This document shows positions 1 to 37,652 of a stretch of 37,652 nt of DNA, piece by piece. Both the position numbers and the translations under genes were made by a program. The DNA is from a virus, in the IMG/VR virus record IMGVR_UViG_3300009481_000002, positions 1 to 37,652 of that record; one strand, 5' to 3'. How positions within the stretch are numbered: the stretch's first letter is position 1; every line of letters begins with the position of its first letter. The notes below the pieces were generated by a model. The model was not told where the DNA came from, did no database searches, and worked only from the letters and a program-made list of their open reading frames with translations.

Positions 1-123
1 ACACCTTTATAAACAAACGCAGGATTTTCTATAGCTAGCCCAGCCCACCTGCCAATAACTTCTTGCCACGCATTAAAGAACGGCGACATAAAACCAACCA
101 TTTCAGCAAATTCGCTGTGTTCA
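1..123. repeat. Terminal duplication copy 1. It is identical to 37530-37652 and marks a circular assembly overlap.
   Basis: Base-by-base comparison: acacctttataaacaaacgc...ttcgctgtgttca occurs at both window ends (123 nt). The repeat lies inside an open reading frame. Confidence 0.95.
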
Positions 124-3100
124 GCTAGCTCATACATAACTTCTCTAGTGTCTTTAAAAGCTGCTTTACGTGCTTCGTCTTCCATACGCACAATATCAGC
201 AGGTGTTAAATCATACGTGCCGTCAGCTTTAGCGTAAGGCGCTGCGCTATCTATTAAATGCGTCCTATACCTAGATTCAAAAAATGGTCCTCTTGAAATA
301 TCATCTGCTGCGCCTGTGCCAAGATTTTGAAATGTTTTATCAATCAAATCACGTGTCCATTTTATAAAACCTTCTTGTTTTGCTGATGGTTGACTAATAG
401 AATCTCTAGCTTTACCAAACCCTCCACGTGAAGAGTTATCTTTTACACGAATTTGAGCAATAATTTCGTTAGCTTTACTACCATCAAATCCATGTCTAGC
501 TATAAACTCTGGATCAGTTAATGTCGATTTAACATCATCCCAACTAATTTCCTCACCTGCACGCACCTTGGCACGCAAATCAGGGAAATATTCAGGAGGA
601 AGAAAATCATTAACTTCATCAATAGCGTCTTCAGCTATTTCTTTAAATATTTTTCTATCAGCGCCTTTTCCTTCATAACCTTTTATTTGATACTTACGTT
701 GCAAACGAGGCGTGTTCTCAATTAAAGTAGCAATAGCTTCAACTTTTTGCACGTGAGACAAACTGTCATTATACATAATGTTATAAAATTGTATTTCTTT
801 AGTACCTGTACGTGACATCTGCATATAAGTACGTGTCCACGCTGTTCTCATTTGAGATGCAGTAACACCTTCTTTAAGAACATCAACAATTTCCCATCCT
901 TCACCTATGTTTTCATTTATTTGACGTTTAGCAGCAGCAACAGGTCCACGCATAGATGTGTCAAGACTATTAGCGCTAGATAACTGCCTTTGAGACATGC
1001 GTTGGAACCTTAAATCAGAACCCCACGCATTACCAAAAGTTGCGTTACCAATAGTTTGTCTAGGGTAACCAGCTTTTTCCCACCACATATCAGCTTGGTC
1101 AAATAAACTAACAACCTTATCTTTATCAGCCCAAGACAAACCAAAATTATATTCATCTTCAAGCCACGCTAAATCTTTTAACAACTGATCGCCACTAGAA
1201 CTTAAACGTTCAGCAAGTTCTATAACAGTTATATCATCTGCTGCTTCTCCTATTATACGTGCAGCGTCAATTTGAAACGCATTCGCTAATTGCGCTGCTG
1301 AACTTTTAACAGCATACTTTTGTAAATTCTTAGTACGGTTTTTCCAATATCTAAAACCCCAACCAGCCCCAAGCAAAGGATTAACCATACCCCCTACAAG
1401 CGCACGTGCAGTTATGCCAAGACCTTTTCTACGTGAAGGGCTTATTTTAGTAGCTTTTTCTTTAGCTTTTAAAGCGTCTTCTATATAACGAGCAGAAGCA
1501 CTATCCATAACAGCTTCTAAATTTAAACCTCGTTCTTCAACAAATTTAACTATATCTATTAGCGTCGCATCATTAGAAACTTTTGGCACGTCTTTACTTT
1601 TTGCAAAATTTTTATTTAATTCATTTCGCAACGCAACAGAAAAACCTTCATCAGTCAAATTCAAACCACGTGCCTGCATATTTTGAACCCAACGATTAAA
1701 CCCCTTGTTAAGCGTACCTAACATAGGTAGTACTCCCATGACAGCAGCAGCACGCAACTTTTCATCAGTTAACACACGCACAGTCCAACGAGGCGTTAAC
1801 AATTTACCAGCAGTCCAAACTTCCTGTAAACCTTTAGCAGCCACAGGAACTGCTTTAGCGTATTTGCTTCGTTTAAGATTTACTAACTTTCCTTCTTTTT
1901 GCGTCCCACGTTTACCGCCACCAAAATAATCAGTTCTATTCATTGATCTATTAATTTCACGTTGCAACAAATCAAATCTAGGAATAATAGAACATTCAGC
2001 TAACTGAGCTAAACTTAAATTATACGTATACGTATGTATACCTTCATTAACAGGAACGTTAGTATACGTATGCTCCTCAGTATACGCTTTACGTTCTGTT
2101 ACAAGTTGACCATCTTCATCGTATATACGTTTGCCACGCATCCCAGTTTCATCAACAGTGTACTTAGTTTCACTCATATCAATAGGTTTAAATTCTTTAT
2201 TATCTAACCTATTAAGAAAATCTTTTTGAGCGCCATTTAATTGCTTAACAAGATAGTCTTTAGGTATATCAACTAATGCGCCTGTATCGTCATAAATTTT
2301 AATATCTTGTTTACGCATCATGCCTTCAGCCCTGTAAACCAATTTGCTCATTGTTGCTGTGTAAAATTCAACAAACGTTGAGTAATCTTCACCTTTAAAA
2401 ACATATTCATTCCATTTGCCTAAAATTTCTACAGCTTCTTTTTCAGAAAGCAATCTTTTGCCACCAATAACAAATTCTGAAGCGTCTTCAATAACACGCT
2501 CAAACATAACCGTAGATTGCCCACCTAAATCAGTAAAATGGATTAAGCCTTGAGGCACACGGCTAGTAAATATTTTTAAAGCCTTTATTCCCAAAGGCAA
2601 AAACACAGACGGATTTGAATACGCCTTATCAAAAGTAGTAACAACAGTGTCATGATTAGACGTAAATTTATTGCCAGTAGTTTCTTTTACTTTATTTAAA
2701 TGATTCCTATGAACTACACCAATCGGTTGATAAATTTTTCTATTGCCAACAGATTTAACAATATTGTCAGCCAACAAAGCATCTTCAACAATTTTATCTA
2801 CAACAATTTGAGCAGTAATTCTATCTAAATTATCCCATTCATCAACTTGCGATTTAGGAAGCGACACATCGCCGTTAGCATCTAAAGTAACTTTCTTTTG
2901 TTGCGATACTTTAATCTGATTATAAAAATCAAAATGGTATTCCCAATGAACATCATTAAAAACTTGACCTTCAATTTTTAATTCCGCTTCTAACGCATCG
3001 TTTCTAACAGATTCTTCTCGAACAAAATTTTCATCTTTAACTCGTTCAACTTTTAAATCTTCTATTTCTTGTTTTAAAGCATTTATTTCTCTGGTATTAG

Positions 3101-4835
3101 CAGCACGCCTAGTTTTAAGAATACGCCGACGAGTATCATCTACAGATTCAATACCACCTTCAAACGAATCAGAAATTCTACGTGCTTGTTGTATTTCAAC
3201 AGGCAAAACTTCTGTAGAAATTAATTCACGTTTTTCTTGTAACTTTTCAATCCTATTTCTTAACGTAGATATTTTACCGTTAGTACCGTCAATACGTTTT
3301 CTTGCCCTAGTTATATCACGATCAACGTCATCTAATAATTTAATTCTTTTACCATAATCACTATCTATTAAAACAGCGCCAGCTTGCCTAATAACTTCTG
3401 CTATTTCACCCTTAACAGTTGTATCGCCTAAATACTCACGCAAAATTCTTTGAGCAGCAAGTTTACTAGGAGCAGTAGCTAACGCTGTCTGCACACGCTC
3501 AGGTAATTTAGTATTATTTTTCCTACCAGCAGCTTGTCTCCAACGAACACCACGTTCATTAATTAATGTTTGGTCAGCGTCAGTAGAAACAATTTTACTA
3601 GACTTATACTGTGCAGAAAATTTATTATCAGGAACAGCGTCCATAACCGTATTCCACGTGTCATTAAACCATTTGCTTTCAGCCATACCTTTAGCTTGTT
3701 CAGTTGTAACAGTTTTACGCAACGCTAAATCTTGTTCAGTTAAATTATTAGGCTTATTAAACCGATCTTTGACTTTAGAAACCATCCCTTGAGGAGGCGT
3801 TAAACTATCTGGTTTTTGAATCGCTGACGTTGTTATATCTTTATCGTAAACAATTTTACGAACATTGCCAGTTCCTTCAACAACCCATATTTTATTAGGC
3901 ATAGCTTGACGAACTGGTATAAACGGAACACCATAATCATATATTCTTACAAGATCTCCAGCGTCGTTTAACTTAACTATTGCCGTTTCACCACGTGATA
4001 TGTTTTTAGTTCCTCTAATAGCTCTTTCTAAAGGATCTTTCCATTCTTTAATTAAATCTGCTGTACCTGAAATAACAGTAAATAAATCGTTTGTTTTAAT
4101 AGCGTTATAAGCTTCTTCATCAAATGGATCTATTGCATATAAACCAGTAGCTAACGCTTGACCTGCTGAACGTTCTTGAACCCATGCAACATCGTATGCT
4201 TGTTTCCATTCGTTAGCGTCAAATAAAACACTGTACGTATTGTAATCAAGCAAATTTAAAGGGTTATTTCCTGCTGCGTCTTGCACTCTATTTATCATCG
4301 TAAATGTCATTGACAATGGATTATCTACTAAATTATTAAAAGCCCAATGCAAACCTTCTACGCCTTCTTGAACAGCAGGTCTTGTAACATCACGTATTTC
4401 TTCTGGAACTAAACCAAAAGTACCGCCACCTAAACCTTTAGAGGCAAACAATCCATAGCCAGATCCCATGCCTTCATTCTCAGGGTCAAGAGGTAAACCT
4501 AAGATATCACGTGCTATGTCTTCTCTACCGTATTGAATTATTGCAGCCAACGGATCTTCCCAAAGAGCTACCCTGTCGCCATTACCAAAAATTTGTCTTC
4601 CACTATCAAATAAAAGGTTTTTACCTATTACAACAACTGTGCCTCCAGCGCCACGAAAAAGATTAGTAGTGGCTACAAAAGGTCTAAGCGTTTGAGTAAC
4701 AGCACGTTCAGGTTGAAACAATGCCCCATAAATAGGAACACTTTTTGCTGCTTCTTGTATCGGATCAGGAATAATCTTGTCAACAAGATCTTGTGCGTCG
4801 CCTGCTTTGTCTTTAAGATAATCGTACAAGCCCAC
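1..4835 (-). CDS. Giant virion-associated protein, N-terminal ~1,611 codons. It is one 2,129-aa ORF that continues at 37529 down to 35975. Function is unknown; it is a putative internal or ejection protein.
   Basis: Manual reverse-complement translation from GTG 4835-4833 (first start after in-frame TAG at 4845-4847) reaches base 1 with no stop. The frame matches the ATG at 99-101 (= 37628-37630), since 4835-101 = 3x1578. The track lists no minus ORF here because the frame never closes inside the window. A long coiled-coil-like K/E/R-rich segment is encoded around 2990-3320. Confidence 0.8.
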   Translation of the reverse strand, partial: MGLYDYLKDKAGDAQDLVDKIIPDPIQEAAKSVPIYGALFQPERAVTQTLRPFVATTNLFRGAGGTVVVIGKNLLFDSGRQIFGNGDRVALWEDPLAAIIQYGREDIARDILGLPLDPENEGMGSGYGLFASKGLGGGTFGLVPEEIRDVTRPAVQEGVEGLHWAFNNLVDNPLSMTFTMINRVQDAAGNNPLNLLDYNTYSVLFDANEWKQAYDVAWVQERSAGQALATGLYAIDPFDEEAYNAIKTNDLFTVISGTADLIKEWKDPLERAIRGTKNISRGETAIVKLNDAGDLVRIYDYGVPFIPVRQAMPNKIWVVEGTGNVRKIVYDKDITTSAIQKPDSLTPPQGMVSKVKDRFNKPNNLTEQDLALRKTVTTEQAKGMAESKWFNDTWNTVMDAVPDNKFSAQYKSSKIVSTDADQTLINERGVRWRQAAGRKNNTKLPERVQTALATAPSKLAAQRILREYLGDTTVKGEIAEVIRQAGAVLIDSDYGKRIKLLDDVDRDITRARKRIDGTNGKISTLRNRIEKLQEKRELISTEVLPVEIQQARRISDSFEGGIESVDDTRRRILKTRRAANTREINALKQEIEDLKVERVKDENFVREESVRNDALEAELKIEGQVFNDVHWEYHFDFYNQIKVSQQKKVTLDANGDVSLPKSQVDEWDNLDRITAQIVVDKIVEDALLADNIVKSVGNRKIYQPIGVVHRNHLNKVKETTGNKFTSNHDTVVTTFDKAYSNPSVFLPLGIKALKIFTSRVPQGLIHFTDLGGQSTVMFERVIEDASEFVIGGKRLLSEKEAVEILGKWNEYVFKGEDYSTFVEFYTATMSKLVYRAEGMMRKQDIKIYDDTGALVDIPKDYLVKQLNGAQKDFLNRLDNKEFKPIDMSETKYTVDETGMRGKRIYDEDGQLVTERKAYTEEHTYTNVPVNEGIHTYTYNLSLAQLAECSIIPRFDLLQREINRSMNRTDYFGGGKRGTQKEGKLVNLKRSKYAKAVPVAAKGLQEVWTAGKLLTPRWTVRVLTDEKLRAAAVMGVLPMLGTLNKGFNRWVQNMQARGLNLTDEGFSVALRNELNKNFAKSKDVPKVSNDATLIDIVKFVEERGLNLEAVMDSASARYIEDALKAKEKATKISPSRRKGLGITARALVGGMVNPLLGAGWGFRYWKNRTKNLQKYAVKSSAAQLANAFQIDAARIIGEAADDITVIELAERLSSSGDQLLKDLAWLEDEYNFGLSWADKDKVVSLFDQADMWWEKAGYPRQTIGNATFGNAWGSDLRFQRMSQRQLSSANSLDTSMRGPVAAAKRQINENIGEGWEIVDVLKEGVTASQMRTAWTRTYMQMSRTGTKEIQFYNIMYNDSLSHVQKVEAIATLIENTPRLQRKYQIKGYEGKGADRKIFKEIAEDAIDEVNDFLPPEYFPDLRAKVRAGEEISWDDVKSTLTDPEFIARHGFDGSKANEIIAQIRVKDNSSRGGFGKARDSISQPSAKQEGFIKWTRDLIDKTFQNLGTGAADDISRGPFFESRYRTHLIDSAAPYAKADGTYDLTPADIVRMEDEARKAAFKDTREVMYELAEHSEFAEMVGFMSPFFNAWQEVIGRWAGLAIENPAFVYKG

Positions 4836-4836
4836 G

Positions 4837-5205
4837 TTACGAACCTAGTTCTTCTATAGGTCCAATCGCTACACGCATCTCACGAACTATTTGCCTCAAC
4901 TCTGGTGAAGCATCTCGTTGAGAAGCCATTTTTTCTAAAACAGGCAATGAAGTCAACATTTGAAATTTACGTGTTGCCGATATTGGCCTACTCGCAGGTC
5001 TTGTCGATTGAGAAGTTAACACAGATTCGTTGCGTCGTTCTGTCGGCCTATTAAAAGGAACTTCACCAGCTTTCATAGCAACTCTAGGAGGTTCTTCCAT
5101 CCGTGGCAAAGGAACAACAGCTTGCGCTTCACGTTGCTCTTTAACTTTACCATACTGTTGGTCAGCAACAGTTTGTATTTTTTGTCCTTTACCTTTTCTA
5201 GGCAT
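4837..5205 (-). CDS. Hypothetical protein (122 aa) between portal and giant ORF
   Basis: Track ORF. Its ATG overlaps the portal stop as TAATG (5203-5207). Its own stop lies 1 nt before the giant ORF GTG. Confidence 0.6.
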   Translation of the reverse strand: MPRKGKGQKIQTVADQQYGKVKEQREAQAVVPLPRMEEPPRVAMKAGEVPFNRPTERRNESVLTSQSTRPASRPISATRKFQMLTSLPVLEKMASQRDASPELRQIVREMRVAIGPIEELGS

Positions 5206-6974
5206 TACAACGCTCCTAACAACTCACGCAAACCGCCAGCCCCACCTTGAGCAGGAGGAGGTGGACTAGCCATTGCCTCTGCTCCTGCTCCGGCTTGGGC
5301 TATACCAGCTTGTGCTTCAGGGGATGTAGGCGAAACCATTGTGGCTTGCCTTTCTTGCGCTTCACGCTGTACTTTTTCGACAGCTTCAGCAAGTTCAGCT
5401 TTATCTGATTTAACAAGATCAATAATTCGAGCAAGATCAGAAGGCGGTATCGCCCCTCCTGCTGCTTGTTGCTGCAAACTAGCAAGCAAACTTCCTTCTA
5501 ATTGTTCCGCAGTAACAGAATCAAGTTCAGCTTCAACATCCTCAACAAGAGGATCTATTTTCATAAACGATTCTTTCGACATTGTACCCATAGCCAAACG
5601 TTGACCGCCAGCGATAACAAGGTTGTTAATATCAGCGCCAGCCTGACTGTACGAAACAACGTTGTCGTCGGTTGTAAAATGTTTGTTGGGGACATAATCT
5701 ACCTTGCCTTTTACTTTATTCATAGAAACATAAAACGATTTAGATTTATTGCCAGCATACGATTTAGCCATAGCAATAGCTACTTTATTTTCTGCTTCTA
5801 AAGAACGAGCAAGTATTTTTTGAGATTCTTGCACAGCAAAATCAACAACCGCAGAAAGCACAGCGTCGCCACGGCGACCAGTACGAATATTGCTAGTAGA
5901 TTCTCCACCAAATTCGGCAGGCACACCAGCAGTTAAACGCTGCGCCCTTTCTAAACGATCAATTGCAGGGTTAGTCATAAACCCTACATTTAATTGCATA
6001 TCTTTTAAATCACCGCCACGAATAACACCAACTTCTCCAGTTAAACCATTCGCAGGGTTAACAATATTTGGTTGCTCACCAGCACGGCCAACAAGCCACG
6101 TATCAGGAAAAATACCTTTCTGGACGGCTATCACTTCCAACGCCATAAGTTTTGCCTGTTGTTGATACATCCCAAGAATGCCATCAAACTGGCCGTTAGG
6201 TTGATCTAAAGAAATACGTTCTGCCATAATGACAGGACATACGCCTGTAGGGTTATGTGTTCGTTCTAACTCAGCAACAACAGGCCCAGTATCATTATTA
6301 CGTGAATACATGCCAACGCTATTAGCTGGATGCCGGACCGCTACAAGCACATACTCTTCATGGTCCACATACTCAATAAGTTCAATTGGTTTATCATTAT
6401 CTAACGGAGCGTTAGAAACGCCAGCAAACCGCAAAGCAGCTTCAGGATAAGATTTTCTAACCCAACCATACGAACGTTCATACCCAAACACGCAATCAGA
6501 AGGAGTCATATTATCAGCGCCACGTAAATTAGACGGATACGCTGTCAACGGGTCACGAACATGCCACGTCGGACATCCTTTTTCTTGATTAAAACGTATT
6601 TGAACAATAGTGTTAGAATATCCAATTAAATGACGTGCCCTTTTAGCTAGTTGCATGTCAATTCTTGAGTTCTGCCACCAACCAAACAACGCTTTACGAC
6701 GAATCGCAGAATATTTCTGAGCTTGTTTAGATGTTTCATCTTCAGGAGGGCAAATAATATCAGGAGTAACCGACGCTATACGCATAGCAGTTTGATCTAA
6801 ACCCTGCGCCAACAAATTAGCTACAGCAGAAGATTCTGTCGTATCTATTTCAGGAAGCGGAACAATAACATCGCCATTGTAATGATCACGTATATGCCGC
6901 ATTTTTTCTTTTACACCAGCATTATTAGATGAACGGGTGTAGTACAGGTCTACAATTTCTTCTGCTGTTTTCAA
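5205..6974 (-). CDS. Putative portal protein (589 aa)
   Basis: Size and position immediately downstream of TerL. The C-terminal tail is A/G/P-rich and low in complexity. The start is TTG at 6974 with no clear SD; the alternative ATG at 6902 is possible. Confidence 0.55.
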   Translation of the reverse strand: MKTAEEIVDLYYTRSSNNAGVKEKMRHIRDHYNGDVIVPLPEIDTTESSAVANLLAQGLDQTAMRIASVTPDIICPPEDETSKQAQKYSAIRRKALFGWWQNSRIDMQLAKRARHLIGYSNTIVQIRFNQEKGCPTWHVRDPLTAYPSNLRGADNMTPSDCVFGYERSYGWVRKSYPEAALRFAGVSNAPLDNDKPIELIEYVDHEEYVLVAVRHPANSVGMYSRNNDTGPVVAELERTHNPTGVCPVIMAERISLDQPNGQFDGILGMYQQQAKLMALEVIAVQKGIFPDTWLVGRAGEQPNIVNPANGLTGEVGVIRGGDLKDMQLNVGFMTNPAIDRLERAQRLTAGVPAEFGGESTSNIRTGRRGDAVLSAVVDFAVQESQKILARSLEAENKVAIAMAKSYAGNKSKSFYVSMNKVKGKVDYVPNKHFTTDDNVVSYSQAGADINNLVIAGGQRLAMGTMSKESFMKIDPLVEDVEAELDSVTAEQLEGSLLASLQQQAAGGAIPPSDLARIIDLVKSDKAELAEAVEKVQREAQERQATMVSPTSPEAQAGIAQAGAGAEAMASPPPPAQGGAGGLRELLGAL

Positions 6975-6978
6975 TGTT

Positions 6979-8892
6979 TTAGCTTTCTGCTGTTACCCAC
7001 GTAGGTCGCCATTGTTTAAATGGCTTAGTTGCAGGTACGTATAGTTTCTCCAGATTATGTTCTACAAACCATTGTGCCATTACACAGTCATCAGTTCTAG
7101 ACCCTGTGCCTTCTGGATTCCATTTTGTTACTTCATTAACTAAACTTAACGAATTAGGTCTAGCATTAGTTCCTTGTTTCCCTGCAAGCCGAATACGACC
7201 CAAACGATACAACGGAGCCAACATTTGCACACCATACTTAGGGTCACCCTTATTACGAGAATGCGTGTAATGAGGTATAAGCTCTACACCACGCAACGCA
7301 GACCACCGCCGAAAATGATCGTACTGCAAAATAAATTTCTGAGCAGCGTTCGCTTCAACTATCCAATGCGTAATCGGATAACCTATCTCGTTACTTATCT
7401 GCCACCACTCTTCAGCTATACCAGTAAATTTTTGCGTATCATGGTTCCAATCTAAAAAAGAAGGAGCGTCCATTTTTTTTCTATGCGATTCTAACAAATA
7501 TCTATACTCAGATTCAGGACAATACGCCCAACATTGCAACGCCCAAAAATTAGACGGAGAAGGGTCAGCCGAAGCTACAACCATTACCTCACCAGCTAAA
7601 TACTTTGGCACTTCCCATAAATCACGGTCATTATCCCAACACCCAATATACTCAACTCCGTTATTGCCAGTACCGCCAGAAATCCAAAGAGGATCAACTA
7701 ACACCGATGCTGGGTCAGTGTCTTCCTGTTGATACAAAATTTCGTAACGGTCAGGCGTTTGCGCTTTAACATGTCGTATACGTCGCCAAGGCAACCGTCG
7801 AGGATACAACAAACAACCCTCAGGGTAAGCAACGTCACTAGGCTTATGTAACTGCTCGCACCTTTCATCATAATGAGCTTTAAATTTAAGATGAGTGTAT
7901 TTACGTTCGCCTTCAAGATCTACTTTACCGTCATTAACATCTTCAATTTCTACATCGTCATCGACAGGCGCAACTTTATCCAACGCATAACGGTAAATAT
8001 CGTCAGAAGCCATACGCTGCCCCTGCAAAATAAGCAACCCAGCAGGCTCCAAACGAGTTTCAGCTACCTCATCCCACCACCGATACATGTCAGCACGTGA
8101 CTCGCTATTACGCATCTTGCGAGGATCCCATACGTCATCCCAAATAATAAGATCAAAACGGCCACCAAGAAAACCAGAGTCCATACCAAACGCAGACCAC
8201 GACGGCTCCTTTTGAGACAACGGCACGTCGCCCTGCTGCACAACAGTAAACGCCTCCGCACGCCATATCTCTTTAGCGTCAGGTTTAAACTGGCCAAAAT
8301 CCTGCTGCATAGTGCATTCAGCATCAACAGCCAAACCCAATTTTAAATCGTTCAACTCAGCACGGGCAACATGCTCACGTTCAAACTCCGCCCTCAAACG
8401 CCGTGTATACCATTCAGCGAGACGTTGAGTCGAGGAACCGAGCATCCCTCTAATCGCCCTGTTACGGACTGTTGCCCATGCTGGAAGCACTTTCGCAAAA
8501 AACGTTGACTTACCACTGCCCGGCGGTGCATTGATAACACAATACTCCTCCAAAGGCGTTTCAAAAAGTTCAAATATTTTTTCAGTAGCTTCTATCTGCC
8601 AAGGCTGCAACACAATACCAAAATAACGCAAAGCAAATTTTTCAATATTGTCCCAACATTCCTGCACTTCCTCAGGTAACTCCGCATACGTAGGAATAGT
8701 CGAAACACCCACATGCTCTGTTTGTTCCTTAGCGATAACATAATTGCGTGTAGATATACGCCCAGATTCATTATCTCTAGCTGAATGGTAATTAACGCCA
8801 GCTTGTTTCGCTGCTTGATATATACTCATGCTACGACGTAGCAACAAGTACTCAGCCCATTTTTCTACTGGGGTAGCTTTACCAGAACCCAT
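6979..8892 (-). CDS. terL: Terminase large subunit with an N-terminal HTH-like extension (637 aa)
   Basis: Walker A is VINAPPGSGKST and Walker B is FDLIIWDD. The C-terminal RNase-H-like nuclease region contains VVASADPS, IVEANAAQKF and DDCVMAQW. The N-terminal ~60 aa (EKWAEYLLLRRSMSIYQAAKQAGVNYHSARDN) looks like a helix-turn-helix. Confidence 0.85.
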   Translation of the reverse strand: MGSGKATPVEKWAEYLLLRRSMSIYQAAKQAGVNYHSARDNESGRISTRNYVIAKEQTEHVGVSTIPTYAELPEEVQECWDNIEKFALRYFGIVLQPWQIEATEKIFELFETPLEEYCVINAPPGSGKSTFFAKVLPAWATVRNRAIRGMLGSSTQRLAEWYTRRLRAEFEREHVARAELNDLKLGLAVDAECTMQQDFGQFKPDAKEIWRAEAFTVVQQGDVPLSQKEPSWSAFGMDSGFLGGRFDLIIWDDVWDPRKMRNSESRADMYRWWDEVAETRLEPAGLLILQGQRMASDDIYRYALDKVAPVDDDVEIEDVNDGKVDLEGERKYTHLKFKAHYDERCEQLHKPSDVAYPEGCLLYPRRLPWRRIRHVKAQTPDRYEILYQQEDTDPASVLVDPLWISGGTGNNGVEYIGCWDNDRDLWEVPKYLAGEVMVVASADPSPSNFWALQCWAYCPESEYRYLLESHRKKMDAPSFLDWNHDTQKFTGIAEEWWQISNEIGYPITHWIVEANAAQKFILQYDHFRRWSALRGVELIPHYTHSRNKGDPKYGVQMLAPLYRLGRIRLAGKQGTNARPNSLSLVNEVTKWNPEGTGSRTDDCVMAQWFVEHNLEKLYVPATKPFKQWRPTWVTAES

Positions 8893-9159
8893 CTACCATT
8901 TAACTTTATTAGCCCAATACGCAGCAGACATCTTACCTTTTTTAATGTTCTTCGCATGACGGGCTTTAAACGACCTAGACCTAGCAGTATTACCCTTATC
9001 ACCAGTTTTACCCTGCTGCCCAAATCGAATAGTTTTAATTTGATTACCTTCTTTAGCCACAACAACATGCGACTTTGTTTTATGCTTAGGAGTACGCTTT
9101 GGCTTATTATATCCAGATACGCCAGCTCTAGCTAAACGAGGATCTTTCTTAGAAGGCAT
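8893..9159 (-). CDS. Ultrabasic small protein (88 aa)
   Basis: Track ORF. Hand count gives 25 K/R against 3 D/E. The stop TAG abuts the terL ATG, and the ATG overlaps the upstream stop as TAATG. Confidence 0.7.
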   Translation of the reverse strand: MPSKKDPRLARAGVSGYNKPKRTPKHKTKSHVVVAKEGNQIKTIRFGQQGKTGDKGNTARSRSFKARHAKNIKKGKMSAAYWANKVKW

Positions 9160-9227
9160 TACTTCTTACGCTTCTTCGGCTTACGTTTCTTCTTAGCCTT
9201 CATAGGCTTACCATAACCATACGCCAT
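9159..9227 (-). CDS. Ultrabasic mini-ORF (22 aa, MAYGYGKPMKAKKKRKPKKRKK)
   Basis: Found by hand, below the track size cut-off. The ATG at 9227-9225 overlaps the upstream TAA, and its own TAA overlaps the downstream ATG (TAATG at both ends). 12 of 22 residues are K/R. Confidence 0.4.
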   Translation of the reverse strand: MAYGYGKPMKAKKKRKPKKRKK

Positions 9228-9418
9228 TAAAACCGTCCCCGTGCTTTCTTCATACGGCGATGGTTAGCTCTTCGCCTAGCACGACCATAACTAGCTTCTT
9301 GCGCTTTAATAGTATTACGGTACGCAGCGTCAACCGACCCAGCGCCTAAAGTAACTTTACGCTTTTTCTTATTTATATTTCTTTTAATTTTATTTATACC
9401 AATTTCATTTATACCCAT
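9227..9418 (-). CDS. Ultrabasic small protein (63 aa from ATG 9418; the track gives a TTG start at 9436)
   Basis: Track ORF. ATG 9418 is preceded by GAGGG. Hand count gives 20 K/R against 3 D/E. Confidence 0.55.
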   Translation of the reverse strand: MGINEIGINKIKRNINKKKRKVTLGAGSVDAAYRNTIKAQEASYGRARRRANHRRMKKARGRF

Positions 9419-9426
9419 AACGCCCT

Positions 9427-9525
9427 CTACTGACAACTCTCACAATACTCAGGATTCTCTAACCCACACTCTAGCACCTCATCGTCCTCCACGTCCCACA
9501 CCTCATCAAAATCTTCAAAAAACAC
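9427..9525 (-). CDS. Acidic mini-ORF (32 aa, M-FFEDFDEVWDVEDDEVLECGLENPEYCESCQ), first ORF of the leftward arm
   Basis: Found by hand. A GTG start at 9525 lies 5 nt after AAGGAG. 13 of 32 residues are D/E, there is no K/R, and it carries a C-x7-C-x2-C pattern. Confidence 0.35.
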   Translation of the reverse strand: MFFEDFDEVWDVEDDEVLECGLENPEYCESCQ

Positions 9526-9683
9526 AAAAACTCCTTGTCATACTGTTGCAAAAAAGAAACAACCGAGATACCCTACAACATAACTTAATCCCAAACGGGT
9601 ACTGTGGACCCTTGACCCACCACAGCAACGCTTGTAAGAAGCGCCCGACTAACCCTCGGTGCGTCACCCGTCAGAAGGGTAAC

Positions 9684-9725
9684 CGCCCCCTATGACAACG
9701 CAACAGGAATGAGCGCATAGGGGCG
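9684..9725. promoter_or_regulatory. Strong hairpin in the GC-rich part of the control region
   Basis: CCCCTATG (9687-9694) pairs with CATAGGGG (9716-9723). Outer CG/CG pairs lie across a 1-nt bulge. The loop is 21 nt. Confidence 0.4.
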
Positions 9726-9770
9726 TAGCGCACAGGACAAAGCGACTACAAGGCCAAAGCAGCCCTAATG

Positions 9771-9787
9771 CTTGGGAGGTTCCCAAG
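9771..9787. promoter_or_regulatory. Perfect 7-bp stem with a 3-nt loop, immediately before the C/A tract
   Basis: The sequence is CTTGGGA-GGT-TCCCAAG. Confidence 0.4.
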
Positions 9788-9791
9788 GGAT

Positions 9792-9899
9792 CCCACGCCC
9801 AAAACACAACAACCCAACACCAAAAAACAAACACCCCAAACACACAACAAAAAAACCCCCACAACACACAAACAACTGAACCAAAACAACCAACAAACC
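9792..9899 (+). repeat. C/A-only low-complexity tract (G/T-only on the other strand)
   Basis: Of 108 nt, only three are not C or A (g9797, t9877, g9878). 9798-9876 is 79 nt of pure C/A. Confidence 0.95.
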
Positions 9900-9939
9900 G
9901 CTAATAACTCAAGGATATGGGGGGTACCAAGGCAATCTG

Positions 9940-9953
9940 TTAGGTATGCCTAA
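9940..9953. promoter_or_regulatory. Palindromic 14-mer TTAGGTATGCCTAA, copy 1
   Basis: TTAGG/CCTAA arms with a TATG centre. It recurs 69 bp downstream. Confidence 0.4.
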
Positions 9954-10008
9954 CACTTATTGTAAGGCCAGGCTGATAGGGGGTGTCAATCAAACAGAAC
10001 ACCCAGTA

Positions 10009-10022
10009 TTAGGTATGCTTAA
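10009..10022. promoter_or_regulatory. Palindromic 14-mer TTAGGTATGCTTAA, copy 2
   Basis: 13 of 14 bases match copy 1. Each copy lies 14-15 nt (copy 1) or 26 nt (copy 2) downstream of a GGGGGT run (9919-9925 and 9978-9983). Confidence 0.4.
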
Positions 10023-10170
10023 TGTGTGGTTTGAAAGCGAACGTTTGTTCGATGTTGCCCTGTAGTGGCCCTAGGATGCGTCCTAAGGACTGTTATACGT
10101 TCGCCGGTACTGTTACCCATGTTGGAGCTATAAACGCCTTAGCTGTATAACGTTCGTTATGTTACAGAAA

Positions 10171-10179
10171 TGTTACAAT
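10171..10179 (+). promoter_or_regulatory. Candidate extended -10 promoter (TGT-TACAAT) for the rightward early arm
   Basis: TGnTACAAT matches TGnTAnnnT. It sits in an AT-rich patch with TGTTAY repeats. No convincing -35 element is present. Confidence 0.3.
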
Positions 10180-10495
10180 GTTGTTGGGTGACTGGCATTG
10201 ATCTTCAATCTGTGTATGTAATTGAAGTAGCTTCTCAGTTTAGAAACCGACTCTGAGATAAGCCCTGAGGAAGGGGGAGCGAATAGGAAGGACAGGGCGA
10301 CCATAGACCCCGACACAAGAGTTCTTCCAAAAGGTTGAAAGTCCCCAAATTGGTCACACCTTTTAAACCGGTATTGAACGGGAATTAGCGGAAAGACCCT
10401 AGGCTACTAGGACAACTACCGAGGCGAGATGACTTAACCGACACCTATCGGGATACTACTGATGGAGGCCGTATGGCCCTAAGGGTAAATTAGAA

Positions 10496-10565
10496 TCTTT
10501 CTTTCCTTCTCTACGGATACCGTACTGACGAGGCTCCCAGACTGGAGCTAGAAAGAAAGGAAAGA
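10496..10565 (+). promoter_or_regulatory. Leader structure that sequesters the SD of the first early gene
   Basis: Pyrimidine arm TCTTTCTTTCCTT (10496-10508) pairs with purine arm AAGGAAAGAAAGA read 3'-5' (10553-10565): 11 Watson-Crick pairs, 1 G-U, 1 mismatch. It encloses the hairpins TACGG-ATA-CCGTA (10512-10524) and GCTCC-CAGACT-GGAGC (10533-10548). Confidence 0.4.
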
Positions 10566-10566
10566 C

Positions 10567-10773
10567 ATGGAAGAACTAGAGCGCAAAGCCAGAGCAAGAG
10601 CAAAGGCAAGAGCTAAGAATCAAAGGGCGTTAGCTATCCGATATAGCCAGATAACGCACCGTTCAACGGTTGCACCGGCTCCCAGAGTTCACAACCGGCA
10701 TACCGTGTGGACACTTCAGACAGTCGGCAAGACTGACACGATTCCAAACTGGGCCGGAAAAATCCGGTGGTAG
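10567..10773 (+). CDS. Hypothetical early protein (68 aa, basic, RAKA repeats)
   Basis: Track ORF. The ATG is preceded by AGAAAGAAAGGAAAGAC. Confidence 0.6.
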   Translation: MEELERKARARAKARAKNQRALAIRYSQITHRSTVAPAPRVHNRHTVWTLQTVGKTDTIPNWAGKIRW

Positions 10774-10837
10774 TGCTTAGGGCATCCGCAAGGGTGCCCG
10801 TAGTAGTATCACCTGATACTAGAAAGAAGGAAGAATA
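10774..10837 (+). repeat. Two-hairpin intergenic module U0
   Basis: Hairpin 1 is GGGCATCC-GCAA-GGGTGCCC (10780-10799). Hairpin 2 is AGTATC-ACCT-GATACT (10805-10820). AGAAAGAAGG and the ATG follow. Confidence 0.8.
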
Positions 10838-11077
10838 ATGAGTGAAAAATTCACTATTGAGATAGAGCCGGATTATTTATCTACTGGAGCGCATGTTGCC
10901 AGCCGGATATTAGAGGCACGGCCCGACAATATGACCGTCGCTGCTTGGCGTGCGATTGTGGTTACATTCGCTGACCATATCCGCTACCTAGCTTTTAAAG
11001 CTGCGGATGCTCCCGAAGGTGAACTAAGTGATTATCATAAGCTTATGGTTCACTTGGATACGTACCTACCTCGCTAG
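10838..11077 (+). CDS. Hypothetical early protein (79 aa)
   Basis: Track ORF with the extended SD AGAAAGAAGG. Confidence 0.7.
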   Translation: MSEKFTIEIEPDYLSTGAHVASRILEARPDNMTVAAWRAIVVTFADHIRYLAFKAADAPEGELSDYHKLMVHLDTYLPR

Positions 11078-11143
11078 GTTGTGCTTTGAGCATTAGAAAT
11101 AGTGCTCTTAGTAGTGCTTAGCGCACTGGAAAGAAGGAAAATA
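11078..11143 (+). repeat. Two-hairpin intergenic module U1
   Basis: It has the GTTGTGCTTTG box. Hairpin 1 is GAGCAT...GTGCTC (11088-11107). Hairpin 2 is AGTGC-TTAGC-GCACT (11113-11127). GGAAAGAAGG follows. Confidence 0.8.
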
Positions 11144-11326
11144 ATGAAATACAGCGTATGGTATGGCATAGATGGATGTTTACCTGAACAAGAGTATCCA
11201 CTATTTGAATCAAATAACTATCGTGAATGTAAATCATTCATAACTAACGAACGTAAAGAGTTTATCGCAGAGTTTGGTAAACCATCCAAATATAATTTGT
11301 ACGATTGGTACATTCACGAACACTAG
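11144..11326 (+). CDS. Hypothetical early protein (60 aa from ATG 11144)
   Basis: The track ORF 11102..11326 starts at an alternative codon inside module U1. ATG 11144 has the conserved SD spacing. Confidence 0.65.
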   Translation: MKYSVWYGIDGCLPEQEYPLFESNNYRECKSFITNERKEFIAEFGKPSKYNLYDWYIHEH

Positions 11327-11393
11327 GTTGTAGGTTGAGCATTGGAGACAGTGCTTTTCCTAGTGCCTAGTGGCACGGAAAGAAGGAAAAGAT
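11327..11393 (+). repeat. Two-hairpin intergenic module U2
   Basis: It has the GTTGTAGGTTG box. Hairpin 1 is AGCATT...AGTGCT (11338-11355). Hairpin 2 is GTGCC-TAGT-GGCAC (11363-11376). GGAAAGAAGG follows. Confidence 0.8.
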
Positions 11394-11729
11394 ATGCTTA
11401 ATTGGTATAACAAAGAAGTAGACCTCGACCGTTGGCGTAGAGGTGATCGGTATTATCACTGGTGTGACGCATTCAACGACAGCGAAGACCCTTGTGAAGA
11501 ATTTGGGAACATGCACTGGGACTTATGTACCAAGTGCATTAAGCTCCCTGACTTGTATGATCGGTTAGACTTTGAGCATCACAAACAATACAAAAACACT
11601 AAAGGTAGCCATATTGATGGACCTTGTGCTAGACCTGAATACTATTGGAAGTATGATAGCTACACGGGTGACGCTGAACCAAGCGGAGAGTATCTGTGCG
11701 ACGTGTGCAAGATAGTCTTGAATCACTAA
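11394..11729 (+). CDS. Cys/His-rich early protein (111 aa from ATG 11394)
   Basis: Track ORF trimmed to the SD-supported ATG. It contains several C-x2-C-like pairs (CTKC, CDVC). Confidence 0.65.
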   Translation: MLNWYNKEVDLDRWRRGDRYYHWCDAFNDSEDPCEEFGNMHWDLCTKCIKLPDLYDRLDFEHHKQYKNTKGSHIDGPCARPEYYWKYDSYTGDAEPSGEYLCDVCKIVLNH

Positions 11730-11795
11730 GTTGTGCTTTGGACATTCGTGAGAGTGTCCTTAGTAGTGCTTAGTGCACTGGAAAGAAGGAAGATA
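11730..11795 (+). repeat. Two-hairpin intergenic module U3
   Basis: It has the GTTGTGCTTTG box. Hairpin 1 is GGACAT...GTGTCC (11740-11759). Hairpin 2 is AGTGC-TTAGT-GCACT (11765-11779). Confidence 0.8.
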
Positions 11796-12083
11796 ATGTC
11801 AGAAAGAATAACTACACAAGATTTAGAGCGTCAAGTAGAAGTGTTAAACGGTTACTTTGGTATTCGGGATAGCAATGCTGTAGGACGCTTTGAAATTGAG
11901 TATGCCTATGGTGATTGCCGATTAGTACGAATTCTTAATGAAGGCAATGGCGAACGTGATATGTCTAAACGTGGTACTAAGCGTGAGATATACGAAAAAC
12001 TTTACGCCATTAACAAAGTCATTTACGAATTTAAGGATGACTTTGGAATAGCAGTAGACAAAGTAGACCGGCTTAACGCTTAA
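11796..12083 (+). CDS. Hypothetical early protein (95 aa from ATG 11796)
   Basis: Track ORF trimmed to the SD-supported ATG. Confidence 0.65.
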   Translation: MSERITTQDLERQVEVLNGYFGIRDSNAVGRFEIEYAYGDCRLVRILNEGNGERDMSKRGTKREIYEKLYAINKVIYEFKDDFGIAVDKVDRLNA

Positions 12084-12157
12084 CGCTGCTAAGTTGTGGG
12101 TTGAGCATCAGCGATGGTGCTTTTCCCAGTGCTTAGCACTAGAAAGAAGGGAAAGAT
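12084..12157 (+). repeat. Two-hairpin intergenic module U4
   Basis: It has the GTTGTGGGTTG box. Hairpin 1 is AGCATC...GGTGCT (12104-12121). Hairpin 2 is AGTGC-TTA-GCACT (12128-12140). Confidence 0.8.
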
Positions 12158-12439
12158 ATGAATCGAAAAGAAATCGAACAAATAATGATGACATCAGAAG
12201 TCACAGCCCTGCACCAATTATGGGACAAGATGCTACAACTCATTGAAGATGCAGTACCTCAACAGGGTAAGTGGACTTTTACAAGAACCAATTACAATGG
12301 TCACCGCATAACATTTACGTTTGAGAGAGATCAAATCATTGAGCAAATTTTTAGCGATAGCCTTGACCGCTGGTCTGATCTTAAAGTCATTACGGAAGAT
12401 ATGACATCTTTAGAAATTGTAAATTTTATTAACCAATAG
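12158..12439 (+). CDS. Hypothetical early protein (93 aa)
   Basis: Track ORF with the extended SD. Confidence 0.7.
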   Translation: MNRKEIEQIMMTSEVTALHQLWDKMLQLIEDAVPQQGKWTFTRTNYNGHRITFTFERDQIIEQIFSDSLDRWSDLKVITEDMTSLEIVNFINQ

Positions 12440-12509
12440 GTTGTGCTTTGGACATTGGAAACAGTGTCTTTAGTAGTGCCTAATGGGGCGCTAGAAAGAA
12501 GGAAAAGAT
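12440..12509 (+). repeat. Two-hairpin intergenic module U5
   Basis: It has the GTTGTGCTTTG box. Hairpin 1 is GACATT...AGTGTC (12451-12468). Hairpin 2 is AGTGCC-TAATGG-GGCGCT with one G-U pair (12475-12492). Confidence 0.8.
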
Positions 12510-12821
12510 ATGAGTTATTTAGACAACTTTGACTTTGACCAAATCACTAATTGGGATTTGAAACAAGTCAATCAAACTGTCCAACATGCAGTTAAAATAG
12601 CGTTACCGTTTCTGCTTGCAGAACTTGAACCGCATATAGGTTTCATGATTAAAGAGCAGATTAAAGACTGTGACGACGATGCTGAAGTGGATATTGATAC
12701 AGCCAAGAGCGCTCTTAAGGAGTGCCTTAATGAGGGTTGGGTTGATGAAGAAATAGAATCACGCATTGATTCTGTTATTAATAATGGTAGCTGGGACTTT
12801 GATATAAGTTTCTCGGCCTAA
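12510..12821 (+). CDS. Acidic hypothetical early protein (103 aa)
   Basis: Track ORF with the extended SD. Confidence 0.7.
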   Translation: MSYLDNFDFDQITNWDLKQVNQTVQHAVKIALPFLLAELEPHIGFMIKEQIKDCDDDAEVDIDTAKSALKECLNEGWVDEEIESRIDSVINNGSWDFDISFSA

Positions 12822-12846
12822 ACAATAAAGAAAGAAGGGAAAGATA

Positions 12847-13035
12847 ATGAAATTAAATAAACCATCTGGTCCAAGCTTATTCTTTAGCCTAGTTGCTGGT
12901 GAAACAGGATGTTCACCATACATGCTGGCTGAGGATAGGGATTTCATGCGAGAGGCAATCGATTTGTCTAAGCAAGGACTATCAACAACGGAACTCGCTG
13001 ATGAAATGATTCATTGGTGCGAGCTTAATTACTAA
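12847..13035 (+). CDS. Hypothetical early protein (62 aa)
   Basis: Track ORF preceded by AAAGAAAGAAGGGAAAGATA. Confidence 0.6.
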   Translation: MKLNKPSGPSLFFSLVAGETGCSPYMLAEDRDFMREAIDLSKQGLSTTELADEMIHWCELNY

Positions 13036-13064
13036 GCTACAAATAAAGAAAGAAGGGAAAGATA

Positions 13065-13364
13065 ATGGCACTAAGTAGAAAATACTATCAAGGATTAGCC
13101 GAAGCACTAGCTAAACCTACCGAAGGGTACGGGGCAGGAGCTTTAGCTCAAAGAGTAGTTCCGATAGTAGCGACAGTAAAGGCTGTAGCTGACATGTGTT
13201 ATGAAGATAACAACAGGTTTGACCACCAAAGATTCTACGATGCTTTTATCCAAGAGATAGACAACTTGGATAAGACTGAGATTGAATCTGACAGGTCACT
13301 GTATATATTGGATATACATTACAAAGAAGTTCTAGCTCCTCTAAATCGTATTATAGGTAGCTAG
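13065..13364 (+). CDS. Hypothetical early protein (99 aa)
   Basis: Track ORF preceded by the same 20-nt purine-rich RBS. Confidence 0.7.
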   Translation: MALSRKYYQGLAEALAKPTEGYGAGALAQRVVPIVATVKAVADMCYEDNNRFDHQRFYDAFIQEIDNLDKTEIESDRSLYILDIHYKEVLAPLNRIIGS

Positions 13365-13385
13365 TAAAATAAAGAAGGGAGAGAT

Positions 13386-13661
13386 ATGAGAACAGTGAAT
13401 GAATATCCTGTGCTAGGTGAGAACTTTCACCCTAATGAATGGCACAACGATAACAATTTTCATTGTGATTGTGAGAGCCATGTCAAACATCACAAAGAAA
13501 TCCATTATGAAATTGGATGCGATGAGTGGGTTGATGAGTTCTGGCTCTGTGAAAAATGTTACGAAGTCTGGTATGACTTTGATGAACTTAGGTGGTATAC
13601 CCACGAAAGAAAGACCCGAATTAGAAACGGATTCAAGCCAGTAGAAGTAGACTTGAACTAG
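13386..13661 (+). CDS. Cys/His-rich early protein (91 aa)
   Basis: Track ORF. It contains HCDCESHVKHH and CEKC motifs and has the SD AAGAAGGGAG. Confidence 0.65.
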   Translation: MRTVNEYPVLGENFHPNEWHNDNNFHCDCESHVKHHKEIHYEIGCDEWVDEFWLCEKCYEVWYDFDELRWYTHERKTRIRNGFKPVEVDLN

Positions 13662-13732
13662 CAAACTCTGACGATTCAAGGTAAACCGAGCAAGACGCAC
13701 GGTAGTAAATCCTAGAGCTGATGAGCGTAGCT

Positions 13733-13778
13733 CCCTACCCATCTGAAGATAGTCCCCTGTCGTAGGGTGGGTAGTGGG
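13733..13778 (+). promoter_or_regulatory. Structured element in the 160-nt gap after the first early gene block
   Basis: CCCTACCCA (13733-13741) pairs with TGGGTAG(T)GGG (13768-13778). A GAGCT...AGCTC hairpin lies just upstream. There is no T-run. Confidence 0.3.
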
Positions 13779-13821
13779 AAGCGCTTGTTAATAGAAAGTG
13801 TTTCAGAAAGGAGGAAGAAGA

Positions 13822-14043
13822 ATGACTTTGCAAAAAGATATAGAAAATCTTTCATCAGAACAAAGAACTCAGTTGATTGATGCTCTTTCCGACTCTTACT
13901 TAGAGTCAATACACGGAGTATTATCTGATGGAACTAGGCAAGCGAAATTTACTGAAGAAGAACATCTAAAAGTAATGCTTTATATAGGTGAATCTTTAAG
14001 AGACTTTGCTATAAATCGCAGGAGGGAATTAGGTGCATCCTGA
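13822..14043 (+). CDS. Hypothetical protein (73 aa from ATG 13822)
   Basis: Track ORF 13798..14043 trimmed to the ATG that follows GAAAGGAGGAAG. Confidence 0.65.
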   Translation: MTLQKDIENLSSEQRTQLIDALSDSYLESIHGVLSDGTRQAKFTEEEHLKVMLYIGESLRDFAINRRRELGAS

Positions 14044-14050
14044 AGCAGAC

Positions 14051-14149
14051 ATGAGCATTGTAAGCACGATACTCTTAGGGGTTGCGATAATCGCTTTGTT
14101 TGTTGTGCCTGTATTGATCTCTTATATTAAAGAGAAAATAAATAAATAA
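14051..14149 (+). CDS. Possible 32-aa single-TM peptide (MSIVSTILLGVAIIALFVVPVLISYIKEKINK)
   Basis: Found by hand. It has a hydrophobic core followed by a basic tail and fills an otherwise empty gap. No strong SD is present. Confidence 0.3.
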   Translation: MSIVSTILLGVAIIALFVVPVLISYIKEKINK

Positions 14150-14168
14150 AAAAAAGAAAGGAAAGAAC

Positions 14169-14564
14169 ATGACAATTAGTTATGAGCAATACGCTAAAGA
14201 CGTATTTGAAACTGCTATTGAAGGCGGTATTGATTATTGGGCTGACATCCACGAGTGGGTATCTGATGATGAGGGTCGTGCTTGGTACGCCAAGGTGACC
14301 GTCAAAGACGATTACTATGAAGATGGTGCTGGTTCTGTGATTGATTGGTGGACCATCATGGCTGGGACACAACGTCTCGTGACACAACCTATGAAACTTC
14401 AAGTTGCTGCTAGTGAAGCTGGTTCTTTAATCAGCGACGTTATTGGAGTTCTAATAAAAGCAGCAGAGACAGACGACTATGAGAAATTTCTCAACATGTA
14501 CGATGTCGAATGGGCAGATATTATTGTCCAGTACGGGTTGTTTGGAGAGCTTGTCTTCGGATAA
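14169..14564 (+). CDS. Hypothetical protein (131 aa)
   Basis: Track ORF with the SD AAAGAAAGGAAAG. Confidence 0.7.
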   Translation: MTISYEQYAKDVFETAIEGGIDYWADIHEWVSDDEGRAWYAKVTVKDDYYEDGAGSVIDWWTIMAGTQRLVTQPMKLQVAASEAGSLISDVIGVLIKAAETDDYEKFLNMYDVEWADIIVQYGLFGELVFG

Positions 14565-14575
14565 GCTATTCATTG

Positions 14576-14620
14576 CCCCCCATACGGGTTTGGTCCTTCT
14601 TTCCCTGTATGGGGGGTTTA
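14576..14620 (+). terminator. Intrinsic-terminator-like hairpin upstream of whiB
   Basis: CCCCCCATACGGG (14576-14588) pairs with CCCTGTATGGGGGG (14603-14616), giving 13 bp including one G-U. TTTA follows. Confidence 0.65.
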
Positions 14621-14639
14621 CCTGTACTAAAATAGAAAG

Positions 14640-14870
14640 ATGGACTGGAGAGAGAAAGCTGGCTGTCGTGGCATGACTACGATATTCTATTCGGACCAGC
14701 ATCGTAAGTGTAGATTCATTTGCGATTCTTGTCCTGTGTTTGAACAGTGTATTGCTACGTCTGTTGAGGATGAGCCAGACCCTTTCCAACTCTGGGGTTT
14801 CAGACATGGGATGACTGCATCAGAGCGTCATCGTTGGCGTATGATGAAGGCCCGACTTGACAGCGTGTGA
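14640..14870 (+). CDS. whiB: WhiB-family Fe-S transcription factor (76 aa)
   Basis: It has four Cys in the WhiB pattern (AGCRG ... C-DS-C-PVFEQ-C), an LWGFRHG turn resembling G[VI]WGG, and a basic C-terminal tail. Confidence 0.8.
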   Translation: MDWREKAGCRGMTTIFYSDQHRKCRFICDSCPVFEQCIATSVEDEPDPFQLWGFRHGMTASERHRWRMMKARLDSV

Positions 14871-14914
14871 TACCCTGTTAAAAAGGATTTAACAAAAAAA
14901 GAAAGGAGGAAGCC

Positions 14915-15202
14915 ATGAATAAAGGCGAGATCAAAGCAATCTCTGAAGGAGTCGCTAAGACTTTCAAGAAGAATGCAAGATACGGAGCCTACCCATCCAT
15001 TCAATCTGTTCTGGATTCAATCGAATGCGAATTGGTTGAGCAAGGACACATGAGAATGTGGGGGGATAGGTCTAAGGTCCGCTTTGAATATAACGGCGAG
15101 TTCGGTGAAGAATACATCGGCGAAGTCGATAATTCAATGGACATTTGGGAAGCTCACATATTCCAAGCCGAAGGCGGTGGGGAGATAATTGCTAACCAAT
15201 AA
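14915..15202 (+). CDS. Hypothetical protein (95 aa)
   Basis: Track ORF with the SD GAAAGGAGGAAG. Confidence 0.7.
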   Translation: MNKGEIKAISEGVAKTFKKNARYGAYPSIQSVLDSIECELVEQGHMRMWGDRSKVRFEYNGEFGEEYIGEVDNSMDIWEAHIFQAEGGGEIIANQ

Positions 15203-15222
15203 CAAATAAGAAAGAAGGAAAC

Positions 15223-15393
15223 ATGGACTTTGATTTCTCACCAGAGAAACCTAAAAGGCGTAAAGCTGCATATAAAAAACCTGACTCTTGGGTTAGGTGT
15301 TTAGATTGCAGAGCGATTTACGCTGACAGGATAAGTAAGAATTATCCTACTTGTAAGTTCTGTAACGGAGCTAACTGGTCGAACGATGTTTGA
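15223..15393 (+). CDS. Zinc-ribbon mini-protein (56 aa)
   Basis: Found by hand. Its sequence is MDFDFSPEKPKRRKAAYKKPDSWVRCLDCRAIYADRISKNYPTCKFCNGANWSNDV, with CxxC...CxxC. The SD is AGAAAGAAGGAAAC. Confidence 0.55.
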   Translation: MDFDFSPEKPKRRKAAYKKPDSWVRCLDCRAIYADRISKNYPTCKFCNGANWSNDV

Positions 15394-15441
15394 CATCTGA
15401 TGACAGTGTGCTACAATTATAGTAATCCCAGAAAGGAAGGC

Positions 15442-15693
15442 ATGACACTTTACAAAGATATGCAATACCATCCGGCTTTCACAAACAAGCCTGTAAGGTT
15501 AGCACTCACCGATGATAGTAAAGTATTAATTACTTACGACACCGGCGAAGTGTACCCATACGATTGGTCTGTTGAAATGAACACAGACGAAGCATCGTTA
15601 TTGCATTACCTACTAACCCAATTTCTTTTCGATGACCTCGTACTTAATCAGGGTATGCCCAAAGATTATTACGGGTCAGAAGAAGACGAATAA
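15442..15693 (+). CDS. Hypothetical protein (83 aa from ATG 15442)
   Basis: Track ORF 15400..15693 trimmed to the ATG that follows GAAAGGAAGGC. Confidence 0.6.
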   Translation: MTLYKDMQYHPAFTNKPVRLALTDDSKVLITYDTGEVYPYDWSVEMNTDEASLLHYLLTQFLFDDLVLNQGMPKDYYGSEEDE

Positions 15694-15722
15694 CATTTAT
15701 AAACATAAGGAAGGATATTAAT

Positions 15723-15854
15723 ATGCCAAAAATTACATTACTTGGGTTCACTCCAGAAGAAGAAACGGAGAACCCTCACCTCAAGCAACTTTACGATGTA
15801 GTTGATGCTATCAATGAGGGCTATAAAAGAGAATACGGTGACGATGATGAGTGA
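15723..15854 (+). CDS. Hypothetical acidic mini-protein (43 aa)
   Basis: Found by hand. The SD is AAGGAAGGA. Its stop overlaps the next ATGATG start. Confidence 0.4.
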   Translation: MPKITLLGFTPEEETENPHLKQLYDVVDAINEGYKREYGDDDE

Positions 15855-16266
15855 CCCTCGCAACTGCGATGTGTGTCCGACTTGTCGTCGCCCATTCAGG
15901 GCGCTTCAATTATATGAACGTGCGAGATCAGGAAACCCTGACTCGTTAGAGCATGAAGCAGCAAAGGAACTGAAAGACGCAGGGCTAAGATGCAAACAAG
16001 TCTTAGACTTTCTACGCTGGGAAAAGCATAACGCTTTGACCAGATCACATAGGGCAAGCTACGTCGGCAACGACGGGTTTGTTAGTGGAGAGGATATGAG
16101 ATTAAGTCTTGGCTCTGGCGATTGGCAGCGACGTGTCAGGCAACTGTCTGAGGAGTACGGCGTTCCGATAGAAAGAAAAATGGATAACCCCAACGGTGGC
16201 AGGAAGGTAGCTTATTACCGGCTTGCTGATGGATGGGACTACGAAGGAGATACAGAATATGTCTGA
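15844..16266 (+). CDS. Hypothetical protein with an N-terminal CxxCxxC cluster and a possible C-terminal winged-helix (140 aa from ATG 15844)
   Basis: Track ORF 15802..16266 trimmed. The N-terminus contains CDVCPTC. The C-terminal stretch RRVRQLSEEYGVPI...VAYYRL resembles wHTH segments. Confidence 0.55.
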   Translation: MMSDPRNCDVCPTCRRPFRALQLYERARSGNPDSLEHEAAKELKDAGLRCKQVLDFLRWEKHNALTRSHRASYVGNDGFVSGEDMRLSLGSGDWQRRVRQLSEEYGVPIERKMDNPNGGRKVAYYRLADGWDYEGDTEYV

Positions 16267-16411
16267 TGAATATATAGATTACTTAGTGTACGAGCGTCGT
16301 ATGGAGCGAGCGTTCGGCAAAGAATTTACGGCCAGCAGAAAGCTGTCACCCATAGCAAACAAGGACTTCGAGGGTACGCCCGACGAAGGCGAGATTGTTA
16401 AGGATAGTTAA
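16259..16411 (+). CDS. Hypothetical protein (50 aa from ATG 16259)
   Basis: Track ORF 16223..16411 trimmed to the ATG after GGAGA. It overlaps the upstream stop. Confidence 0.45.
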   Translation: MSDEYIDYLVYERRMERAFGKEFTASRKLSPIANKDFEGTPDEGEIVKDS

Positions 16412-17296
16412 GTGGAATACACTAGCGATATAGAGCAGGCTTACGGCAGGTTCTTACAAGGAAACAGAGAGGTCAAGGAAACAGCGTGCGGTACCCTGAG
16501 TAGGGTGTCTGACTCTGGGGCGTGTCTCCGTCAGCGAGGCTTCAACGCTTTGCAGACAGAGGAATGCCACACCATAGACACGACAACCCTGTTAGCGTTC
16601 GAGCTAGGCACACACATGCACAACGTAGTGCAAGAAGCATGTGCAGACCAGTTTGAAGGAGAGTACGAGACAGCAATAGATCTGTCCTACTCAGGTGTTA
16701 GTCTTAGCGGTAGCTGCGATGGTTTAATTAAAGTCAATGACCAATACAGGTTGTTAGAAATAAAAACCATGAGTCCGTTTGGGTATTCCCTCTGTAAAAA
16801 GTCAGGGGTTCCTAAGCGAGAACACATTGTGCAAGCCAGCTTGTATGCCAAAGGCATGATAGAAGCAGGCAAACAAGTAGACGCTGTGTACCTAGTGTAC
16901 ATAGCTAAAGGCGATGACTTCCGTAGCAAAACAAAAGCAGGAGACATCATGGAATGGGTAATCCCGTTAGATTTTTTTATCTACGAGTACAACATGTCGC
17001 CAATGCAATTAGCTGACGCTGAACTAGAACTGTTCCGCTCTGTCCAATACGATCTTAGCTCCGACAAGCTCCCAGATGCCGTAGTATTTGACGACGATGG
17101 ACTTGACCAGCTAATAGAAAGCCCTAGCCCCTACGGTGTGCCTCATAAGGGAGGCTACTGGGGGTGTAGGTATTGTAGATTTAATGAGCTGTGCCAAATG
17201 GTAGGACCAACCGATGTGTCTTTATCTACAGCCCGTTATCATGAATCATTATTGAAAGGAGATAATGATGACATCCCAGTTAACGAAGTTAGCTAA
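16412..17296 (+). CDS. Cas4/RecB-like PD-(D/E)XK exonuclease with a Cys cluster (294 aa)
   Basis: It has D...LLEIK (D-x-ExK), a QASLY (QxxxY) motif, one N-terminal Cys region, and a C-terminal CRYCRFNELC as in Cas4 Fe-S nucleases. Confidence 0.65.
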   Translation: MEYTSDIEQAYGRFLQGNREVKETACGTLSRVSDSGACLRQRGFNALQTEECHTIDTTTLLAFELGTHMHNVVQEACADQFEGEYETAIDLSYSGVSLSGSCDGLIKVNDQYRLLEIKTMSPFGYSLCKKSGVPKREHIVQASLYAKGMIEAGKQVDAVYLVYIAKGDDFRSKTKAGDIMEWVIPLDFFIYEYNMSPMQLADAELELFRSVQYDLSSDKLPDAVVFDDDGLDQLIESPSPYGVPHKGGYWGCRYCRFNELCQMVGPTDVSLSTARYHESLLKGDNDDIPVNEVS

Positions 17297-17672
17297 ACCC
17301 ATACCAGAAGCGTATGTGAAAGTTAAACCAACCGGCAGAGGCGACAGGTACGTTAGTCACGGAGACATAACACAGTTCTTGCTCGCTCATCTTGGCCCGT
17401 TTGATATGAGAATAGTGGAACTGATACGCAGCCCTGAAGGTATAGTTGAGGGTTGCATATTGGAAGCCACGTTCCAGATAGATGGGCGCACGGTCACTAT
17501 CCAAGAGATAGGTGAAGTGGAGCGACCTAGTAAACACTCAGGTCAGAACGCTAAGAGTAGCGTCAGCGACGGGATTAAACGGATAGCCATGCGCTGTTCT
17601 CTGGGGTTAAGTCTCTGGACAGGTGACGAAAGCTACCGGCTACATAAAGAACTCACTAAAGGAGAAGAATGA
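17265..17672 (+). CDS. Rad52/Sak-like single-strand annealing protein (135 aa)
   Basis: SDGIKRIAMRCSLGLSLW resembles the Rad52-family SDAxKRAxxxFGxGxxLY motif. It sits between the exonuclease and SSB. The SD is AAGGAG. Confidence 0.5.
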   Translation: MMTSQLTKLAKPIPEAYVKVKPTGRGDRYVSHGDITQFLLAHLGPFDMRIVELIRSPEGIVEGCILEATFQIDGRTVTIQEIGEVERPSKHSGQNAKSSVSDGIKRIAMRCSLGLSLWTGDESYRLHKELTKGEE

Positions 17673-18136
17673 GTATCAATGAACATACACATTACCTTCA
17701 CGGCAATCTCGGCAGAGACTGGTCAATGAAAGTAATAGAAAGCACAGGCAAAACCGTCTACGAAAACGCACTTGCCTACTCTCTGAAACAGGACGACCCG
17801 ACCATCTGGGTCAACCTCACAATATGGGAGGACAGTAGAGACGGGTCAACCGTACTAGCAGAAACCATTGCAGATAAAACAAGCAAAGGTTCTAGAGTTA
17901 TAGTGCGTGGGAAATTCACGCAAAGCTCCTACAAAAACAAAGAAGGAGAAACAAAAACTTCTTGGAACTGTAGCGTATGGGATGTAGCCAATGTCATACG
18001 AAAGCCTGAAGGGGCATCAAACTTTTCATCAGGTACAGGCAGGCTAGGACCAGCCGACGATGAATACAAAAAGAAAATAGAACAAAACACCGGATACGAT
18101 TACGATTCTGGAGAAGCAAAGGAGATACCATTCTAA
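17669..18136 (+). CDS. ssb: Single-stranded DNA-binding protein (155 aa)
   Basis: It shows an OB-fold-like pattern (TIWVNLTIWE...KGSRVIVRGKF) and the acidic C-terminal tip ...GEAKEIPF typical of SSB tails (DDDIPF). Confidence 0.75.
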   Translation: MSINEHTHYLHGNLGRDWSMKVIESTGKTVYENALAYSLKQDDPTIWVNLTIWEDSRDGSTVLAETIADKTSKGSRVIVRGKFTQSSYKNKEGETKTSWNCSVWDVANVIRKPEGASNFSSGTGRLGPADDEYKKKIEQNTGYDYDSGEAKEIPF

Positions 18137-18291
18137 TGACAGCCAACGATCAACTAGTAGCATTACGGATGCCGAAAGATTTAGTAGACAAAGTAGACCA
18201 TATCGCTATCGACGAAGGCCGTACAAGGTCATCAATGATACGCCGTATGCTCGACCAGTACATAGATAACTACGCTTACGTTAAACAGTGA
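18136..18291 (+). CDS. Ribbon-helix-helix (CopG/Arc-like) protein (51 aa)
   Basis: Found by hand. In MTANDQLVALRMPKDLVDKVDHIAIDEGRTRSSMIRRMLDQYIDNYAYVKQ I read a beta strand followed by two helices. It shows a TAATG overlap with ssb and a GTGA overlap with the next gene. Confidence 0.6.
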   Translation: MTANDQLVALRMPKDLVDKVDHIAIDEGRTRSSMIRRMLDQYIDNYAYVKQ

Positions 18292-18659
18292 GCAAAGCAC
18301 GACAAAAAGGTACTGTCGGAGAGAACATTATCCGTGATCTCTTGATAGAGTGGGGTCACCAAGACGTTAAACGTACTTCGGCTTCCACTGAATCCCATGA
18401 CATCTGGTTGGGGGGTAGTGGCGTGACGGTGGAAGTCAAGTACCGCAAAGCATGGTCTTTGTTTAAATGGATAGCTCGCATACGTAACGTATCAGACGAC
18501 AACAAATGGGTTATCTTCGCTATACACGGGGACAGAAGGTCCACAGTAGGGAAACAAGTAGACAAGGTAGCAGTTATGGACGCTGACTTTGCAGCAGAAT
18601 TGTTATTGTTGTGGAGACACCAGTTAGATAAAGCTAGTGGTGTGACTCTAATGCCCTGA
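18288..18659 (+). CDS. Hjc-like PD-(D/E)XK endonuclease, a putative Holliday junction resolvase (123 aa)
   Basis: KGTVGENIIRDLL...HDIWL...VTVEVK matches the G-x-E / D / E-x-K order of archaeal-type resolvases. Confidence 0.55.
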   Translation: MSKARQKGTVGENIIRDLLIEWGHQDVKRTSASTESHDIWLGGSGVTVEVKYRKAWSLFKWIARIRNVSDDNKWVIFAIHGDRRSTVGKQVDKVAVMDADFAAELLLLWRHQLDKASGVTLMP

Positions 18660-18831
18660 TCCGCTGCTCATGGTCAGCTAACGTAGCTTCTACGTTATCC
18701 AAAAGAGCGTCACCTCTGGCTAAACGAATCTCAATCTTAATAAGTACGGTTGATACCCACGCCATCCACGGCAGCAAGCAACCAGTAAGTATCAAAAGAA
18801 ACAGGGCTTCTAAACTCACTCGTCTTTCCAA
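18634..18831 (-). CDS. Small membrane protein with an N-terminal TM and a C-terminal coiled-coil (65 aa)
   Basis: Track ORF. It has a ~25-residue hydrophobic stretch followed by RLARGDALLDNVEATLADHEQRIRALE. Its 3' end overlaps the convergent resolvase gene by 26 nt. Confidence 0.5.
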   Translation of the reverse strand: MERRVSLEALFLLILTGCLLPWMAWVSTVLIKIEIRLARGDALLDNVEATLADHEQRIRALESHH

Positions 18832-18998
18832 TCAATCCAAACACCTATCATGTGGCAAATGAACGACCCTACGGTAAGCCAGATACCGTACTCCCTAGTC
18901 TCACCAGACAATGTAATAAGCACAATGCCTGTTGAACCAGCAGTAAGAGACAAAGCAAAAATTTCCTTTGTTACTCTTTTAACTCTACGCTTTATCAT
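18816..18998 (-). CDS. Small two-TM membrane protein (60 aa from ATG 18998; the track gives GTG at 19031)
   Basis: Track ORF. It has a basic N-terminus followed by two hydrophobic segments. Confidence 0.45.
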   Translation of the reverse strand: MIKRRVKRVTKEIFALSLTAGSTGIVLITLSGETREYGIWLTVGSFICHMIGVWIDWKDE

Positions 18999-20709
18999 CT
19001 TTCGCTTTTCTCCTTGGCGCTTCGGGACCACTGGGAGCAGCAGCTTGCGGACTGCTAGGTCGAGGTGTAGGTGTAGGTGTAGGTCTTGGTGTCGGTGGAG
19101 GTGTAGGTCGAGGTGTAGGTCTAGCTACCGCTGCTCCAGTCGCTATTGTAGCAACCGTCGTGACAGCAATCACTACCCGACGATCCTCAACAGTAATCGT
19201 TGAATCCTCAGCGACGTAAGTTTCAAGACCCCCAGCGTACACGTTAACTTCTTCTTCTAACTCAGCTTTAACCTCGTCAGAAGCGTCATTAAATATTTCT
19301 GGAGCTGCCTCAAAAAGCTCCTCTACCTGTTCCTCAGATGCTTCCTCAAAAAACTCTTCGTTATCTTCTAAGATCTCTTCAAGAATTTCTTCAACGTTCT
19401 CTTCATCTTGTAATATTTCAAAAAGAATTTCGTCGTCCAACTCATCTATATCCAACTCCTCGAAATCAACTTCTTCAATGTCCTCAAATTCTTCAAGGAC
19501 AAATTCAATATCTTCTTCCTCTGATTCTAGAACATCTGCCTCATCCAAGTTGGCATCTTCTTCTTCGTCTCGCTCCACCAATTCTTCAAATTGTGGTTCA
19601 GGTTCATTAACCAGATCTTCAAATTCTTCTTCTTCAAATTCCAATTCATCTTCTTCAAACTCCTCGTCTATAAATTCTTCTTCTATTTCAGGTAACTCAT
19701 CAAAATCAAAATCGTAATCTTCCCAATCTACTTCCTCCAGATCAACCCAGATGCTATCATCATCGTATGGGTATCCTTCTTCTTCCTCTGGTTCTATTAT
19801 CAATACTGGTGGTTGCCACTCTTCTGGCTCTTGGGGTTCATATTCCAATTCTGGCAATTCTTCTGGTGGTGTGGGTAGTTCCTCTGGCTCTTCTGGGGTT
19901 GGCGGTAGTGTGGGTTGTGGTTCGGGCGAACTTTCAGGAGAAGGTTCGGGGACATCATCTTCGACAGTGGGAACAGGAGTGGGGTCGATTTGAGGACTAG
20001 GATCAGGTTCAGGCGTTGGCGTAGGCGTTGGCTCGACTTCTTCCTCAGACGTAGGCGTTGGCTCAGGTTCAAGAGTTGGTGTCGGCTCAGGTTCAGGCGT
20101 TGGCGTAGGCGTAGGAGTCGGCTCAACAGTAGGAGTTGGTTCAGGGGTTGGCGTAGGTTCTGGAGTAGGTGTCGGGTCAACAGTTGGAGTAGGCTCTGGT
20201 TCTGAACCATCTAAACTCCACGAACCGCCGGACAATTCCATTGTGTACGTTCCTATATGTTCGTCATCGTAAGCGTCAGCTCTAAGCTGATACGTACCTA
20301 TGTCTAGGGTGGGTGTTAATTGGCTATCCCAGCACATGTTACTCCCATCGTTATGAGGCGCAGAGTCGTCATCATCCGCAACCAGAGTCAATGTTCCTTC
20401 ACTATTAACGCTATATAACCAGATGTGAGGATCGGCAGCGTAGGCATGAGGCGCATTGTCCCAATCATCGCAGGTCATAGACGTAAAAGTAATAGCATTT
20501 ATCGGAGTTTGATCTTCAGTTATTTCCAACGTGAACGTAGGCCCAGCCTCAAATTCATTAACCCACACGGTGCAACGCAACAAATTATCTTCTTCATCCT
20601 CGACACAGGTCGTAACGTTCTGTTCTTGCGCTCCGACAGGCGAAATAAACGCCATGATAAGCATAGAAGCAAACAGTATTCGTGACAGCACAAAGAAAAA
20701 ACGGGCCAT
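18985..20709 (-). CDS. Secreted, C-terminally anchored protein (574 aa). In order it has a signal peptide, a Cys-containing globular domain, a PT-rich linker, a ~210-aa polyacidic region, a TM helix and a Pro/Arg-rich tail.
   Basis: The N-terminus is MARFFFVLSRILFASMLIMAFISPVGA-QEQ. Residues 169-300 are P/T/E repeats. Residues 301-510 hold about 102 D/E and only 3 K/R by hand count. RRVVIAVTTVATIATGAAVA is hydrophobic, and the tail runs RPTPRPTPPPTPRP...RRKAKDDKA. Confidence 0.7.
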   Translation of the reverse strand: MARFFFVLSRILFASMLIMAFISPVGAQEQNVTTCVEDEEDNLLRCTVWVNEFEAGPTFTLEITEDQTPINAITFTSMTCDDWDNAPHAYAADPHIWLYSVNSEGTLTLVADDDDSAPHNDGSNMCWDSQLTPTLDIGTYQLRADAYDDEHIGTYTMELSGGSWSLDGSEPEPTPTVDPTPTPEPTPTPEPTPTVEPTPTPTPTPEPEPTPTLEPEPTPTSEEEVEPTPTPTPEPDPSPQIDPTPVPTVEDDVPEPSPESSPEPQPTLPPTPEEPEELPTPPEELPELEYEPQEPEEWQPPVLIIEPEEEEGYPYDDDSIWVDLEEVDWEDYDFDFDELPEIEEEFIDEEFEEDELEFEEEEFEDLVNEPEPQFEELVERDEEEDANLDEADVLESEEEDIEFVLEEFEDIEEVDFEELDIDELDDEILFEILQDEENVEEILEEILEDNEEFFEEASEEQVEELFEAAPEIFNDASDEVKAELEEEVNVYAGGLETYVAEDSTITVEDRRVVIAVTTVATIATGAAVARPTPRPTPPPTPRPTPTPTPRPSSPQAAAPSGPEAPRRKAKDDKA

Positions 20710-20731
20710 CTACCTACAGTACAATTACAAA

Positions 20732-21490
20732 CTAAGGAACGATAGAAGGTTTCTCGCTTTTCTCAGCCAGCCGACTTCTGCTATAAGAGTGGCAGTCATT
20801 ACATTGCCACCTTTGAAACTTGCTAACCTGCGTGTATGCAAATCCTCTGCGATGAAGATTGTACGATCCGCAAGTAGGACAAGCATGTTCCTGAGAAAAA
20901 ATATTTAAGTTAGGGTGGTTCTTCATCCAAGGTCGCAACGCTAAGTACACATCACGAAGTAAATCAACATCCTGTTTAGCGTATTTAATCATCGTTTTCC
21001 ACGACTTCATATCACCACGCATACAACCAGCCCACAACTGGAAGCCACCTGTCTGCACTTTTTCCCCAAGCCCAAGGTGTTTCCCCACATGATTCAAACG
21101 ATTCGAGTTAAACATAAAATACCTACGAGCTACTTTCAAAGTATCCACAGATTTCACAGACGACGGTGGGCCAAGACCATGCTTCACAAACCTAGCGTTA
21201 GCCTTACGCATATCAAACTTGTCACCATTGTGCGCTATAACAATGTCAGCTTCATCAATTAATTCCCACAGTTTACTAACAACATGAAAATCGTTTTCAA
21301 AATCTTCAGCATACGACTCAGGAAAATCAATTAACGAACACACTTTCGTGCGTTTCTGATGCTCCCAGCGGTACGAAACACACAACATGTACCATTCACG
21401 TTCATGTTCTATAACATCCTGCTGGTACTGGCCCCACACATACGCCAAATTAGGCGCTGTCTCAATATCGTAATACAGAATCTTAGTCAT
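20732..21490 (-). CDS. DnaQ/RNase-H-fold 3'-5' exonuclease with a C-terminal zinc ribbon (252 aa)
   Basis: YYDIETAP is Exo I, IAHNGDKFD is Exo II, and YAKQDVDLL is Exo III. The zinc ribbon is CPTCG...CNDC. Confidence 0.65.
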   Translation of the reverse strand: MTKILYYDIETAPNLAYVWGQYQQDVIEHEREWYMLCVSYRWEHQKRTKVCSLIDFPESYAEDFENDFHVVSKLWELIDEADIVIAHNGDKFDMRKANARFVKHGLGPPSSVKSVDTLKVARRYFMFNSNRLNHVGKHLGLGEKVQTGGFQLWAGCMRGDMKSWKTMIKYAKQDVDLLRDVYLALRPWMKNHPNLNIFSQEHACPTCGSYNLHRRGFAYTQVSKFQRWQCNDCHSYSRSRLAEKSEKPSIVP

Positions 21491-21498
21491 ATACCATT

Positions 21499-23421
21499 CT
21501 AGGGGACAGTTAGTAGTCTAAGGGTGCATACCCCTTCCCACCAAGTCCCATCGTCAGCTAATTTTTCAGGAGCCATTTGTATTTGGTCAATGACTACGCT
21601 CTCTGAACGTGACCCTTCGTTATACGTTACAATTTGTTTATTAACCATAGCTGTGTTCAACGCTTCGTATTCTTCCTTAGTGTTGTATGCTGCTGCTGAA
21701 CCCATACCACGTGACGTAGCTACCCTAGATTTAAGAATTACAGGTAGCACTATTTCGTCAACTCTAGTAGGAGCTGCAAATGCTTCGACTCGCCATGACT
21801 CTACAACAGGGCCATCAGTTGCTACTGAATCTCTTGTTAAATTAAATTGCAATTTAAACGATTCAGACAACGTTGGGACAAGCTCTGTGCCGTCAGCAGC
21901 TTCAATGTTTACTTTAATTTTATTAGATAAAACTCCTGTAGTAACAGAATCACCGTTGTCATTAGTTACCGTAGCAGTTACAGAACCACCTACATTAGCT
22001 GTTTGACCTACCCAAAACTCGTCAGCGTCTCCCCAAGCTACGTTAGCGTCACCCCAAGTACGCACAGCAGACGTAAGGGAAGCAGTATGACGGCGTATTT
22101 CAAGAGTCCGCAACACTTTATCAAATTCAGTGTTCCATCTAATATCACCAACATTTAACGTGCCAGAAGCAACCAAATTATCTTGATACTGTTGCCCTTG
22201 CACACCATTACCAGCGTCCACAAAATATGTTTTGCCATCTGACCTAGCCAAATGCGTTACATTACTTAAAAGATTACCGTCGCCAACTGACACTAAATCA
22301 GGTGCCCACGCAGGCACAAGCGTTTCAGAAAACTTTGACAAATCAGCCCTGTATACTTTACCTGAACCGCCACCAAACCATACAAACCGTTCATCAGCTA
22401 CCAAACTGTACGCTTCACCAGCGCCATCTATAACAGGACCGTATGTTACACCACCTGCTGTAGGTTCAGTAGTTGCGATACGTAGCCCTTTGCTTGTAGC
22501 TAACACAAGAAAGCCACCATACGAAATTATATCGTTTATTTTTTCTCCACGGGGCAACTCAGCTACCTGTTGTGCTTCTTGCAAAAGGCCGTCAGTGTTA
22601 CCTATCTTAACGAAACTTATAACTCCTGTTCCTGCCGTGTTACTTGCAATGTAAAAACCTGCTGGACCAGCAGCTACACTTAACCACTCGCCATCATACA
22701 AAGTAGAATCCATGCTGCTAGAAACTTTAGCGCCAGAAGAATTGTATTCAGATATGTTGTTGCCATCTATTGCAAATAACCTACCGCTTACTACATCAAA
22801 GTAATCAGGGTTTAACGAACCAAAATTAGTTGGAGCTGTAGTAACACCTAACGTTTGTTTAGTGGGAACACGGGCAGACCCATACGCTATATATACATTA
22901 GTTCCATCAGACGCAATGTCCGTAATAACTTCAGCAGACCCAGAAGCAGGAGCACTTACCGTAGCCCATGTAACCGACCCATCAGCAGCAGAAAAATTAG
23001 AAGAATAATACAACGTACTGGCACTAGCAACATACATATAATCCGTGCTGTTGCTTGAACGTCGAAAAATCTTCATAATAACGCCAGTCAAAGACAACAA
23101 ATTGTTCTTAGTTTCACACAAAGGCAACAACGAAAACTGTCCTTCAGTCCACACATCAACACCAGACGACGTATTAAACCTACTCCTATCAGATTTAACT
23201 TTGTCAAAATATTTTTGACCAGAGCCTAACTCCCAACTCGTCTGCGACCTCAACCAAAACTGGTTATTAATAGATTGCTCGCCTGCCTCATTAGAAGTAT
23301 CTCGCTGTTCACGCAACAAAGGAACCGCAGTTCTACGGTACTGGTCTACCTCTATATTGTATTTATGCTCCTTGCTACCAATCGTTAATGTGACTGGCAA
23401 ACGTTCAGCCTTATGAACCAT
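21499..23421 (-). CDS. Large tail structural protein (640 aa), possibly nozzle or tubular-B-like
   Basis: Track ORF. It lies in the tail gene block and its start abuts the upstream stop. Beta-rich repeats are read by eye only. Confidence 0.4.
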   Translation of the reverse strand: MVHKAERLPVTLTIGSKEHKYNIEVDQYRRTAVPLLREQRDTSNEAGEQSINNQFWLRSQTSWELGSGQKYFDKVKSDRSRFNTSSGVDVWTEGQFSLLPLCETKNNLLSLTGVIMKIFRRSSNSTDYMYVASASTLYYSSNFSAADGSVTWATVSAPASGSAEVITDIASDGTNVYIAYGSARVPTKQTLGVTTAPTNFGSLNPDYFDVVSGRLFAIDGNNISEYNSSGAKVSSSMDSTLYDGEWLSVAAGPAGFYIASNTAGTGVISFVKIGNTDGLLQEAQQVAELPRGEKINDIISYGGFLVLATSKGLRIATTEPTAGGVTYGPVIDGAGEAYSLVADERFVWFGGGSGKVYRADLSKFSETLVPAWAPDLVSVGDGNLLSNVTHLARSDGKTYFVDAGNGVQGQQYQDNLVASGTLNVGDIRWNTEFDKVLRTLEIRRHTASLTSAVRTWGDANVAWGDADEFWVGQTANVGGSVTATVTNDNGDSVTTGVLSNKIKVNIEAADGTELVPTLSESFKLQFNLTRDSVATDGPVVESWRVEAFAAPTRVDEIVLPVILKSRVATSRGMGSAAAYNTKEEYEALNTAMVNKQIVTYNEGSRSESVVIDQIQMAPEKLADDGTWWEGVCTLRLLTVP

Positions 23422-24351
23422 TTACACTCCTCTGTATACAGAAGTTTGTGTCTTCCCACCTGAACGCATCCAATACAAAGGATACTGAGAGTCTAACCTA
23501 GTAGCTTCAGCGCTTATCCTACCGTCACGCAACGCTCGAAGATCACGCATAGAAGCAGACACAGCCCCAGAAGGAACCTCATCTGCTCTACGACTAGACC
23601 CTTGCTCGTCAATAAATTCTCGTCGAACAGGTCGAGTAGACATCAACCTAAGAGCAGCCCCTAAAGAAGGCAAATCATACGCTGATGCGTGCAACCCAAC
23701 CGTGCTTAACGCAGTAGAAGTAGCAGCTAAAGCAGCAAAATCTGTTTTGTACTGGACTCGTACTGATTGACCAGCCCAGCCATCATCATGCAACACCAAA
23801 GCGTACCCTGAAGCAAATGAACTAGTGTTACGGTCACGGCGCAAAGTCCATGAAGCAATCACAGGTTCAGACGCTTCAGAACCAACATCAGAATACGTTA
23901 CCTGATAAATAGAAAGAACGTCATCAGTCACACCTGTTAAATCGTAACCGTCTTGCGCTTGATTAAACGTAAACTCAACAGTTTTCATTTGATACAAACC
24001 GTTTTGCGGTGACGACAAATCAGCCAACTCGTCGTTAATAGCGTTTAATACAAGCTGTGCAGGGAACTTAGGGTTAACAGTCACCAAATCACCTGCGCTA
24101 TGAGCAGCAGCAGTAGTGCCTCTAAACCCACGCTTAACAGTAGCGTTATTAGTTGTAGCGTTCATACTAAACACGTACATTAACTCAGTGCCTATTTCAA
24201 TAATCGACCCAACTACAATACCAGCAGTATCATGCGTAAAATTAACAGTCGTTTCGCTATCATTTAACGCCGTCCCTAACGTGTCATGCTCTTCAACATA
24301 ATCTGTCAACAATAAATTTTTTGTTTCATCAATCCACGTTTGAGCCGTCAT
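23422..24351 (-). CDS. Tail/virion structural protein (309 aa)
   Basis: Track ORF. VKRGFRGTTAAAHSAGDLV resembles the RGxxGTxAxxHxxG motif common in phage tail proteins. It shows TAATG coupling to the upstream gene. Confidence 0.45.
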   Translation of the reverse strand: MTAQTWIDETKNLLLTDYVEEHDTLGTALNDSETTVNFTHDTAGIVVGSIIEIGTELMYVFSMNATTNNATVKRGFRGTTAAAHSAGDLVTVNPKFPAQLVLNAINDELADLSSPQNGLYQMKTVEFTFNQAQDGYDLTGVTDDVLSIYQVTYSDVGSEASEPVIASWTLRRDRNTSSFASGYALVLHDDGWAGQSVRVQYKTDFAALAATSTALSTVGLHASAYDLPSLGAALRLMSTRPVRREFIDEQGSSRRADEVPSGAVSASMRDLRALRDGRISAEATRLDSQYPLYWMRSGGKTQTSVYRGV

Positions 24352-24740
24352 TATACTCCAATGTCATTTAAGAACTTTTCGTTCTCTCGTCTGCTGTAAT
24401 CACTGGAATAAATATGTCCCGTATTAACTTCGTTCTTAGTTTCAGCGTGCTGTTCTAAATGAGCTGAACCGTTAATCTTTGGAGGTTGCACACCGCTTTG
24501 ACGCAACCGCTTATACGCAGCCATATCAGCATCCTTCGCCCGATCAGCTTTCTTCGTTGCTTCTAAATCAATAACAGAATTACGAGACGGCGTAGCAGAA
24601 GGCGCAATGTTTACACCTGAAATAAGTTTGCTCATTTCTTTGCCACAATCAACGCAATGAAACGAATGCTCAATGTCAAAACCATGTATAATTTCTTCCA
24701 CGTTTCCGCACCGTTTACATTTGTAATCGTATCTAGGCAC
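24351..24740 (-). CDS. FmdB-type zinc-ribbon protein (129 aa from GTG 24740)
   Basis: The N-terminus (M)PRYDYKCKRCG...FHCVDCG matches the FmdB-family pattern. GGAGG lies 9 nt upstream of the GTG. Confidence 0.55.
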   Translation of the reverse strand: MPRYDYKCKRCGNVEEIIHGFDIEHSFHCVDCGKEMSKLISGVNIAPSATPSRNSVIDLEATKKADRAKDADMAAYKRLRQSGVQPPKINGSAHLEQHAETKNEVNTGHIYSSDYSRRENEKFLNDIGV

Positions 24741-25542
24741 TTCCAACTACCTCCGTACTATACCCAGCAGTAGCTAATGCGCTCAATTCGCTATCCGTTA
24801 AATCAGTAGGGGATTCATGCCCACCATATAACGTTCTTGAAACTGTACTCATATCTGCCGGTTGTCTGGTCGTTACCGACCCATCGTTTAATATAAATAT
24901 ATTACGCCCTTTTGCTGTCGGAGTATAGAATCTCCGCAGGTTCCTTCTAGGGTTGATAATTGGATACGGCGGTATATCTAACGGTGACAATATATTCTCA
25001 GTCACAGGCACATATCTAAGGTTAAACAAAAGTTCTTCAATAGACGTTGTTGCCTCTATAAGACTAGCCGATATTTCTTGGCTTACACTAAGCACAGGAG
25101 ACGGAACTGTAGACGTTGTAGCCACCACCGCAGGTGCAATACTAGCTGTCCCTGAAATCGTCGCAGAAGGCGTTGTAGCAGCCCCAGCGATCACTCCAGC
25201 AGCGATACTAGCTGTACCTGAAATAGTCGCTGACGGCGTAGCGCCAACACCAGCAATCACACTAGGAGCTAGGTTCGCTGCCCCTGAAATAGTTGCTAAT
25301 GGCATGGTGGCAGCAGTCGCTACCACACTAGGAGCTACATTACCTGTCCCTGTGACAGTTGGTGCAGGTGCAGTTGTTGATGCTGCAATTACCGCAACGG
25401 CAGCATTCGCAAAGGCTGTCACGGTTACAGCCGGAACACTGGCAGCGCAGGCTATTGTTGAGGGGCTTACGGTTACGGTTGATTGCCGGTAAGCGCCTGA
25501 GTTTCTGTAGGCGGTTGAGGTACGGTATGCTATGCCAGCCAC
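24733..25542 (-). CDS. Tail protein with tandem 22-aa A/T/S/V/P repeats (269 aa)
   Basis: Track ORF. The repeats are TPSATISGTASIAAGVIAGAAT, TPSATISGTASIAPAVVATTST and so on. Confidence 0.6.
   Translation of the reverse strand: MAGIAYRTSTAYRNSGAYRQSTVTVSPSTIACAASVPAVTVTAFANAAVAVIAASTTAPAPTVTGTGNVAPSVVATAATMPLATISGAANLAPSVIAGVGATPSATISGTASIAAGVIAGAATTPSATISGTASIAPAVVATTSTVPSPVLSVSQEISASLIEATTSIEELLFNLRYVPVTENILSPLDIPPYPIINPRRNLRRFYTPTAKGRNIFILNDGSVTTRQPADMSTVSRTLYGGHESPTDLTDSELSALATAGYSTEVVGSA
25093..25476 (-). repeat. Tandem 66-nt (22-codon) repeats inside the 269-aa tail gene
   Basis: The DNA units ...atactagctgtccctgaaatcgtcgc... and ...atactagctgtacctgaaatagtcgc... recur with a 66-nt period. 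Five to six degenerate copies are visible in the protein. Confidence 0.7.
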
Positions 25543-25546
25543 GCAC

Positions 25547-27283
25547 TTACCCCTCCAATGAAGCTACTCTTGCTTCCAGTTCTTGTATAGCCTTAACTAT
25601 AGGAGCTATAAGCTGATGATAACGCAATCCTTGTCCTTCAGGAAAAGTCTTTTCACCCATACCATCAACATCTGCCGTTTCTTCTGGGTTGTTTATCCAT
25701 ACTCCCCTATTAGAAGCTTCATTTCCTAATGCCGTAGCTACTTCTTGAGAAATAAACCCCATGTGGGTTCTTGTCCCTTCGTAACCGCTTCTCATATTCC
25801 ATCTATAATTAACTGGCCGTAACGATTTAACAAAATCAAGACCTAAATCTATATCAACAATATCTGTTTTATCTCTTTGGTCAGATATATTAACAGTTCC
25901 ACTAGTTGCATATATGTTATCCCAACGATATGCGCTGCTGCTATAGCCAAGGTTTCTAGCATCGTCTGTAATAGGCATCCATGCACCAGTATTAGCGAAA
26001 AAATACGCTGCGTTATACATGCCGATGTACACTCTAGCTAGCTCAGAATAAATATGAGTACCATTAGCGTTCATTGCACCAATGTGTGTGTACCCATCAG
26101 CGTTATCAATTTTCAAAACATCGCCGTAATTAGTGAGCCAACAACCAGTACCGTTAATATAAGTATTCCCAGTAAGTTTCGTGTTGTTAATGTCTACATA
26201 GCCGTCGTCTGAACGTATGTAAATGTTTGAAGTGTCTGACGTTGCCTCTGGGTAACCCATGTAGCCTTTACGATCCACAGAACCATCAGCTAATCTATTC
26301 CAAAAAGAAATGTAAGGACGACCAGTACCGTTTTCATATAACAGCAATCTGTCGTTATTTGTTGGTTGCGCTCTTACATGTTGGGATGAAGTTCCAAAAA
26401 ACCAATCCCCATCAGACTGCAATTCCCCACGTTCAACACCAGCAGTAGACCAATTAATAGTATCATCACCTGACGACCACATCCCAGTGTTATTATCACC
26501 GTCAAAAACATACGCAGGATACGAAGCAGACCCTTGCGTTCCGTAAACATAATTAATATGTCCTAATTGAAATTTCTTGGCAGTAGTCCCTAAATCAGTT
26601 ACATCATTATCTGCTGGGTATAAAGCATCAGCATCCATTAGCAACACATCAGTAGGTAAATCAGCATGGTCAGTTTCAAAATCAGCTTGCCATCTAAAAA
26701 TAATTCCAGTGCTGCCAATCTCTACTGCGCCTGCCTGCGGTAAACTATTAATATCTAAATGATGCCAAGCGCTATCAGTCCCACGTTCAAAGTTCCACGC
26801 CATAGTAGTTCTATAAGAACCCTGCGTACCTATAGAACCAAAAGCACCTAACGCAATAGTTGAATCATTCCAAGGCTCTTGCGTAAAAGAACTTTGACCT
26901 GTCTGCATTTTAGCAGTAGCAAATATAGGGCCAGCATTAACAATCAACGCATCAGCCGACTCATCCCAAAGCATATAAGAACCAGACGTAGCGCCAAAAA
27001 ACTTCACATCATGACCAGTATCATCAACACCAACAGTCACCGCACCCTTAAACGTAGGAGAAGTATCCCACCCAGACGTGCCAGAACCAGTACCCATAAG
27101 CACAGCATCAGCAACAGCATTAGAATCACCAGTACCCAACTTCGTCTCTAACGCAATAATCGCACCAGAATGATTCGTATGAACAACATCATGCTCCTTA
27201 CCAGAATCATCCATCTCATCCGAAGAAGCAATCGTCGGCTGCTGAGTCGAAGAATCTAAACTACTAGGGAAATTTGTAGCCAT
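25547..27283 (-). CDS. Tail fibre/spike 2 with a C-terminal S74-type intramolecular chaperone domain (578 aa)
   Basis: The C-terminal 112 aa start SDQRDKTDIVDIDLGLDFVKSLRPVNYRWN and end ...IAPIVKAIQELEARVASLEG. The N-terminus is homologous to the 365-aa fibre. Confidence 0.75.
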   Translation of the reverse strand: MATNFPSSLDSSTQQPTIASSDEMDDSGKEHDVVHTNHSGAIIALETKLGTGDSNAVADAVLMGTGSGTSGWDTSPTFKGAVTVGVDDTGHDVKFFGATSGSYMLWDESADALIVNAGPIFATAKMQTGQSSFTQEPWNDSTIALGAFGSIGTQGSYRTTMAWNFERGTDSAWHHLDINSLPQAGAVEIGSTGIIFRWQADFETDHADLPTDVLLMDADALYPADNDVTDLGTTAKKFQLGHINYVYGTQGSASYPAYVFDGDNNTGMWSSGDDTINWSTAGVERGELQSDGDWFFGTSSQHVRAQPTNNDRLLLYENGTGRPYISFWNRLADGSVDRKGYMGYPEATSDTSNIYIRSDDGYVDINNTKLTGNTYINGTGCWLTNYGDVLKIDNADGYTHIGAMNANGTHIYSELARVYIGMYNAAYFFANTGAWMPITDDARNLGYSSSAYRWDNIYATSGTVNISDQRDKTDIVDIDLGLDFVKSLRPVNYRWNMRSGYEGTRTHMGFISQEVATALGNEASNRGVWINNPEETADVDGMGEKTFPEGQGLRYHQLIAPIVKAIQELEARVASLEG

Positions 27284-27292
27284 ACAAAACCC

Positions 27293-27538
27293 CTATTCTT
27301 CTCCGTAAAGAATCTCCTCAGGCTGAGTCTTACGACCAACCAACGAGAACGAACTATCTCCAACTTTAGTAGCAGCCCAACCTTTAAGAACAGATAACAC
27401 GGCAGCAAAACCAGAAGCTACAACAAGTTTCCAGTTGCTTACGCCCATCTCAAGGAAGGAGTTACCACTGATCGTGGCTACTGCTGCTTGTACAAACGTC
27501 GCTCCGCAGCGTTCAAGTAAATCTAGATATTCTTTCAT
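27293..27538 (-). CDS. Holin, r1t-like (81 aa from ATG 27538)
   Basis: ERCGATFVQAAVATI...WKLVVASGFAAVLSVLKGWA resembles actinophage r1t-type holins. It shows an ATGA overlap with the endolysin stop. Confidence 0.65.
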   Translation of the reverse strand: MKEYLDLLERCGATFVQAAVATISGNSFLEMGVSNWKLVVASGFAAVLSVLKGWAATKVGDSSFSLVGRKTQPEEILYGEE

Positions 27539-28260
27539 TTTCTCAATAAAGCCTTCCAAGTATTAGGACCAACAATCCCATCAACATATAATAGACGACG
27601 CTTCTGAAACTCCACAACAGCCTTATGCGTAAGCCTTCCAAAATCTCCATCAACTTTGTACCGATACAACCCCTTATTACCAAGAAGCCCCTGAACTACC
27701 TTCACAGGCTGCCCCTTAGAACCCTTCTTCAATGGGTGTCGTCGAATCAAATCTTCTATCTCAGCTAACGCAGCGCCAATACCCTTAAGGTCTTGCTTAA
27801 CTTTTTTCTTAGCTTTCGTTCCCTTCAAAGCCGGAGCATCAAACCACTGAATCTTGCCCTTAACTACCTTGCAAGGTTGGTGATGCCACCACTCTCCTCT
27901 AACGTATGCAACCATACCATAAGATTTAGCTATAGCGTTCACTTGAGAAGTACTGATACCACGCCCAGTAATTCTAAAGTCAACGGCATAACCCCAACTA
28001 TCAAACGCTGGTTGCTGCATGTGATACGAACCCTGAAAACCTGACGCTGTTTTACGGTCAGGGTTAGCAGCTAAATTAAAACCTGCCCTGCCACTTTTGT
28101 ACCCGTCGTACAAGTATTTTTGTTGTGCGTAAGTACGCACAGCAGATACCACCTTGACACGGCCAGAAATTCTGTCGTCAGCAAAGAACGCTTCTAACCT
28201 GCGTTTAAACTCAGGGTGTAAAAGTTTAGTATTTATGCTACTGTTCGTCGTCGGTATCAT
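27535..28260 (-). CDS. Endolysin with a peptidase M15 (VanY-like) catalytic domain and a PG_binding_1 domain (241 aa)
   Basis: SAVRTYAQQ, SYHMQ...WGYAVDF and GEWWHH fit the zinc-peptidase M15 motifs. The C-terminal VQGLLGNKG...DGDFGRLTHKAVVEFQ...VDGIVGPNTWKAL fits a peptidoglycan-binding repeat. Confidence 0.75.
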   Translation of the reverse strand: MIPTTNSSINTKLLHPEFKRRLEAFFADDRISGRVKVVSAVRTYAQQKYLYDGYKSGRAGFNLAANPDRKTASGFQGSYHMQQPAFDSWGYAVDFRITGRGISTSQVNAIAKSYGMVAYVRGEWWHHQPCKVVKGKIQWFDAPALKGTKAKKKVKQDLKGIGAALAEIEDLIRRHPLKKGSKGQPVKVVQGLLGNKGLYRYKVDGDFGRLTHKAVVEFQKRRLLYVDGIVGPNTWKALLRK

Positions 28261-28372
28261 TTTCTGGTGGCTCTTGCAACTTTCTGTTTTGTAGTGTCAA
28301 CGCACAAATTGTTAATTCTTTAGGAAATTGTCTTTCTACTTCTTGAAGTAACTCTACTGGGCTGATTTCCAT
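28238..28372 (-). CDS. Possible 44-aa ORF between fibre 1 and the endolysin
   Basis: Found by hand. Its ATG lies 2 nt after the fibre stop, and it overlaps the endolysin start by 23 nt. Confidence 0.3.
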   Translation of the reverse strand: MEISPVELLQEVERQFPKELTICALTLQNRKLQEPPENDTDDEQ

Positions 28373-28374
28373 TA

Positions 28375-29472
28375 TTATCCTTCCAACTCTTTTAAGCGGT
28401 CATTCATATCTTTAATTATTTTAATTAAAGGAGTAACTAACATTTGATAATGAACTGAACGAGGAGTTTCTGTGCCAGCATCATACCCTACAGCGTATGT
28501 CCAACCAGAATCATGAACACTTTCAGCAGATAAACCAGCTTCTAAAGGAGCAGAAGAATCATCATCTAAACCCCTGTACTTAATAGGTCTAGCATCAAGA
28601 ACTTTATAAGCCTCTTCCGTAGAAAGATCTTCAATATCTTTTTTCCATCTAACGCTAGAAGTCCATTCTTTAATAGATCCGTCACTATCCATTCTAACTA
28701 AAGCAGCGTACCCTCCAGAACTTGCTGTAGGCAAAGCAGTATCTAACACAAGTTTGCCAGTAAGAGCTACTGTGTTTGTACCTATATCTGTAGCTAAACT
28801 AAAACCAGTATCAGTATCATTTTGAAAACTATAAGAAAGCCCACCACCAGCTCGACCATCCGCAGCAAGAATTGGTTGACCATGAATCGTCGATTGGCCA
28901 AAGCTAACTGTTTTATCTGACTTAATAGTCATAGCAGTTGACGGCGTTTGAGAACCAGCAGCAGTTACCAAAAACATTAATTCAGTAGGCATAGAACTTC
29001 CGCTAGGTGTGCCATTTACTTGCGCCCTAATCTGCGCTCCATTAGCCCAACTATCCCCGTCATAGCCTTGGAACATAATCTTTCCAAGAATAGCGTCATC
29101 ATCAACAAGCGCCGGAGAAGCCTTAGACCCATCTGATTTACGCAACGTCAACTCAGCAGCAGTCGCCTCAGTATTATGATGAGAAGTTAAATTAATAACC
29201 GCATCAGCAGAATCTTTAGCAACCGACAAAGAACCAATAATTGACGGATCAGAAGTCCACGTAGACGTACCAGAACCAGTACCATGTAACACAGTACCGT
29301 CAGCACAAGTAGTATCTCCAATGCCTAACTTTTCTTCAATTTGAACAATCGCCGTATTCGTAACCTCATGCATATCAGCATGATTAGGTGAATTAAGATT
29401 AGCAGTTTCAGAAATACTACTAGGGAGAGTCCCTGTACCATCTAAACTACTTGGATAAGATGTTGCAGCCAT
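28375..29472 (-). CDS. Tail fibre/spike 1 with a C-terminal S74-type chaperone domain (365 aa)
   Basis: The C-terminus runs SSVRWKKDIEDLSTEEAYKVLDARPIKYRG...LVTPLIKIIKDMNDRLKELEG. The N-terminal ~85 aa are paralogous to fibre 2. Confidence 0.7.
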   Translation of the reverse strand: MAATSYPSSLDGTGTLPSSISETANLNSPNHADMHEVTNTAIVQIEEKLGIGDTTCADGTVLHGTGSGTSTWTSDPSIIGSLSVAKDSADAVINLTSHHNTEATAAELTLRKSDGSKASPALVDDDAILGKIMFQGYDGDSWANGAQIRAQVNGTPSGSSMPTELMFLVTAAGSQTPSTAMTIKSDKTVSFGQSTIHGQPILAADGRAGGGLSYSFQNDTDTGFSLATDIGTNTVALTGKLVLDTALPTASSGGYAALVRMDSDGSIKEWTSSVRWKKDIEDLSTEEAYKVLDARPIKYRGLDDDSSAPLEAGLSAESVHDSGWTYAVGYDAGTETPRSVHYQMLVTPLIKIIKDMNDRLKELEG

Positions 29473-29480
29473 TCACCCTC

Positions 29481-29909
29481 CTACGGGGTTAAATCAATAG
29501 TAAAAATACCACCGGCATTAAACGCAATAGTAAACGTACCATTAGTGGAAGAATAATTAGCGCCAAAATCAATGTACGCAATAAGAGGATCATCAGTTAA
29601 AGAATCGTCATAAATCACAGCGCCTCTAGCGTCTGTAATCGTCGCAGATGACCATGACGTATCGGCAGCATCAAACTTAATAGTGCCACCTGTCTGAGTT
29701 AAAGCCAAACTACTTAACGTATTACCACCAGCAGTATAATTAGTTCCAGAAATTTCATTACTTACATCAGCTTTAAAATCGTGCGCTCCAAAATCAGGCG
29801 TATACGACGACGTAACTAACATTATTTTAATAGTGTCGCTGTCTAAATCTAACGCAAGAGTATTTTTTAAAGCGTTTAGGAACGTTATCCCATAAAGTCC
29901 GCTAGCCAT
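29481..29909 (-). CDS. Virion structural protein (142 aa) downstream of the MCP
   Basis: Track ORF with the SD AAGGAG. The protein looks beta-rich. Its role (decoration or connector) is unknown. Confidence 0.55.
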   Translation of the reverse strand: MASGLYGITFLNALKNTLALDLDSDTIKIMLVTSSYTPDFGAHDFKADVSNEISGTNYTAGGNTLSSLALTQTGGTIKFDAADTSWSSATITDARGAVIYDDSLTDDPLIAYIDFGANYSSTNGTFTIAFNAGGIFTIDLTP

Positions 29910-30014
29910 CAGCGTTCTCCTTATCAGTTACAACACTGGCTTGTATCGTCTCAGCAGTTATAACCACATCTACTTGTTCGTCTTCCATAACCGTTAATAA
30001 TAATATACTAACAC

Positions 30015-30062
30015 ATTAAAAGATAGAGGGAAGGCCAACCTCCCAGTAAAGTTAGCCTTCCC
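30015..30062 (-). terminator. Rho-independent terminator after the major capsid gene
   Basis: On the minus strand GGGAAGGCUAAC pairs with GUUGGCCUUCCC (12 bp with one G-U; the same position is a C-A mismatch on the plus strand). UCUAUCUUUUAAU follows. Confidence 0.7.
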
Positions 30063-30081
30063 AAACTATCGTTAGGAGCTA

Positions 30082-31020
30082 TTAGTTAGCGCCTATTGAG
30101 GATGAAGATTCAATCCTTCTGATGGATGCTTCACGGAATCGTGAGTACCCAACAAGGTGATACCAGCCAACGTGGTTGAAACGTCGGAGGAGATCAGTTG
30201 TAGGACCAAATACGACACTGGGGTCTTCACCAAATCCGGCTGCACGGCTAACGGCTTTTGCCATAGCTTGCTTACCACAGATAATGGTTTCATACTCGTC
30301 AACATTAGAATCACCAGCGTTTGTACCAATGTCCAAACGTGGGGTTTCAATGAAGTCAACACCACCATAAACACCAATGCTACCTGTTCGGATAGCGCCA
30401 GCGTCTTGCTGGTTTTGGTGTGCGATTACGTCAGTTACCGTAGTAGCATTTCGTAAATCGTAGGAAACGTCAGGGTGGATAAATCCAACGTAAACGCCTC
30501 CATCAAAAGTAGGTGCAGATGCAGCACGGGCATTAGCAACAGCTTTACGGACAAGAGCAGCGGTCATAATATCGCCTGCTGCTAGTTCTCCTGTAGCTGT
30601 GGCATCGCCACCGTACAGCACGTTGCTTCCAGCGACAAGAATACCGTGAACGATATTGTCGAGGCTGTTGGCCATGTTGTAACCGATAATGTTCGCAGCG
30701 TCAGCGTCTACGTTTAAGAAGCTGGTTCCACGAAGTTTAGCGGTTGTGGTGACAGCGTTACCATATTCAGCAAGAGTTACAGTAACCGTTGAATCACCAA
30801 GCGCAACAGCAGTTACGTCACTGGTTTCAGTGAGAGCTGATGTAGCTTGAGAAAGGTCACTATAAATGTTGAATTGGACGCTAGCACCTGCATGAGACTG
30901 GTTGGTTGACTTTACGTCACATACCATCTCAAACATAGGTTGTGAACGGAGAGCAAAGTACGCCAACTGCTCAAATGCAGCGGTGTCTGAACTAACCGAA
31001 CTTGCTTGTGTATATGCCAT
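30082..31020 (-). CDS. Major capsid protein (312 aa, HK97-fold type inferred)
   Basis: It lies directly after the scaffold gene and is followed by a strong terminator. The N-terminal pattern AFEQLAYFALRSQPMFEMV...GASVQF resembles N4-gp56-type capsid proteins. Confidence 0.7.
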   Translation of the reverse strand: MAYTQASSVSSDTAAFEQLAYFALRSQPMFEMVCDVKSTNQSHAGASVQFNIYSDLSQATSALTETSDVTAVALGDSTVTVTLAEYGNAVTTTAKLRGTSFLNVDADAANIIGYNMANSLDNIVHGILVAGSNVLYGGDATATGELAAGDIMTAALVRKAVANARAASAPTFDGGVYVGFIHPDVSYDLRNATTVTDVIAHQNQQDAGAIRTGSIGVYGGVDFIETPRLDIGTNAGDSNVDEYETIICGKQAMAKAVSRAAGFGEDPSVVFGPTTDLLRRFNHVGWYHLVGYSRFREASIRRIESSSSIGAN

Positions 31021-31054
31021 TTTAGGCTATCTCCAATTTAAGTTTGGAGCCTAC

Positions 31055-31534
31055 TTACACCATTGCGTTCCAAGTACCGCCATTAGATTCCCAAATCGCC
31101 CGTAATTCCTCAGGGTTTTTAGTTTGTTTAATTAACTCAATAAGGTTAGCATCTGCCACAGGACCAGCATCATCGCCAGCTTGTTGGATTCTACGCTCCG
31201 TTTCAAACTGATCTGCTTGCGCCTGCTGCTCTGCCAAATTGCCGATACTAGCTGTAGTCGTCATAGCAGACAACCCAGCATCGTTAGCCTCAGCTTGTAT
31301 CGCTTGAACAGATAGCTCGCCTTCGTAGCCTTTCATGAAATACTCAGTCATCTTATTAGATGGATCTAAGCCAGCATCACGGAACACTTCTTTACGTTGC
31401 ATCTGCTCAACTTGCGCTTCAAGCTCAGTAGCCCTCGCAGCTTTCGCTTCAAGTTCTCTACGCCAATTTGGTTTGGATTCGGTACTAGAAACTTCTTCGG
31501 TTTCTGTAGACTCATTTTCCATTATGTCACTCAC
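31055..31534 (-). CDS. Scaffolding protein (159 aa)
   Basis: It is acidic, predicted coiled-coil (ELEAKAARATELEAQVEQMQRKE), and lies immediately upstream of the MCP. Confidence 0.6.
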   Translation of the reverse strand: MSDIMENESTETEEVSSTESKPNWRRELEAKAARATELEAQVEQMQRKEVFRDAGLDPSNKMTEYFMKGYEGELSVQAIQAEANDAGLSAMTTTASIGNLAEQQAQADQFETERRIQQAGDDAGPVADANLIELIKQTKNPEELRAIWESNGGTWNAMV

Positions 31535-31663
31535 CTCTGGTACACGCTAACAACGGTGGCATGTTAGCGGAGTTAATTTTTTTTTGTGTGTGAACGGCTC
31601 ACCCTCTTAATGGGGCAGATCACAAATATAAATATATAAAGAATTAAGGTTTGTGTCTACAAC
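31535..31663 (-). promoter_or_regulatory. AT-rich intergenic region upstream of scaffold/MCP, a candidate internal promoter with a leader hairpin
   Basis: On the minus strand it reads TTTATATATTTATATTTG, then an A9 run, then the hairpin GCTAACA-N9-TGTTAGC before the SD GAGGTGAG. It is the only large gap in the late arm. Confidence 0.35.
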
Positions 31664-32689
31664 CTAAGCTATTTGTGCAGCGCCTAGCCCAGAAGCACCA
31701 GTTTGTTGCAACAAACTACCAGCTCCAGCCTGTTGCGTCTGTTGCCTTCTTTCACGCATACGTCTAACTAAAGTAGCGTCATCAGCGTCTAAACCAAAAG
31801 CAGAAGAAGCTAACGTATCAACAGAAACACCTTGGCTTCTTAACGTAGACTGTGTTAAACCAGCGCTAGATGCTAAAGCACGCACTGAAACTGGTTGCAC
31901 ATCAGGTTGCCTAGCTAACTGTTCAGCCACACCAGTATTAAACCCTTCACCTAAAGTGCTTTTAGCTGTAGAAGATAACCCAGCAGCAGTCATTTGCAGT
32001 TTTAATTCCATTAACGGAACAGCCCTATCAGGATCTAAGAAATACGATATTAAATCTCCGTCGTCTATTTCTGGATACAACCGCCGTAACTCTTCATCTA
32101 AATTAGGATCAATTTCTGATACTGCTTGCGCTGCTAACGCTGTACGTGTAGCAAATTCTTCAGGCGAAACATCGTTACCTATAAAAGACGCAAAATCTTC
32201 AGGCGAATCATAAAAAGATTCAGGCAAACCAAATTCAGCTAAAACACTAGCGTAATTATTTTCTAATTCAAGGTATCTAGCTTCTGAAACTTGATTCAAA
32301 CCGTTTTCGCTACGAATACCCATACCAGCAAACCGATCTTTATATTCATCTGTTCCTCGTAACCGAATTTCCATTTGCTGAACTGAAAGATTTAAAGAAA
32401 CCCATTCTTTAATTTTACCTACTAAAGATAAAGGTAAATCATATTGATTTAACAAGTTCTCAAGTATGTCGTATGCTTCGTCTGCATTATATTCTGGTGT
32501 AGATGATACTGGTGTATTTGGTACTGGTGTATTTTGATCTATAAAAGGATTTGGCGCTACATACAAATCATCTTCAAAACCAGAGCCAATTGTATAATCA
32601 GTAGTATCTCCACCAACAATATCGGCTACACCAAAAGGATCATAATTTTCCAGAGCTTCTGTAGCTTCTTCTGGAACATAAAATGTCAT
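31664..32689 (-). CDS. Hypothetical virion protein (341 aa)
   Basis: Track ORF. It is part of the low-GC block. Confidence 0.6.
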   Translation of the reverse strand: MTFYVPEEATEALENYDPFGVADIVGGDTTDYTIGSGFEDDLYVAPNPFIDQNTPVPNTPVSSTPEYNADEAYDILENLLNQYDLPLSLVGKIKEWVSLNLSVQQMEIRLRGTDEYKDRFAGMGIRSENGLNQVSEARYLELENNYASVLAEFGLPESFYDSPEDFASFIGNDVSPEEFATRTALAAQAVSEIDPNLDEELRRLYPEIDDGDLISYFLDPDRAVPLMELKLQMTAAGLSSTAKSTLGEGFNTGVAEQLARQPDVQPVSVRALASSAGLTQSTLRSQGVSVDTLASSAFGLDADDATLVRRMRERRQQTQQAGAGSLLQQTGASGLGAAQIA

Positions 32690-32692
32690 TAT

Positions 32693-34807
32693 TTAAACCC
32701 TCCCAAACGAATCAGCTAAAGCATCAACAAGACTATATATCTTTTCTTGCCCTTTATTACTACCTAAATAATCTCCAGTAGAGCGCACATAATTTTCTGC
32801 TTCCCAAGTAGTCATCAATCTAGGGCTACCTGAATTATCAACATAATTTATAACCGGATTCCATTTACTATCACGCAAATCAACTTTCTTACCTAACAAA
32901 TTCTCAATAGATGTTTCAGTATTAAAAAGTAACTGCTTAGGAGTTACCCCTAATTTTGTAGCTTGCTCTTCTAAATGCGGATAAGCAATATACGCTTGAT
33001 CCTGCAACATTTGTTTAAATTCTTCTTGAGTTAAATCACCAGTAAGCAACTGCTCTGCATATTCTCTAGCTTGTTCTTCATTCATATTTAAATAATAATC
33101 GCCAGCAGTTACTAAAGTATTTTCTACCATTCCTTGAAATTCATTTAACTCATTAACCATTTCTTTATTTTCAATTTCAGCAAAAATAGTTTTATACAAC
33201 GTATCAGTATTTGTTTGTGTAACAGGGCCATTTAATCTTTGAAACTGATAAGCTAAATTATAAACTTCTTGGTCAGATAACTCATACCCAAGACCTCTAA
33301 GGCTATCGCTCACTTGATCTATAGTCGCTTGCAAAAATTCTAAACGATCTGCCTCACTCTTCTTTTGATACTCAACATCGAACTCACGCATACGTGAATT
33401 ATTTTCCATACCCCATTCAGTTTTACGCAACAAACTCGGAATTTGGTACAGCATAGCGTTTTCAGTAGTCGGGTCTATATTAGTTGATTCTATATAAGTA
33501 ACAACGTCTACTTCTGTTAATTTTGAAGGATCGTTATATGCAACAGGGTTACCATTAATATCAAGCCCTATATATAAATCACCTCTTATGTCACGGTCAT
33601 ACATAAAGAAACCAAACGCACCGTATTGTTCACTTAAACCAGTTGCATCTCCTAACGTATCCGCAAAAGATGGAATCCCTAAAAACGGTCCGCTACCACT
33701 CAAAGTTGTTTCTTGAGCAGGTTGAGCTTGCGTCCCAGAAGAACGTAAAGAACCATCTGCCATAAATGCCCTAGACGACATGCGGTTTTGTTGGCCAGTA
33801 CCTTGATTGCGAGATCTAGTAGCTCCAACATAACCCGTGTCTTTAGGAAGAGCAGCGCTACCACCTTGGAACGGATCGCCCATACCAAATTCTCTTAACG
33901 TGCCAGTAGCTGCGTGTGCAGCAACCTCTTTACTTCTTCCAGTTCTTATAAGATTAGCTTCATCATTTCGCCTGCCATACAAAGCACCGCCATCATTAGA
34001 AGCTAAACCATATTCTGTATTATCAATATAATCAGCTAACGCTAAAACATCGCCAGTATCTACAGCTTTATTAATTTCTTTAACAAAATCTGGGCCACCA
34101 GCAGAACCATAATTATACGTAATTGACATAACCGCAGCTTGCGTATTCGCATCTAAAGACTGATACCTTTCTTGCCCAGCAGCTAACAACTCTTCTCTAT
34201 TCTCAAACCCATAAATAGTTACATGGCCATATTGATCTAATTCAACATACGGTTCAGCAGCACCTGAAGGCAACGGAGCGTATTTTTCACCATCAGCCTC
34301 CGAACTAATAAAATCATACTGCCAACCATCACCAAACCTATTAATATAATCTTGATCGCTACTACCTTTACGCAAACTAGCGGTATTCAATGCAAGTTCA
34401 GCAAATAAAATTTCTCTATGTTTTTCAATTTCTTGATCTAAACGAGCAAGAGCTGTTTCTTTATCCATAGTGTCGCCCATTTGAACGCCACCAGTAAACC
34501 CAAACCCTATAGTCGGCACATCATCGCCACGCAAAGGATCTGAATAAGCATTTTCACGGAACCCTTCATGCGCCATAATTACCGCACGTTCTAACTCTAT
34601 ATTTTGATTACGTGAATCACGCAACTCATTTTCAACTCTTCTTTGAGAATCCAACGTAGCTTTTTCCGCATCAAACGACCTAATCAACTCAAGCGCAAAC
34701 TTATAATCTCCGTCAGTTTCAGCTAAATTTTCAAACTTATTCCAATCAATATTAGGAATAGCCATAGTGCCTCCCATCAGCAACACTACTAACCAACGCA
34801 AAAACAT
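32693..34807 (-). CDS. Internal virion protein with a lysozyme-like (GH24-type) domain (704 aa; the alternative start ATG 34765 follows GGGAGG)
   Basis: AHEGFRENAYSDPLRGDDVPTIGFGFTGG fits the E-G...AY-D...TIG-G signature of phage lysozymes. YGRRNDEANLI lies near the end of the domain. Confidence 0.6.
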   Translation of the reverse strand: MFLRWLVVLLMGGTMAIPNIDWNKFENLAETDGDYKFALELIRSFDAEKATLDSQRRVENELRDSRNQNIELERAVIMAHEGFRENAYSDPLRGDDVPTIGFGFTGGVQMGDTMDKETALARLDQEIEKHREILFAELALNTASLRKGSSDQDYINRFGDGWQYDFISSEADGEKYAPLPSGAAEPYVELDQYGHVTIYGFENREELLAAGQERYQSLDANTQAAVMSITYNYGSAGGPDFVKEINKAVDTGDVLALADYIDNTEYGLASNDGGALYGRRNDEANLIRTGRSKEVAAHAATGTLREFGMGDPFQGGSAALPKDTGYVGATRSRNQGTGQQNRMSSRAFMADGSLRSSGTQAQPAQETTLSGSGPFLGIPSFADTLGDATGLSEQYGAFGFFMYDRDIRGDLYIGLDINGNPVAYNDPSKLTEVDVVTYIESTNIDPTTENAMLYQIPSLLRKTEWGMENNSRMREFDVEYQKKSEADRLEFLQATIDQVSDSLRGLGYELSDQEVYNLAYQFQRLNGPVTQTNTDTLYKTIFAEIENKEMVNELNEFQGMVENTLVTAGDYYLNMNEEQAREYAEQLLTGDLTQEEFKQMLQDQAYIAYPHLEEQATKLGVTPKQLLFNTETSIENLLGKKVDLRDSKWNPVINYVDNSGSPRLMTTWEAENYVRSTGDYLGSNKGQEKIYSLVDALADSFGRV

Positions 34808-34822
34808 AACCCAAATCTATCA

Positions 34823-35965
34823 TTACATATTCCTAACAGCAGCTTCAATAGCTCTAATAGTCGAACCCTCAGCTTCAGCTAGAGACAATTTAGGGAACTC
34901 TTCTTGCACAAACTTTTTAGCTTGAGAATCTACCATAGGCATTTGCATATTATCAGTATAATAATGGTCAACTGTTTCTTTCATAAAAACAACAAACGCT
35001 CGTTTCTGCGCTTCTGTTAATTCAATACCTAACATTTGGCCAGCTTTGTTATTAACAGCATCCATTAAATACACAGGGTCGTAATCTTTATAACCTTCTT
35101 GTTCTTGTTCTTGGCTTATACCTAATTCAAATAAAGCCTGTATTTGTTCTACTGTTCTTCCGCTTTGACCAGTTAAAATATTAAACGTTGTTGCATCACC
35201 AGTACCAAACTGGGCAGGTATTGGAACACCACCTACATCAGTAACAGGCAACGTAGGTTTAGCAATTTCCATCATTCTATACGCTTCTAGCATCTGGTTA
35301 TTAAACGCAATATCGTCAAACGAACCATCAGACCTAAAAATATCGCCCATATTGCCAATATTCACAAACGCTAATTCAATAGCTATTAATGCTTTCTGGT
35401 CATCTGGCAAATAATTAAGTACTTCACCTATATTTTCTTTAATAAACCATTCATCAGTTTCAGAAAAAAGCTCAGCTAACGCTTCTTCCTCATCAGTACT
35501 ATAAGTAGTTTCTGGTGTAGGTCTAACTCCCAAAGACGTAGCTGGTGCTACTACCCCTTCTGTGCCTTCAGGGATAAATCCTTCTCTAACCATTTCAGGA
35601 TTAATTGTTCCCAAAGTAGGAGTAGTTAACGACAAAACACTTTTAAACTCATCGCTGTCTCTTACCTCTATAAGAAAACTATCTAATTCATCTTTAGTAA
35701 CACCTTCAGGATTTACTGAACTAAGTCCTATTAATTTATTATTTTCAAGAATTGTTTGATTAAAAACTCCAAGTATTTCCGGTTGTGTAAGCAACGAGTT
35801 TGCATCATATTCTTCGGTACTTGCAAAATCAGTTTCCCAACTTCTTTCAATTTGTTTAAAAACTACAGAATCTTCAACAGATTCATACAATGCAATATAT
35901 TGCTCAGCTCTGTTGTCGCCGAATATTCTTTTTAAATTATCTTTAGCTTTATCGCTTAACTCCAT
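34823..35965 (-). CDS. Hypothetical virion protein (380 aa)
   Basis: Track ORF between the giant ORF and the lysozyme-domain protein. Confidence 0.6.
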   Translation of the reverse strand: MELSDKAKDNLKRIFGDNRAEQYIALYESVEDSVVFKQIERSWETDFASTEEYDANSLLTQPEILGVFNQTILENNKLIGLSSVNPEGVTKDELDSFLIEVRDSDEFKSVLSLTTPTLGTINPEMVREGFIPEGTEGVVAPATSLGVRPTPETTYSTDEEEALAELFSETDEWFIKENIGEVLNYLPDDQKALIAIELAFVNIGNMGDIFRSDGSFDDIAFNNQMLEAYRMMEIAKPTLPVTDVGGVPIPAQFGTGDATTFNILTGQSGRTVEQIQALFELGISQEQEQEGYKDYDPVYLMDAVNNKAGQMLGIELTEAQKRAFVVFMKETVDHYYTDNMQMPMVDSQAKKFVQEEFPKLSLAEAEGSTIRAIEAAVRNM

Positions 35966-35974
35966 AACACTATC

Positions 35975-37652
35975 CTAGTCTGCCCAACTGTTCTTGGGAA
36001 TAAGATCATTCTCTAAAAACCTTGAATAGAACAAAGCAAAATCTGGCCTAGTAGCAAACTCAGATCTAACTTGATCCCACTCATACATTAATAATCTATT
36101 GTTATCAGCTTCCAAAGAACTACTAGGCAACCTTCTCAAATCATTTTCAAAATCGTTCCGAATATCTAAATACTCTACAAGGCTACCAATCCAAGGCTTA
36201 TACGCTAACGACGGTTCTTCAACCAAAGCCCTAGCGCCTTCCATTACCTCAGCAATATAATTAGAAGAACTAAATTCTTCAATCGCTTCACCAAACAACG
36301 GATATTTTTCACTAAGTTCTGCTTTTTTGAGATCATAATATAGCTTTAAACCAGAATGAACAGCAGCAGAAGGCGAATTACTTAACCCATCATTAGCATA
36401 CAACAACTGATTATAAGACGGGCTTCCTTCTACACCATCTATTGGGCTATCTTTCCAAGCGTTTAATTCAGTATATCCACGTGACACTTCTGTCTGTTTA
36501 ATAAATTCTTCAGGCGTATAAATTTCACGCCATCCTTCATTCATAAAAATTTGTTGAACAGCCGGTGAAAACGCCCCATCTTCAATAGCGCTGACACGCA
36601 AAGAATTAGTTACAACAGAAGTCATTACAGGATATTTTTCTATAAAATCTTTATGTTTTTGAGATAATTTAAACGACTCTATTGTCGGAGCAACACCTTT
36701 AGCATTTCTAGTTGCGTTACCGCTTAGAAAGAAAAACTCTTCGCCGTAAAGATTAAGGAATTGGTTAACAGCCCATTCAGGTTCTAAACCTAAAGCTCTA
36801 CCATGTTCTTCTAATTGATTTAATTTTATAATATACGGTTCATACGGAGAACCTTCAGCAGAAGCTACAGGTATTACAGTAGTTGCAAGAAACTTTAAGA
36901 ACCCGACACTTTGTGTCATTTCTTCAGCTTTAGCTATAACGTTACTTTGTACTTCAGGGTCAGTGTAGTCGTAAGGAGTTCCTGCTTCTCTAGCTTTAAC
37001 GTCAAGGTAAGTCACCATATCAATCATGGTCAATCCGTAGTTTTGTTTATTGCCGTAACGGAAAGGGTTATCTGGATCTAACGCTGTGTAGTATAAATGA
37101 TCGGCCCATGACGGAGTAAATTCTTGAACAAAACGTTCAACAAAGTTTCCATCTGGGTGGCCGAATGGGAACATCCATCCAGCAACTTTTTCTATTTCAG
37201 GTTTTTTAAAATCAAACATAAACGTTCGTAAAGGCAACGTAATAAACGGGCCAGCACTAGGAGTTGTTTTAGTTAACATCGTAAACAACCCATCTTTATC
37301 TAACTTAATTCCAACCTCGTCAACAAGCTCACCGACACTACCAATAGGAGAACTAGGCAACACCTGATTAGCAGCGTCACTAATACTATTAGTAAATTTA
37401 GGATTAACTAACAACGATGCAAGAGCGCTATCTTTAGGTCTAAACACAACATTTAAATTTCCGTATTGATCTTCTTCTTGTGTTAACCCTAGGATCGGCA
37501 ATTCAACATCATCTTTAGTAAACAACCGAACACCTTTATAAACAAACGCAGGATTTTCTATAGCTAGCCCAGCCCACCTGCCAATAACTTCTTGCCACGC
37601 ATTAAAGAACGGCGACATAAAACCAACCATTTCAGCAAATTCGCTGTGTTCA
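35975..37652 (-). CDS. Giant virion-associated protein, C-terminal part. It is the same ORF as 1..4835, and 37530-37652 duplicates 1-123.
   Basis: The track ORF 35975..37630 stays open upstream to the window end (EHSEFAEMVGFMSPFF...). The full ORF is 6,390 nt, or 2,129 aa, in the circular genome. Confidence 0.8.
   Translation of the reverse strand, partial: EHSEFAEMVGFMSPFFNAWQEVIGRWAGLAIENPAFVYKGVRLFTKDDVELPILGLTQEEDQYGNLNVVFRPKDSALASLLVNPKFTNSISDAANQVLPSSPIGSVGELVDEVGIKLDKDGLFTMLTKTTPSAGPFITLPLRTFMFDFKKPEIEKVAGWMFPFGHPDGNFVERFVQEFTPSWADHLYYTALDPDNPFRYGNKQNYGLTMIDMVTYLDVKAREAGTPYDYTDPEVQSNVIAKAEEMTQSVGFLKFLATTVIPVASAEGSPYEPYIIKLNQLEEHGRALGLEPEWAVNQFLNLYGEEFFFLSGNATRNAKGVAPTIESFKLSQKHKDFIEKYPVMTSVVTNSLRVSAIEDGAFSPAVQQIFMNEGWREIYTPEEFIKQTEVSRGYTELNAWKDSPIDGVEGSPSYNQLLYANDGLSNSPSAAVHSGLKLYYDLKKAELSEKYPLFGEAIEEFSSSNYIAEVMEGARALVEEPSLAYKPWIGSLVEYLDIRNDFENDLRRLPSSSLEADNNRLLMYEWDQVRSEFATRPDFALFYSRFLENDLIPKNSWAD
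37530..37652. repeat. Terminal duplication copy 2. It is identical to 1-123.
   Basis: Same 123-nt string as the window start. This implies a unit genome of 37,529 bp. Confidence 0.95.

What the first reader, a model, noticed from the sequence alone, without database searches (positions are those of the whole stretch)
1..4835. A 2,129-aa ORF (17% of the genome) sits between portal and scaffold and has no recognisable domain
Joining 4835..1 with 37529..35975 gives one uninterrupted 6,390-nt frame that is translationally coupled to the 122-aa gene (TAA-C-GTG). I could not see polymerase, Walker, protease or glycosidase signatures. The only feature is a long K/E/R-rich heptad-like segment encoded around 2990-3320. 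Its position after the portal, and before two more large proteins (one with a lysozyme domain), suggests an ejected internal core protein like T7 gp16, or a MuF-type fusion. Nothing else in this genome is large enough to hold a polymerase or helicase, so it is also the only place a cryptic enzymatic activity could hide.
Basis: partly seen in the sequence, partly recalled or inferred. Interest (0 to 1): 0.65.

Follow-up and report, generated by a model that had tools for sequence, protein, structure and literature searches.

The report
Giant uncharacterised actinophage virion-module protein
The 2,129-residue gene is real and belongs to a very large, never-characterised family found right after the portal gene of small short-tailed phages of Actinobacteria; it is most likely a capsid-internal protein ejected to help deliver the DNA, not a hidden enzyme.

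Summary
The window ends in an exact 123-bp overlap, so the genome is a 37,529-bp circle. Joining 4835..1 with 37529..35975 gives one 6,390-nt frame of 2,129 aa, 17.0% of the genome, that starts TAA-C-GTG after the 122-aa gene. Pfam, NCBIfam, PDB sequence searches and Foldseek find no known domain. It is not an orphan. An exhaustive profile search finds 3,558 protein clusters sharing its C-terminal ~650 residues. All are 1,300-3,200-aa "hypothetical" proteins (PHROG 10618), including gp9 of the Streptomyces podoviruses of cluster BF. The order TerL, portal, small gene, giant gene, cell-wall hydrolase, scaffold, capsid recurs in distant relatives. The models are 62-69% helix and 2-5% strand, at low confidence. 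The 43 best-conserved C-terminal columns are Pro, Gly and aromatic residues, with no Asp, His, Ser, Cys or Lys. Next to a marine relative with 92%/88% identical TerL/portal, the giant gene and its neighbours are only 29-48% identical. The best reading is an ejected, internal DNA-delivery protein, analogous but not homologous to T7 gp15/gp16 (confidence about 0.5). A MuF fusion, tape measure, polymerase and DarB-like enzyme are not supported.

The parts
1..4835 (-). Giant ORF, first part: GTG start at 4835..4833, codons 1-1611 plus two bases of codon 1612
35975..37529 (-). Giant ORF, second part: last base of codon 1612, codons 1613-2129 and the stop TAG at 35977..35975
   Evidence: colinear homologues
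37530..37652 (.). Exact duplicate of bases 1-123: the overlap of a circular or permuted assembly, not extra genome
3996..4553 (-). Conserved N-terminal module (about aa 95-280; motifs FGPxGxGG..P..VR, VDxPL, RSxGQ, DPFD, SGTxD..E..DP), all-helical in the model
2955..3356 (-). It is lineage-specific: found in 12 of 150 family representatives
1542..1613 (-). Insertion hot spot (about aa 1075-1098). Homologues carry extra inserts of 220-970 aa here; this phage carries none
1335..1421 (-). Conserved hydrophobic Gly/Pro segment flanked by basic residues (aa 1139-1167, R.L.G..INPL.GA.W..R...SRTK), the most hydrophobic stretch of the protein. It recurs at the same relative position in many family members
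1..398 (-). Start of the family-wide C-terminal module (aa 1480-1611), including the signature ..YELAE....E....PFFNAWQE..GRWAG
4837..5205 (-). 122-aa gene (phrog_8200, unknown function) whose stop lies 1 nt before the giant ORF's start. A gene of 121-130 aa holds this place in relatives
5205..6974 (-). Portal protein gene (589 aa)
   Evidence: phrog_104 E 1.5e-6; 88% and 44% identical to the gene at the same place in L002 and L008
34823..35965 (-). 380-aa acidic protein with no family match, directly downstream. It co-diverges with the giant gene
32693..34807 (-). 704-aa protein with an N-terminal phage-lysozyme domain. It is distinct from the lysis endolysin, so it is probably a virion-borne cell-wall hydrolase for entry
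   Evidence: PF00959 42 bits; phrog_7; separate endolysin and holin at 27293-28260
31664..32689 (-). 341-aa acidic protein (phrog_8424), last gene of the fast-diverging block. It has a homologue in FlowerPower (gp13)

Best explanation
The 2,129-aa protein is a structural, non-enzymatic virion protein. I propose that a few copies are built into the procapsid next to the portal and leave through the portal and short tail at infection. There it would work with the neighbouring 380-aa protein and the 704-aa lysozyme-bearing protein to cross the actinobacterial cell wall and membrane and lead the DNA in. That makes it a functional analogue of the T7 gp14/15/16 or P22 gp7/20/16 ejection proteins, from an unrelated family. 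Proposed division of labour (inferred): the conserved N-terminal module anchors it in the capsid or at the portal; the variable helical middle, including the 130-residue charged hairpin, acts as a spacer; the conserved hydrophobic Gly/Pro segment (aa 1139-1167) inserts into the membrane; the family-wide C-terminal 650 residues form the conduit or DNA-leading part. In some relatives a hot spot after about aa 1075 carries extra domains that would be delivered into the cell. Shown here: the gene, its family, its conserved neighbourhood, its predicted helical nature (from low-confidence models), the type of conserved residues, and its fast co-divergence with neighbours. Inferred: presence in the virion, ejection, and membrane insertion.
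For: (1) Place in the genome. The gene lies inside the head-assembly operon, 1 nt after the small gene that follows the portal gene, and 9 nt before the next gene. (2) Conserved neighbourhood in distant relatives. The order TerL, portal, a 121-130-aa gene, the giant gene, 2-4 genes including a cell-wall hydrolase, a ~150-aa gene, then the capsid gene appears in a TARA marine phage, a freshwater contig, a contig with an SU10-type capsid and an M23 peptidase, and Streptomyces phage FlowerPower, whose hydrolases are NlpC/P60 and SLT. These Streptomyces phages are podoviruses by electron microscopy (PMC9753666), so they have no tape measure to extend the tail. (3) A second, dedicated endolysin and a holin exist elsewhere, so the 704-aa lysozyme protein next to the giant gene is best read as an entry enzyme. 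This parallels the lytic transglycosylase domain of T7 gp16 (annotation). (4) AlphaFold2 models are 62-69% helix and 2-5% strand with low overall confidence. T7 gp15/gp16 being helical is my own recollection, not tested here. (5) Among 151 family representatives, the 43 columns conserved at 80% or more are P11, G9, F6, A5, R4, Y3, L2, W, E and Q. None is D, H, S, C or K, which is a structural rather than catalytic pattern. (6) Against a marine relative, TerL is 92% identical, portal 88%, scaffold-like 159-aa protein 74% and capsid 77%. The block of 122-aa gene, giant gene, 380-aa, 704-aa and 341-aa genes is only 37%, 32-40%, 29%, 39-44% and 48% identical. That is a co-diverging island, as expected for proteins that meet the host. 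(7) A positionally conserved hydrophobic Gly/Pro segment is present, and glycine-zipper-like segments occur in relatives. (8) An unrelated giant protein next to the portal gene of the actinobacterial podovirus Burro is virion-associated by SDS-PAGE (PMC7302621), which shows the precedent.
Against: There is no direct evidence that the protein is in the virion. No homology to any characterised ejection protein was found: hhalign against T7 gp15 and gp16 gives probabilities below 3%, and the family HMM does not match them. Structure models are of low confidence (mean pLDDT 52-54), so Foldseek is uninformative: no PDB match below E 0.1 and all TM-scores at or below 0.15. The hydrophobic segment is only moderately hydrophobic (Kyte-Doolittle 1.24) and is not a clear transmembrane helix. 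At 236 kDa per copy, the protein would have to unfold to pass a portal channel. The gene sits before the capsid gene, whereas the T7 and P22 ejection genes sit after the tail genes.
Confidence: 0.5

Rival explanations
1. It is an external or tail-associated structural protein, such as a tail hub, plug, needle or central fibre, or a tape-measure-like ruler, rather than a capsid-internal ejected protein.
For: It lies in the structural operon. It has long helices, and the only Foldseek hits in the viral library with names are tape measure or SMC-like helical proteins. The adaptor and nozzle proteins of this phage are not identified by any profile.
Against: Those Foldseek hits have TM-scores of 0.05-0.15 and reflect generic long helices. 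Cultured relatives are podoviruses. The gene lies between the portal and capsid genes, far from the fibre and tailspike genes at 23422-29472. Those downstream genes (309, 640, 269, 578 and 365 aa) can account for the tail. Podovirus nozzle and needle proteins are beta-rich or trimeric coiled coils of much smaller size (my own recollection).
Confidence: 0.15
2. It is a MuF / SPP1 gp7-type minor head protein. Such proteins are encoded right after the portal gene, bind the portal, are packaged in a few copies and often carry C-terminal toxin domains. Here it would be enormously extended.
For: It lies just downstream of the portal gene, which is the classical place for MuF-like genes. MuF-toxin fusions are described in Microbacterium phages (PMC7302621). 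Relatives carry variable inserted domains, one with a sub-threshold SLOG/YAcAr match.
Against: Pfam Phage_Mu_F does not match at E<=1 anywhere in the 2,129 aa, nor in 22 diverse family members. The variable domains are internal insertions, not C-terminal fusions, and the C-terminus is the most conserved part. A separate 122-aa gene occupies the position directly after the portal gene.
Confidence: 0.1
3. It is a virion-packaged or early enzyme of unrecognised fold, such as an RNA polymerase like N4 gp50 or crAss-like gp66, or a DarB-like anti-restriction methylase/helicase.
For: Its size is comparable to those proteins. The phage encodes no recognisable polymerase. The low model confidence means a novel fold cannot be excluded. 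The N-terminal module has three invariant Asp residues, D236, D239 and D260.
Against: There is no Walker A, no HExxH and no conserved DxDxD; DVDRD at 503 is lost in the 98%- and 64%-identical homologues. Only 2-5% strand is predicted, whereas double-psi beta-barrel and palm domains are beta-rich. Conserved C-terminal columns lack catalytic residue types. The phage carries WhiB, consistent with use of the host RNA polymerase. The protein diverges about 60% between phages whose TerL is 92% identical, which is unlike a core enzyme.
Confidence: 0.06
4. It is a non-virion assembly factor or host-takeover protein, for example a giant scaffold or chaperone made late but not packaged.
For: Its function is unknown. 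It is helical and charged like scaffolding proteins, and it is expressed with the head genes.
Against: A conventional small acidic scaffold candidate of 159 aa sits just before the capsid gene. Spending 17% of a 37.5-kb genome on a non-packaged helper would be costly. The conserved pairing with entry-type cell-wall hydrolases is not explained.
Confidence: 0.1

Closest known systems
gp9 of Streptomyces cluster BF podoviruses (Beephvirinae: FlowerPower, Manuel, Immanuel3, Abafar); PHROG family phrog_10618
   Same: True homologue. The family C-terminal HMM matches FlowerPower gp9 at E 1e-86, and tblastn aligns residues 1829-2121 at 24% identity. Both match phrog_10618. The place is the same: after the portal gene and before cell-wall hydrolases and the capsid gene. 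Capsid proteins are about 39-41% identical.
   Different: gp9 is 1,635 aa against 2,129 aa and lacks the close match in the N-terminal two thirds. In FlowerPower five small genes, not one, separate it from the portal gene. It is annotated only as 'hypothetical protein' in all 29 records, so membership gives no function.
T7 internal core / ejection proteins gp14, gp15 (747 aa), gp16 (1,318 aa)
   Same: Large proteins of a roughly 40-kb podovirus, encoded as a block with a cell-wall hydrolase activity (T7 annotation). This is the proposed way of working. The T7 proteins being helical is my own recollection.
   Different: No sequence or profile similarity. In T7 the hydrolase domain is part of gp16, whereas here it is on the separate 704-aa protein. 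The T7 genes follow the tail genes, whereas here the block lies between the portal and capsid genes. The host is Gram-negative there and actinobacterial here.
Giant proteins (>4,400 aa) of Microbacterium podoviruses, cluster EK and Burro gp27
   Same: Actinobacterial podoviruses with an outsized gene of unknown function adjacent to the portal gene. Burro virions contain a ~250-kDa protein ascribed to gp27, and no N4-type RNA polymerase motifs were found (PMC7302621).
   Different: No detectable homology to the C-terminal module. The gene is upstream, not downstream, of the portal gene, is twice the size, and sits in a different capsid lineage.
MuF / SPP1 gp7 minor head proteins
   Same: Encoded next to the portal gene. 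They are packaged in the head and often carry variable effector domains.
   Different: The Pfam Phage_Mu_F domain is absent. The variable domains of this family are internal inserts, and the protein is about five times larger.
Virion RNA polymerases of N4 (gp50, ~3,500 aa) and crAss-like phages (gp66)
   Same: Very large proteins packaged in podovirus heads and ejected into the host (my own recollection).
   Different: No polymerase motifs, almost no predicted beta structure, no conserved acidic residues in the family-wide C-terminal module (the N-terminal module does keep three Asp), and fast divergence.

Membership tests
phrog_10618 / Beephvirinae gp9-like giant proteins (uncharacterised) | C-terminal ~650-aa module with the signature ..Y[DE]LAE....(P)F.NAW.E...RWA.., PG.GP and PFGHP motifs | tested here: met
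   phrog_10618 E 3.8e-20. The profile search finds 3,558 clusters, 1,859 of them at E<=1e-30, nearly all matching at their C-termini. All three C-terminal sub-HMMs hit 148-150 of 150 representatives.
phrog_10618 / Beephvirinae gp9-like giant proteins (uncharacterised) | Encoded downstream of the portal gene and upstream of cell-wall hydrolase(s) and the capsid gene, in a podovirus-sized genome of about 35-46 kb | tested here: met
   Window; L001, L002, L008 and L009; longest contigs 35-40 kb.
T7-type internal core proteins (gp15/gp16) | Sequence or profile homology to gp15 or gp16 | tested here: not met
   hhalign probability 2.4% and 0.2%; the family HMM gives no significant hit.
T7-type internal core proteins (gp15/gp16) | Lytic transglycosylase or lysozyme domain within the polypeptide (gp16) | tested here: not met
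   None in the giant ORF. The Phage_lysozyme domain is on the separate 704-aa protein two genes downstream.
T7-type internal core proteins (gp15/gp16) | Present inside the capsid on the portal and ejected into the host envelope | not testable with these tools
   Needs virion proteomics, cryo-EM or cryo-ET.
MuF / SPP1 gp7 minor head protein | Phage_Mu_F domain (Pfam PF04233) | tested here: not met
   0 Pfam families at E<=1; none in 22 family members.
MuF / SPP1 gp7 minor head protein | Gene adjacent to and downstream of the portal gene | tested here: met
   Separated from the portal gene only by the 122-aa gene.
Tape measure protein | Encoded between tail-tube or chaperone genes and distal tail genes of a long-tailed phage; TMP Pfam domains | tested here: not met
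   It lies between the portal and capsid genes. No tail-tube or chaperone genes and no TMP domain were found. Relatives are podoviruses. Foldseek tape-measure hits have TM-scores of 0.11 or less.
Virion RNA polymerase (N4 gp50 / crAss-like gp66) | Conserved catalytic acidic motifs (DxDxD on a double-psi beta-barrel, or T7-like motifs A and C) | tested here: not met
   Only one D.D.D, at residue 503, which is not conserved in P0001 or P0002. No conserved Asp in the family-wide C-terminal module. Only 2-5% strand predicted. Caveat: the models are of low confidence.
DarB-like packaged methylase/helicase | Walker A/B helicase motifs and a methyltransferase domain | tested here: not met
   No G....GK[ST] motif; no Pfam or NCBIfam hit.
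Microbacterium EK/Burro giant protein | Sequence homology to Burro gp27 | tested here: not met
   The family C-terminal HMM against Burro gp27 gives E 0.1 and a negative score. tblastn of the window protein, P0012, P0015, P0058 and FlowerPower gp9 never hit Microbacterium phages.

The most novel reading that the evidence does not exclude
This family could be a new, single-chain type of DNA-delivery device for short-tailed phages of Gram-positive Actinobacteria. One giant helical protein would be stored in the head and refold outside it into a conduit across the envelope. Its internal hot spot would let phages plug in cargo domains that are injected ahead of the DNA: inserts of 220-970 aa in relatives, one with a weak SLOG-type nucleotide-binding match. 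The family is unrelated to the T7, P22 or N4 systems and is very abundant in marine and freshwater viromes.
Probability: 0.3. Interest if true: 0.65.

Novelty: new variant of a known kind. Interest (0 to 1): 0.42.

Why it matters
How podoviruses get DNA across the thick wall and membrane of Gram-positive and actinobacterial hosts is poorly understood. The model ejection proteins (T7, P22) come from Gram-negative systems. This gene takes one sixth of the genome. Its family has at least 3,558 clusters at 50% identity and is carried by small phages of abundant aquatic Actinobacteria and by cultivable Streptomyces phages. Yet every member is annotated 'hypothetical'. Because Streptomyces BF-cluster phages are in culture, the proposed role can be tested directly. 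A positive result would annotate thousands of viral 'dark matter' proteins and might reveal a route for delivering effector domains.

Tried and rejected
The following led nowhere.
- Domain and structure searches of the giant ORF. Pfam, NCBIfam and PHROGs gave only phrog_10618, of unknown function. PDB sequence searches with the protein and with the family profile found nothing.
- Structure prediction. AlphaFold2 on the two halves, with the 9-12 sequences the tool allowed, gave pLDDT 52-54. Foldseek against PDB (both halves) and BFVD (N-terminal half only) returned only generic long-helix matches.
- Comparison with known large virion proteins. hhalign against T7 gp15, T7 gp16 and Bacillus phage Page gp20 was negative. 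The family HMM against Burro gp27 was negative.
- Cultured relatives. tblastn of distant family members P0012, P0015 and P0058 against GenBank phages found no match.
- Inserted domains in relatives. Pfam and PDB searches gave only a sub-threshold YAcAr/SLOG match in P0042, plus a weaker trace in P0036 and a single GNAT hit in one member. An ART-like look of the P0008-10 insert (..VYRAVP..DWVTPS..) could not be confirmed.
- Host genomes. A scan of GTDB genomes found no relatives, and the C-terminal alignment was too divergent to scan with.
- N-terminal module. A word-index search returned only gene fragments.
- Literature. The papers read (Nanopelagicales phages, freshwater actinophages, Streptomyces BF phages, Abafar) say nothing about this protein.

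Readings rejected: tape measure, MuF fusion, virion RNA polymerase, DarB-like enzyme, and assembly artefact or frameshifted pseudogene.
Full report
1. The observation. The first 123 bases of the window are identical to the last 123. The contig is therefore a circular or permuted assembly of 37,529 bp. The reverse complement of 35975..37529 followed by 1..4835 is a 6,390-nt frame with a single stop at its end. It encodes 2,129 aa and takes 17.0% of the genome. The start reads ggt tcg TAA c GTG ggc ttg, so the GTG lies 1 nt after the stop of the 122-aa gene. The stop TAG is followed 9 nt later by the ATG of a 380-aa gene. No other ORF of 80 aa or more lies in 1-4835 on either strand. The join is genuine, because independent metagenomic homologues (P0002, 64% identity, 2,117 aa; P0006, 44%) align colinearly over the whole length and across the junction at residues 1611/1612. 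The N-terminus GLYD[YF].KDK is shared, which supports the GTG start. Residues 501-600 hold 24 K/R and 20 D/E. They are modelled as two long helices, 494-542 and 565-627, the most confident part of the model at pLDDT 70-89.

2. The genome around it. On the minus strand the order is as follows.
- An 88-aa very basic protein, then TerL (637 aa, phrog_38 E 1e-45), then portal (589 aa, phrog_104).
- The 122-aa gene, the giant ORF, a 380-aa protein with no match, and a 704-aa protein with a Phage_lysozyme domain (PF00959, 42 bits).
- A 341-aa protein, an acidic 159-aa protein, and the major capsid protein (312 aa, phrog_1357 E 4e-66).
- A 142-aa protein, a fibre (365 aa), endolysin (241 aa, PG_binding_1), holin, and tailspike (578 aa).
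- Proteins of 269, 131, 309 and 640 aa, a DnaQ-like exonuclease (252 aa, phrog_403 E 3e-86), and a 574-aa hyper-acidic protein.

The plus strand carries small early genes, including WhiB (PF02467, 34.7 bits, 14640-14870), SSB, a PD-(D/E)XK nuclease and an RHH protein. WhiB, the Streptomyces-phage relatives and an Acidimicrobiales-binned contig all point to an actinobacterial host. It is true that no other ORF matches a polymerase or helicase.

3. No known domain, but a very large family. Pfam gives no hit at E<=1 and NCBIfam gives nothing meaningful. PDB sequence searches give nothing with either the protein or the family profile. PHROGs gives only phrog_10618, of unknown function (E 3.8e-20, residues 1498-1646).
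- The word-index search found 12, then 18, relatives of 1,477-2,755 aa.
- The exhaustive profile search with residues 1000-2129 found 3,558 clusters (50% identity level) at E<=1e-3, and 1,859 at E<=1e-30. Nearly all are 1,300-3,200 aa long and match over their last ~610 residues.
- Every name on record is 'hypothetical protein', and the longest contigs are 35-40 kb.
- 17 of 22 diverse members match phrog_10618 and none has a significant Pfam domain.
- The only cultured carriers are the Streptomyces cluster BF phages (Beephvirinae). Their gp9 (1,635 aa) is hit at E 1e-86 by a family HMM. These phages are podoviruses by electron microscopy (PMC9753666). Their capsid protein is the closest cultured relative of the window's, at about 39-41% identity.

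4. Architecture of the family.
- Sub-HMMs show that the last ~650 residues are universal (148-150 of 150 representatives). A short central motif (WKP.VLL.P.W..RV..DE.LR, residues ~1005-1030) is found in 80 of 150. An N-terminal module (residues ~95-280) is found in at least 52 of 150. The charged hairpin is found in only 12 of 150.
- Just after residue ~1075 lies an insertion hot spot. P0003-5 carry +220 aa there, P0008-10 +280 aa, and P0036, P0037, P0042, P0132 and P0133 +750-970 aa.
- The insert of P0042 has a sub-threshold YAcAr/SLOG match (E 6.4e-5, 23 bits against a cut-off of 28).
- About 60 residues beyond the hot spot lies the most hydrophobic stretch of the protein (1139-1157, LGITARALVGGMVNPLLGA). 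It is flanked by conserved Arg and Lys. Equivalent Gly/Pro-rich hydrophobic segments recur 300-450 residues upstream of the C-terminal module in many members.

5. Structure. AlphaFold2 on residues 1-1100 and 1000-2129, with only 12 and 9 aligned sequences allowed, gave mean pLDDT 54 and 52. The models are 62-69% helix and 2-5% strand. Foldseek found no PDB match below E 0.1. In the viral library it found only generic long-helix proteins at TM-scores of 0.15 or less. These searches therefore neither support nor exclude any fold.

6. Evidence bearing on function.
(a) Synteny is conserved. The order TerL, portal, a 121-130-aa gene, the giant gene, 2-4 genes including a cell-wall hydrolase, a ~150-aa gene, then the capsid gene is kept in a TARA marine phage, a freshwater contig, a contig with an SU10-type capsid and FlowerPower. 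The hydrolase varies: lysozyme here, M23 peptidase in L009, and NlpC/P60 plus SLT in FlowerPower.
(b) The phage has a separate endolysin and holin. The lysozyme protein beside the giant gene is therefore best read as a virion-borne entry enzyme.
(c) In 151 representatives, the 43 columns of the universal module conserved at 80% or more are P11, G9, F6, A5, R4, Y3, L2, W, E and Q. None is D, H, S, C or K. That is a fold-defining pattern, not a catalytic one.
(d) Against the marine relative, the flanking genes are well conserved: TerL 92%, portal 88%, the 159-aa protein 74% and capsid 77% identical. The contiguous block is not: the 122-aa gene is 37% identical, the giant gene 32-40%, the 380-aa gene 29%, the 704-aa gene 39-44% and the 341-aa gene 48%. 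This is a co-diverging island, as expected for proteins that contact the host envelope or defences. It is unlike a core enzyme.
(e) There is no Walker A, no HExxH and no conserved DxDxD.

7. Most likely mechanism (confidence about 0.5). A few copies of the protein would be built into the procapsid at the portal. At infection they would be expelled through the portal and tail channel. Together with the 380-aa protein and the lysozyme-bearing 704-aa protein, the giant protein would open the wall, insert into the membrane through the conserved hydrophobic segment, and form or lead the conduit for the DNA. In relatives the hot spot would carry cargo domains into the cell. The proposed way of working is that of T7 gp14/15/16 or P22 gp7/20/16. 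Membership of those families fails, however: hhalign probabilities are below 3%, the family HMM does not match, the hydrolase is on a separate chain, and the gene position differs. Presence in the virion, ejection and membrane insertion are inferences.

8. Rivals.
- A tail-associated structural protein (0.15). The position between the portal and capsid genes, and the separate tail gene block, argue against it.
- A greatly extended MuF/gp7-type minor head protein (0.10). The position fits, but the Phage_Mu_F domain is absent.
- A non-packaged assembly or takeover factor (0.10).
- A cryptic enzyme such as a virion RNA polymerase or a DarB-like protein (0.06). Points (c), (d) and (e) above argue against it, but low model confidence means it is not excluded.
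- The giant proteins next to the portal gene in Microbacterium EK phages and Burro are a functional precedent. They are virion-associated by SDS-PAGE (PMC7302621). They are not homologous.

9. Novelty and verdict. The ORF is real and intact, and it is a member of an existing but wholly uncharacterised family. No characterised family is detectably related. The kind of thing it most likely is, a giant internal or ejected podovirus protein, is known. I therefore rate it a new variant of a known kind, with moderate interest (0.42). A phage specialist would not be surprised by the reading. The size of the family, its abundance in aquatic actinophages and the availability of cultured Streptomyces relatives do make the question experimentally tractable.

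Noticed in passing
window 11071-12508 (+): Five copies of a ~76-nt intergenic element (11071, 11320, 11723, 12086, 12433; 63-84% identical). Each lies just upstream of a small early gene, holds paired GTGCTT.G.GCA-type half-sites, and ends in GGAAAGAAGGAAAA..ATG. This is probably a repeated promoter/operator or terminator plus ribosome-binding unit.
   Followed up: partly
window 18985-20709 (-): A 574-aa protein with a strongly hydrophobic N-terminus (signal-like, Kyte-Doolittle 2.34), an N-terminal FDP_fam/DVUA0089 domain (E 1.2e-7), long Pro/Thr/Glu repeats and 169 Asp+Glu. It is an extremely acidic, probably secreted or surface protein at the end of the late operon.
   Followed up: partly
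window 8893-9159 (-): An 88-aa protein just upstream of TerL with 25 Lys/Arg and 3 Asp/Glu (phrog_7595). It is 70% identical in the marine relative. It may be a small terminase or a DNA-binding packaged protein.
   Followed up: no
window 14640-14870 (+): A 76-aa WhiB-type transcription factor (PF02467, 34.7 bits, above the cut-off). It is shorter than the 80-aa ORF threshold used at first. It supports an actinobacterial host.
   Followed up: yes
window 27293-28260 (-): The lysis genes (241-aa endolysin with a PG_binding_1 domain, 88-aa holin) sit inside the structural gene block, between the fibre and tailspike genes.
   Followed up: no
window 20732-21490 (-): A DnaQ-like 3'-5' exonuclease with a C-terminal zinc-ribbon-like match (phrog_403 E 3e-86). 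No recognisable DNA polymerase, primase or helicase was found anywhere in the genome.
   Followed up: partly
L002/L003 (TARA marine contigs) compared with the window: TerL and portal are 88-92% identical to the window's, and capsid is 77% identical. The five genes from the 122-aa gene to the 341-aa gene are only 29-48% identical. This is a sharp divergence island inside an otherwise conserved head module.
   Followed up: partly
homologues P0036, P0037, P0042 (inserts at about aa 806-1758); P0008-P0010 (about aa 1100-1400): Large lineage-specific inserts lie at one hot spot of the giant protein. The P0042 insert has a sub-threshold SLOG/YAcAr match. The P0008-10 insert has a conserved ..VYRAVP..DWVTPS..Y.E.F.. 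motif of unknown type.
   Followed up: partly
window 32693-34807 (-): The 704-aa lysozyme-domain protein begins with a hydrophobic stretch (FLRWLVVLLMGGTMAIPNI, Kyte-Doolittle 1.53). Its C-terminal half matches phrog_6654, of unknown function. The annotated start may be too far upstream, or the protein may be membrane-anchored.
   Followed up: no

Follow-up and report, generated by a model that had tools for sequence, protein, structure and literature searches.

The three very basic open reading frames (ORFs) that precede terL in this phage come, as comparison with other phages shows, from an interchangeable pool of small, lysine-rich proteins that many ocean phages share, and we infer that they are not a small terminase (TerS). 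The window, the whole stretch of 37,652 nucleotides that was analysed, represents a circular 37.5-kb genome of an uncultivated marine phage. The small-ORF region is located at the 5' end of its late operon, which contains packaging and structural genes and runs leftward on the minus strand. We tentatively propose that the basic proteins are late-made accessory polycations and putative nucleic-acid binders that would neutralise or condense phage DNA, with DNA recognition falling to an HTH-like N-terminus of TerL. We favour this reading at a little short of even confidence.

An earlier note had described one acidic and three ultrabasic ORFs in this region, and all four were found on the minus strand in the ORF list where they had been placed. 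The first ORF of the operon, A32 (9427..9525), has a GTG start and encodes 32 aa. The Shine-Dalgarno (SD) sequence AAGGAG (9531..9536, minus strand), read from the sequence 5 nt upstream of this GTG, is the sole strong SD within the four-ORF chain. The ORFs were said to be chained by TAATG stop/start overlaps. Such overlaps do join B63 (9227..9418; ATG start, 63 aa, or 69 aa at 9227..9436 with a TTG start) to C22 (9159..9227; 22 aa) and C22 to D88 (8893..9159; 88 aa), but not A32 to B63, where the TAG stop of A32 is followed by 8 nt with GAGGG as a possible SD before the ATG of B63. The TAG stop of D88 directly abuts the ATG of terL (6979..8892, minus strand), which encodes a 637-aa protein matching phrog_38 at E 1e-45. 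No SD precedes either D88 or terL in the window, and no sigma-70-like promoter was detected by a promoter scan of 8800-10900. A ranking of all six-frame ORFs of 20 aa or more in the window (463 in number) confirmed the extreme charge of the four products. By K+R fraction, C22 comes first (0.55), B63 sixth (0.32) and D88 13th (0.28), and no ORF has a more negative net charge than A32.

The slot between A32 and terL was compared in 53 relatives that show A32 as well as the start of terL. About 10 kb was available per relative, and absence of D, F2 or C in these counts denotes absence from the slot and not from the whole genome. Two window proteins that served as queries for the remainder of the relatives' genomes proved too variable, matching only 1 and 12 loci. 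There are 19 architectures among the 53, with zero to six small genes from about six families. The lysine-rich ones are C (22-42 aa), B (49-63 aa), F2 (phrog_16028), D (phrog_7595) and F4 (phrog_6437); F6 is an acidic Cys family. The four-ORF string is conserved with respect to A32, which is present in all 53, but its basic members are not, as D occupies the slot in 24 relatives, C in 17 and B in 5. F4 is found in 21 and F2 in 17, and the window itself carries B, C and D. None of D, C, F2, F4 or B lies between A32 and terL in 14 of the 53, and the slots of L009 and L010, whose TerL proteins are 89-92% identical to that of the window, are without D. The slot resembles 'moron'-like clusters in that variable accessory genes with stop/start overlaps are inserted ahead of the terminase gene, downstream of a regulatory region; it differs in that its genes come from a restricted ultrabasic repertoire which recurs as islands in unrelated marine phages.

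When upstream ORFs of at least 20 aa are counted, a stop at -8 to +16 nt adjoins the start of terL in 69 out of 70 tabulated loci, which comprise 68 relatives plus the window and L079, a duplicate of it; in L009 the distance is 24 nt. The ORF just before terL varies in family and may be D, F4, F6, a long form of A or a member of no defined family. Since the last slot ORF always stops only a few bases from where terL begins, the synthesis of TerL is probably coupled to whichever small ORF precedes it.

Substitution patterns show strong purifying selection on A32, C22 and D88, with dN/dS values of 0.1-0.3, 0.01-0.28 and 0.04-0.11, respectively, in keeping with the earlier view that these are real genes. 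The C22 protein is 100% identical to that of L020 at 86% nucleotide identity, and A32 retains 70-80% of its residues in distant relatives at saturated synonymous sites. For B63 (20 K/R in 63 aa), dN/dS was 0.2-0.54 among three near-identical relatives, L004, L005 and L079, the only genomes with homologues, which differ by an in-frame 5-codon indel. A search of 5.8 billion proteins returned only six B63 clusters, all at least 86% identical. B63 therefore appears to be a lineage-restricted ORFan, and the evidence that it is coding is weaker than for A32, C22 and D88. A positional analogue in L012 was rejected as a B63 homologue, the common stretch being only 11 residues with the motif GxGSVD.

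C22 (MAYGYGKPMKAKKKRKPKKRKK; 12 K/R) has homologues of 22-42 aa directly after A32 in the 17 relatives with a C gene. The C-family proteins of L010 and L011 contain the AT-hook-like KRGRPSK, and those of L007-L009 and L078 contain VGRP. The AT-hook core R-G-R-P is absent from the C22 of the window, in which there is no GRP. A32 (13 D/E, no K/R, 3 Cys) ends in a conserved C-terminal motif, E-C-x-L-E-N-P-x-x-C-E-S-C-Q-stop, which is retained in its homologues upstream of terL in the 53 relatives even as their length ranges from 32 to about 100 aa. A32 had been suggested to serve as a chaperone or antagonist of the basic proteins. This finds no support as its main role, because A32 is kept in relatives that have no basic gene in the slot, where it often abuts terL directly. 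A32 is a core gene of this phage family, as judged from its distribution. Neither A32, B63 nor C22 matched any catalogued family, and for A32 this held for Pfam, PHROG, NCBIfam and PDB.

D88 (25 K/R in 88 aa) matched the phrog_7595 profile at E 2e-34, with residues 3-88 aligned to positions 3-96 of 96. The F2 and F4 genes in the slots of relatives matched phrog_16028 and phrog_6437 at E 1e-25 to 1e-26; the three PHROG families have no functional annotation. In Pfam and NCBIfam, the cassette families gave nothing meaningful beyond the neighbour DUF6496 and a weak HNH_3 match (E 0.006) of an F4-like variant. F4 was rejected as a true HNH nuclease, as this match is sub-threshold, the motif is compressed and the Cys ligands are absent. 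At 90% identity the D88 family has at least 8000 clusters, all of them hypothetical proteins without a Pfam family; at 50% identity (E<=1e-3) it has 1088. It occurs in 52 cultured-phage records, and the cultured phages ICBM2, CRP-5 and CRP-4 encode proteins that are 77-82% identical to D88. D lies away from terL in cobaviruses, HMO-2011-type phages, cyanosiphoviruses and others. Among 80 further D loci, a TerL of the present family was found in only 3, and a small basic ORF adjoined D on the same strand upstream in 30 and downstream in 39; DUF6496 is one family among the neighbours. The D domain is also often the C-terminal module of proteins of 236-2276 aa, and ten such proteins scanned with Pfam and PHROGs showed no annotation in their partner regions. 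An AF2 model of D88, computed from a 63-sequence alignment of low diversity, has a beta-hairpin and one helix but is of low confidence (pLDDT 48.8).

The sister family F2 was found in 84 cultured-phage records. It is common in T7-like cyanophages and pelagiphages, where it is located mid-genome, and in the T7-like cyanophages it adjoins RNR genes, away from the packaging genes. F2 proteins have histone H1-like AKKRKPAKKK tails. In CRP-5, D (79% identity) and F2 (87%) are two genes apart at the end of the lysis/structural arm. D and F2, both of them very abundant and strongly conserved, thus move between unrelated marine phages, in which they are usually found in islands of small basic genes or fused to larger proteins.

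A TerS typically has an N-terminal HTH or winged-helix domain and an oligomerisation core in about 100-200 aa. One TerS is expected per genome, as a conserved essential gene beside terL, and T7-like phages are expected to encode a TerS of their own. No TerS profile in PHROGs matched any of 26 window ORFs, which included portal and TerL and left out some short early and several large structural ORFs; this agrees with the earlier statement that a canonical TerS is absent. The TerL of the window, which gave a match to termin_lrg_T7 that falls short of the cut-off (E 3.7e-8), has an N-terminal extension of about 92 aa (8617..8892, minus strand) ahead of its ATPase domain, and this extension is kept in all relatives, down to 47% TerL identity. 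In several divergent members it gave sub-threshold Pfam matches to HTH_3, HTH_31 or HTH_35 (E 0.003-0.08, with the best at 0.003-0.008), and these recur at the same residues, about 16-47. A single-sequence AF2 model of the N-terminus is all-helical but of low confidence (pLDDT 47). The TerL N-terminal profile had no match among PDB sequences, where searches with D88, this profile and a long A-family protein yielded either nothing or a chance RNase A linker. We regard the extension as a candidate built-in DNA-recognition domain. Recognition of DNA for packaging is more plausibly a function of this putative HTH-like N-terminus than of the mini-proteins, and A32 or the leader may contribute.

The leader, which is context to the four ORFs of the earlier note, is a conserved structured noncoding element at 9597..9800 (minus strand), about 70 nt upstream of A32. 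About 50 relatives have it on the same strand as terL. Its nucleotide identity is about 90% where that of the terL 5' end in the same relatives is only about 70%. Compensatory changes were seen at 26 of its 43 predicted pairs. Paired cells amounted to 94.9%, whereas shuffling gave 85.4% and slid controls gave 40-50%; none of 500 shuffles reached the observed values. There was no Rfam match at E<=1 over window positions 9300-10900, and no tRNA or tmRNA was detected by ARAGORN. The element heads the operon and is probably an RNA. The acidic peptide, the HTH-like extension of TerL and this covariation-supported upstream element are what is conserved family-wide. As by-products, the analysis yielded a putative fusion of an HTH to TerL and, at the start of the late operon, a conserved structured element that is new.

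The late operon opens with the structured leader followed by A32, and we propose that the small basic proteins would be made late, in translational coupling and together with the packaging motor. They would bind nucleic acid and would most likely neutralise or condense the phage DNA during or after packaging; they may also be co-packaged with it. The earlier note had suggested protamine-like DNA-condensing proteins or host-nucleoid effectors as well; either may be right, and the former is the reading favoured here. The favoured analogy is with the packaged or DNA-condensing polycations of viruses, namely the phage T4 proteins IPI-III, adenovirus protein VII and mu, and baculovirus P6.9. The mini-proteins resemble these in being small, extremely basic and late, with packaging and structural genes. 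They differ in lacking sequence homology, in being lysine-rich rather than arginine-rich, and in having no evident capsid-targeting signal or protease site. The C proteins of relatives with KRGRPSK or VGRP and the AKKRKPAKKK-type ends of F2 are likewise reminiscent of AT-hooks and histone H1 tails, but the C22 of the window has no GRP, and D88 has a specific, conserved and non-repetitive sequence beyond a basic tail. No virion-proteome data for homologues were found in the literature searched, which also offered nothing of relevance on TerL-HTH fusions, DUF6496, cobavirus proteomics or small basic proteins of phages. It is unlikely that the set as a whole has a role tied strictly to packaging, because F2 lies mid-genome near RNR genes in T7-like cyanophages.

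An alternative is that the basic proteins are parts of neither the virion nor the packaging apparatus and instead have a conserved target in the host, for example the nucleoid, the ribosome or RNA, or RNA polymerase; the universality of this target would drive their horizontal spread. D and F2 are 60-87% identical across distant phages, including those of alphaproteobacteria, cyanobacteria and SAR11, and D has a match at 37% identity in a thaumarchaeal spindle-shaped virus. Certain His, Trp and Gly positions are invariant in them, and the invariant His and Trp in particular suggest a specific interaction. This degree of conservation exceeds what generic charge neutralisation would need and hints at a specific conserved partner. 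The genomic contexts, which range from mid-genome to late regions, would also fit a host target. On the other hand, here, in cobaviruses and in HMO-2011-type phages the genes are transcribed together with late genes for structure or lysis and not with early takeover genes, and no similarity to ribosomal-protein, NAP or RNAP-binding families was detected in Pfam or NCBIfam. We consider a host target unlikely, but not negligibly so.

Another reading assigns the proteins a place in the capsid. Packaging would proceed without a separate TerS, by means of the HTH-bearing TerL together with A32 and/or the leader, and the mini-proteins (D, F2, F4 and C), which rank among the most abundant uncharacterised families in marine viromes, would be capsid-loaded counter-ions. 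This combination is quite unlikely in our estimate.

It is improbable, too, that the small ORFs serve mainly to relay ribosomes to the start of terL, which would have no ribosome-binding site of its own, with their products being secondary. The proximity of an upstream stop (0-16 nt) to the terL start in nearly all relatives, regardless of ORF family, and the lack of an SD before D88 and terL in the window are as expected for such a relay. However, purifying selection acts strongly on C22 and D88 at the amino-acid level, and members of D and F2 are conserved even where no terL follows; the products are thus functional in their own right.

There is likewise a slim chance that these are selfish mobile mini-genes, kept by horizontal transfer, perhaps with the aid of homing endonucleases, and of no benefit to the phage. 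Their distribution is patchy and cassette-like, and when a 3.1-kb query (window 6900-10000) was compared with cultured phages, only the D gene matched at the DNA level. In S-CBS2, D has HNH and endonuclease VII genes at its flanks, and the weak HNH_3 match of the F4-like variant points in the same direction. Against this, dN/dS values of 0.04-0.1 denote very strong purifying selection, the genes are conserved between deeply separated phage lineages, and no endonuclease gene adjoins the cassette in the phage family of the window.

The earlier note had placed the mini-proteins in the role of a TerS. In that reading the four would jointly be a fragmented or novel TerS that recognises DNA and passes it to TerL. 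As with Terminase_2 or lambda Nu1, the mini-ORFs are just upstream of terL, to which they are translationally coupled, and the basic products could bind DNA; in addition, no canonical TerS was detected in the window. Nevertheless, at 32, 63, 22 and 88 aa they are of the wrong size, and none matched a TerS profile in Pfam, PHROGs or NCBIfam (each at E<=1) or any HTH profile, nor do they show an oligomerisation core. They also lack syntenic conservation. The basic genes are freely gained and lost individually, even among close relatives, B63 is confined to three near-identical genomes, and D/F2 homologues are found far from terL in unrelated phages, including CRP-1, where the D homologue gp66 coexists with an annotated TerS (gp53). 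Every TerL of the family, moreover, already bears the HTH-like N-terminal domain. A TerS role is thus very improbable and appears to be largely refuted already by comparative genomics; by the same comparisons, small basic ORFs located where a TerS is expected should not be annotated as one. It is barely credible that the proteins are cationic lysis or membrane-active peptides, disruptin-like or otherwise lysis-associated, for although D and F2 of CRP-5 are among small membrane/lipoprotein-like genes beside a lytic transglycosylase, the holin and endolysin of the window (27293-28260) are about 18 kb from the mini-ORFs, the proteins have no amphipathic or transmembrane character, and the large proteins to which the D domain is fused look soluble.

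The families to which D88 and its partners in the cassette belong are very abundant in marine phages and uncharacterised, and they extend to phages that infect roseobacters, SAR11, SAR116 and cyanobacteria. Their occurrence in interchangeable islands, the strong purifying selection on them and, in one phage family, their translational chaining to the packaging ATPase provide concrete hypotheses for cultured carriers such as CRP-5, ICBM2, SIO1 and HMO-2011. If the mini-proteins are indeed loaded into the capsid, they would constitute a protamine-like system in tailed phages.

The earlier note had placed four mini-ORFs on the minus strand upstream of terL, the gene for the large terminase, and ORF calling bore this out. 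These are A32 (9427..9525; GTG start, 13 D/E, no K/R and three Cys), B63 (9227..9418 from an ATG, 63 aa with 20 K/R; an alternative TTG at 9436 gives 69 aa), C22 (9159..9227; 12 K/R) and D88 (8893..9159; 25 K/R), each number denoting the length in amino acids. They are followed on the same strand by TerL (6979..8892; 637 aa; phrog_38, E 1e-45) and then by the portal gene. A perfect AAGGAG can be read 5 bases ahead of the A32 GTG. The ORFs were also thought to be chained by TAATG overlaps up to the terL ATG. This is correct for the B63/C22 and C22/D88 junctions, which share the TAATG overlap, and for terL, whose ATG directly follows the D88 stop TAG, but the A32 stop and the B63 ATG are 8 bases apart; there are thus two overlaps, one abutment and one short gap. 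The charge extremes of the mini-ORFs are real outliers: when the window's 463 six-frame ORFs of 20 aa or more are compared, C22 ranks first for K+R fraction and A32 carries the most negative net charge.

Coding was examined at the codon level with relatives among 79 related loci, which were obtained by a TerL search of IMG/VR and span TerL identities from 100% down to 47%. The dN/dS values were 0.1-0.3 for A32, 0.01-0.28 for C22 and 0.04-0.11 for D88, indicating strong purifying selection on all three. In distant relatives, 70-80% of A32 residues are kept while synonymous sites are saturated, and the C22 protein of locus L020 is 100% identical with nucleotides 86% identical. We are highly confident that A32, C22 and D88 are genes. 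B63 has only three near-identical carriers among the relatives, with a dN/dS of 0.2-0.54 and an in-frame 5-codon indel among them, and a collection of 5.8 billion proteins yielded just six clusters, none below 86% identity; we regard it as a gene with moderate confidence.

The key result of the comparison is that gene content between A32 and terL differs from relative to relative, making this stretch a variable slot. In the 53 relatives where A32 and the terL start are both visible, we counted 19 slot architectures. D, the family of D88, occurs in the slot of 24 of these relatives, F4 (about 87-96 aa, phrog_6437) in 21, C and F2 (about 50-65 aa, motif GLYANIHAKRKRI...GAPT, phrog_16028) in 17 each and B in 5, and 14 have none of the slot families between A32 and terL. 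The usual gene order is A, C, (B), F2, D, F4, (F6), terL. Even loci L009 and L010, with TerL 89-92% identical, have a slot without D. The A peptide is conserved throughout, with the C-terminal motif E-C-x-L-E-N-P-x-x-C-E-S-C-Q-stop. In a more distant clade, it is longer (about 93 aa, the extra N-terminus being rich in Cys and His) and stops 10 bases ahead of terL, and D and F4 are upstream of A or missing. Whichever small ORF precedes it, terL is tightly abutted: the upstream stop lies -8 to +16 nt from the terL start in 69 of 70 loci, with L009 at 24 nt. Relatives carry F2 and F4 in addition to B, C and D, and in some of them the slot also holds a second acidic, Cys-containing mini-protein family, F6 (64-81 aa), which the window lacks. 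It sits directly ahead of terL in L010 (3787-3999), L011 (636-830), L012 (3032-3277) and others, with the conserved pattern FCSPxYC...HD...D(F/C)CWP(V/I)VRI.

D88 matched phrog_7595 over its full length (E 2e-34) and so adds a member to a family that is catalogued but uncharacterised; A32, C22 and B63 are uncatalogued and without a family match, and a literature search on these proteins found nothing. The D family is very large, with at least 8000 clusters in a word-indexed search and 1088 clusters at 50% identity and E<=1e-3 in an exhaustive one. All clusters among the matches listed (at least 8000) are hypothetical, and none carries a Pfam family. When window 6900-10000 (3.1 kb) was used as query, the D gene alone matched cultured phages at the DNA level. 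By tblastn, D was found in 52 phage records at 31-82% identity, including cobaviruses (ICBM2, CRP-4, CRP-5, SIO1 and P12053L), HMO-2011-type phages (CRP-1 and others) and cyanosiphoviruses (S-CBS2, KBS-S-2A and MED4-117); it also occurs in a pelagimyovirus and a Nitrosopumilaceae spindle-shaped virus. In these records, D lies away from terL. It is at the end of the lysis/structural arm in CRP-5, with an F2 homologue (87% identity) two genes away and another basic mini-protein one gene further, and S-CBS2 has an F4-like gene followed by D amid endonuclease genes. F2 was found in 84 records, including T7-like cyanopodoviruses and pelagiphages, where it is located mid-genome and often near RNR genes. 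Only 3 of 80 further IMG/VR loci with D have the window's TerL family, and a small basic ORF is the immediate same-strand neighbour of D upstream in 30 and downstream in 39 of the 80. Families that recur next to D include DUF6496 (E 9e-13) and an F4-like one, which weakly matches HNH_3. The D homologues of loci L085-L164 sit in islands of small lysine-rich genes on unrelated marine viral contigs, the types including DUF6496, KAFWD...GRPYPNLVDN, MPMVNGKKY, YHYMPDGKLM, F2 and the F4-like one just mentioned. As a C-terminal module, the D domain also occurs in many proteins of 236-2276 aa, for whose other parts no annotation was found. The D motif is weakly similar (E 1e-3 to 5e-2) to segments of the annotated virion proteins phrog_220 "minor head protein and DNA pilot", PF23980 and phrog_1011.

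The late operon is headed by a structured noncoding element of about 200 nt (9597-9800, minus strand), whose distance upstream from A32 is about 70 nt. It is better conserved than coding sequence, with about 90% identity versus about 70% at the terL 5' end in the same relatives, and all of the roughly 50 relatives in which it was found have it on the terL strand. Compensatory changes occur in 26 of its 43 predicted pairs, and 94.9% of cells are paired, compared with about 85% in shuffles and 40-50% in slid controls; none of 500 shuffles reached the observed values. There was no Rfam match, and it is neither a tRNA nor a tmRNA. Since three G-U pairs are largely invariant, we favor an RNA on the operon strand, which may be a late-operon leader, such as an antitermination or translational-control RNA, or may be packaging-related. 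Just upstream (9800-9900), base composition differs sharply between the strands, the plus strand being rich in C and A and the operon strand in G and T. This tract contains degenerate direct repeats (3 x about 33 nt); relatives keep the G/T-rich tract but not its exact sequence.

Positions 1-123 and 37530-37652 of the window are identical, which makes it a genome of 37,529 bp that is circular or was assembled as a circle. The circle junction is crossed by a giant ORF on the minus strand (4844 to 35975, about 2,130 aa), which lies downstream of the portal gene and a 122-aa ORF. A 76-nt intergenic repeat occurs five times on the plus strand (11071-11146, 11320-11395, 11723-11798, 12086-12161 and 12433-12508) in front of consecutive early genes, the copies being 63-84% identical to the reference copy. 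In each copy, two short segments able to form hairpins apparently precede the ribosome-binding sequence GAAAGAAGGAAA, and the repeats probably act as early promoter/terminator and RBS units. Six overlapping copies of a GGTGTAGGTCGA-like 12-nt tandem repeat (19046-19141, plus-strand coordinates) lie within or near the start of a rightward 117-aa ORF (18850..19203) and overlap the 3' end of a leftward 574-aa ORF.

We scanned 26 window ORFs against PHROGs, namely the four mini-ORFs, TerL, portal, the 122-aa ORF and 19 others. None of the 26 matched a small terminase (TerS) family, and the view that the genome has no canonical TerS therefore stands, for the ORFs scanned, at profile-HMM sensitivity. 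A more economical candidate for DNA recognition than the basic proteins is the N-terminal extension of TerL, about 92 residues (8617-8892, minus strand) kept throughout the relatives. A helix-turn-helix sequence pattern is found in the N-terminus of every TerL of the family ahead of Walker A (around residue 125), including the 47%-identity outliers, which have no cassette. Divergent members gave recurrent sub-threshold Pfam matches to HTH_3, HTH_31 and HTH_35 at the same residues; a profile of the region had no match among PDB sequences, and its AF2 model from a single sequence was poor. The extension may serve TerL as an integral domain for DNA recognition, in a genome where no TerS was detected.

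The late operon opens with the leader element and A32. The small ORFs that follow are chained by stops and starts that overlap or abut, and probably pass ribosomes on to the terL start, which in the window's clade lacks a Shine-Dalgarno sequence. The inserted ORFs are drawn interchangeably from a small number of ultrabasic families, which move between marine phages. We infer that their products would be nucleic-acid-binding polycations made at packaging time, on the indirect grounds of their composition, the AT-hook-like RGRP cores in the C proteins of relatives, the H1-like tails of F2, the late co-transcription of basic genes in three unrelated phage groups and the weak similarity of the D motif to segments of virion proteins. 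The conservation of D and F2 is far above the need of charge neutralisation and argues against a merely generic charge role, so a specific conserved partner, host or viral, is a serious rival. It seems rather improbable that packaging proceeds without TerS by an HTH-bearing TerL with protamine-like proteins as counter-ions. The suggestion in the earlier note that A32 might be a chaperone of the basic proteins does not fit, since A32 is conserved in relatives whose slot has no basic genes. The idea that the mini-proteins take the place of TerS failed on every testable point, namely profile, size and architecture, conserved synteny and exclusivity; CRP-1 has both D and an annotated TerS in one genome. 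Formally, the cluster is an ordinary-looking group of "hypothetical small ORFs"; its added interest lies in its cassette behaviour, the very large abundance of the families and the translational chaining to the packaging ATPase.

Follow-up and report, generated by a model that had tools for sequence, protein, structure and literature searches.

Why should a phage hold, between its two main groups of genes, a stretch of DNA in which each strand is spelled with only two letters that cannot pair with one another? We addressed this question for a window of 37,652 nt, the stretch of DNA analysed throughout (IMG/VR record IMGVR_UViG_3300009481_000002, positions 1 to 37,652), in which an earlier note, made from the sequence alone, had pointed to a tract composed almost exclusively of C and A on one strand.

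Genomic setting of the tract

The record carries an exact 123-bp overlap between its ends (1-123 = 37530-37652) that lies inside a coding region, and it is therefore read as a circular assembly of 37,529 bp rather than as a genome with a physical terminal repeat. The tract is located in an ORF-poor gap of ~1.1 kb between the diverging early and packaging/structural arms, and the GC skew switches sign at this gap. The minus-strand arm starts with small ORFs from position 9525 downward and includes the terminase large subunit (6979-8892) and portal, both identified by PHROG matches, a giant protein, the major head protein, tail fibres, an endolysin and a DNA polymerase exonuclease subunit. The plus-strand arm, which begins at ~10567, consists of small early-type genes, a PD-(D/E)XK/Cas4-like exonuclease, an annealing protein and SSB. 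The first gene of the leftward terminase operon encodes 32 amino acids and is preceded by a strong Shine-Dalgarno sequence (AAGGAG, 9532-9537) within a linker for which no significant fold was obtained (Table 1).

The giant protein is encoded by a continuous ORF of 2132 codons (17% of the genome) behind the portal gene that crosses the circular junction (1-4835 + 35975-37529, minus strand). Its sole match was PHROG 10618 (unknown function), a PDB sequence match or an obvious polymerase motif was not found, and the protein presumably serves inside the virion or in ejection. No tRNA or tmRNA was found. Among cultured phages no relative exceeded 24% terminase identity, and the major capsid protein is ~40% identical to that of Streptomyces podophages. 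With 859 terminase relatives at E<=1e-30 the group proved abundant in marine metagenomes, and a search for the host in genomes returned mis-binned MAG contigs only.

Table 1. Positions of the tract and of its neighbouring features in the window
Feature	Position	Strand	Description and basis
Small ORF, 32 aa	9427-9525	-	acidic, MFFEDFDEVWDVEDDEVLECGLENPEYCESCQ, C-x8-C-x2-C; third-position substitution pattern in alignment, ORF list
Variable linker between structure and first leftward ORF	9526-9594	-	indels and low conservation in alignment
Multi-helix structured element, ~200 nt	9595-9807	- (probable)	10 helices; RNAalifold, covariance model
Hairpin CTTGGGA-GGT-TCCCAAG	9770-9786	- (probable)	7-bp stem, 3-nt loop; conserved; helix 2 of the structured element
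Two-letter tract	9792-9899		plus strand A/C only, minus strand G/T only; aperiodic, essentially random order
Conserved early-side tract end	9876-9899		plus strand CTGAACCAAAACAACCAACAAACC, minus strand GGTTTGTTGGTTGTTTTGGTTCAG; anchored comparison and 40-sequence alignment, per-column information
Promoter/operator-like block	9900-9935	-	column profile, 40 distinct loci aligned in terminase sense
Single-copy palindromic site, -35-like	9924-9935		TTGCCTTGGTAC in the window, GTGCCGAGGCAC in most relatives
Variable control-region centre	9936-10240		repeated palindromic sites
Centre site TTAGGTATGCYTAA, two copies	9940-9953, 10009-10022
Centre site GCGAACGTTTGTTCG	10037-10051		further AACGTTCG copies

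Composition of the tract

The near-pure C/A composition proved to be real. With base counts of A60 C45 G2 T1 on the plus strand (and correspondingly 45 G and two C on the minus strand), 105 of the 108 positions are A or C, and the longest uninterrupted A/C run spans 79 nt (9798-9876). The runner-up among all runs in a non-self-complementary two-letter alphabet in the whole 37.6-kb window measures 21 nt (9879-9899) and is the tail of the same tract. At a probability of 0.534 for A or C, ~1e-17 runs of 79 nt would be expected by chance per window, and in 500 shuffled windows the longest run averaged 16.8 nt and never exceeded 25 nt.

The absence of a simple repeat unit was borne out as well. No tandem unit was found in the tract of the window, and in 43 distinct tracts pooled from this and related loci (3944 nt; A 50%, C 45%, G 2.6%, T 2.3%) the autocorrelation of A was ~0 at lags 1 to 25, run lengths were geometric and the order of A and C was statistically random. 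The plus-strand C runs of 3, 3, 3, 4 and 5 match the G-runs reported earlier for the complement (GGGGG, GGGG and GGG three times), and cytosines in the CA sense are spaced no more than 8 nt apart throughout the 108 nt. The suggestion that neither strand can self-pair stands within the nearest-neighbour model, which predicts minimum free energies of 0 kcal/mol in the CA and -1.15 kcal/mol in the GU sense; G-quadruplexes and the G-U wobbles of the G/T strand lie outside the coverage of this model, and the G/T strand could still form such wobbles and possibly quadruplexes.

Several familiar explanations for such a composition could be rejected. A simple repeat or microsatellite is ruled out by the lack of a tandem unit and of periodicity, and a low-complexity coding segment by a 1-nt indel between two 99% identical loci (L004 and L005), a lag-3 autocorrelation of -0.015 and the lack of 3-nt periodicity. 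Curved DNA or A-tract phasing of the UP-element kind would require a 10-11-nt periodicity, which is absent. Selection for a G-quadruplex is unsupported, G-runs being slightly fewer than expected of a random two-letter sequence, and a classical A+T-rich unwinding element is ruled out by an A+T content of 56% compared to 58% in the genome. The earlier note knew of no described phage element of this form, and our literature search likewise turned up no account of a phage tract that is strictly two-letter, aperiodic and conserved in composition.

Conservation across relatives

The search of related contigs that had been proposed as a check was carried out with the terminase against IMG/VR and yielded 79 loci, 48 of which contained enough upstream flank for scoring. 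A tract of the same composition was present at the same place in 42 of these 48 loci, which derive from many independent samples and span terminase identities of 62-100%, while three further loci carried a shorter, interrupted version and the three most distant ones (47% terminase identity) had none. Its presence in dozens of independent assemblies rules out an assembly artefact. Among the 42 loci the length of the tract ranged from 45 to 335 nt, with about half of the relatives having only 45-60 nt, and its distance upstream of the terminase gene from 0.5 to 2.6 kb (with the single exception of L023 at 4.8 kb). Polarity, on the other hand, was invariant, A and C always being on the strand opposite the terminase.

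The primary sequence of the tract was not conserved except for ~25 nt at the early-side end, for which the clade consensus on the minus strand reads GGTGT.TTGG-N4-TTTGGTT. Aligned differences inside tracts comprised 587 A<->C exchanges versus 114 of all other kinds, in addition to 469 indel positions, while in the flanking 380 nt transitions made up ~49% of substitutions; an excess of A<->C exchanges is expected by construction between tracts containing only A and C, and some of the alignments at 80% identity may be spurious. The informative signal is that the tracts diverge freely while G and T remain at 2-3%. By these comparisons the tract is real, fast-evolving and constrained in its alphabet only, and it represents a conserved hallmark of the control region in an abundant, uncultured group of marine phages.

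The two ends of contig IMGVR_UViG_3300020460_000027 (L080/L081) result from a break of a circular assembly inside the G/T tract, one copy having a single G more than the other. A direct terminal repeat was considered for this contig and rejected, as all that the ends share is an assembly overlap of ~80 nt that differs in a homopolymer. This G5/G6 difference suggests heterogeneity of tract length within a population, which likely explains why ~35 of the 79 related contigs end in this region.

A structured element on the terminase side

The ~360 nt adjoining the tract (9424-9815) are better conserved at the DNA level than the neighbouring genes. RNAalifold, run on both strands with 12 sequences, revealed 12 compensatory pairs and not a single broken one, and the covariance model matched at 44 distinct loci; wherever coordinates were compared, the match adjoined the tract. 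In the covariance-model alignment 44 of 53 pairs exhibited changes on both sides, and 93% of the cells were paired compared to 39-44% when the partners were slid, with none of 500 shuffles reaching the observed values. Rfam gave no match at gathering score in the window and two chance-level matches at E<=10 over 9400-10700. The ~200-nt element is accordingly best described as a predicted new structured RNA, previously undescribed and without a counterpart in Rfam.

The strand on which this RNA folds was assessed from mismatch types. In the minus-sense model mostly Watson-Crick pairs contained 80 G-U versus 18 A-C combinations, and five extra pairs were mostly G-U (102 cells), while a mirror model fitted to the plus sense contained 42 G-U and 37 A-C. 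These counts make the terminase-sense (minus) strand the probable one, a call that we make with fairly good confidence. The perfect hairpin that had been reported immediately before the tract is real and conserved but is not a separate entity, forming instead one helix of the larger covarying structure. Helix 1 joins the last Gs of the tract to the 3' end of the structured element, and the RNA would therefore span at least the end of the tract.

An N4-like hairpin promoter served by a virion RNA polymerase was considered for this hairpin and set aside. The hairpin belongs to the larger structure, and no polymerase motif or PDB sequence match was found in the 2132-aa virion-type protein.

A promoter/operator-like block on the early side

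On the minus strand the block at the opposite edge of the tract consists, in this order, of the palindromic site, a C/G run, an A/T-rich -10-like stretch, TA..C and the GG with which the tract starts; from this GG the consensus of the early-side end continues into the tract. The layout across the 40 aligned loci is a G-run followed by (A)TGTGCCGAG(GCAC), with T3, G4, C5, C6 and G9 as the most informative columns (1.8-2 bits). Thus the far edge of the tract carries a highly conserved -35-like (G/T)TGCC(G/T), an A/T-rich and weakly conserved hexamer region 17 nt downstream of it and, 7-9 nt past this hexamer, the first G of the tract, with the conserved TA..C in between. The palindrome, GTGCC-NN-GG(C/T)AC, occurs in one copy per locus; ~25 nt separate it from the tract, or 35 nt when counted from where the palindrome starts.

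Matches to the sigma-70 consensus were weak and inconsistent among relatives, and a sigma-70 scan of the window's own block gave no match. The block nevertheless fits a putative promoter of the sigma-70 type that would start at the first G of the tract, with an operator over the -35 site. Since a -10 element needs an A and the tract is G/T-only in this sense, a sigma-70-type start would have to be at the tract's far edge or past it, provided that the host polymerase makes the structured RNA. An early-sense sigma-70 promoter at the tract edge, (C/T)TGAAC-N18-GATAAT, was also considered and down-weighted, as the key T of its -10 and the TTG of its -35 are poorly conserved.

The control-region centre and the early strand

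Beyond the block, the centre varies between lineages and contains arrays of 3-10 palindromic sites that are lineage-specific in relatives. GCGAAC-N5-GTTCGC, which in the window occurs at 10037-10051 and beyond, is present in 3-5 copies in L004, L019 and L023, and GTGAC-N6-GTCAC in ten copies in L006. L035, as the only one among the relatives, has a cluster of DnaA boxes (1328-1500) with two exact copies of TTATCCACA and about seven near-matches in both orientations, located between its CA tract and a mirror GT tract. These features fit an operator region or a replication origin alike and may represent either.

Composition on the early side mirrors that of the tract. The G+T content of the terminase-sense strand 100-400 nt to the early side was 0.40-0.43, compared to 0.51 further out. 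This mirror bias, G/T on the early-sense strand, was seen in many relatives, with a clear second tract in L063, L056, L037, L035 and L059/L081. Polarity is set relative to the centre, the outward-reading strand being G/T on both sides. Chi-like end protection was dismissed by reasoning, since the orientation would be wrong for ends at the centre.

The early strand contains structures of its own. A three-way junction directly before the first early ORF (10496-10566, plus strand; ATG at 10567) shares its layout and core with a type III hammerhead, in the order UC, stem I hairpin, CUGA(C/U)GA, stem II hairpin, (A)GAAA and stem III. In stem III a 17-nt C/U run pairs with an A/G run that includes the ribosome-binding site. 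Covariation among six relatives is seen in stems I and II, and there is one extra A before GAAA. The match to Rfam RF00008 was 13.5 bits (E=2.1; threshold 48.5), and the junction may represent a variant ribozyme or, alternatively, a translational switch. Upstream of it, ~250 nt (~10240-10495, plus strand) are conserved among relatives and hairpin-rich with compensatory changes, e.g. CCGACACCTATCGG and GGCCGTATGGCC; this stretch had no Rfam match and probably represents another structured leader, or an ncRNA, of the early strand. One relative (L030:2543-2788) carries in its early region a purine-only repeat array of ~250 nt (GAGGAGGAGGAGTGA...) with many Shine-Dalgarno-like GGAGG units on the terminase-sense strand.

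A strand-polar leader as the preferred reading

Six facts constrain any explanation: the two-letter alphabet is strict, non-complementary and randomly ordered; length and sequence vary freely; the polarity is fixed to the centre; the tract is directly continuous with a structure in terminase sense; a promoter-like block occupies the far edge; and the location is between divergent arms beside repeated protein sites. Position, conservation, compositional constraint, the adjoining structure and its likely strand are established by the sequence.

We tentatively prefer, as a possible reading that falls well short of conviction, that the tract represents the strand-polar 5' leader of the leftward packaging/structural operon and is transcribed as a G/U-only RNA. 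The promoter/operator block at the early-side edge would initiate an RNA at the tract's first G, and transcription of the tract would give a G/U-only leader of 45-335 nt, followed by the ~200-nt structured RNA, the Shine-Dalgarno sequence, the small ORFs and the terminase. Selection would purge A and C from the terminase-sense strand, leaving a leader that, long and untranslated as it is, would be unable to fold and would offer Rho no cytosines. Read inward, the same DNA would give a C-rich, G-free, unfolded RNA, an ideal Rho substrate. The tract could thereby flank the divergent control region as a polar element that transcription leaves readily and enters poorly. A nascent RNA that is C-free, unfolded and untranslated, over a G/T non-template strand, would also be most favourable for R-loops, and an R-loop would expose the G/T strand beside the palindrome and the iteron sites. 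The start site, the role of Rho and the formation of R-loops are what we infer in this scheme. The relevant molecule is probably this structure-free, C-free G/U-only 5' leader together with the G/T non-template strand, and not a CA-rich RNA.

The conserved composition combined with turnover of sequence and length is counted in favour of such a leader, and the mirror G/T bias on the early side of relatives agrees with a polarity defined relative to the centre. The covarying structure with its probable strand, the pairing of helix 1 with the last Gs of the tract, the promoter-like block at the far edge and the unfolded state of both senses likewise count for it, as do the rut-like composition of the CA sense (C 45, G 2; PMC6407284) and the CA-rich motifs reported in E. 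coli elements that end antisense transcription through Rho (PMC6847712). Several points speak against it. Evasion of Rho would account for the loss of C but not for the equally strict loss of A, the 45-60-nt tracts of half of the relatives are shorter than the 70-80 nt quoted for Rho loading, and the promoter pattern is weak, partly degenerate and, in the window's copy, fails the sigma-70 scan. Some marine hosts, e.g. cyanobacteria, are not known to have Rho.

T4 gene 32 mRNA has an unstructured leader beside a pseudoknot and is similar in joining a structure-free stretch of RNA to a folded nucleation element. In T4 the unstructured stretch is A/U-rich and separates the fold from the start codon, whereas the predicted one would be G/U-only and 5' of the fold.

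Alternative explanations

For each of its nearest kinds (rut sites and iRAPs, R-loop or primed-origin zones, and T7-like left ends), one or more defining features are lacking in the tract or are putative there. An origin at the DNA level is rather unlikely, if conceivable; here the palindrome/iteron region would be the replication origin and the two-letter tract or tracts would be zones where DNA is opened by transcription and R-loops or by an initiator, passing one hairpin-free strand to SSB, helicase or primase, with the mirror tract serving the other fork. The placement between divergent arms at the change of sign in GC skew would suit such an element, but the skew tracks gene orientation and is not independent evidence. 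Both strands are structure-free, the phage encodes SSB, an annealing protein and an exonuclease, and a mirror polarity would be expected of bidirectional forks or divergent R-loops; the tract is coupled, however, to an RNA structure, for which origins have no need. The unique conserved palindrome close to the tract and the arrays in the centres of relatives agree with initiator sites, but repressor operators explain such arrays equally well, and the exact and near-match DnaA boxes between the two tracts of L035 are limited to that relative. ColE1 RNA II, the T7 primary origin and the mitochondrial CSB region are GC-skewed R-loop zones or transcription-primed origins. The tract resembles them in that the putative promoter is followed by a G-rich, C-free non-template strand and in adjoining initiator-like repeated sites between divergent candidate promoters. 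It differs from them by lacking an A+T-rich region and an enrichment of G-runs, which are no commoner than chance for a two-letter sequence, and from ColE1 also in that the structured RNA is upstream there and downstream of the tract here. The origin zone suggested in the earlier note agrees with the control features nearby (divergent arms, unique palindrome, palindromic arrays and the boxes of L035), but its classical unwinding form does not stand, given an A+T content no higher than that of the genome and hence no element of low stability.

Functional RNA in the CA sense is distinctly improbable. The tract would then act as a pure Rho-loading site or insulator, or as a CA-rich translation or RNA-polymerase-binding element, for rightward transcripts. 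Rho substrates are unstructured, C-rich and G-poor RNAs of 70-80 nt with C/G > 1 over a window of ~78 nt (PMC6407284), and CA-rich motifs occur in the E. coli RNA elements (iRAPs) that trigger Rho termination of antisense transcription (PMC6847712). A CA-sense transcript of the tract would be similar to both, being C-rich and nearly G-free (C 45, G 2), unfolded at 0 kcal/mol and presumably ribosome-free over ~80-100 nt with closely spaced cytosines; the length of 70-80 nt or more is reached by the 108 nt of the window but not by many relatives, whose tracts are below 60 nt. Natural rut sites use all four bases, whereas the tract bars U as strictly as G even though Rho tolerates U, and transcription in the G/U sense, as we propose, would make it the reverse of a rut site. 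There is no rightward gene or promoter upstream of the tract, everything there being on the other strand, and the adjoining structure and the promoter-like block point leftward. The CA-rich RNA spacer proposed earlier is for these reasons less likely than a transcribed form that is G/U-only.

A genome-end tract, with termini (direct repeats or cos) in or beside it and the C+A-rich, G-poor strand immediately ahead of the early promoters as part of the entering or packaging end, is improbable. T7-like podoviruses have at their left end a terminal repeat and a C+A-rich array of short repeats upstream of the early promoters, and the tract is similar to this end and to that of the cultured, distantly related Streptomyces phage Immanuel3 in being strand-biased, G-poor and C+A-rich, directly upstream of the early region and near the terminase-proximal end of the map. 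The physical left end of Immanuel3 precedes the terminase gene by 679 nt, and the ~230 nt that start at this end are poor in G and rich in C, A and T, but the polarity relative to the terminase gene is opposite. Those ends are built of repeated units with T and some G, whereas the tract is aperiodic, strictly two-letter, devoid of T7-like short repeat units and known here from circular assemblies. The contigs that end in this region do so within 2.5 kb upstream of the terminase gene, several of them inside or beside the tract, and the circular assembly with the G5/G6 length difference is broken within it; these ends, however, are spread over ~1 kb without a pile-up at a single base, as is expected of assembly breaks at a variable low-complexity region. 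The window itself is circular with its overlap in a far-away gene, and helix 1 ties tract and structure into one strand. That the tract is a mutational footprint is very improbable. According to this explanation it would be a functionless neutral spacer, in which a chronically single-stranded G/T strand (the non-template or lagging-template strand) is driven by C-to-T and A-to-G deamination. The bases missing from the G/T strand are exactly the deaminable ones, the polarity equals that of the non-template strand on both sides of the centre, and the sequence is otherwise random; against this stand a purity of 97-100% with sharp edges beside unskewed, poorly conserved stretches and the maintenance of the tract across 62-100% terminase identity despite fast indel turnover.

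Implications

If the strand-polar leader is correct, the locus may exemplify a new class of cis-element, an aperiodic tract restricted to two non-complementary bases per strand (A/C on one, G/U on the other) that acts by strand polarity, trapping Rho when read inward, and is coupled to a new ~200-nt class of RNA heading the packaging/structural operon, and that may double as a transcription-opened origin; as a whole this proposal is possible but doubtful. Should the alphabet alone suffice, it would amount to a simple natural design rule for a nucleic acid that is unfolded on both strands and direction-dependent in transcription, which would be useful for understanding the control of Rho and R-loops as well as for engineering. 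The tract, the covarying RNA and the unique palindrome together mark the control region in a lineage of phages without a cultured member that is common in ocean metagenomes, and the putative start site, operator and leader RNA would provide handles on the timing of late expression and the start of replication in these phages.

Follow-up and report, generated by a model that had tools for sequence, protein, structure and literature searches.

A conserved, covarying RNA hairpin punctuates the early operon of an uncultured marine phage and may be an mRNA processing site

Introduction

What is the structured element that fills every gap between the first genes of a phage early operon, and does it act in RNA or in DNA? 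The question is raised by a 37,652-nt stretch from an uncultured marine phage (IMGVR_UViG_3300009481_000002; the whole of this stretch is referred to as the window), in which six homologous modules of ∼75 bases occupy the six gaps among the first seven early ORFs. Each module runs, on the + strand and between co-directional cistrons, from the stop codon that lies upstream as far as the next Shine-Dalgarno sequence and ATG. The early mRNA of phages T7 and T3 carries RNase III signals (R0.3, R0.5, R1, R1.1 and R1.3), which are repeated, similar irregular hairpins; in an early operon transcribed by the host RNA polymerase, they lie after a stop codon and ahead of the following ribosome-binding site. 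Integron attC sites are folded single-stranded DNA with R and L core boxes and a dedicated integrase, and synthetic biologists insulate genes with RiboJ, a hammerhead plus a hairpin, or with RNase or Csy4 sites between cistrons. The PeSL cassettes of T4-type phages combine a strong σ70 promoter (−35, −10 and an AT-rich upstream region) with a terminator stem-loop and act on transcription (PMC2839356). Phage hammerheads that flank genes, as clusters of them do in prophages, are proposed to cut long transcripts into gene-length mRNAs; haloviruses HF1/HF2 have a leader hammerhead (PMC3088659).

Results

Six modules confined to the start of the early operon

The modules lie at the following positions, each given from stop codon to next ATG.

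10771-10840, + strand: module M1
11075-11146, + strand: module M2
11324-11396, + strand: module M3
11727-11798, + strand: module M4
12081/12090-12160, + strand: module M5
12437-12512, + strand: module M6

The original prediction had placed six copies in the gaps between the first seven early ORFs, and a covariance model of the 41-nt core, searched over the whole window with filters off, confirmed this count: the six modules score 55-65 bits (E 1e-12 to 2e-15), the next-best match reaches 13.9 bits, and the six are the sole copies. M2-M6 form a single direct-repeat family, to which M1, a divergent copy, can still be aligned, and all are confined to the first ∼2 kb of the operon. No Rfam family matched the window at the gathering score and no tRNAs were found in it; at E<=10 the module region gave only chance matches to CRISPR-DR41 and osmY. 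The upstream noncoding stretch has no Rfam match and no unusual folding energy.

A three-tier hairpin maintained by compensatory change

As sense-strand RNA, a module folds into one hairpin of three tiers, P1-P2-P3, with ∼20 bp in total. In sequence type A, an 8-bp P1 that contains the upstream stop codon is followed by a 4-bp P2 and an 8-bp P3; one 2x2 internal loop separates P1 from P2 and another separates P2 from P3. A U.G pair is conserved in P3, which ends in a GNRA tetraloop.

10766..10813, + strand: M1 long hairpin, the RNAfold minimum-free-energy structure with context, covariance model 55.3 bits; P1 GGUGGUA/UAUCACC, including the ORF1 stop codon at 10771-10773; P2 UGCU/AGUA; P3 at 10780-10799 (+), GGGCAUCC-GCAA-GGGUGCCC
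11072..11123, + strand: M2 long hairpin, −26.8 kcal/mol, covariance-model match; P1 at 11072-11079 with 11116-11123 (+), stop TAG at 11075; P2 at 11082-11085 with 11110-11113 (+); P3 at 11088-11107 (+), GAAA loop
11321..11372, + strand: M3 long hairpin, −30.4 kcal/mol, covariance-model match; P1 CACUAGGU/GCCUAGUG, stop TAG at 11324; P2 UAGG/CCUA; P3 at 11337-11356 (+), GAGA loop
11724..11775, + strand: M4 long hairpin, −27.8 kcal/mol, covariance-model match; stop TAA at 11727; P3 at 11740-11759 (+), GUGA loop
12087..12138, + strand: M5 long hairpin, covariance-model match; its own TAA at 12090 is in frame with the true ORF stop at 12081; P2 UGGG/CCCA; P3 at 12103-12122 (+), GCGA loop
12434..12485, + strand: M6 long hairpin, covariance-model match; stop TAG at 12437; one A.A mismatch in P1; P3 at 12450-12469 (+), GAAA loop

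The first reading of the sequence had proposed a GTTGTGNNTTG box, a hairpin 1, a short linker and a hairpin 2 between stop codon and Shine-Dalgarno. The hairpins, the stop codon and the Shine-Dalgarno are all present, but box and linker pair together rather than acting as spacers. The two variants of the linker change in step with the 'NN' of the GTTGTGNNTTG box (GCU goes with AGU, and AGG or GGG with CCU or CCC); box and linker are the two strands of further helices. Hairpin 1, drawn as a 5-bp stem with a ∼10-nt loop, is actually the 8-bp, tetraloop-capped P3.

The compensatory stem changes noted at the outset are real and extend further than was claimed. Among the window copies every one of the 72 cells in 12 pairs is paired (72/72), with changes on both sides at six pairs, a result reached by 0/500 shuffles. 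Pairing and covariation hold in related genomes: of the 580 cells in 29 distinct copies of type A, 96.4% pair (slid controls, 28-52%), and compensatory changes occur at 9/20 pairs (0/500 shuffles). Even the third base of the stop codon follows its P1 partner (G-C 14, A-U 12, G.U 2, other 1 in type A), and in the L076 copy of M1 the sequence of P1 differs yet remains complementary (CUUGUGG/CCACAAG). The conclusion that evolution has kept the early-gene hairpin intact, with structure rather than sequence under selection, is strongly supported.

Several sequence types and one RNA fold

In 30 fetched loci, several of them duplicate fetches of one contig, 125 module instances were counted (43 type A, 11 A1, 65 B, 4 C and 2 D). 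Type B, represented by 53 distinct copies, has another sequence built to the same plan, with P1 of 6 bp, P2 of 5 bp and P3 of 10-11 bp; its outer helices are 88% paired, as compared to 21-47% in slid controls, and one pair is swapped between C-G (24) and G-C (19). The internal loops are 2x2 UU/UU and UG/GU in type A and 1x1 C/A in type B. The rarer types C and D are multi-tier hairpins of 24-26 bp whose 3' base overlaps hairpin 2. The modules would make up a well-defined RNA family, one that Rfam lacks, of >80 distinct copies in four sequence types.

The original prediction had left it between RNA and single-stranded DNA which structure is selected; the data bear out the structure and narrow it to sense-strand RNA. 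Mean folding energies are −26.5 kcal/mol (sense) and −14.3 kcal/mol (antisense) for type A, and −25.3 and −12.3 kcal/mol for type B, so that the sense strand is lower by ∼12 kcal/mol, and it folded better in 83/83 copies tested. P3 is capped by GNRA in 30/30 type A copies, and in type B by GNRA in 32/53 and UUCG in 5/53, with UCCC and GACA among the others. Because GNRA/UUCG tetraloops and wobble pairs are kept, the function is placed in sense RNA, a conclusion that the conserved G.U wobbles, the loops and the strand asymmetry together strongly support.

An alternative hairpin beside an open Shine-Dalgarno

Hairpin 2, the second predicted stem-loop, exists and covaries; it is not independent of the long hairpin, with whose outer helix P1 it shares nucleotides.

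10804..10840, + strand: M1 hairpin 2, Shine-Dalgarno and ATG; hairpin 2 at 10804-10821 (+), UAGUAUC-ACCU-GAUACUA; Shine-Dalgarno GAAAGAAGG at 10822-10830 (+); ATG at 10838
11112..11146, + strand: the same unit of M2; hairpin 2 at 11112-11128; Shine-Dalgarno at 11129-11137; ATG at 11144
11363..11396, + strand: M3 unit; hairpin 2 GUGCC-UAGU-GGCAC at 11363-11376; Shine-Dalgarno at 11378-11386; ATG at 11394
11764..11798, + strand: M4 unit; hairpin 2 at 11764-11780; Shine-Dalgarno at 11781-11789; ATG at 11796
12128..12160, + strand: M5 unit; hairpin 2 AGUGC-UUA-GCACU at 12128-12140; Shine-Dalgarno at 12142-12150; ATG at 12158
12474..12512, + strand: M6 unit; hairpin 2 UAGUGCCU-AAUG-GGGCGCUA at 12474-12493; Shine-Dalgarno at 12494-12502; ATG at 12510

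Hairpin 2 is mutually exclusive with P1/P2 and adjoins the Shine-Dalgarno, ending 0-1 nt 5' of it in most copies; its stem varies across types as UAGUAUC/GAUACUA, GUGCC/GGCAC, GAUGC/GCAUC and GAUGUUC/GAACAUC. When the 5' strands of P1 and P2 are blocked, the minimum-free-energy structure becomes P3 plus hairpin 2, and in M6 this two-hairpin form is itself the minimum-free-energy structure. The recurring Shine-Dalgarno, AGAAAGAAGG, was confirmed, and it is equally accessible in the long-hairpin and the P3 plus hairpin 2 states. Control of translation by Shine-Dalgarno occlusion was considered and rejected: whether or not a ribosome occupies the stop codon, the mean unpaired probability from Shine-Dalgarno to AUG is the same. 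It is an unusual property of the module family that its two mutually exclusive helices both covary.

No promoter or terminator pattern in the modules

A scan of the modules detected neither a σ70 promoter nor an intrinsic terminator. Terminator-like matches on the + strand fall at 9938 and at 14211-16968, with none in 10766-12510, and are no more numerous than in shuffles. The initial observation that no U-tract follows the hairpins was confirmed. Membership of the PeSL class, one of the analogues first suggested, does not hold: no module has a σ70 hexamer pair, and type B lacks the TTG of the apparent −35. A stem-loop, which might in principle act on transcription, is present, with no U-tract or terminator pattern. 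The likeness to PeSL lies elsewhere, in a stem-loop repeated between small, variable orphan early ORFs and in indel or replacement breakpoints at the element; unlike PeSL, the modules carry a long RNA helix as the selected structure.

A hammerhead-like leader upstream of ORF1

The leader of the operon is a second candidate RNA element, followed by an orphan gene.

10505..10559, + strand: leader, type III hammerhead-like fold
10505-10510 and 10554-10559, + strand: 5' and 3' strands of leader stem III, the 3' strand being the ORF1 Shine-Dalgarno
10511, + strand: C17, with the predicted cut at 10511/10512
10512-10524, + strand: stem I
10525-10531, + strand: core CUGACGA
10532-10549, + strand: stem II
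10550, + strand: extra A
10551-10553, + strand: GAA
10567..10773, + strand: ORF1, first early gene, encoding an arginine/lysine-rich orphan protein of 68 aa

The leader has the type III order, with CUGANGA, GAA, A15.1-U16.1, H17 and three stems. Its core is invariant in 25 variants except that N7 is C or U, and stems I and II covary (five pairs changed on both sides, 96% of cells paired). The descriptor matched once in the window and in 0/200 shuffles. The canonical junction is interrupted in all copies by an extra A between stem II and G12, and the leader scores 13.5 bits against RF00008, below the gathering score of 48.5. A leader model (R2) run over the window and 80 other loci matched the window only, and 13 distant loci gave no canonical ribozyme in Rfam searches. 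The leader looks like a type III hammerhead ribozyme and is a candidate for self-cleavage. ORF1 has no match in PHROGs, Pfam, NCBIfam or the PDB; the 5' strand of P1 in M1 consists of its final codons together with its stop codon.

Modules as borders of mosaic cassettes

The module model (R1), run over 79 TerL-anchored loci, matched in L004, L007 and L076 only, and IMG/VR pattern scans found modules in only about eight contigs of one lineage. Neither DNA nor TerL comparison revealed a cultured relative; the genome collections contain TerL relatives only as scattered MAG contigs, which belong to four phyla, and the contigs encoding ORF5 are ordinary metagenome assemblies. Comparison of gene content at the module boundaries, as had been suggested, revealed mosaic cassettes: the blocks in which the window and its relatives show colinear homology begin and end at module edges, and the gene order between modules is a mosaic. 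M3 matches its counterparts in L076 and L179, where it is joined directly to ORF5, with 100% identity over 70 nt; for M5, identity is 98.7% in L186 and 98.6% in L178, while the ORFs flanking M5 in L186 match nothing in the window. These comparisons support a picture in which the modules would also be seams where genes are swapped between related phages. Of the suggestion that the modules exist for cassette exchange, the homology breaks at their edges stand; exchange itself looks like a by-product of ∼75-bp homology being repeated rather than a selected function.

Discussion

The reading we favour, to which we give an even chance, is that the modules are RNase III-type intercistronic processing sites of a polycistronic early mRNA. 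Each would be a cis-acting standard connector between gene cassettes. The transcript folds into a ∼20-bp irregular hairpin starting at the upstream stop codon, and its roughly two turns of dsRNA with small loops near the centre present the shape recognised by bacterial RNase III. We infer RNase III as the enzyme, the position of the cut and the stabilising roles of the products: host RNase III would cut on the 3' strand, in or close to the internal loop between P3 and P2, so that P3, a stem of 8-10 bp closed by a GNRA or UUCG tetraloop, would end the upstream message and block 3' exonucleases. Once released, the 3' strands of P2 and P1 would join a few bases beyond them to form hairpin 2, which, at the new 5' end and before an always-open Shine-Dalgarno, would shield the downstream message from 5'-end-dependent decay. 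A ribosome on the upstream stop codon is predicted to produce the same P3 plus hairpin 2 state. Each cassette would thereby gain a stability and a translation of its own, independent of the other cassettes. As repeats of ∼75 bp, the connectors would also be recombination sites at which cassettes could be added, removed or replaced, and a Cas4/RecB-like exonuclease and an SSB, both among the phage genes, could take part.

The T7/T3 signals are the closest parallel. Like them, the modules are irregular hairpins that recur, contain internal loops and span about two turns of helix; they are set between co-directional cistrons of an early operon transcribed by the host RNA polymerase, with a stop codon on one side, the next ribosome-binding site on the other and no promoter or terminator pattern between. 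Where such signals call for ∼20-22 bp, the modules have 8+4+8 bp with two 2x2 loops in type A and 6+5+10 bp with 1x1 loops in type B; processing of this kind is the more plausible for a true, interrupted helix of ∼20 bp, since 5-bp stems would be too short. The modules differ in sharing no sequence with the T7/T3 signals, in their near-symmetric 8-2-4-2-8 plan with obligatory stable tetraloops and a stop codon within the basal helix, in keeping an alternative 3' hairpin (hairpin 2) that overlaps that helix, and in standing at every junction of a hypervariable cassette block. To our knowledge, such an overlapping alternative hairpin is not a described feature of T7 sites. The ideal E. coli RNase III substrate is 22 bp, internal loops lead to single-strand cuts that leave stabilising 3' hairpins, and T7 early mRNA has five such signals (PMC3867540). 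The expected products of T7/T3 signals and, on predicted cleavage, of the modules would alike carry a protective 3' hairpin (PMC3867540).

Against processing, the helix is broken by two internal loops, with a longest continuous stem of 8 bp in type A and 11 bp in type B, and selection on hairpin 2 might have nothing to do with cleavage. Later junctions, which lack modules, are left unexplained. A stable P3 would also be selected in a purely passive role, as an exonuclease barrier or folding insulator. The modules would then be insulators and stabilisers with no dedicated endonuclease, their hairpins stopping 3'-to-5' exonucleases and keeping coding sequence off the next ribosome-binding site, with predictable expression of any cassette as the consequence. 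We hold this possible but clearly less probable. The very stable P3 with its GNRA/UUCG caps, a Shine-Dalgarno open in all predicted states and the highly mosaic cassettes all agree with it, as do stop codons in all three frames in 24/30 type A copies (shuffle mean 6.5, maximum 13). P3 alone would be sufficient for such a role, however, leaving unexplained the ∼12 further covarying base pairs of P1 and P2, the recurrence of a total length of ∼20 bp in four sequence types, and the retention of hairpin 2 exactly at the 3' base of the long helix.

It is unlikely that a phage protein, with ORF1 as the most obvious candidate, binds the modules in λ N-like antitermination or in translational or stability regulation. 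ORF1 is the first gene product of the operon, small and with an arginine-rich, helix-like start (MEELERKARARAKARAKNQRALAIRY), and its variants track module type, the MEEYERKLRKARRDRE form occurring with type B and other forms with type A. This correlation may be plain linkage, since the end of ORF1 is part of M1, and L004 has both module types with a single ORF1. No family or solved structure matches ORF1. The λ nut site (boxA and boxB, bound by N) resembles the modules in its GNRA-type-loop hairpin, its place in early transcripts and its association with a small arginine-rich first gene product; its stem is 5 bp, as compared to 8-11 bp inside a 20-bp helix in the modules, which have freely varying loops, no conserved boxA, no predicted downstream terminators, and six or more copies per operon. 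A GCUCUUA-like string reminiscent of boxA appears only in some copies, inside the P3 stem. Recognition of the boxB kind is weakened by the loop diversity of type B, which points to loop stability instead.

Still less probable is a function in DNA, with the modules existing as recombination sites, either attC-like folded single strands or homology patches, for shuffling cassettes. The homology breakpoints, the near-identity of M5 between otherwise unmatched neighbours in L186, the direct fusion of M3 to ORF5 and the phage exonuclease and SSB would all fit. Exchange driven by homology requires similarity but no hairpin, and so leaves the compensatory changes unexplained; likewise the RNA-specific tetraloops, the G.U pairs, which become C.A mismatches on the other strand, and the 12 kcal/mol asymmetry. 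Like attC, the modules mark each cassette junction with a palindromic element that is structured and variable in sequence; unlike attC, their fold is RNA-like and specific to the sense strand. The attC assignment was rejected: the core sites (GTTRRRY/RYYYAAC) are absent, GTTGTGC not fitting GTTRRRY and having no inverse core, the fold depends on G.U pairs, and no integrase occurs among the ORFs scanned. A new self-cleaving ribozyme, a promoter or a terminator is the least credible of all, for although the leader suggests that the operon may use ribozymes and the transcriptional analogues seemed plausible at first, no unpaired core is conserved between types A and B, which differ in their internal loops, no Rfam ribozyme matches even at E<=10, and the modules have no σ70 hexamer pairs or hairpin-plus-U-tract sites.

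Returning to processing, the idea that RNA elements at gene junctions cut a phage transcript into gene-length mRNAs is the one proposed for prophage hammerheads, and the hammerhead-like leader just upstream of the first start codon recalls that of HF1/HF2. Unlike hammerheads, the modules have no hammerhead or other known ribozyme core and would need a protein nuclease. Tentatively, and with only a minor share of our confidence, the early operon can be seen as a natural insulated, plug-and-play expression system of RNA parts. The leader ribozyme would remove the 5' UTR and free the first ribosome-binding site, its own stem III. Each connector would be bistable, its long form holding the stop codon as a dsRNA-nuclease substrate and its short form, P3 plus hairpin 2, arising from cleavage or from a terminating ribosome, so that mRNA processing would sense translation of the upstream cassette; the connectors would double as seams for cassette exchange. 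The logic is that of synthetic insulators, in which context is cut away, a hairpin sits beside an exposed ribosome-binding site and parts become independent, and the modules would be the natural counterpart of those engineered devices.

If the processing model is true, abundant uncultured marine phages have solved the problem that synthetic biologists solved with RiboJ and intercistronic RNase sites, namely how arbitrary, often swapped genes in one operon can be expressed independently of their neighbours. The leader, with the first gene's ribosome-binding site as its stem III, is a separate candidate for ribozyme-controlled translation. The model, if correct, would link the architecture of mRNA processing directly to modular genome evolution.

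Intercistronic modules and their predicted fold

Homologous modules of ~70-76 nt occupy all six gaps between the first seven ORFs of the early operon (10771-12512, plus strand). A covariance model of a 41-nt core gave exactly six matches in the window at 55-65 bits, with the next-best at 13.9 bits, in agreement with the original prediction of six repeated modules. Its claim of compensatory stem changes was also confirmed, with the 12 modelled pairs paired in 72/72 cells in the window and 6 pairs changed on both sides. The anatomy it proposed stood in part: both hairpins exist, but the box and linker that had been read as separate elements are paired with each other in a three-tier hairpin. Within this hairpin, the "GTTGTGNNTTG box" has NN variants CU and GG that match linker variants AG and CC, and hairpin 1 has a stem of 8 bp that includes an invariant U.G pair and is closed by a GNRA tetraloop. 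The single three-tier hairpin is the minimum-free-energy fold when the upstream ORF's final codons are included, and is built as follows:

P1 (outer helix): 8 bp, 5' strand formed by the last sense codon, the stop codon and GU
Internal loop between P1 and P2: 2x2
P2 (middle helix): 4 bp
Internal loop between P2 and P3: 2x2
P3 (inner helix): 8 bp, capped by the tetraloop

The alternative 3' hairpin, hairpin 2, has its 5' arm and loop made of the 3' strands of P2 and P1, so the long hairpin and hairpin 2 are mutually exclusive.

Covariation and module types among relatives

Further copies were obtained from terminase-anchored loci and from a metagenome scan with an operon-leader pattern. In one sequence family, type A, the 20-bp helix is 96.4% paired across 29 distinct copies and 9 pairs show two-sided changes; this pairing and covariation was matched by 0/500 shuffles, and slid controls gave 28-52%. 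The stop codon is TAG or TAA, and its last base covaries with the C or U opposite it in the helix: 14 copies have G-C, 12 have A-U, 2 have G.U and 1 has a mismatch. Type B (CUCGGAGCACAUC-loop-GGUGUGCUCUAGGAUGC...), found in 53 distinct copies, has the same layout (P1, 6 bp; P2, 5 bp; P3, 10-11 bp), with its basal strands overlapped by hairpin 2; one of its outer pairs is C-G in 24 copies and the reverse, G-C, in 19. Types C and D, which are rarer, form multi-tier hairpins of 24-26 bp whose base is likewise overlapped by hairpin 2, which covaries across types and adjoins the Shine-Dalgarno. The modules match no Rfam family. Pattern scans of IMG/VR found them in only ~8 contigs of this one lineage, and a search of terminase-anchored loci with the module model found them absent from more distant relatives. 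Modules are TAG-rich, both in the window (10766-12510) and in relatives, and each of the three frames contains a stop codon in 24/30 type A copies (shuffle mean 6.5) and 24/53 type B copies (shuffle mean 14.3). The fifth module, M5, has a second in-frame TAA 6 nt past its true stop.

The evidence points to sense-strand RNA as the form in which the predicted structure acts, given the conserved U.G pairs, the tetraloops and the lower folding energy of the sense strand. Several pairs are conserved as U.G, where the opposite strand would have C.A. GNRA and UUCG are RNA-specific stable tetraloops; type A loops are GNRA in 30/30 copies, and type B loops are GNRA in 32/53 and UUCG in 5/53. Folding energy is -26.5 kcal/mol for sense versus -14.3 for antisense in type A and -25.3 versus -12.3 in type B, with the sense strand lower in 83/83 copies. 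The diverse loops of type B indicate that stability is what is selected, not a particular loop sequence to be recognised.

Genomic setting

The record is a circular phage contig of ~37.5 kb whose ends (1-123 and 37530-37652) overlap by 123 nt. Structural genes (terminase, portal, capsid and tail fibres) lie on the minus strand, and a block of small plus-strand ORFs begins at 10567, preceded by ~1.1 kb of noncoding DNA. Features in and around these blocks are:

35978..37652 joined to 3..4844, minus strand: 2,132-codon uninterrupted frame spanning the contig junction
8893-9436, minus strand: very basic small ORFs immediately upstream of the terminase gene
9790-9900 and 9938-10030: C/A-rich low-complexity tract and two copies of TTAGGTATGC(C/T)TAA within the noncoding region
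10567-10773, plus strand: ORF1, the first early gene, a 68-aa arginine/lysine-rich orphan (MEELERKARARAKARAK...)
15390-15417, plus strand: near-consensus sigma-70 promoter (TTGACA, 16-nt spacer, TGcTACAAT)
18985-20709, minus strand: 574-aa ORF with no family match, holding a 12-nt periodic repeat (GGTGTAGGTGTA...) at 19046-19141
20732-23421, minus strand: 252-aa ORF with an RNase H-like/PolB-exonuclease-like domain, adjoining a 640-aa ORF of PHROG 11667 (unknown-function)

The 2,132-codon frame weakly matches a PHROG of unknown function and gave no match in Pfam, and the 252-aa and 640-aa pair may represent a DNA polymerase that is split or has diverged. Searches by DNA and by terminase protein found no cultured relative; the sole DNA match to cultured phages, 9010-9152 (Roseobacter phages CRP-5 and CRP-345, ~75% identity), falls in the stretch of very basic ORFs, and the relatives are uncultured marine contigs (IMG/VR, Tara Oceans). 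One of the two TTAGGTATGC(C/T)TAA copies in the noncoding region is within a 7-bp palindrome, and this part of the region, with its C/A-rich tract, may represent a genome end or origin region. The sigma-70 promoter, which relatives conserve, falls within the early/middle block and suggests that the phage uses host RNA polymerase; a second TTGACA block, also conserved, is found near 14890. Scanning of window ORFs detected no phage RNA polymerase, RNase III or integrase.

RNase III-type processing as the most likely role

What all four sequence types conserve is an interrupted double-stranded RNA of about two turns, the shape of a bacterial RNase III substrate. An ideal E. coli RNase III substrate is 22 bp, internal loops confine cutting to a single strand, with stabilising hairpins left at the 3' end, and T7 early mRNA contains five intercistronic signals of this kind (PMC3867540). 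The modules resemble these signals in their interrupted ~two-turn helix, known here from the predicted fold. By this analogy, RNase III-type processing sites are the most likely identity of the modules. The RNase III comparison in the original prediction is partly supported: the substrate-like helix is there, and the enzyme and the cut are putative. In types A and B the first internal loop below P3 is near the helix centre, and cleavage would fall on the 3' strand at this loop. The upstream message would then end in P3, and the downstream message would have a new 5' end, 0-4 nt from which hairpin 2 could fold, just ahead of an open Shine-Dalgarno. RNase III cleavage is the only model we found that gives both mutually exclusive helices a role; the state with P3 and hairpin 2 is also predicted by a folding model with a ribosome on the stop codon.

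A protein-binding role of the boxB/N kind would fit the arginine-rich ORF1, which in relatives exists as several alternative basic versions tracking module type A or B, but it is weakened by the variable loop sequence and by missing boxA and terminators. The proposed analogy to PeSL cassettes was not borne out: these are defined by a strong promoter and terminator (PMC2839356), and scans of the modules found neither a sigma-70 promoter nor an intrinsic terminator, ruling out PeSL identity. A switch hiding the ribosome-binding site is ruled out by equal Shine-Dalgarno accessibility in both predicted conformations, and an attC site by a core-site check and strand folding asymmetry.

Modules as cassette seams

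Relatives carry the ORF families between modules in mosaic order, and colinear homology blocks start and stop at module edges; homology between the window and locus L007, for example, breaks off at 11145 and picks up again at 11323. The third module, M3, is joined straight to ORF5 in two relatives (L076 and L179; 100% identity over 66-70 nt), and L186 has a copy of M5 at 98.7% identity, flanked by ORFs that do not match those of the window. The phage encodes an exonuclease and SSB and, with these and repeated ~75-bp homology, cassette exchange would be easy. The suggestion that the modules serve such exchange is partly supported, by the seams, but we read exchange as a probable consequence of the repeats and not their selected function.

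A hammerhead-like motif in the operon leader

The leader at the 5' end of the early operon (10505-10559, plus strand) has the order and core of a type III hammerhead ribozyme: stem III 5' strand, U16.1 and C17, stem I hairpin, CUGACGA core, stem II hairpin, GAAA and stem III 3' strand, the last being the ORF1 Shine-Dalgarno. Cleavage is predicted to separate 10511 from 10512. Among 25 distinct leader variants, N7 alone varies in the core, and stems I and II covary (96% of cells paired, 5 pairs two-sided). A hammerhead descriptor search gave one match in the window and 0/200 in shuffles, with the caveats that every copy has one extra A between stem II and G12 and that the Rfam RF00008 score, 13.5 bits, is under threshold. 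Stem III has a competitor in a slipped alternative pairing of 9 bp. Phage hammerheads flanking genes have been described, as has one in a halovirus that immediately precedes the first early gene (PMC3088659), a position like that of the predicted hammerhead upstream of ORF1. The motif supports, but does not prove, RNA processing as a theme of the early operon. Upstream of the leader, ~280 nt of noncoding sequence (~10230-10500, plus strand) is partly conserved among relatives and holds the block GGGTTGAAAGTCCCCAAA and, near 10440-10480, small hairpins that covary; it has no Rfam match, its folding energy is not unusual and no early promoter was recognised in it. If the hammerhead cuts, this stretch would come off as a separate RNA. 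As judged by comparison and analogy, the modules probably belong with known phage intercistronic processing and stabilising hairpins, and what is unusual in them is their predicted bistable design, which has strong comparative support.

Follow-up and report, generated by a model that had tools for sequence, protein, structure and literature searches.

An exported acidic stalk protein with a C-terminal membrane anchor and a coupled two-TM partner in a probable actinophage, and its possible role in lysis

The acidic gene and the parts of its product

The window (i.e. the whole stretch of 37,652 nucleotides that was analysed, IMG/VR record IMGVR_UViG_3300009481_000002) is a complete, WhiB-encoding phage of 37.5 kb, most likely an actinophage. 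Its WhiB gene and the LPXTG-type proteins of related phages back the actinobacterial host that had been guessed in the initial annotation. A search with the MCP gave matches of only ~ 40% identity, to phages of Streptomyces, Vibrio and Bacillus, which do not discriminate between hosts. The acidic gene sits at the end of the late arm (late operon), as had been noted earlier, and is translationally coupled to two small downstream membrane ORFs, both of which are real. The endolysin-holin pair of the phage lies 8.7 kb away. The features are as follows.

18985..20709, minus strand: whole acidic gene, encoding an exported, C-terminally anchored acidic stalk protein of 574 aa (ORF listing, composition, hydropathy, orthologues, selection)
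20629..20709, minus strand: signal peptide, residues 1-27, MARFFFVLSR / ILFASMLIMAFI / SPVGA, followed by QEQ (hydropathy; n-h-c layout common to all orthologues)
20206..20628, minus strand: head, residues 28-168, predicted all-beta sandwich of PPC/DVUA0089 type with 4 conserved Cys (NF038127, AF2, Foldseek)
19810..20205, minus strand: Pro/Thr/Glu spacer, residues 169-300, indel-rich, with tandem DNA repeats (composition, TRF, orthologue lengths, dN/dS)
19390..19809, minus strand: variable polyacidic region, residues 301-440, with the conserved motif DELPEIEE (composition, alignment)
19180..19389, minus strand: conserved juxtamembrane module, residues 441-510 (…PEIFNDASDEVKAELEEEVNVYAGGLETYVAEDSTITVEDRR), predicted helical repeats and then a loop (phmmer, alignment, AF2, dN/dS)
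19123..19179, minus strand: TM helix, residues 511-529 (RVVIAVTTVATIATGAAVA) (Kyte-Doolittle peak 1.74; AF2)
18988..19122, minus strand: cytoplasmic tail, residues 530-574, Pro/Arg-rich, net positive, predicted disordered (composition, AF2)
18816..18998, minus strand: partner gene, two-TM protein of 60 aa (MIKRRVKRVTKE…LITLSGET…), phrog_29041 (ORF listing, PHROG, adjacency)
18634..18831, minus strand: third small gene, 61-65 aa, one N-terminal TM segment and a C-terminal helix (ORF listing)
27293..27559, minus strand: r1t-family holin of the window phage (PF16945, E 4.8e-7)
27535..28260, minus strand: endolysin with a PG_binding_1 domain, pI 10.2, no signal sequence (domain match, composition)

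The acidic gene, which starts with an ATG preceded 5 nt upstream by AGG and ends with a TAG stop at 18985-18987, is a genuine conserved phage gene under purifying selection. Intact orthologues of 495-574 aa with the same architecture are present in all 15 of the complete loci (on IMG/VR contigs), and the possibility that the ORF is disrupted in most related genomes, which had been named as grounds for refutation, therefore falls away; in locus L001 a homologue at 51% identity is split by an assembly frameshift. Compared with close relatives, dN/dS amounts to 0.01-0.08 in the juxtamembrane module, 0.06-0.07 in the head and 0.18-0.31 in the linker and the mid-acidic part. Its D/E content of 29%, versus 5-22% in the other window ORFs, sets the protein apart in composition from the rest of the genome, and a halophile-type acidic proteome was rejected as the source of its acidity because the other window proteins are ordinary in composition. 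The full protein fell into no family of Pfam or PHROGs, and neither tblastn with the full protein nor megablast with 20 kb of the window gave a match against 50,697 phage genomes. The head domain found one weak, partial match in 185,579 species genomes, and hence nothing points to a gene of the host or to one that is widespread in prophages.

The six-part architecture that had been proposed from the sequence is borne out by the ORF listing, composition, hydropathy and alignment. Only two hydrophobic segments are present (residues 1-29 and 510-531), which agrees with the proposed export and C-terminal anchoring, and the acidic protein is a Sec-exported type-I membrane protein with its N-terminus outside and its C-terminus inside. 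Signal-peptide cleavage is expected between SPVGA and QEQ; the signal peptide has neither a lipobox nor a Tat signal, and its cleavage region contains no Cys.

The head (residues 28-168) contains four Cys, three of which are invariant while the fourth is kept except in one truncated fragment, as well as the strongly conserved motif FTSMTCDDWDNAPHAYAADP. Residues 59-162 match NCBIfam NF038127 with 32.2 bits (cutoff 29; E 1.2e-7), and the head gave no match to Pfam PF04151 at E<=1. In the AF2 model (pLDDT 79.8) ten strands form an all-beta sandwich, in keeping with the Cys-containing beta-rich domain that had been foreseen, and Foldseek relates this model to binding-type jelly-rolls and to phage tail/RBP domains with TM scores of 0.35-0.55; the best PDB matches, i.e. 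the InhA2 C-domain, C-CPE and CBM6, reach a TM score of only 0.4-0.55. Profile and model together identify the head as a predicted PPC/DVUA0089-type domain. The label "lectin-like", as used for the heads below, derives from Pfam names and a moderate-confidence model and should be read as putative.

The spacer between head and stalk (residues 169-300: 49 P, 24 T and 35 D/E) is encoded by DNA with TRF arrays at 20012-20199, and short tandem DNA repeats with a period of 6-36 are found in the PT- and tail-coding parts. Among the orthologues it is mostly the linker (85-133 aa) and, next to it, the acidic part (195-236 aa) that differ in length, as had been anticipated from the repeats. In residues 301-510 there are 102 D/E and 3 K/R, which exactly reproduces the counts of the initial annotation. 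However, the polyacidic block is not of uniform low complexity: its final ~ 70-90 residues are conserved and predicted to form an alpha-helical module, which a short loop connects to the TM helix. The AF2 model places helical repeats across residues ~ 400-488, with a pLDDT of 75-93 in the juxtamembrane module, a lower one of 54-77 at residues 381-440, and one of about 90 for the membrane helix at residues 507-528. The tail (residues 530-574) has 9 K/R and 3 D/E, and in fused members of the family its position is occupied by a loop leading to a two-TM unit.

The C-module family and its small membrane partners

An exhaustive phmmer search with the last ~ 70 stalk residues and the TM helix (the C-module) gave matches in 154 representative clusters (at 50% identity), always at the C-terminus of the protein; a word-indexed protein search with the same query gave 5 matches only, and the exhaustive search was used instead. 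The alignment of the module (A2) contains one invariant R and near-invariant K, E, Y, S, V and R. The heads, on the other hand, vary across the family and include PA14, SUEL lectin, LCCL, L-type lectin, beta-helix and PPC-like domains, with clear PPC-like heads also in P0066, P0059, P0083 and P0041, and thrombospondin-type Ca-binding repeats in P0032. The acidic protein belongs to a large, unannotated, modular phage family in which the head is interchangeable, while the juxtamembrane module and the TM helix are constant. Extreme acidity was quantified within the PPC-head clade only, and the members with other heads that were read have T-rich linkers and helical repeats of milder acidity. It is therefore unlikely that charge itself is the conserved function of the family, to which the polyacidic trait may be secondary; the coat of negative charge on the infected cell that had been proposed in the initial annotation is conjectural.

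The family is present in phage genomes from 37 to 139 kb, of very different types. Outside IMG/VR, all nine contexts examined were phage-like and none was on a contig of more than 200 kb; in seven of them a WhiB, capsid, tail or endolysin gene was called, and most carry WhiB. The metagenome-assembled phage DSL-LC01 is the sole match of C-module and partner among the 50,697 phage genomes, and its gene is annotated as "hypothetical protein"; in this set tblastn and sequence searches of C-module and partner revealed no similarity to characterised lysis proteins. A PDB sequence search with the C-module profile gave nothing significant. Annotation pipelines at present overlook this family of anchors. 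The repeat-coding part of the acidic gene is a site of assembly breaks and frameshifts, because of which the database entries for the family are mostly shortened gene calls.

Every complete anchor gene has a two-TM partner gene directly 3'. In the window, the partner shares the last 14 nt of the acidic gene, with its ATG located 11 nt ahead of the stop of the acidic gene, and it is preceded by AAGGAG; it is homologous across lineages as phrog_29041. A scan for the partner itself, by a degenerate DNA pattern built from its motif and thus independent of the anchor, found the anchor adjacent in 90 loci and fused in 17, i.e. in 107 of the 110 informative loci, and a two-TM gene without an adjacent anchor in L090 and L042. 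Fusions of anchor and two-TM protein also occur in P0050, P0075, P0093 and DSL-LC01 (WJZ48438.1). Whether adjacent or fused, the anchor and the two-TM protein would thus form a three-TM unit. Neither the partner nor the acidic protein matches PF16945 (Phage_r1t holin), and the partner and the r1t holins form disjoint jackhmmer sets. The option that the C-terminus (motif, hydrophobic segment, RRR) is a cleavable sorting signal is less likely, because the partner, at ~ 58 aa, is too small for an enzyme, and because those 17 loci encode it as a fusion at the downstream end of the anchor.

The third small gene has a possible GTG start at 18819, which would give a GTGA overlap with the stop of the two-TM gene, and its homologues come after the two-TM gene in 23 related loci. 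Its layout is like that of phrog_32850, the one-TM proteins encoded beside the endolysin of large relatives, although homology with these proteins was not detected.

In contrast to the distance seen in the window, an endolysin, an r1t-type holin or a small one-TM gene lies within 3 kb in 108 of the 134 unique loci (81%), and within 300 bp in 83 of them. An r1t-family holin is found directly 3' of the two-TM partner in 40 related loci (jackhmmer link, adjacency counts), and in L027, L029, L033 and others the order is anchor, two-TM protein, VanY endolysin, one-TM coiled-coil protein and r1t-type holin. In large relatives, sugar-modifying enzymes and LPXTG surface proteins adjoin the anchor gene.

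Possible roles of the anchor and its partner

Accessory lysis factors that expose load-bearing envelope layers are known in three kinds, namely spanins (outer membrane), LysB (mycomembrane) and LysZ (lipoglycans). Since the pair usually adjoins an endolysin, an r1t-type holin or a small one-TM protein, it seems that the best, albeit tentative, explanation is that of a lysis or egress accessory which engages a host envelope polymer, in a manner analogous to LysZ but without being homologous to it. The earlier view that the acidic protein is not a typical lysis protein has become doubtful, as the C-module family is paired or fused with the two-TM protein and in most loci lies near endolysin, r1t-type holin or one-TM genes. 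Neighbourhood and fusion show that these genes act in concert, from which it does not follow that lysis is what they jointly do.

Mechanistically, the anchor and the two-TM protein would be located, as one membrane unit, with the holin machinery, from where the spacer and the stalk would bring the putative glycan-binding head into or across the wall. The head would then engage a host-specific envelope polymer, the presumed ligand, and the loosening, detachment or neutralisation of this polymer would be needed for efficient bursting and virion release, by analogy with LysZ of corynephages and mycobacteriophages, which defeats membrane-anchored lipoglycans. In the PPC-head clade, the polyacidic stalk may contribute cation sequestration or electrostatic repulsion.

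Alternatively, as had been suggested in the initial annotation, the protein might mask the surface of the infected cell (like Llp of phage T5 and Ltp of TP-J34), either because the head binds the receptor glycan of the phage or because the acidic brush shields the receptor, such that superinfection and the adsorption of progeny to infected cells or debris are blocked. This serious rival is somewhat unlikely in our view, even though the exported, surface-directed topology fits it, as do the binding-type heads, whose exchangeability would be expected when a variable receptor has to be tracked, and the resemblance of the head fold to tail/receptor-binding domains of phages of Gram-positive hosts. 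The sugar-modifying enzymes and LPXTG proteins beside the gene in large relatives moreover suggest a surface-remodelling module, and exclusion genes are known to cluster near lysis genes too. However, hmmsearch found no similarity between the head and the tail proteins of the window itself, as a receptor mimic might have shown, and no PADLOC-DB family was hit by the acidic protein, by either of its small neighbours or by two further members of the family. In addition, masking would start only late in infection, since the gene is part of a late operon and the screened window ORFs include no recognised integrase or repressor gene, and it leaves the two-TM partner, the fusions and the tight link with holin genes unaccounted for.

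In another reading, the ectodomain would sense an external or wall signal (adsorbed phages, wall state) and relay it via the three-TM unit to the holin, by which lysis would be delayed or triggered, comparable to the holin T and antiholin RI of phage T4 or to mycobacteriophages in which a one-TM regulator activates a two-TM protein. The small two-TM protein has a holin- or antiholin-like layout, an r1t-type holin lies directly 3' of it in 40 loci, and a model exists in the two-TM plus one-TM lysis regulators (PMC13056207; bioRxiv 10.64898/2026.08.27.747656). Such regulation from the outside is nevertheless improbable, considering that no homology to LysF1a/b, T or RI was found, that a long disordered spacer is a poor transmitter of signals, and that the cytoplasmic tail is variable and disordered; the diversity of the heads is equally compatible with the binding of structural glycans. 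Slightly less probable again is a moron that affects host behaviour and is not related to lysis, i.e. a phage adhesin through which infected cells would attach to other cells, algae or particles, or else a surface protein binding cations or nutrients. Lectin, PA14 and LCCL heads are typical of adhesins, and both the Ca-binding repeats of P0032 and the highly acidic stalk would suit this function, but the gene is located within late/lysis operons, is translationally coupled to small TM genes and is kept in phages of widely differing genome type, as would rarely be expected of a moron. That the ORF encodes a virion structural protein, or is a mere low-complexity artefact, is highly improbable: a signal peptide and a C-terminal TM helix are unexpected in a virion protein of a tailed phage, and an artefact is at odds with purifying selection in all regions, with 15 intact orthologues and with the fact that the other reading frames across the gene yield only short S/R-rich ORFs.

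Starting from the preferred explanation of a lysis or egress accessory, a more far-reaching and rather speculative reading, which we regard as unlikely, is that the anchor and the two-TM protein constitute a new class of lysis component in phages that infect Gram-positive actinobacteria. In this class, a three-TM unit with a swappable extracellular glycan-binding head would either make the triggering of the holin depend on how the outer envelope fares (i.e. outside-in timing of lysis), or mimic or antagonise membrane-anchored polyanionic glycopolymers, stripping cations or contacts at lysis. The variable heads would then reveal the mechanically important envelope polymers of uncultured aquatic Actinobacteria. 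If the preferred explanation holds, this widespread and unannotated gene pair, which comprises 154 clusters at 50% identity and is found on well over 100 IMG/VR contigs, would point to a further barrier or control step in phage release, with abundant and mostly uncultured Actinobacteria as the hosts, and the exchangeable lectin-type heads could serve as a catalogue of probes for host surface glycans.

Comparison with known systems

LysZ is a membrane-tethered protein with a helix and a Pro-rich linker, which is encoded in lysA-hol(r1t)-lysZ cassettes and overcomes LM/LAM (McKitterick, Lyerly & Bernhardt, bioRxiv 10.1101/2025.06.24.661397). It has an N-terminal disordered cytoplasmic domain and a single TM helix in N-in/C-out orientation, without a signal peptide; its target is a non-peptidoglycan, membrane-anchored glycopolymer barrier, and lysZ is often found beside the gene for LysY, another small multi-TM protein (bioRxiv 10.1101/2025.06.24.661397). 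Like LysZ, the acidic protein is single-pass and actinophage-encoded, and it combines a Pro-rich linker with an alpha-helical body that lies outside the cytoplasm. Its topology, however, is the opposite (N-out/C-in, with a signal peptide and a C-terminal anchor), the helical body and the Pro-rich linker occur in reversed order along the chain, and it carries an extra globular, lectin-like head as well as a polyacidic tract, both of which LysZ lacks. The partner of LysZ has four TM helices, whereas that of the acidic protein has two, and while lysZ adjoins the endolysin and an r1t-type holin, the acidic gene is 8.7 kb away from these in the window; in most relatives (108 of 134 loci) a lysis-type gene lies within 3 kb. 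The role in lysis has been demonstrated for LysZ, which is needed for it unless LM/LAM lipoglycans are lost and whose deletion leaves protoplast-like unlysed cells, while for the acidic protein we infer it.

In mycobacteriophages, pairs of two-TM and one-TM lysis regulators can be located far from the endolysin, as is the case for the LysF1/LysA2-type regulator genes of D29 (PMC13056207; bioRxiv 10.64898/2026.08.27.747656). In the pairs LysF1a/LysF1b and LysA2a/LysA2b, a small two-TM protein with both termini in the cytoplasm (N-in/C-in; about 60-90 aa and charged termini in the LysF1a type) precedes a small one-TM protein in N-out/C-in orientation, whose cytoplasmic C-terminus is helical, and the stop of the first gene overlaps the start of the second by 4 nt (PMC13056207; bioRxiv 10.64898/2026.08.27.747656). 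By inspection, the partner and the third gene of the window appear to share this layout, i.e. a two-TM gene and then a possibly overlapping one-TM gene away from the endolysin, although homology was not detected, and unlike in the window, no large exported protein is fused or coupled to the two-TM component of LysF1a/b or LysA2a/b.

The head scores above the curated cutoff of the PPC/DVUA0089 family (NF038127) and has an all-beta model, but it shows its own pattern of four Cys together with FTSMTCDDWDNAPHAYAADP. The usual context of PPC/DVUA0089 domains is a secreted protease or a PEP-CTERM protein, whereas here it is a phage membrane protein.

Llp of T5, Ltp of TP-J34 and Sie2009 of lactococci are small and either lipoproteins or anchored at the N-terminus, and as a rule they are produced early or by the prophage. 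The acidic protein resembles them in being phage-encoded and located outside the cytoplasmic membrane, where it could block receptors or DNA entry, but it is large, has no lipobox, belongs to a late operon and is linked to holin genes.

Lastly, the acidic protein shares with LPXTG substrates a signal peptide, a head, a Pro/Thr-rich spacer that could span the wall, and a C-terminal hydrophobic segment with basic residues, and in large relatives true LPXTG proteins, ending in LPVTG or LPKTG, adjoin members of the family. An LPXTG or LAXTG motif is nonetheless absent anywhere in the acidic protein, in which the sequence ahead of the TM helix reads …STITVEDRR. Different from LPXTG proteins, it has a conserved …VxVxxRR that abuts the helix, a long tail and a dedicated two-TM partner that is co-encoded or fused, and for these reasons stable membrane anchoring seems more likely than processing by sortase.

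Composition and selection of the acidic gene

18985..20709, minus strand: acidic (anchor) gene, ATG start, 574 aa
18816..18998, minus strand: two-TM partner, ATG at 18998 behind AAGGAG, overlapping the end of the acidic gene

The acidic gene is real and under selection. An IMG/VR scan returned 22 viral loci with the head domain, and wherever the gene is complete (15/15 loci) it is intact, with 495-574 aa and an identical layout; disruption in most relatives, which the initial annotation had named as refuting evidence, is not what is observed. Relative to close relatives, dN/dS is 0.01-0.08 for the juxtamembrane module, 0.06-0.07 for the head, and 0.18-0.31 for the linker and mid-acidic part. 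Tandem DNA repeats are found in the PT-coding and tail-coding segments. Orthologues differ in length chiefly across the linker and the acidic region, which bears out the length variation that had been predicted. A homologue at 51% identity on a 33.9-kb contig (L001) has the same parts, but a frameshift in its PT-coding repeats splits the gene. Assembly frameshifts or breaks within such repeats were seen at L001 2127-2137 and, in a second related locus, at L002 9629-9772. As a consequence of these frameshifts and breaks, protein databases hold mostly truncated calls for this gene (101-263 aa), which is why the family appears small in word-indexed searches.

Each of the composition figures in the initial annotation was reproduced by script, with 102 D/E and 3 K/R in the polyacidic block (residues 301-510). 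The linker (169-300) contains 49 Pro, 24 Thr and 35 D/E, and the head region (28-168) 4 Cys. Only two segments are hydrophobic (an N-terminal, signal-like one ending SPVGA|QEQ, and residues 510-531), and the tail has a positive net charge. With 29% D/E the protein is an outlier in its genome (5-22% in the other ORFs); the endolysin has a pI of 10.2.

The head appears to be a binding-type module. Residues 59-162 exceed the curated cutoff of NCBIfam NF038127 (DVUA0089 family), and the AlphaFold2 model (11 homologues as input) is an all-beta sandwich with a pLDDT of 79.8, consistent with the beta-rich domain proposed for residues 28-168. Foldseek matched it only to generic binding-type jelly-rolls in the PDB (InhA2 C-domain, C. 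perfringens enterotoxin C-terminal domain, CBM6, calpain domain III) and to tail and receptor-binding domains among viral models (TM scores 0.35-0.55); the putative binding role follows from these matches.

The C-terminal module and its two-TM partner

By sequence similarity, the C-terminal module defines a large family: residues 430-545, used as query in an exhaustive phmmer search (E<=1e-3), matched 154 representative clusters, in every one of which the match is C-terminal. Long members share a common plan of signal peptide, variable head(s), T- or PT-rich linker, acidic helical repeats, a conserved motif (…DEVKEEFEEEVNVFxGxFDxYVPxGSxIxVxxRR), hydrophobic helix and a G/S/P-rich tail with RRR at its end. 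In an AF2 model of residues 381-574 of the window protein, helical repeats are followed by a short loop and then by a TM helix modelled with confidence (507-528), and the tail is disordered. Among the heads are PA14, SUEL (rhamnose-binding) lectin, LCCL, L-type lectin, right-handed beta-helix and PPC-like domains, as well as thrombospondin-type Ca-binding repeats. One member from ENA contigs (P0032, 876 aa) combines a PPC-like head, an FN3-like domain and ~ten thrombospondin-type-3-like Ca-binding repeats (DxDxDGxxDxxE…DCDDDG) ahead of the anchor.

Genomic contexts from unrestricted assemblies were phage-like in 9/9 cases, none on a contig >200 kb, and in 7/9 WhiB, a capsid gene, Mtd-type fibre, tail-terminator, VanY endolysin or r1t holin was called. 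Among deposited phages only Actinomycetia phage DSL-LC01 carries the family, in a gene annotated as hypothetical protein. The databases gave no name for the family, the two-TM partner or the conserved module, and literature searches returned no description of the anchor family.

The pairing of anchor helix and two-TM partner, together with their repeated fusion, strongly indicates that the two form one membrane unit. The partner, which has a pair of TM helices joined to an invariant TLSG.T turn, directly follows the anchor wherever the anchor gene is complete, and its homologues, phrog_29041 (function unassigned), lie directly 3' of the anchor gene in widely different phages. In nine family members (P0050, P0075, P0093, P0066, P0067, P0143, P0144, P0156 and DSL-LC01 WJZ48438.1) it is fused to the anchor C-terminus, with a ~70-aa cytoplasmic loop in between. 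The pairing was tested independently by scanning IMG/VR for the partner motif itself, written as a degenerate pattern, which found a true partner in 118/119 new loci. The ORF immediately upstream holds the anchor module in 90, and in 17 anchor and partner share one ORF; a further 8 loci are truncated at an end, another has an intervening LPXTG protein and then stops, and only two are without an anchor. In these two (L090 6999-7181 and L042 683-877) glycosyltransferase- or methyltransferase-like genes and small ORFs lie upstream, and a lysin homologue 0.4-0.8 kb downstream.

The phage, its host and the lysis neighbourhood

30082-31020, minus strand: major capsid protein
minus strand: tail fibres
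27535-28260, minus strand: endolysin with PG_binding_1
27293-27559, minus strand: r1t-family holin
plus strand, early genes: Cas4-like exonuclease, SSB, RusA-like resolvase
14640-14870, plus strand: WhiB-like protein, 76 aa (PF02467, E 2.7e-8)

An exact terminal overlap of 123 bp (1-123 = 37530-37652) indicates a circularly assembled and apparently complete phage genome of 37,529 bp, with structural and lysis genes on the minus strand and early genes on the plus strand. A search of 50,697 deposited phage genomes gave no close relative. Evidence on the host comes mainly from WhiB, regarded as an actinophage indicator (PMC10202952), which together with a GC content of ~42% makes a low-GC actinobacterium the probable host. 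A giant minus-strand ORF (1-4844, at least 1614 aa at the left end) continues into 35975-37529 (minus strand), probably joining a "551-aa" ORF over the circular junction to a total of about 2,130 aa; its C-terminal part matches phrog_10618 (function unassigned in PHROGs), and the product may be an ejection protein or an internal protein of the virion. Among the structural genes, a 704-aa protein with a Phage_lysozyme domain (32693-34807, minus strand) is probably a virion-associated lysin, distinct from the endolysin.

In large relatives the order is sugar-modifying enzymes, anchor, optional LPXTG protein, two-TM gene, VanY endolysin, one-TM coiled-coil protein (phrog_32850) and r1t-type holin. 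Across 134 unique partner-carrying loci, a lysis-type gene (endolysin, r1t-family holin, one-TM coiled-coil gene or homologue of the window's 65-aa gene) lies within 3 kb in 108 and within 300 bp in 83, and an r1t-family holin is directly 3' of the partner in 40. All three are minimum counts, since many loci are truncated and the lysin seeds were VanY-type only. The window trio (anchor, two-TM, one-TM) closes the late operon, with 8.7 kb separating it from endolysin and holin.

Several further features of related loci were observed. L001 has two r1t-family holin-like genes (3641-3913 and 6497-6760), one directly 3' of the two-TM partner and the other adjoining a PG_binding_1 gene. Between anchor and two-TM gene, large related phages (L027 11647-12861, L031 11779-13125, L148 12107-13048) encode secreted proteins of 400-450 aa whose ends carry sortase signals: LPVTG or LPKTG, then a hydrophobic segment and a basic tail. 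That phages encode sortase substrates implies that the host is Gram-positive and has sortase. Immediately 5' of the anchor gene in large phages (L029 6017-9946, L033 7200-9936, L036 1670-3225) are sugar-modifying clusters including an NTP-transferase/HAD gene, methyltransferases, a GT2 glycosyltransferase and an epimerase/dehydratase, with possible roles in glycosylation of the T-rich linkers or in remodelling of surface glycans. Beyond the lysis region, on its downstream side, the large relatives have a conserved block in common (L027 18075-19000, L029 20201-22749, L031 18515-19446, L033 18799-19422), with a TrmB/MarR-like regulator, a ~400-aa protein, a faint proteasome-like protein and, in 3/4, WhiB; in some of them TauD or 2OG-Fe(II) oxygenases and a Macro domain are encoded as well.

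Possible roles and known lysis factors

The best-supported reading, still tentative, is that anchor protein and partner may act as a lysis or egress accessory. The three-TM unit (anchor plus two-TM partner) would then associate with the holin machinery, while the wall-spanning spacer would carry a glycan-binding head. Receptor masking, superinfection exclusion or a block on readsorption is a less probable role. As for the charge, extreme acidity was quantified in the PPC-head clade (the window protein and its orthologues) only, where the stalk has 44-49% D/E in all orthologues except one (37%, the result of a failed linker/acidic split) and the ectodomain a net charge of -125 to -186. Acidity is less extreme among those members with other heads that were read, and it is more likely that the strong negative charge is a clade-specific property of the stalk rather than the core function. 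An outside-in sensor of lysis timing seems unlikely, an adhesin or cation-binding moron marginally more so, and a virion protein or artefact highly improbable.

If the lysis role is true, the anchor-partner pair would be a new form within the already known class of accessory lysis factors; a protein sensing external signals or mimicking polyanionic lipoglycans would be more novel. The closest precedent for the lysis or egress reading is LysZ, a membrane protein of actinophages that has a helical body and Pro-rich linker. Its gene accompanies lysA and an r1t-family holin, and LysZ is required for getting past the LM/LAM lipoglycan barrier (bioRxiv 10.1101/2025.06.24.661397). Its topology is however opposite to that of the anchor protein. 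The LysF1a/LysF1b and LysA2a/LysA2b regulators are similar in layout and start/stop overlap to the window's small pair of two-TM and one-TM genes; in D29, genes of this type are dispersed in the genome (PMC13056207; bioRxiv 10.64898/2026.08.27.747656). Homology was not detected in any of these comparisons, and the likenesses to LysZ, LysF1a/b and LysA2a/b are best read as putative functional analogies, not as family membership.
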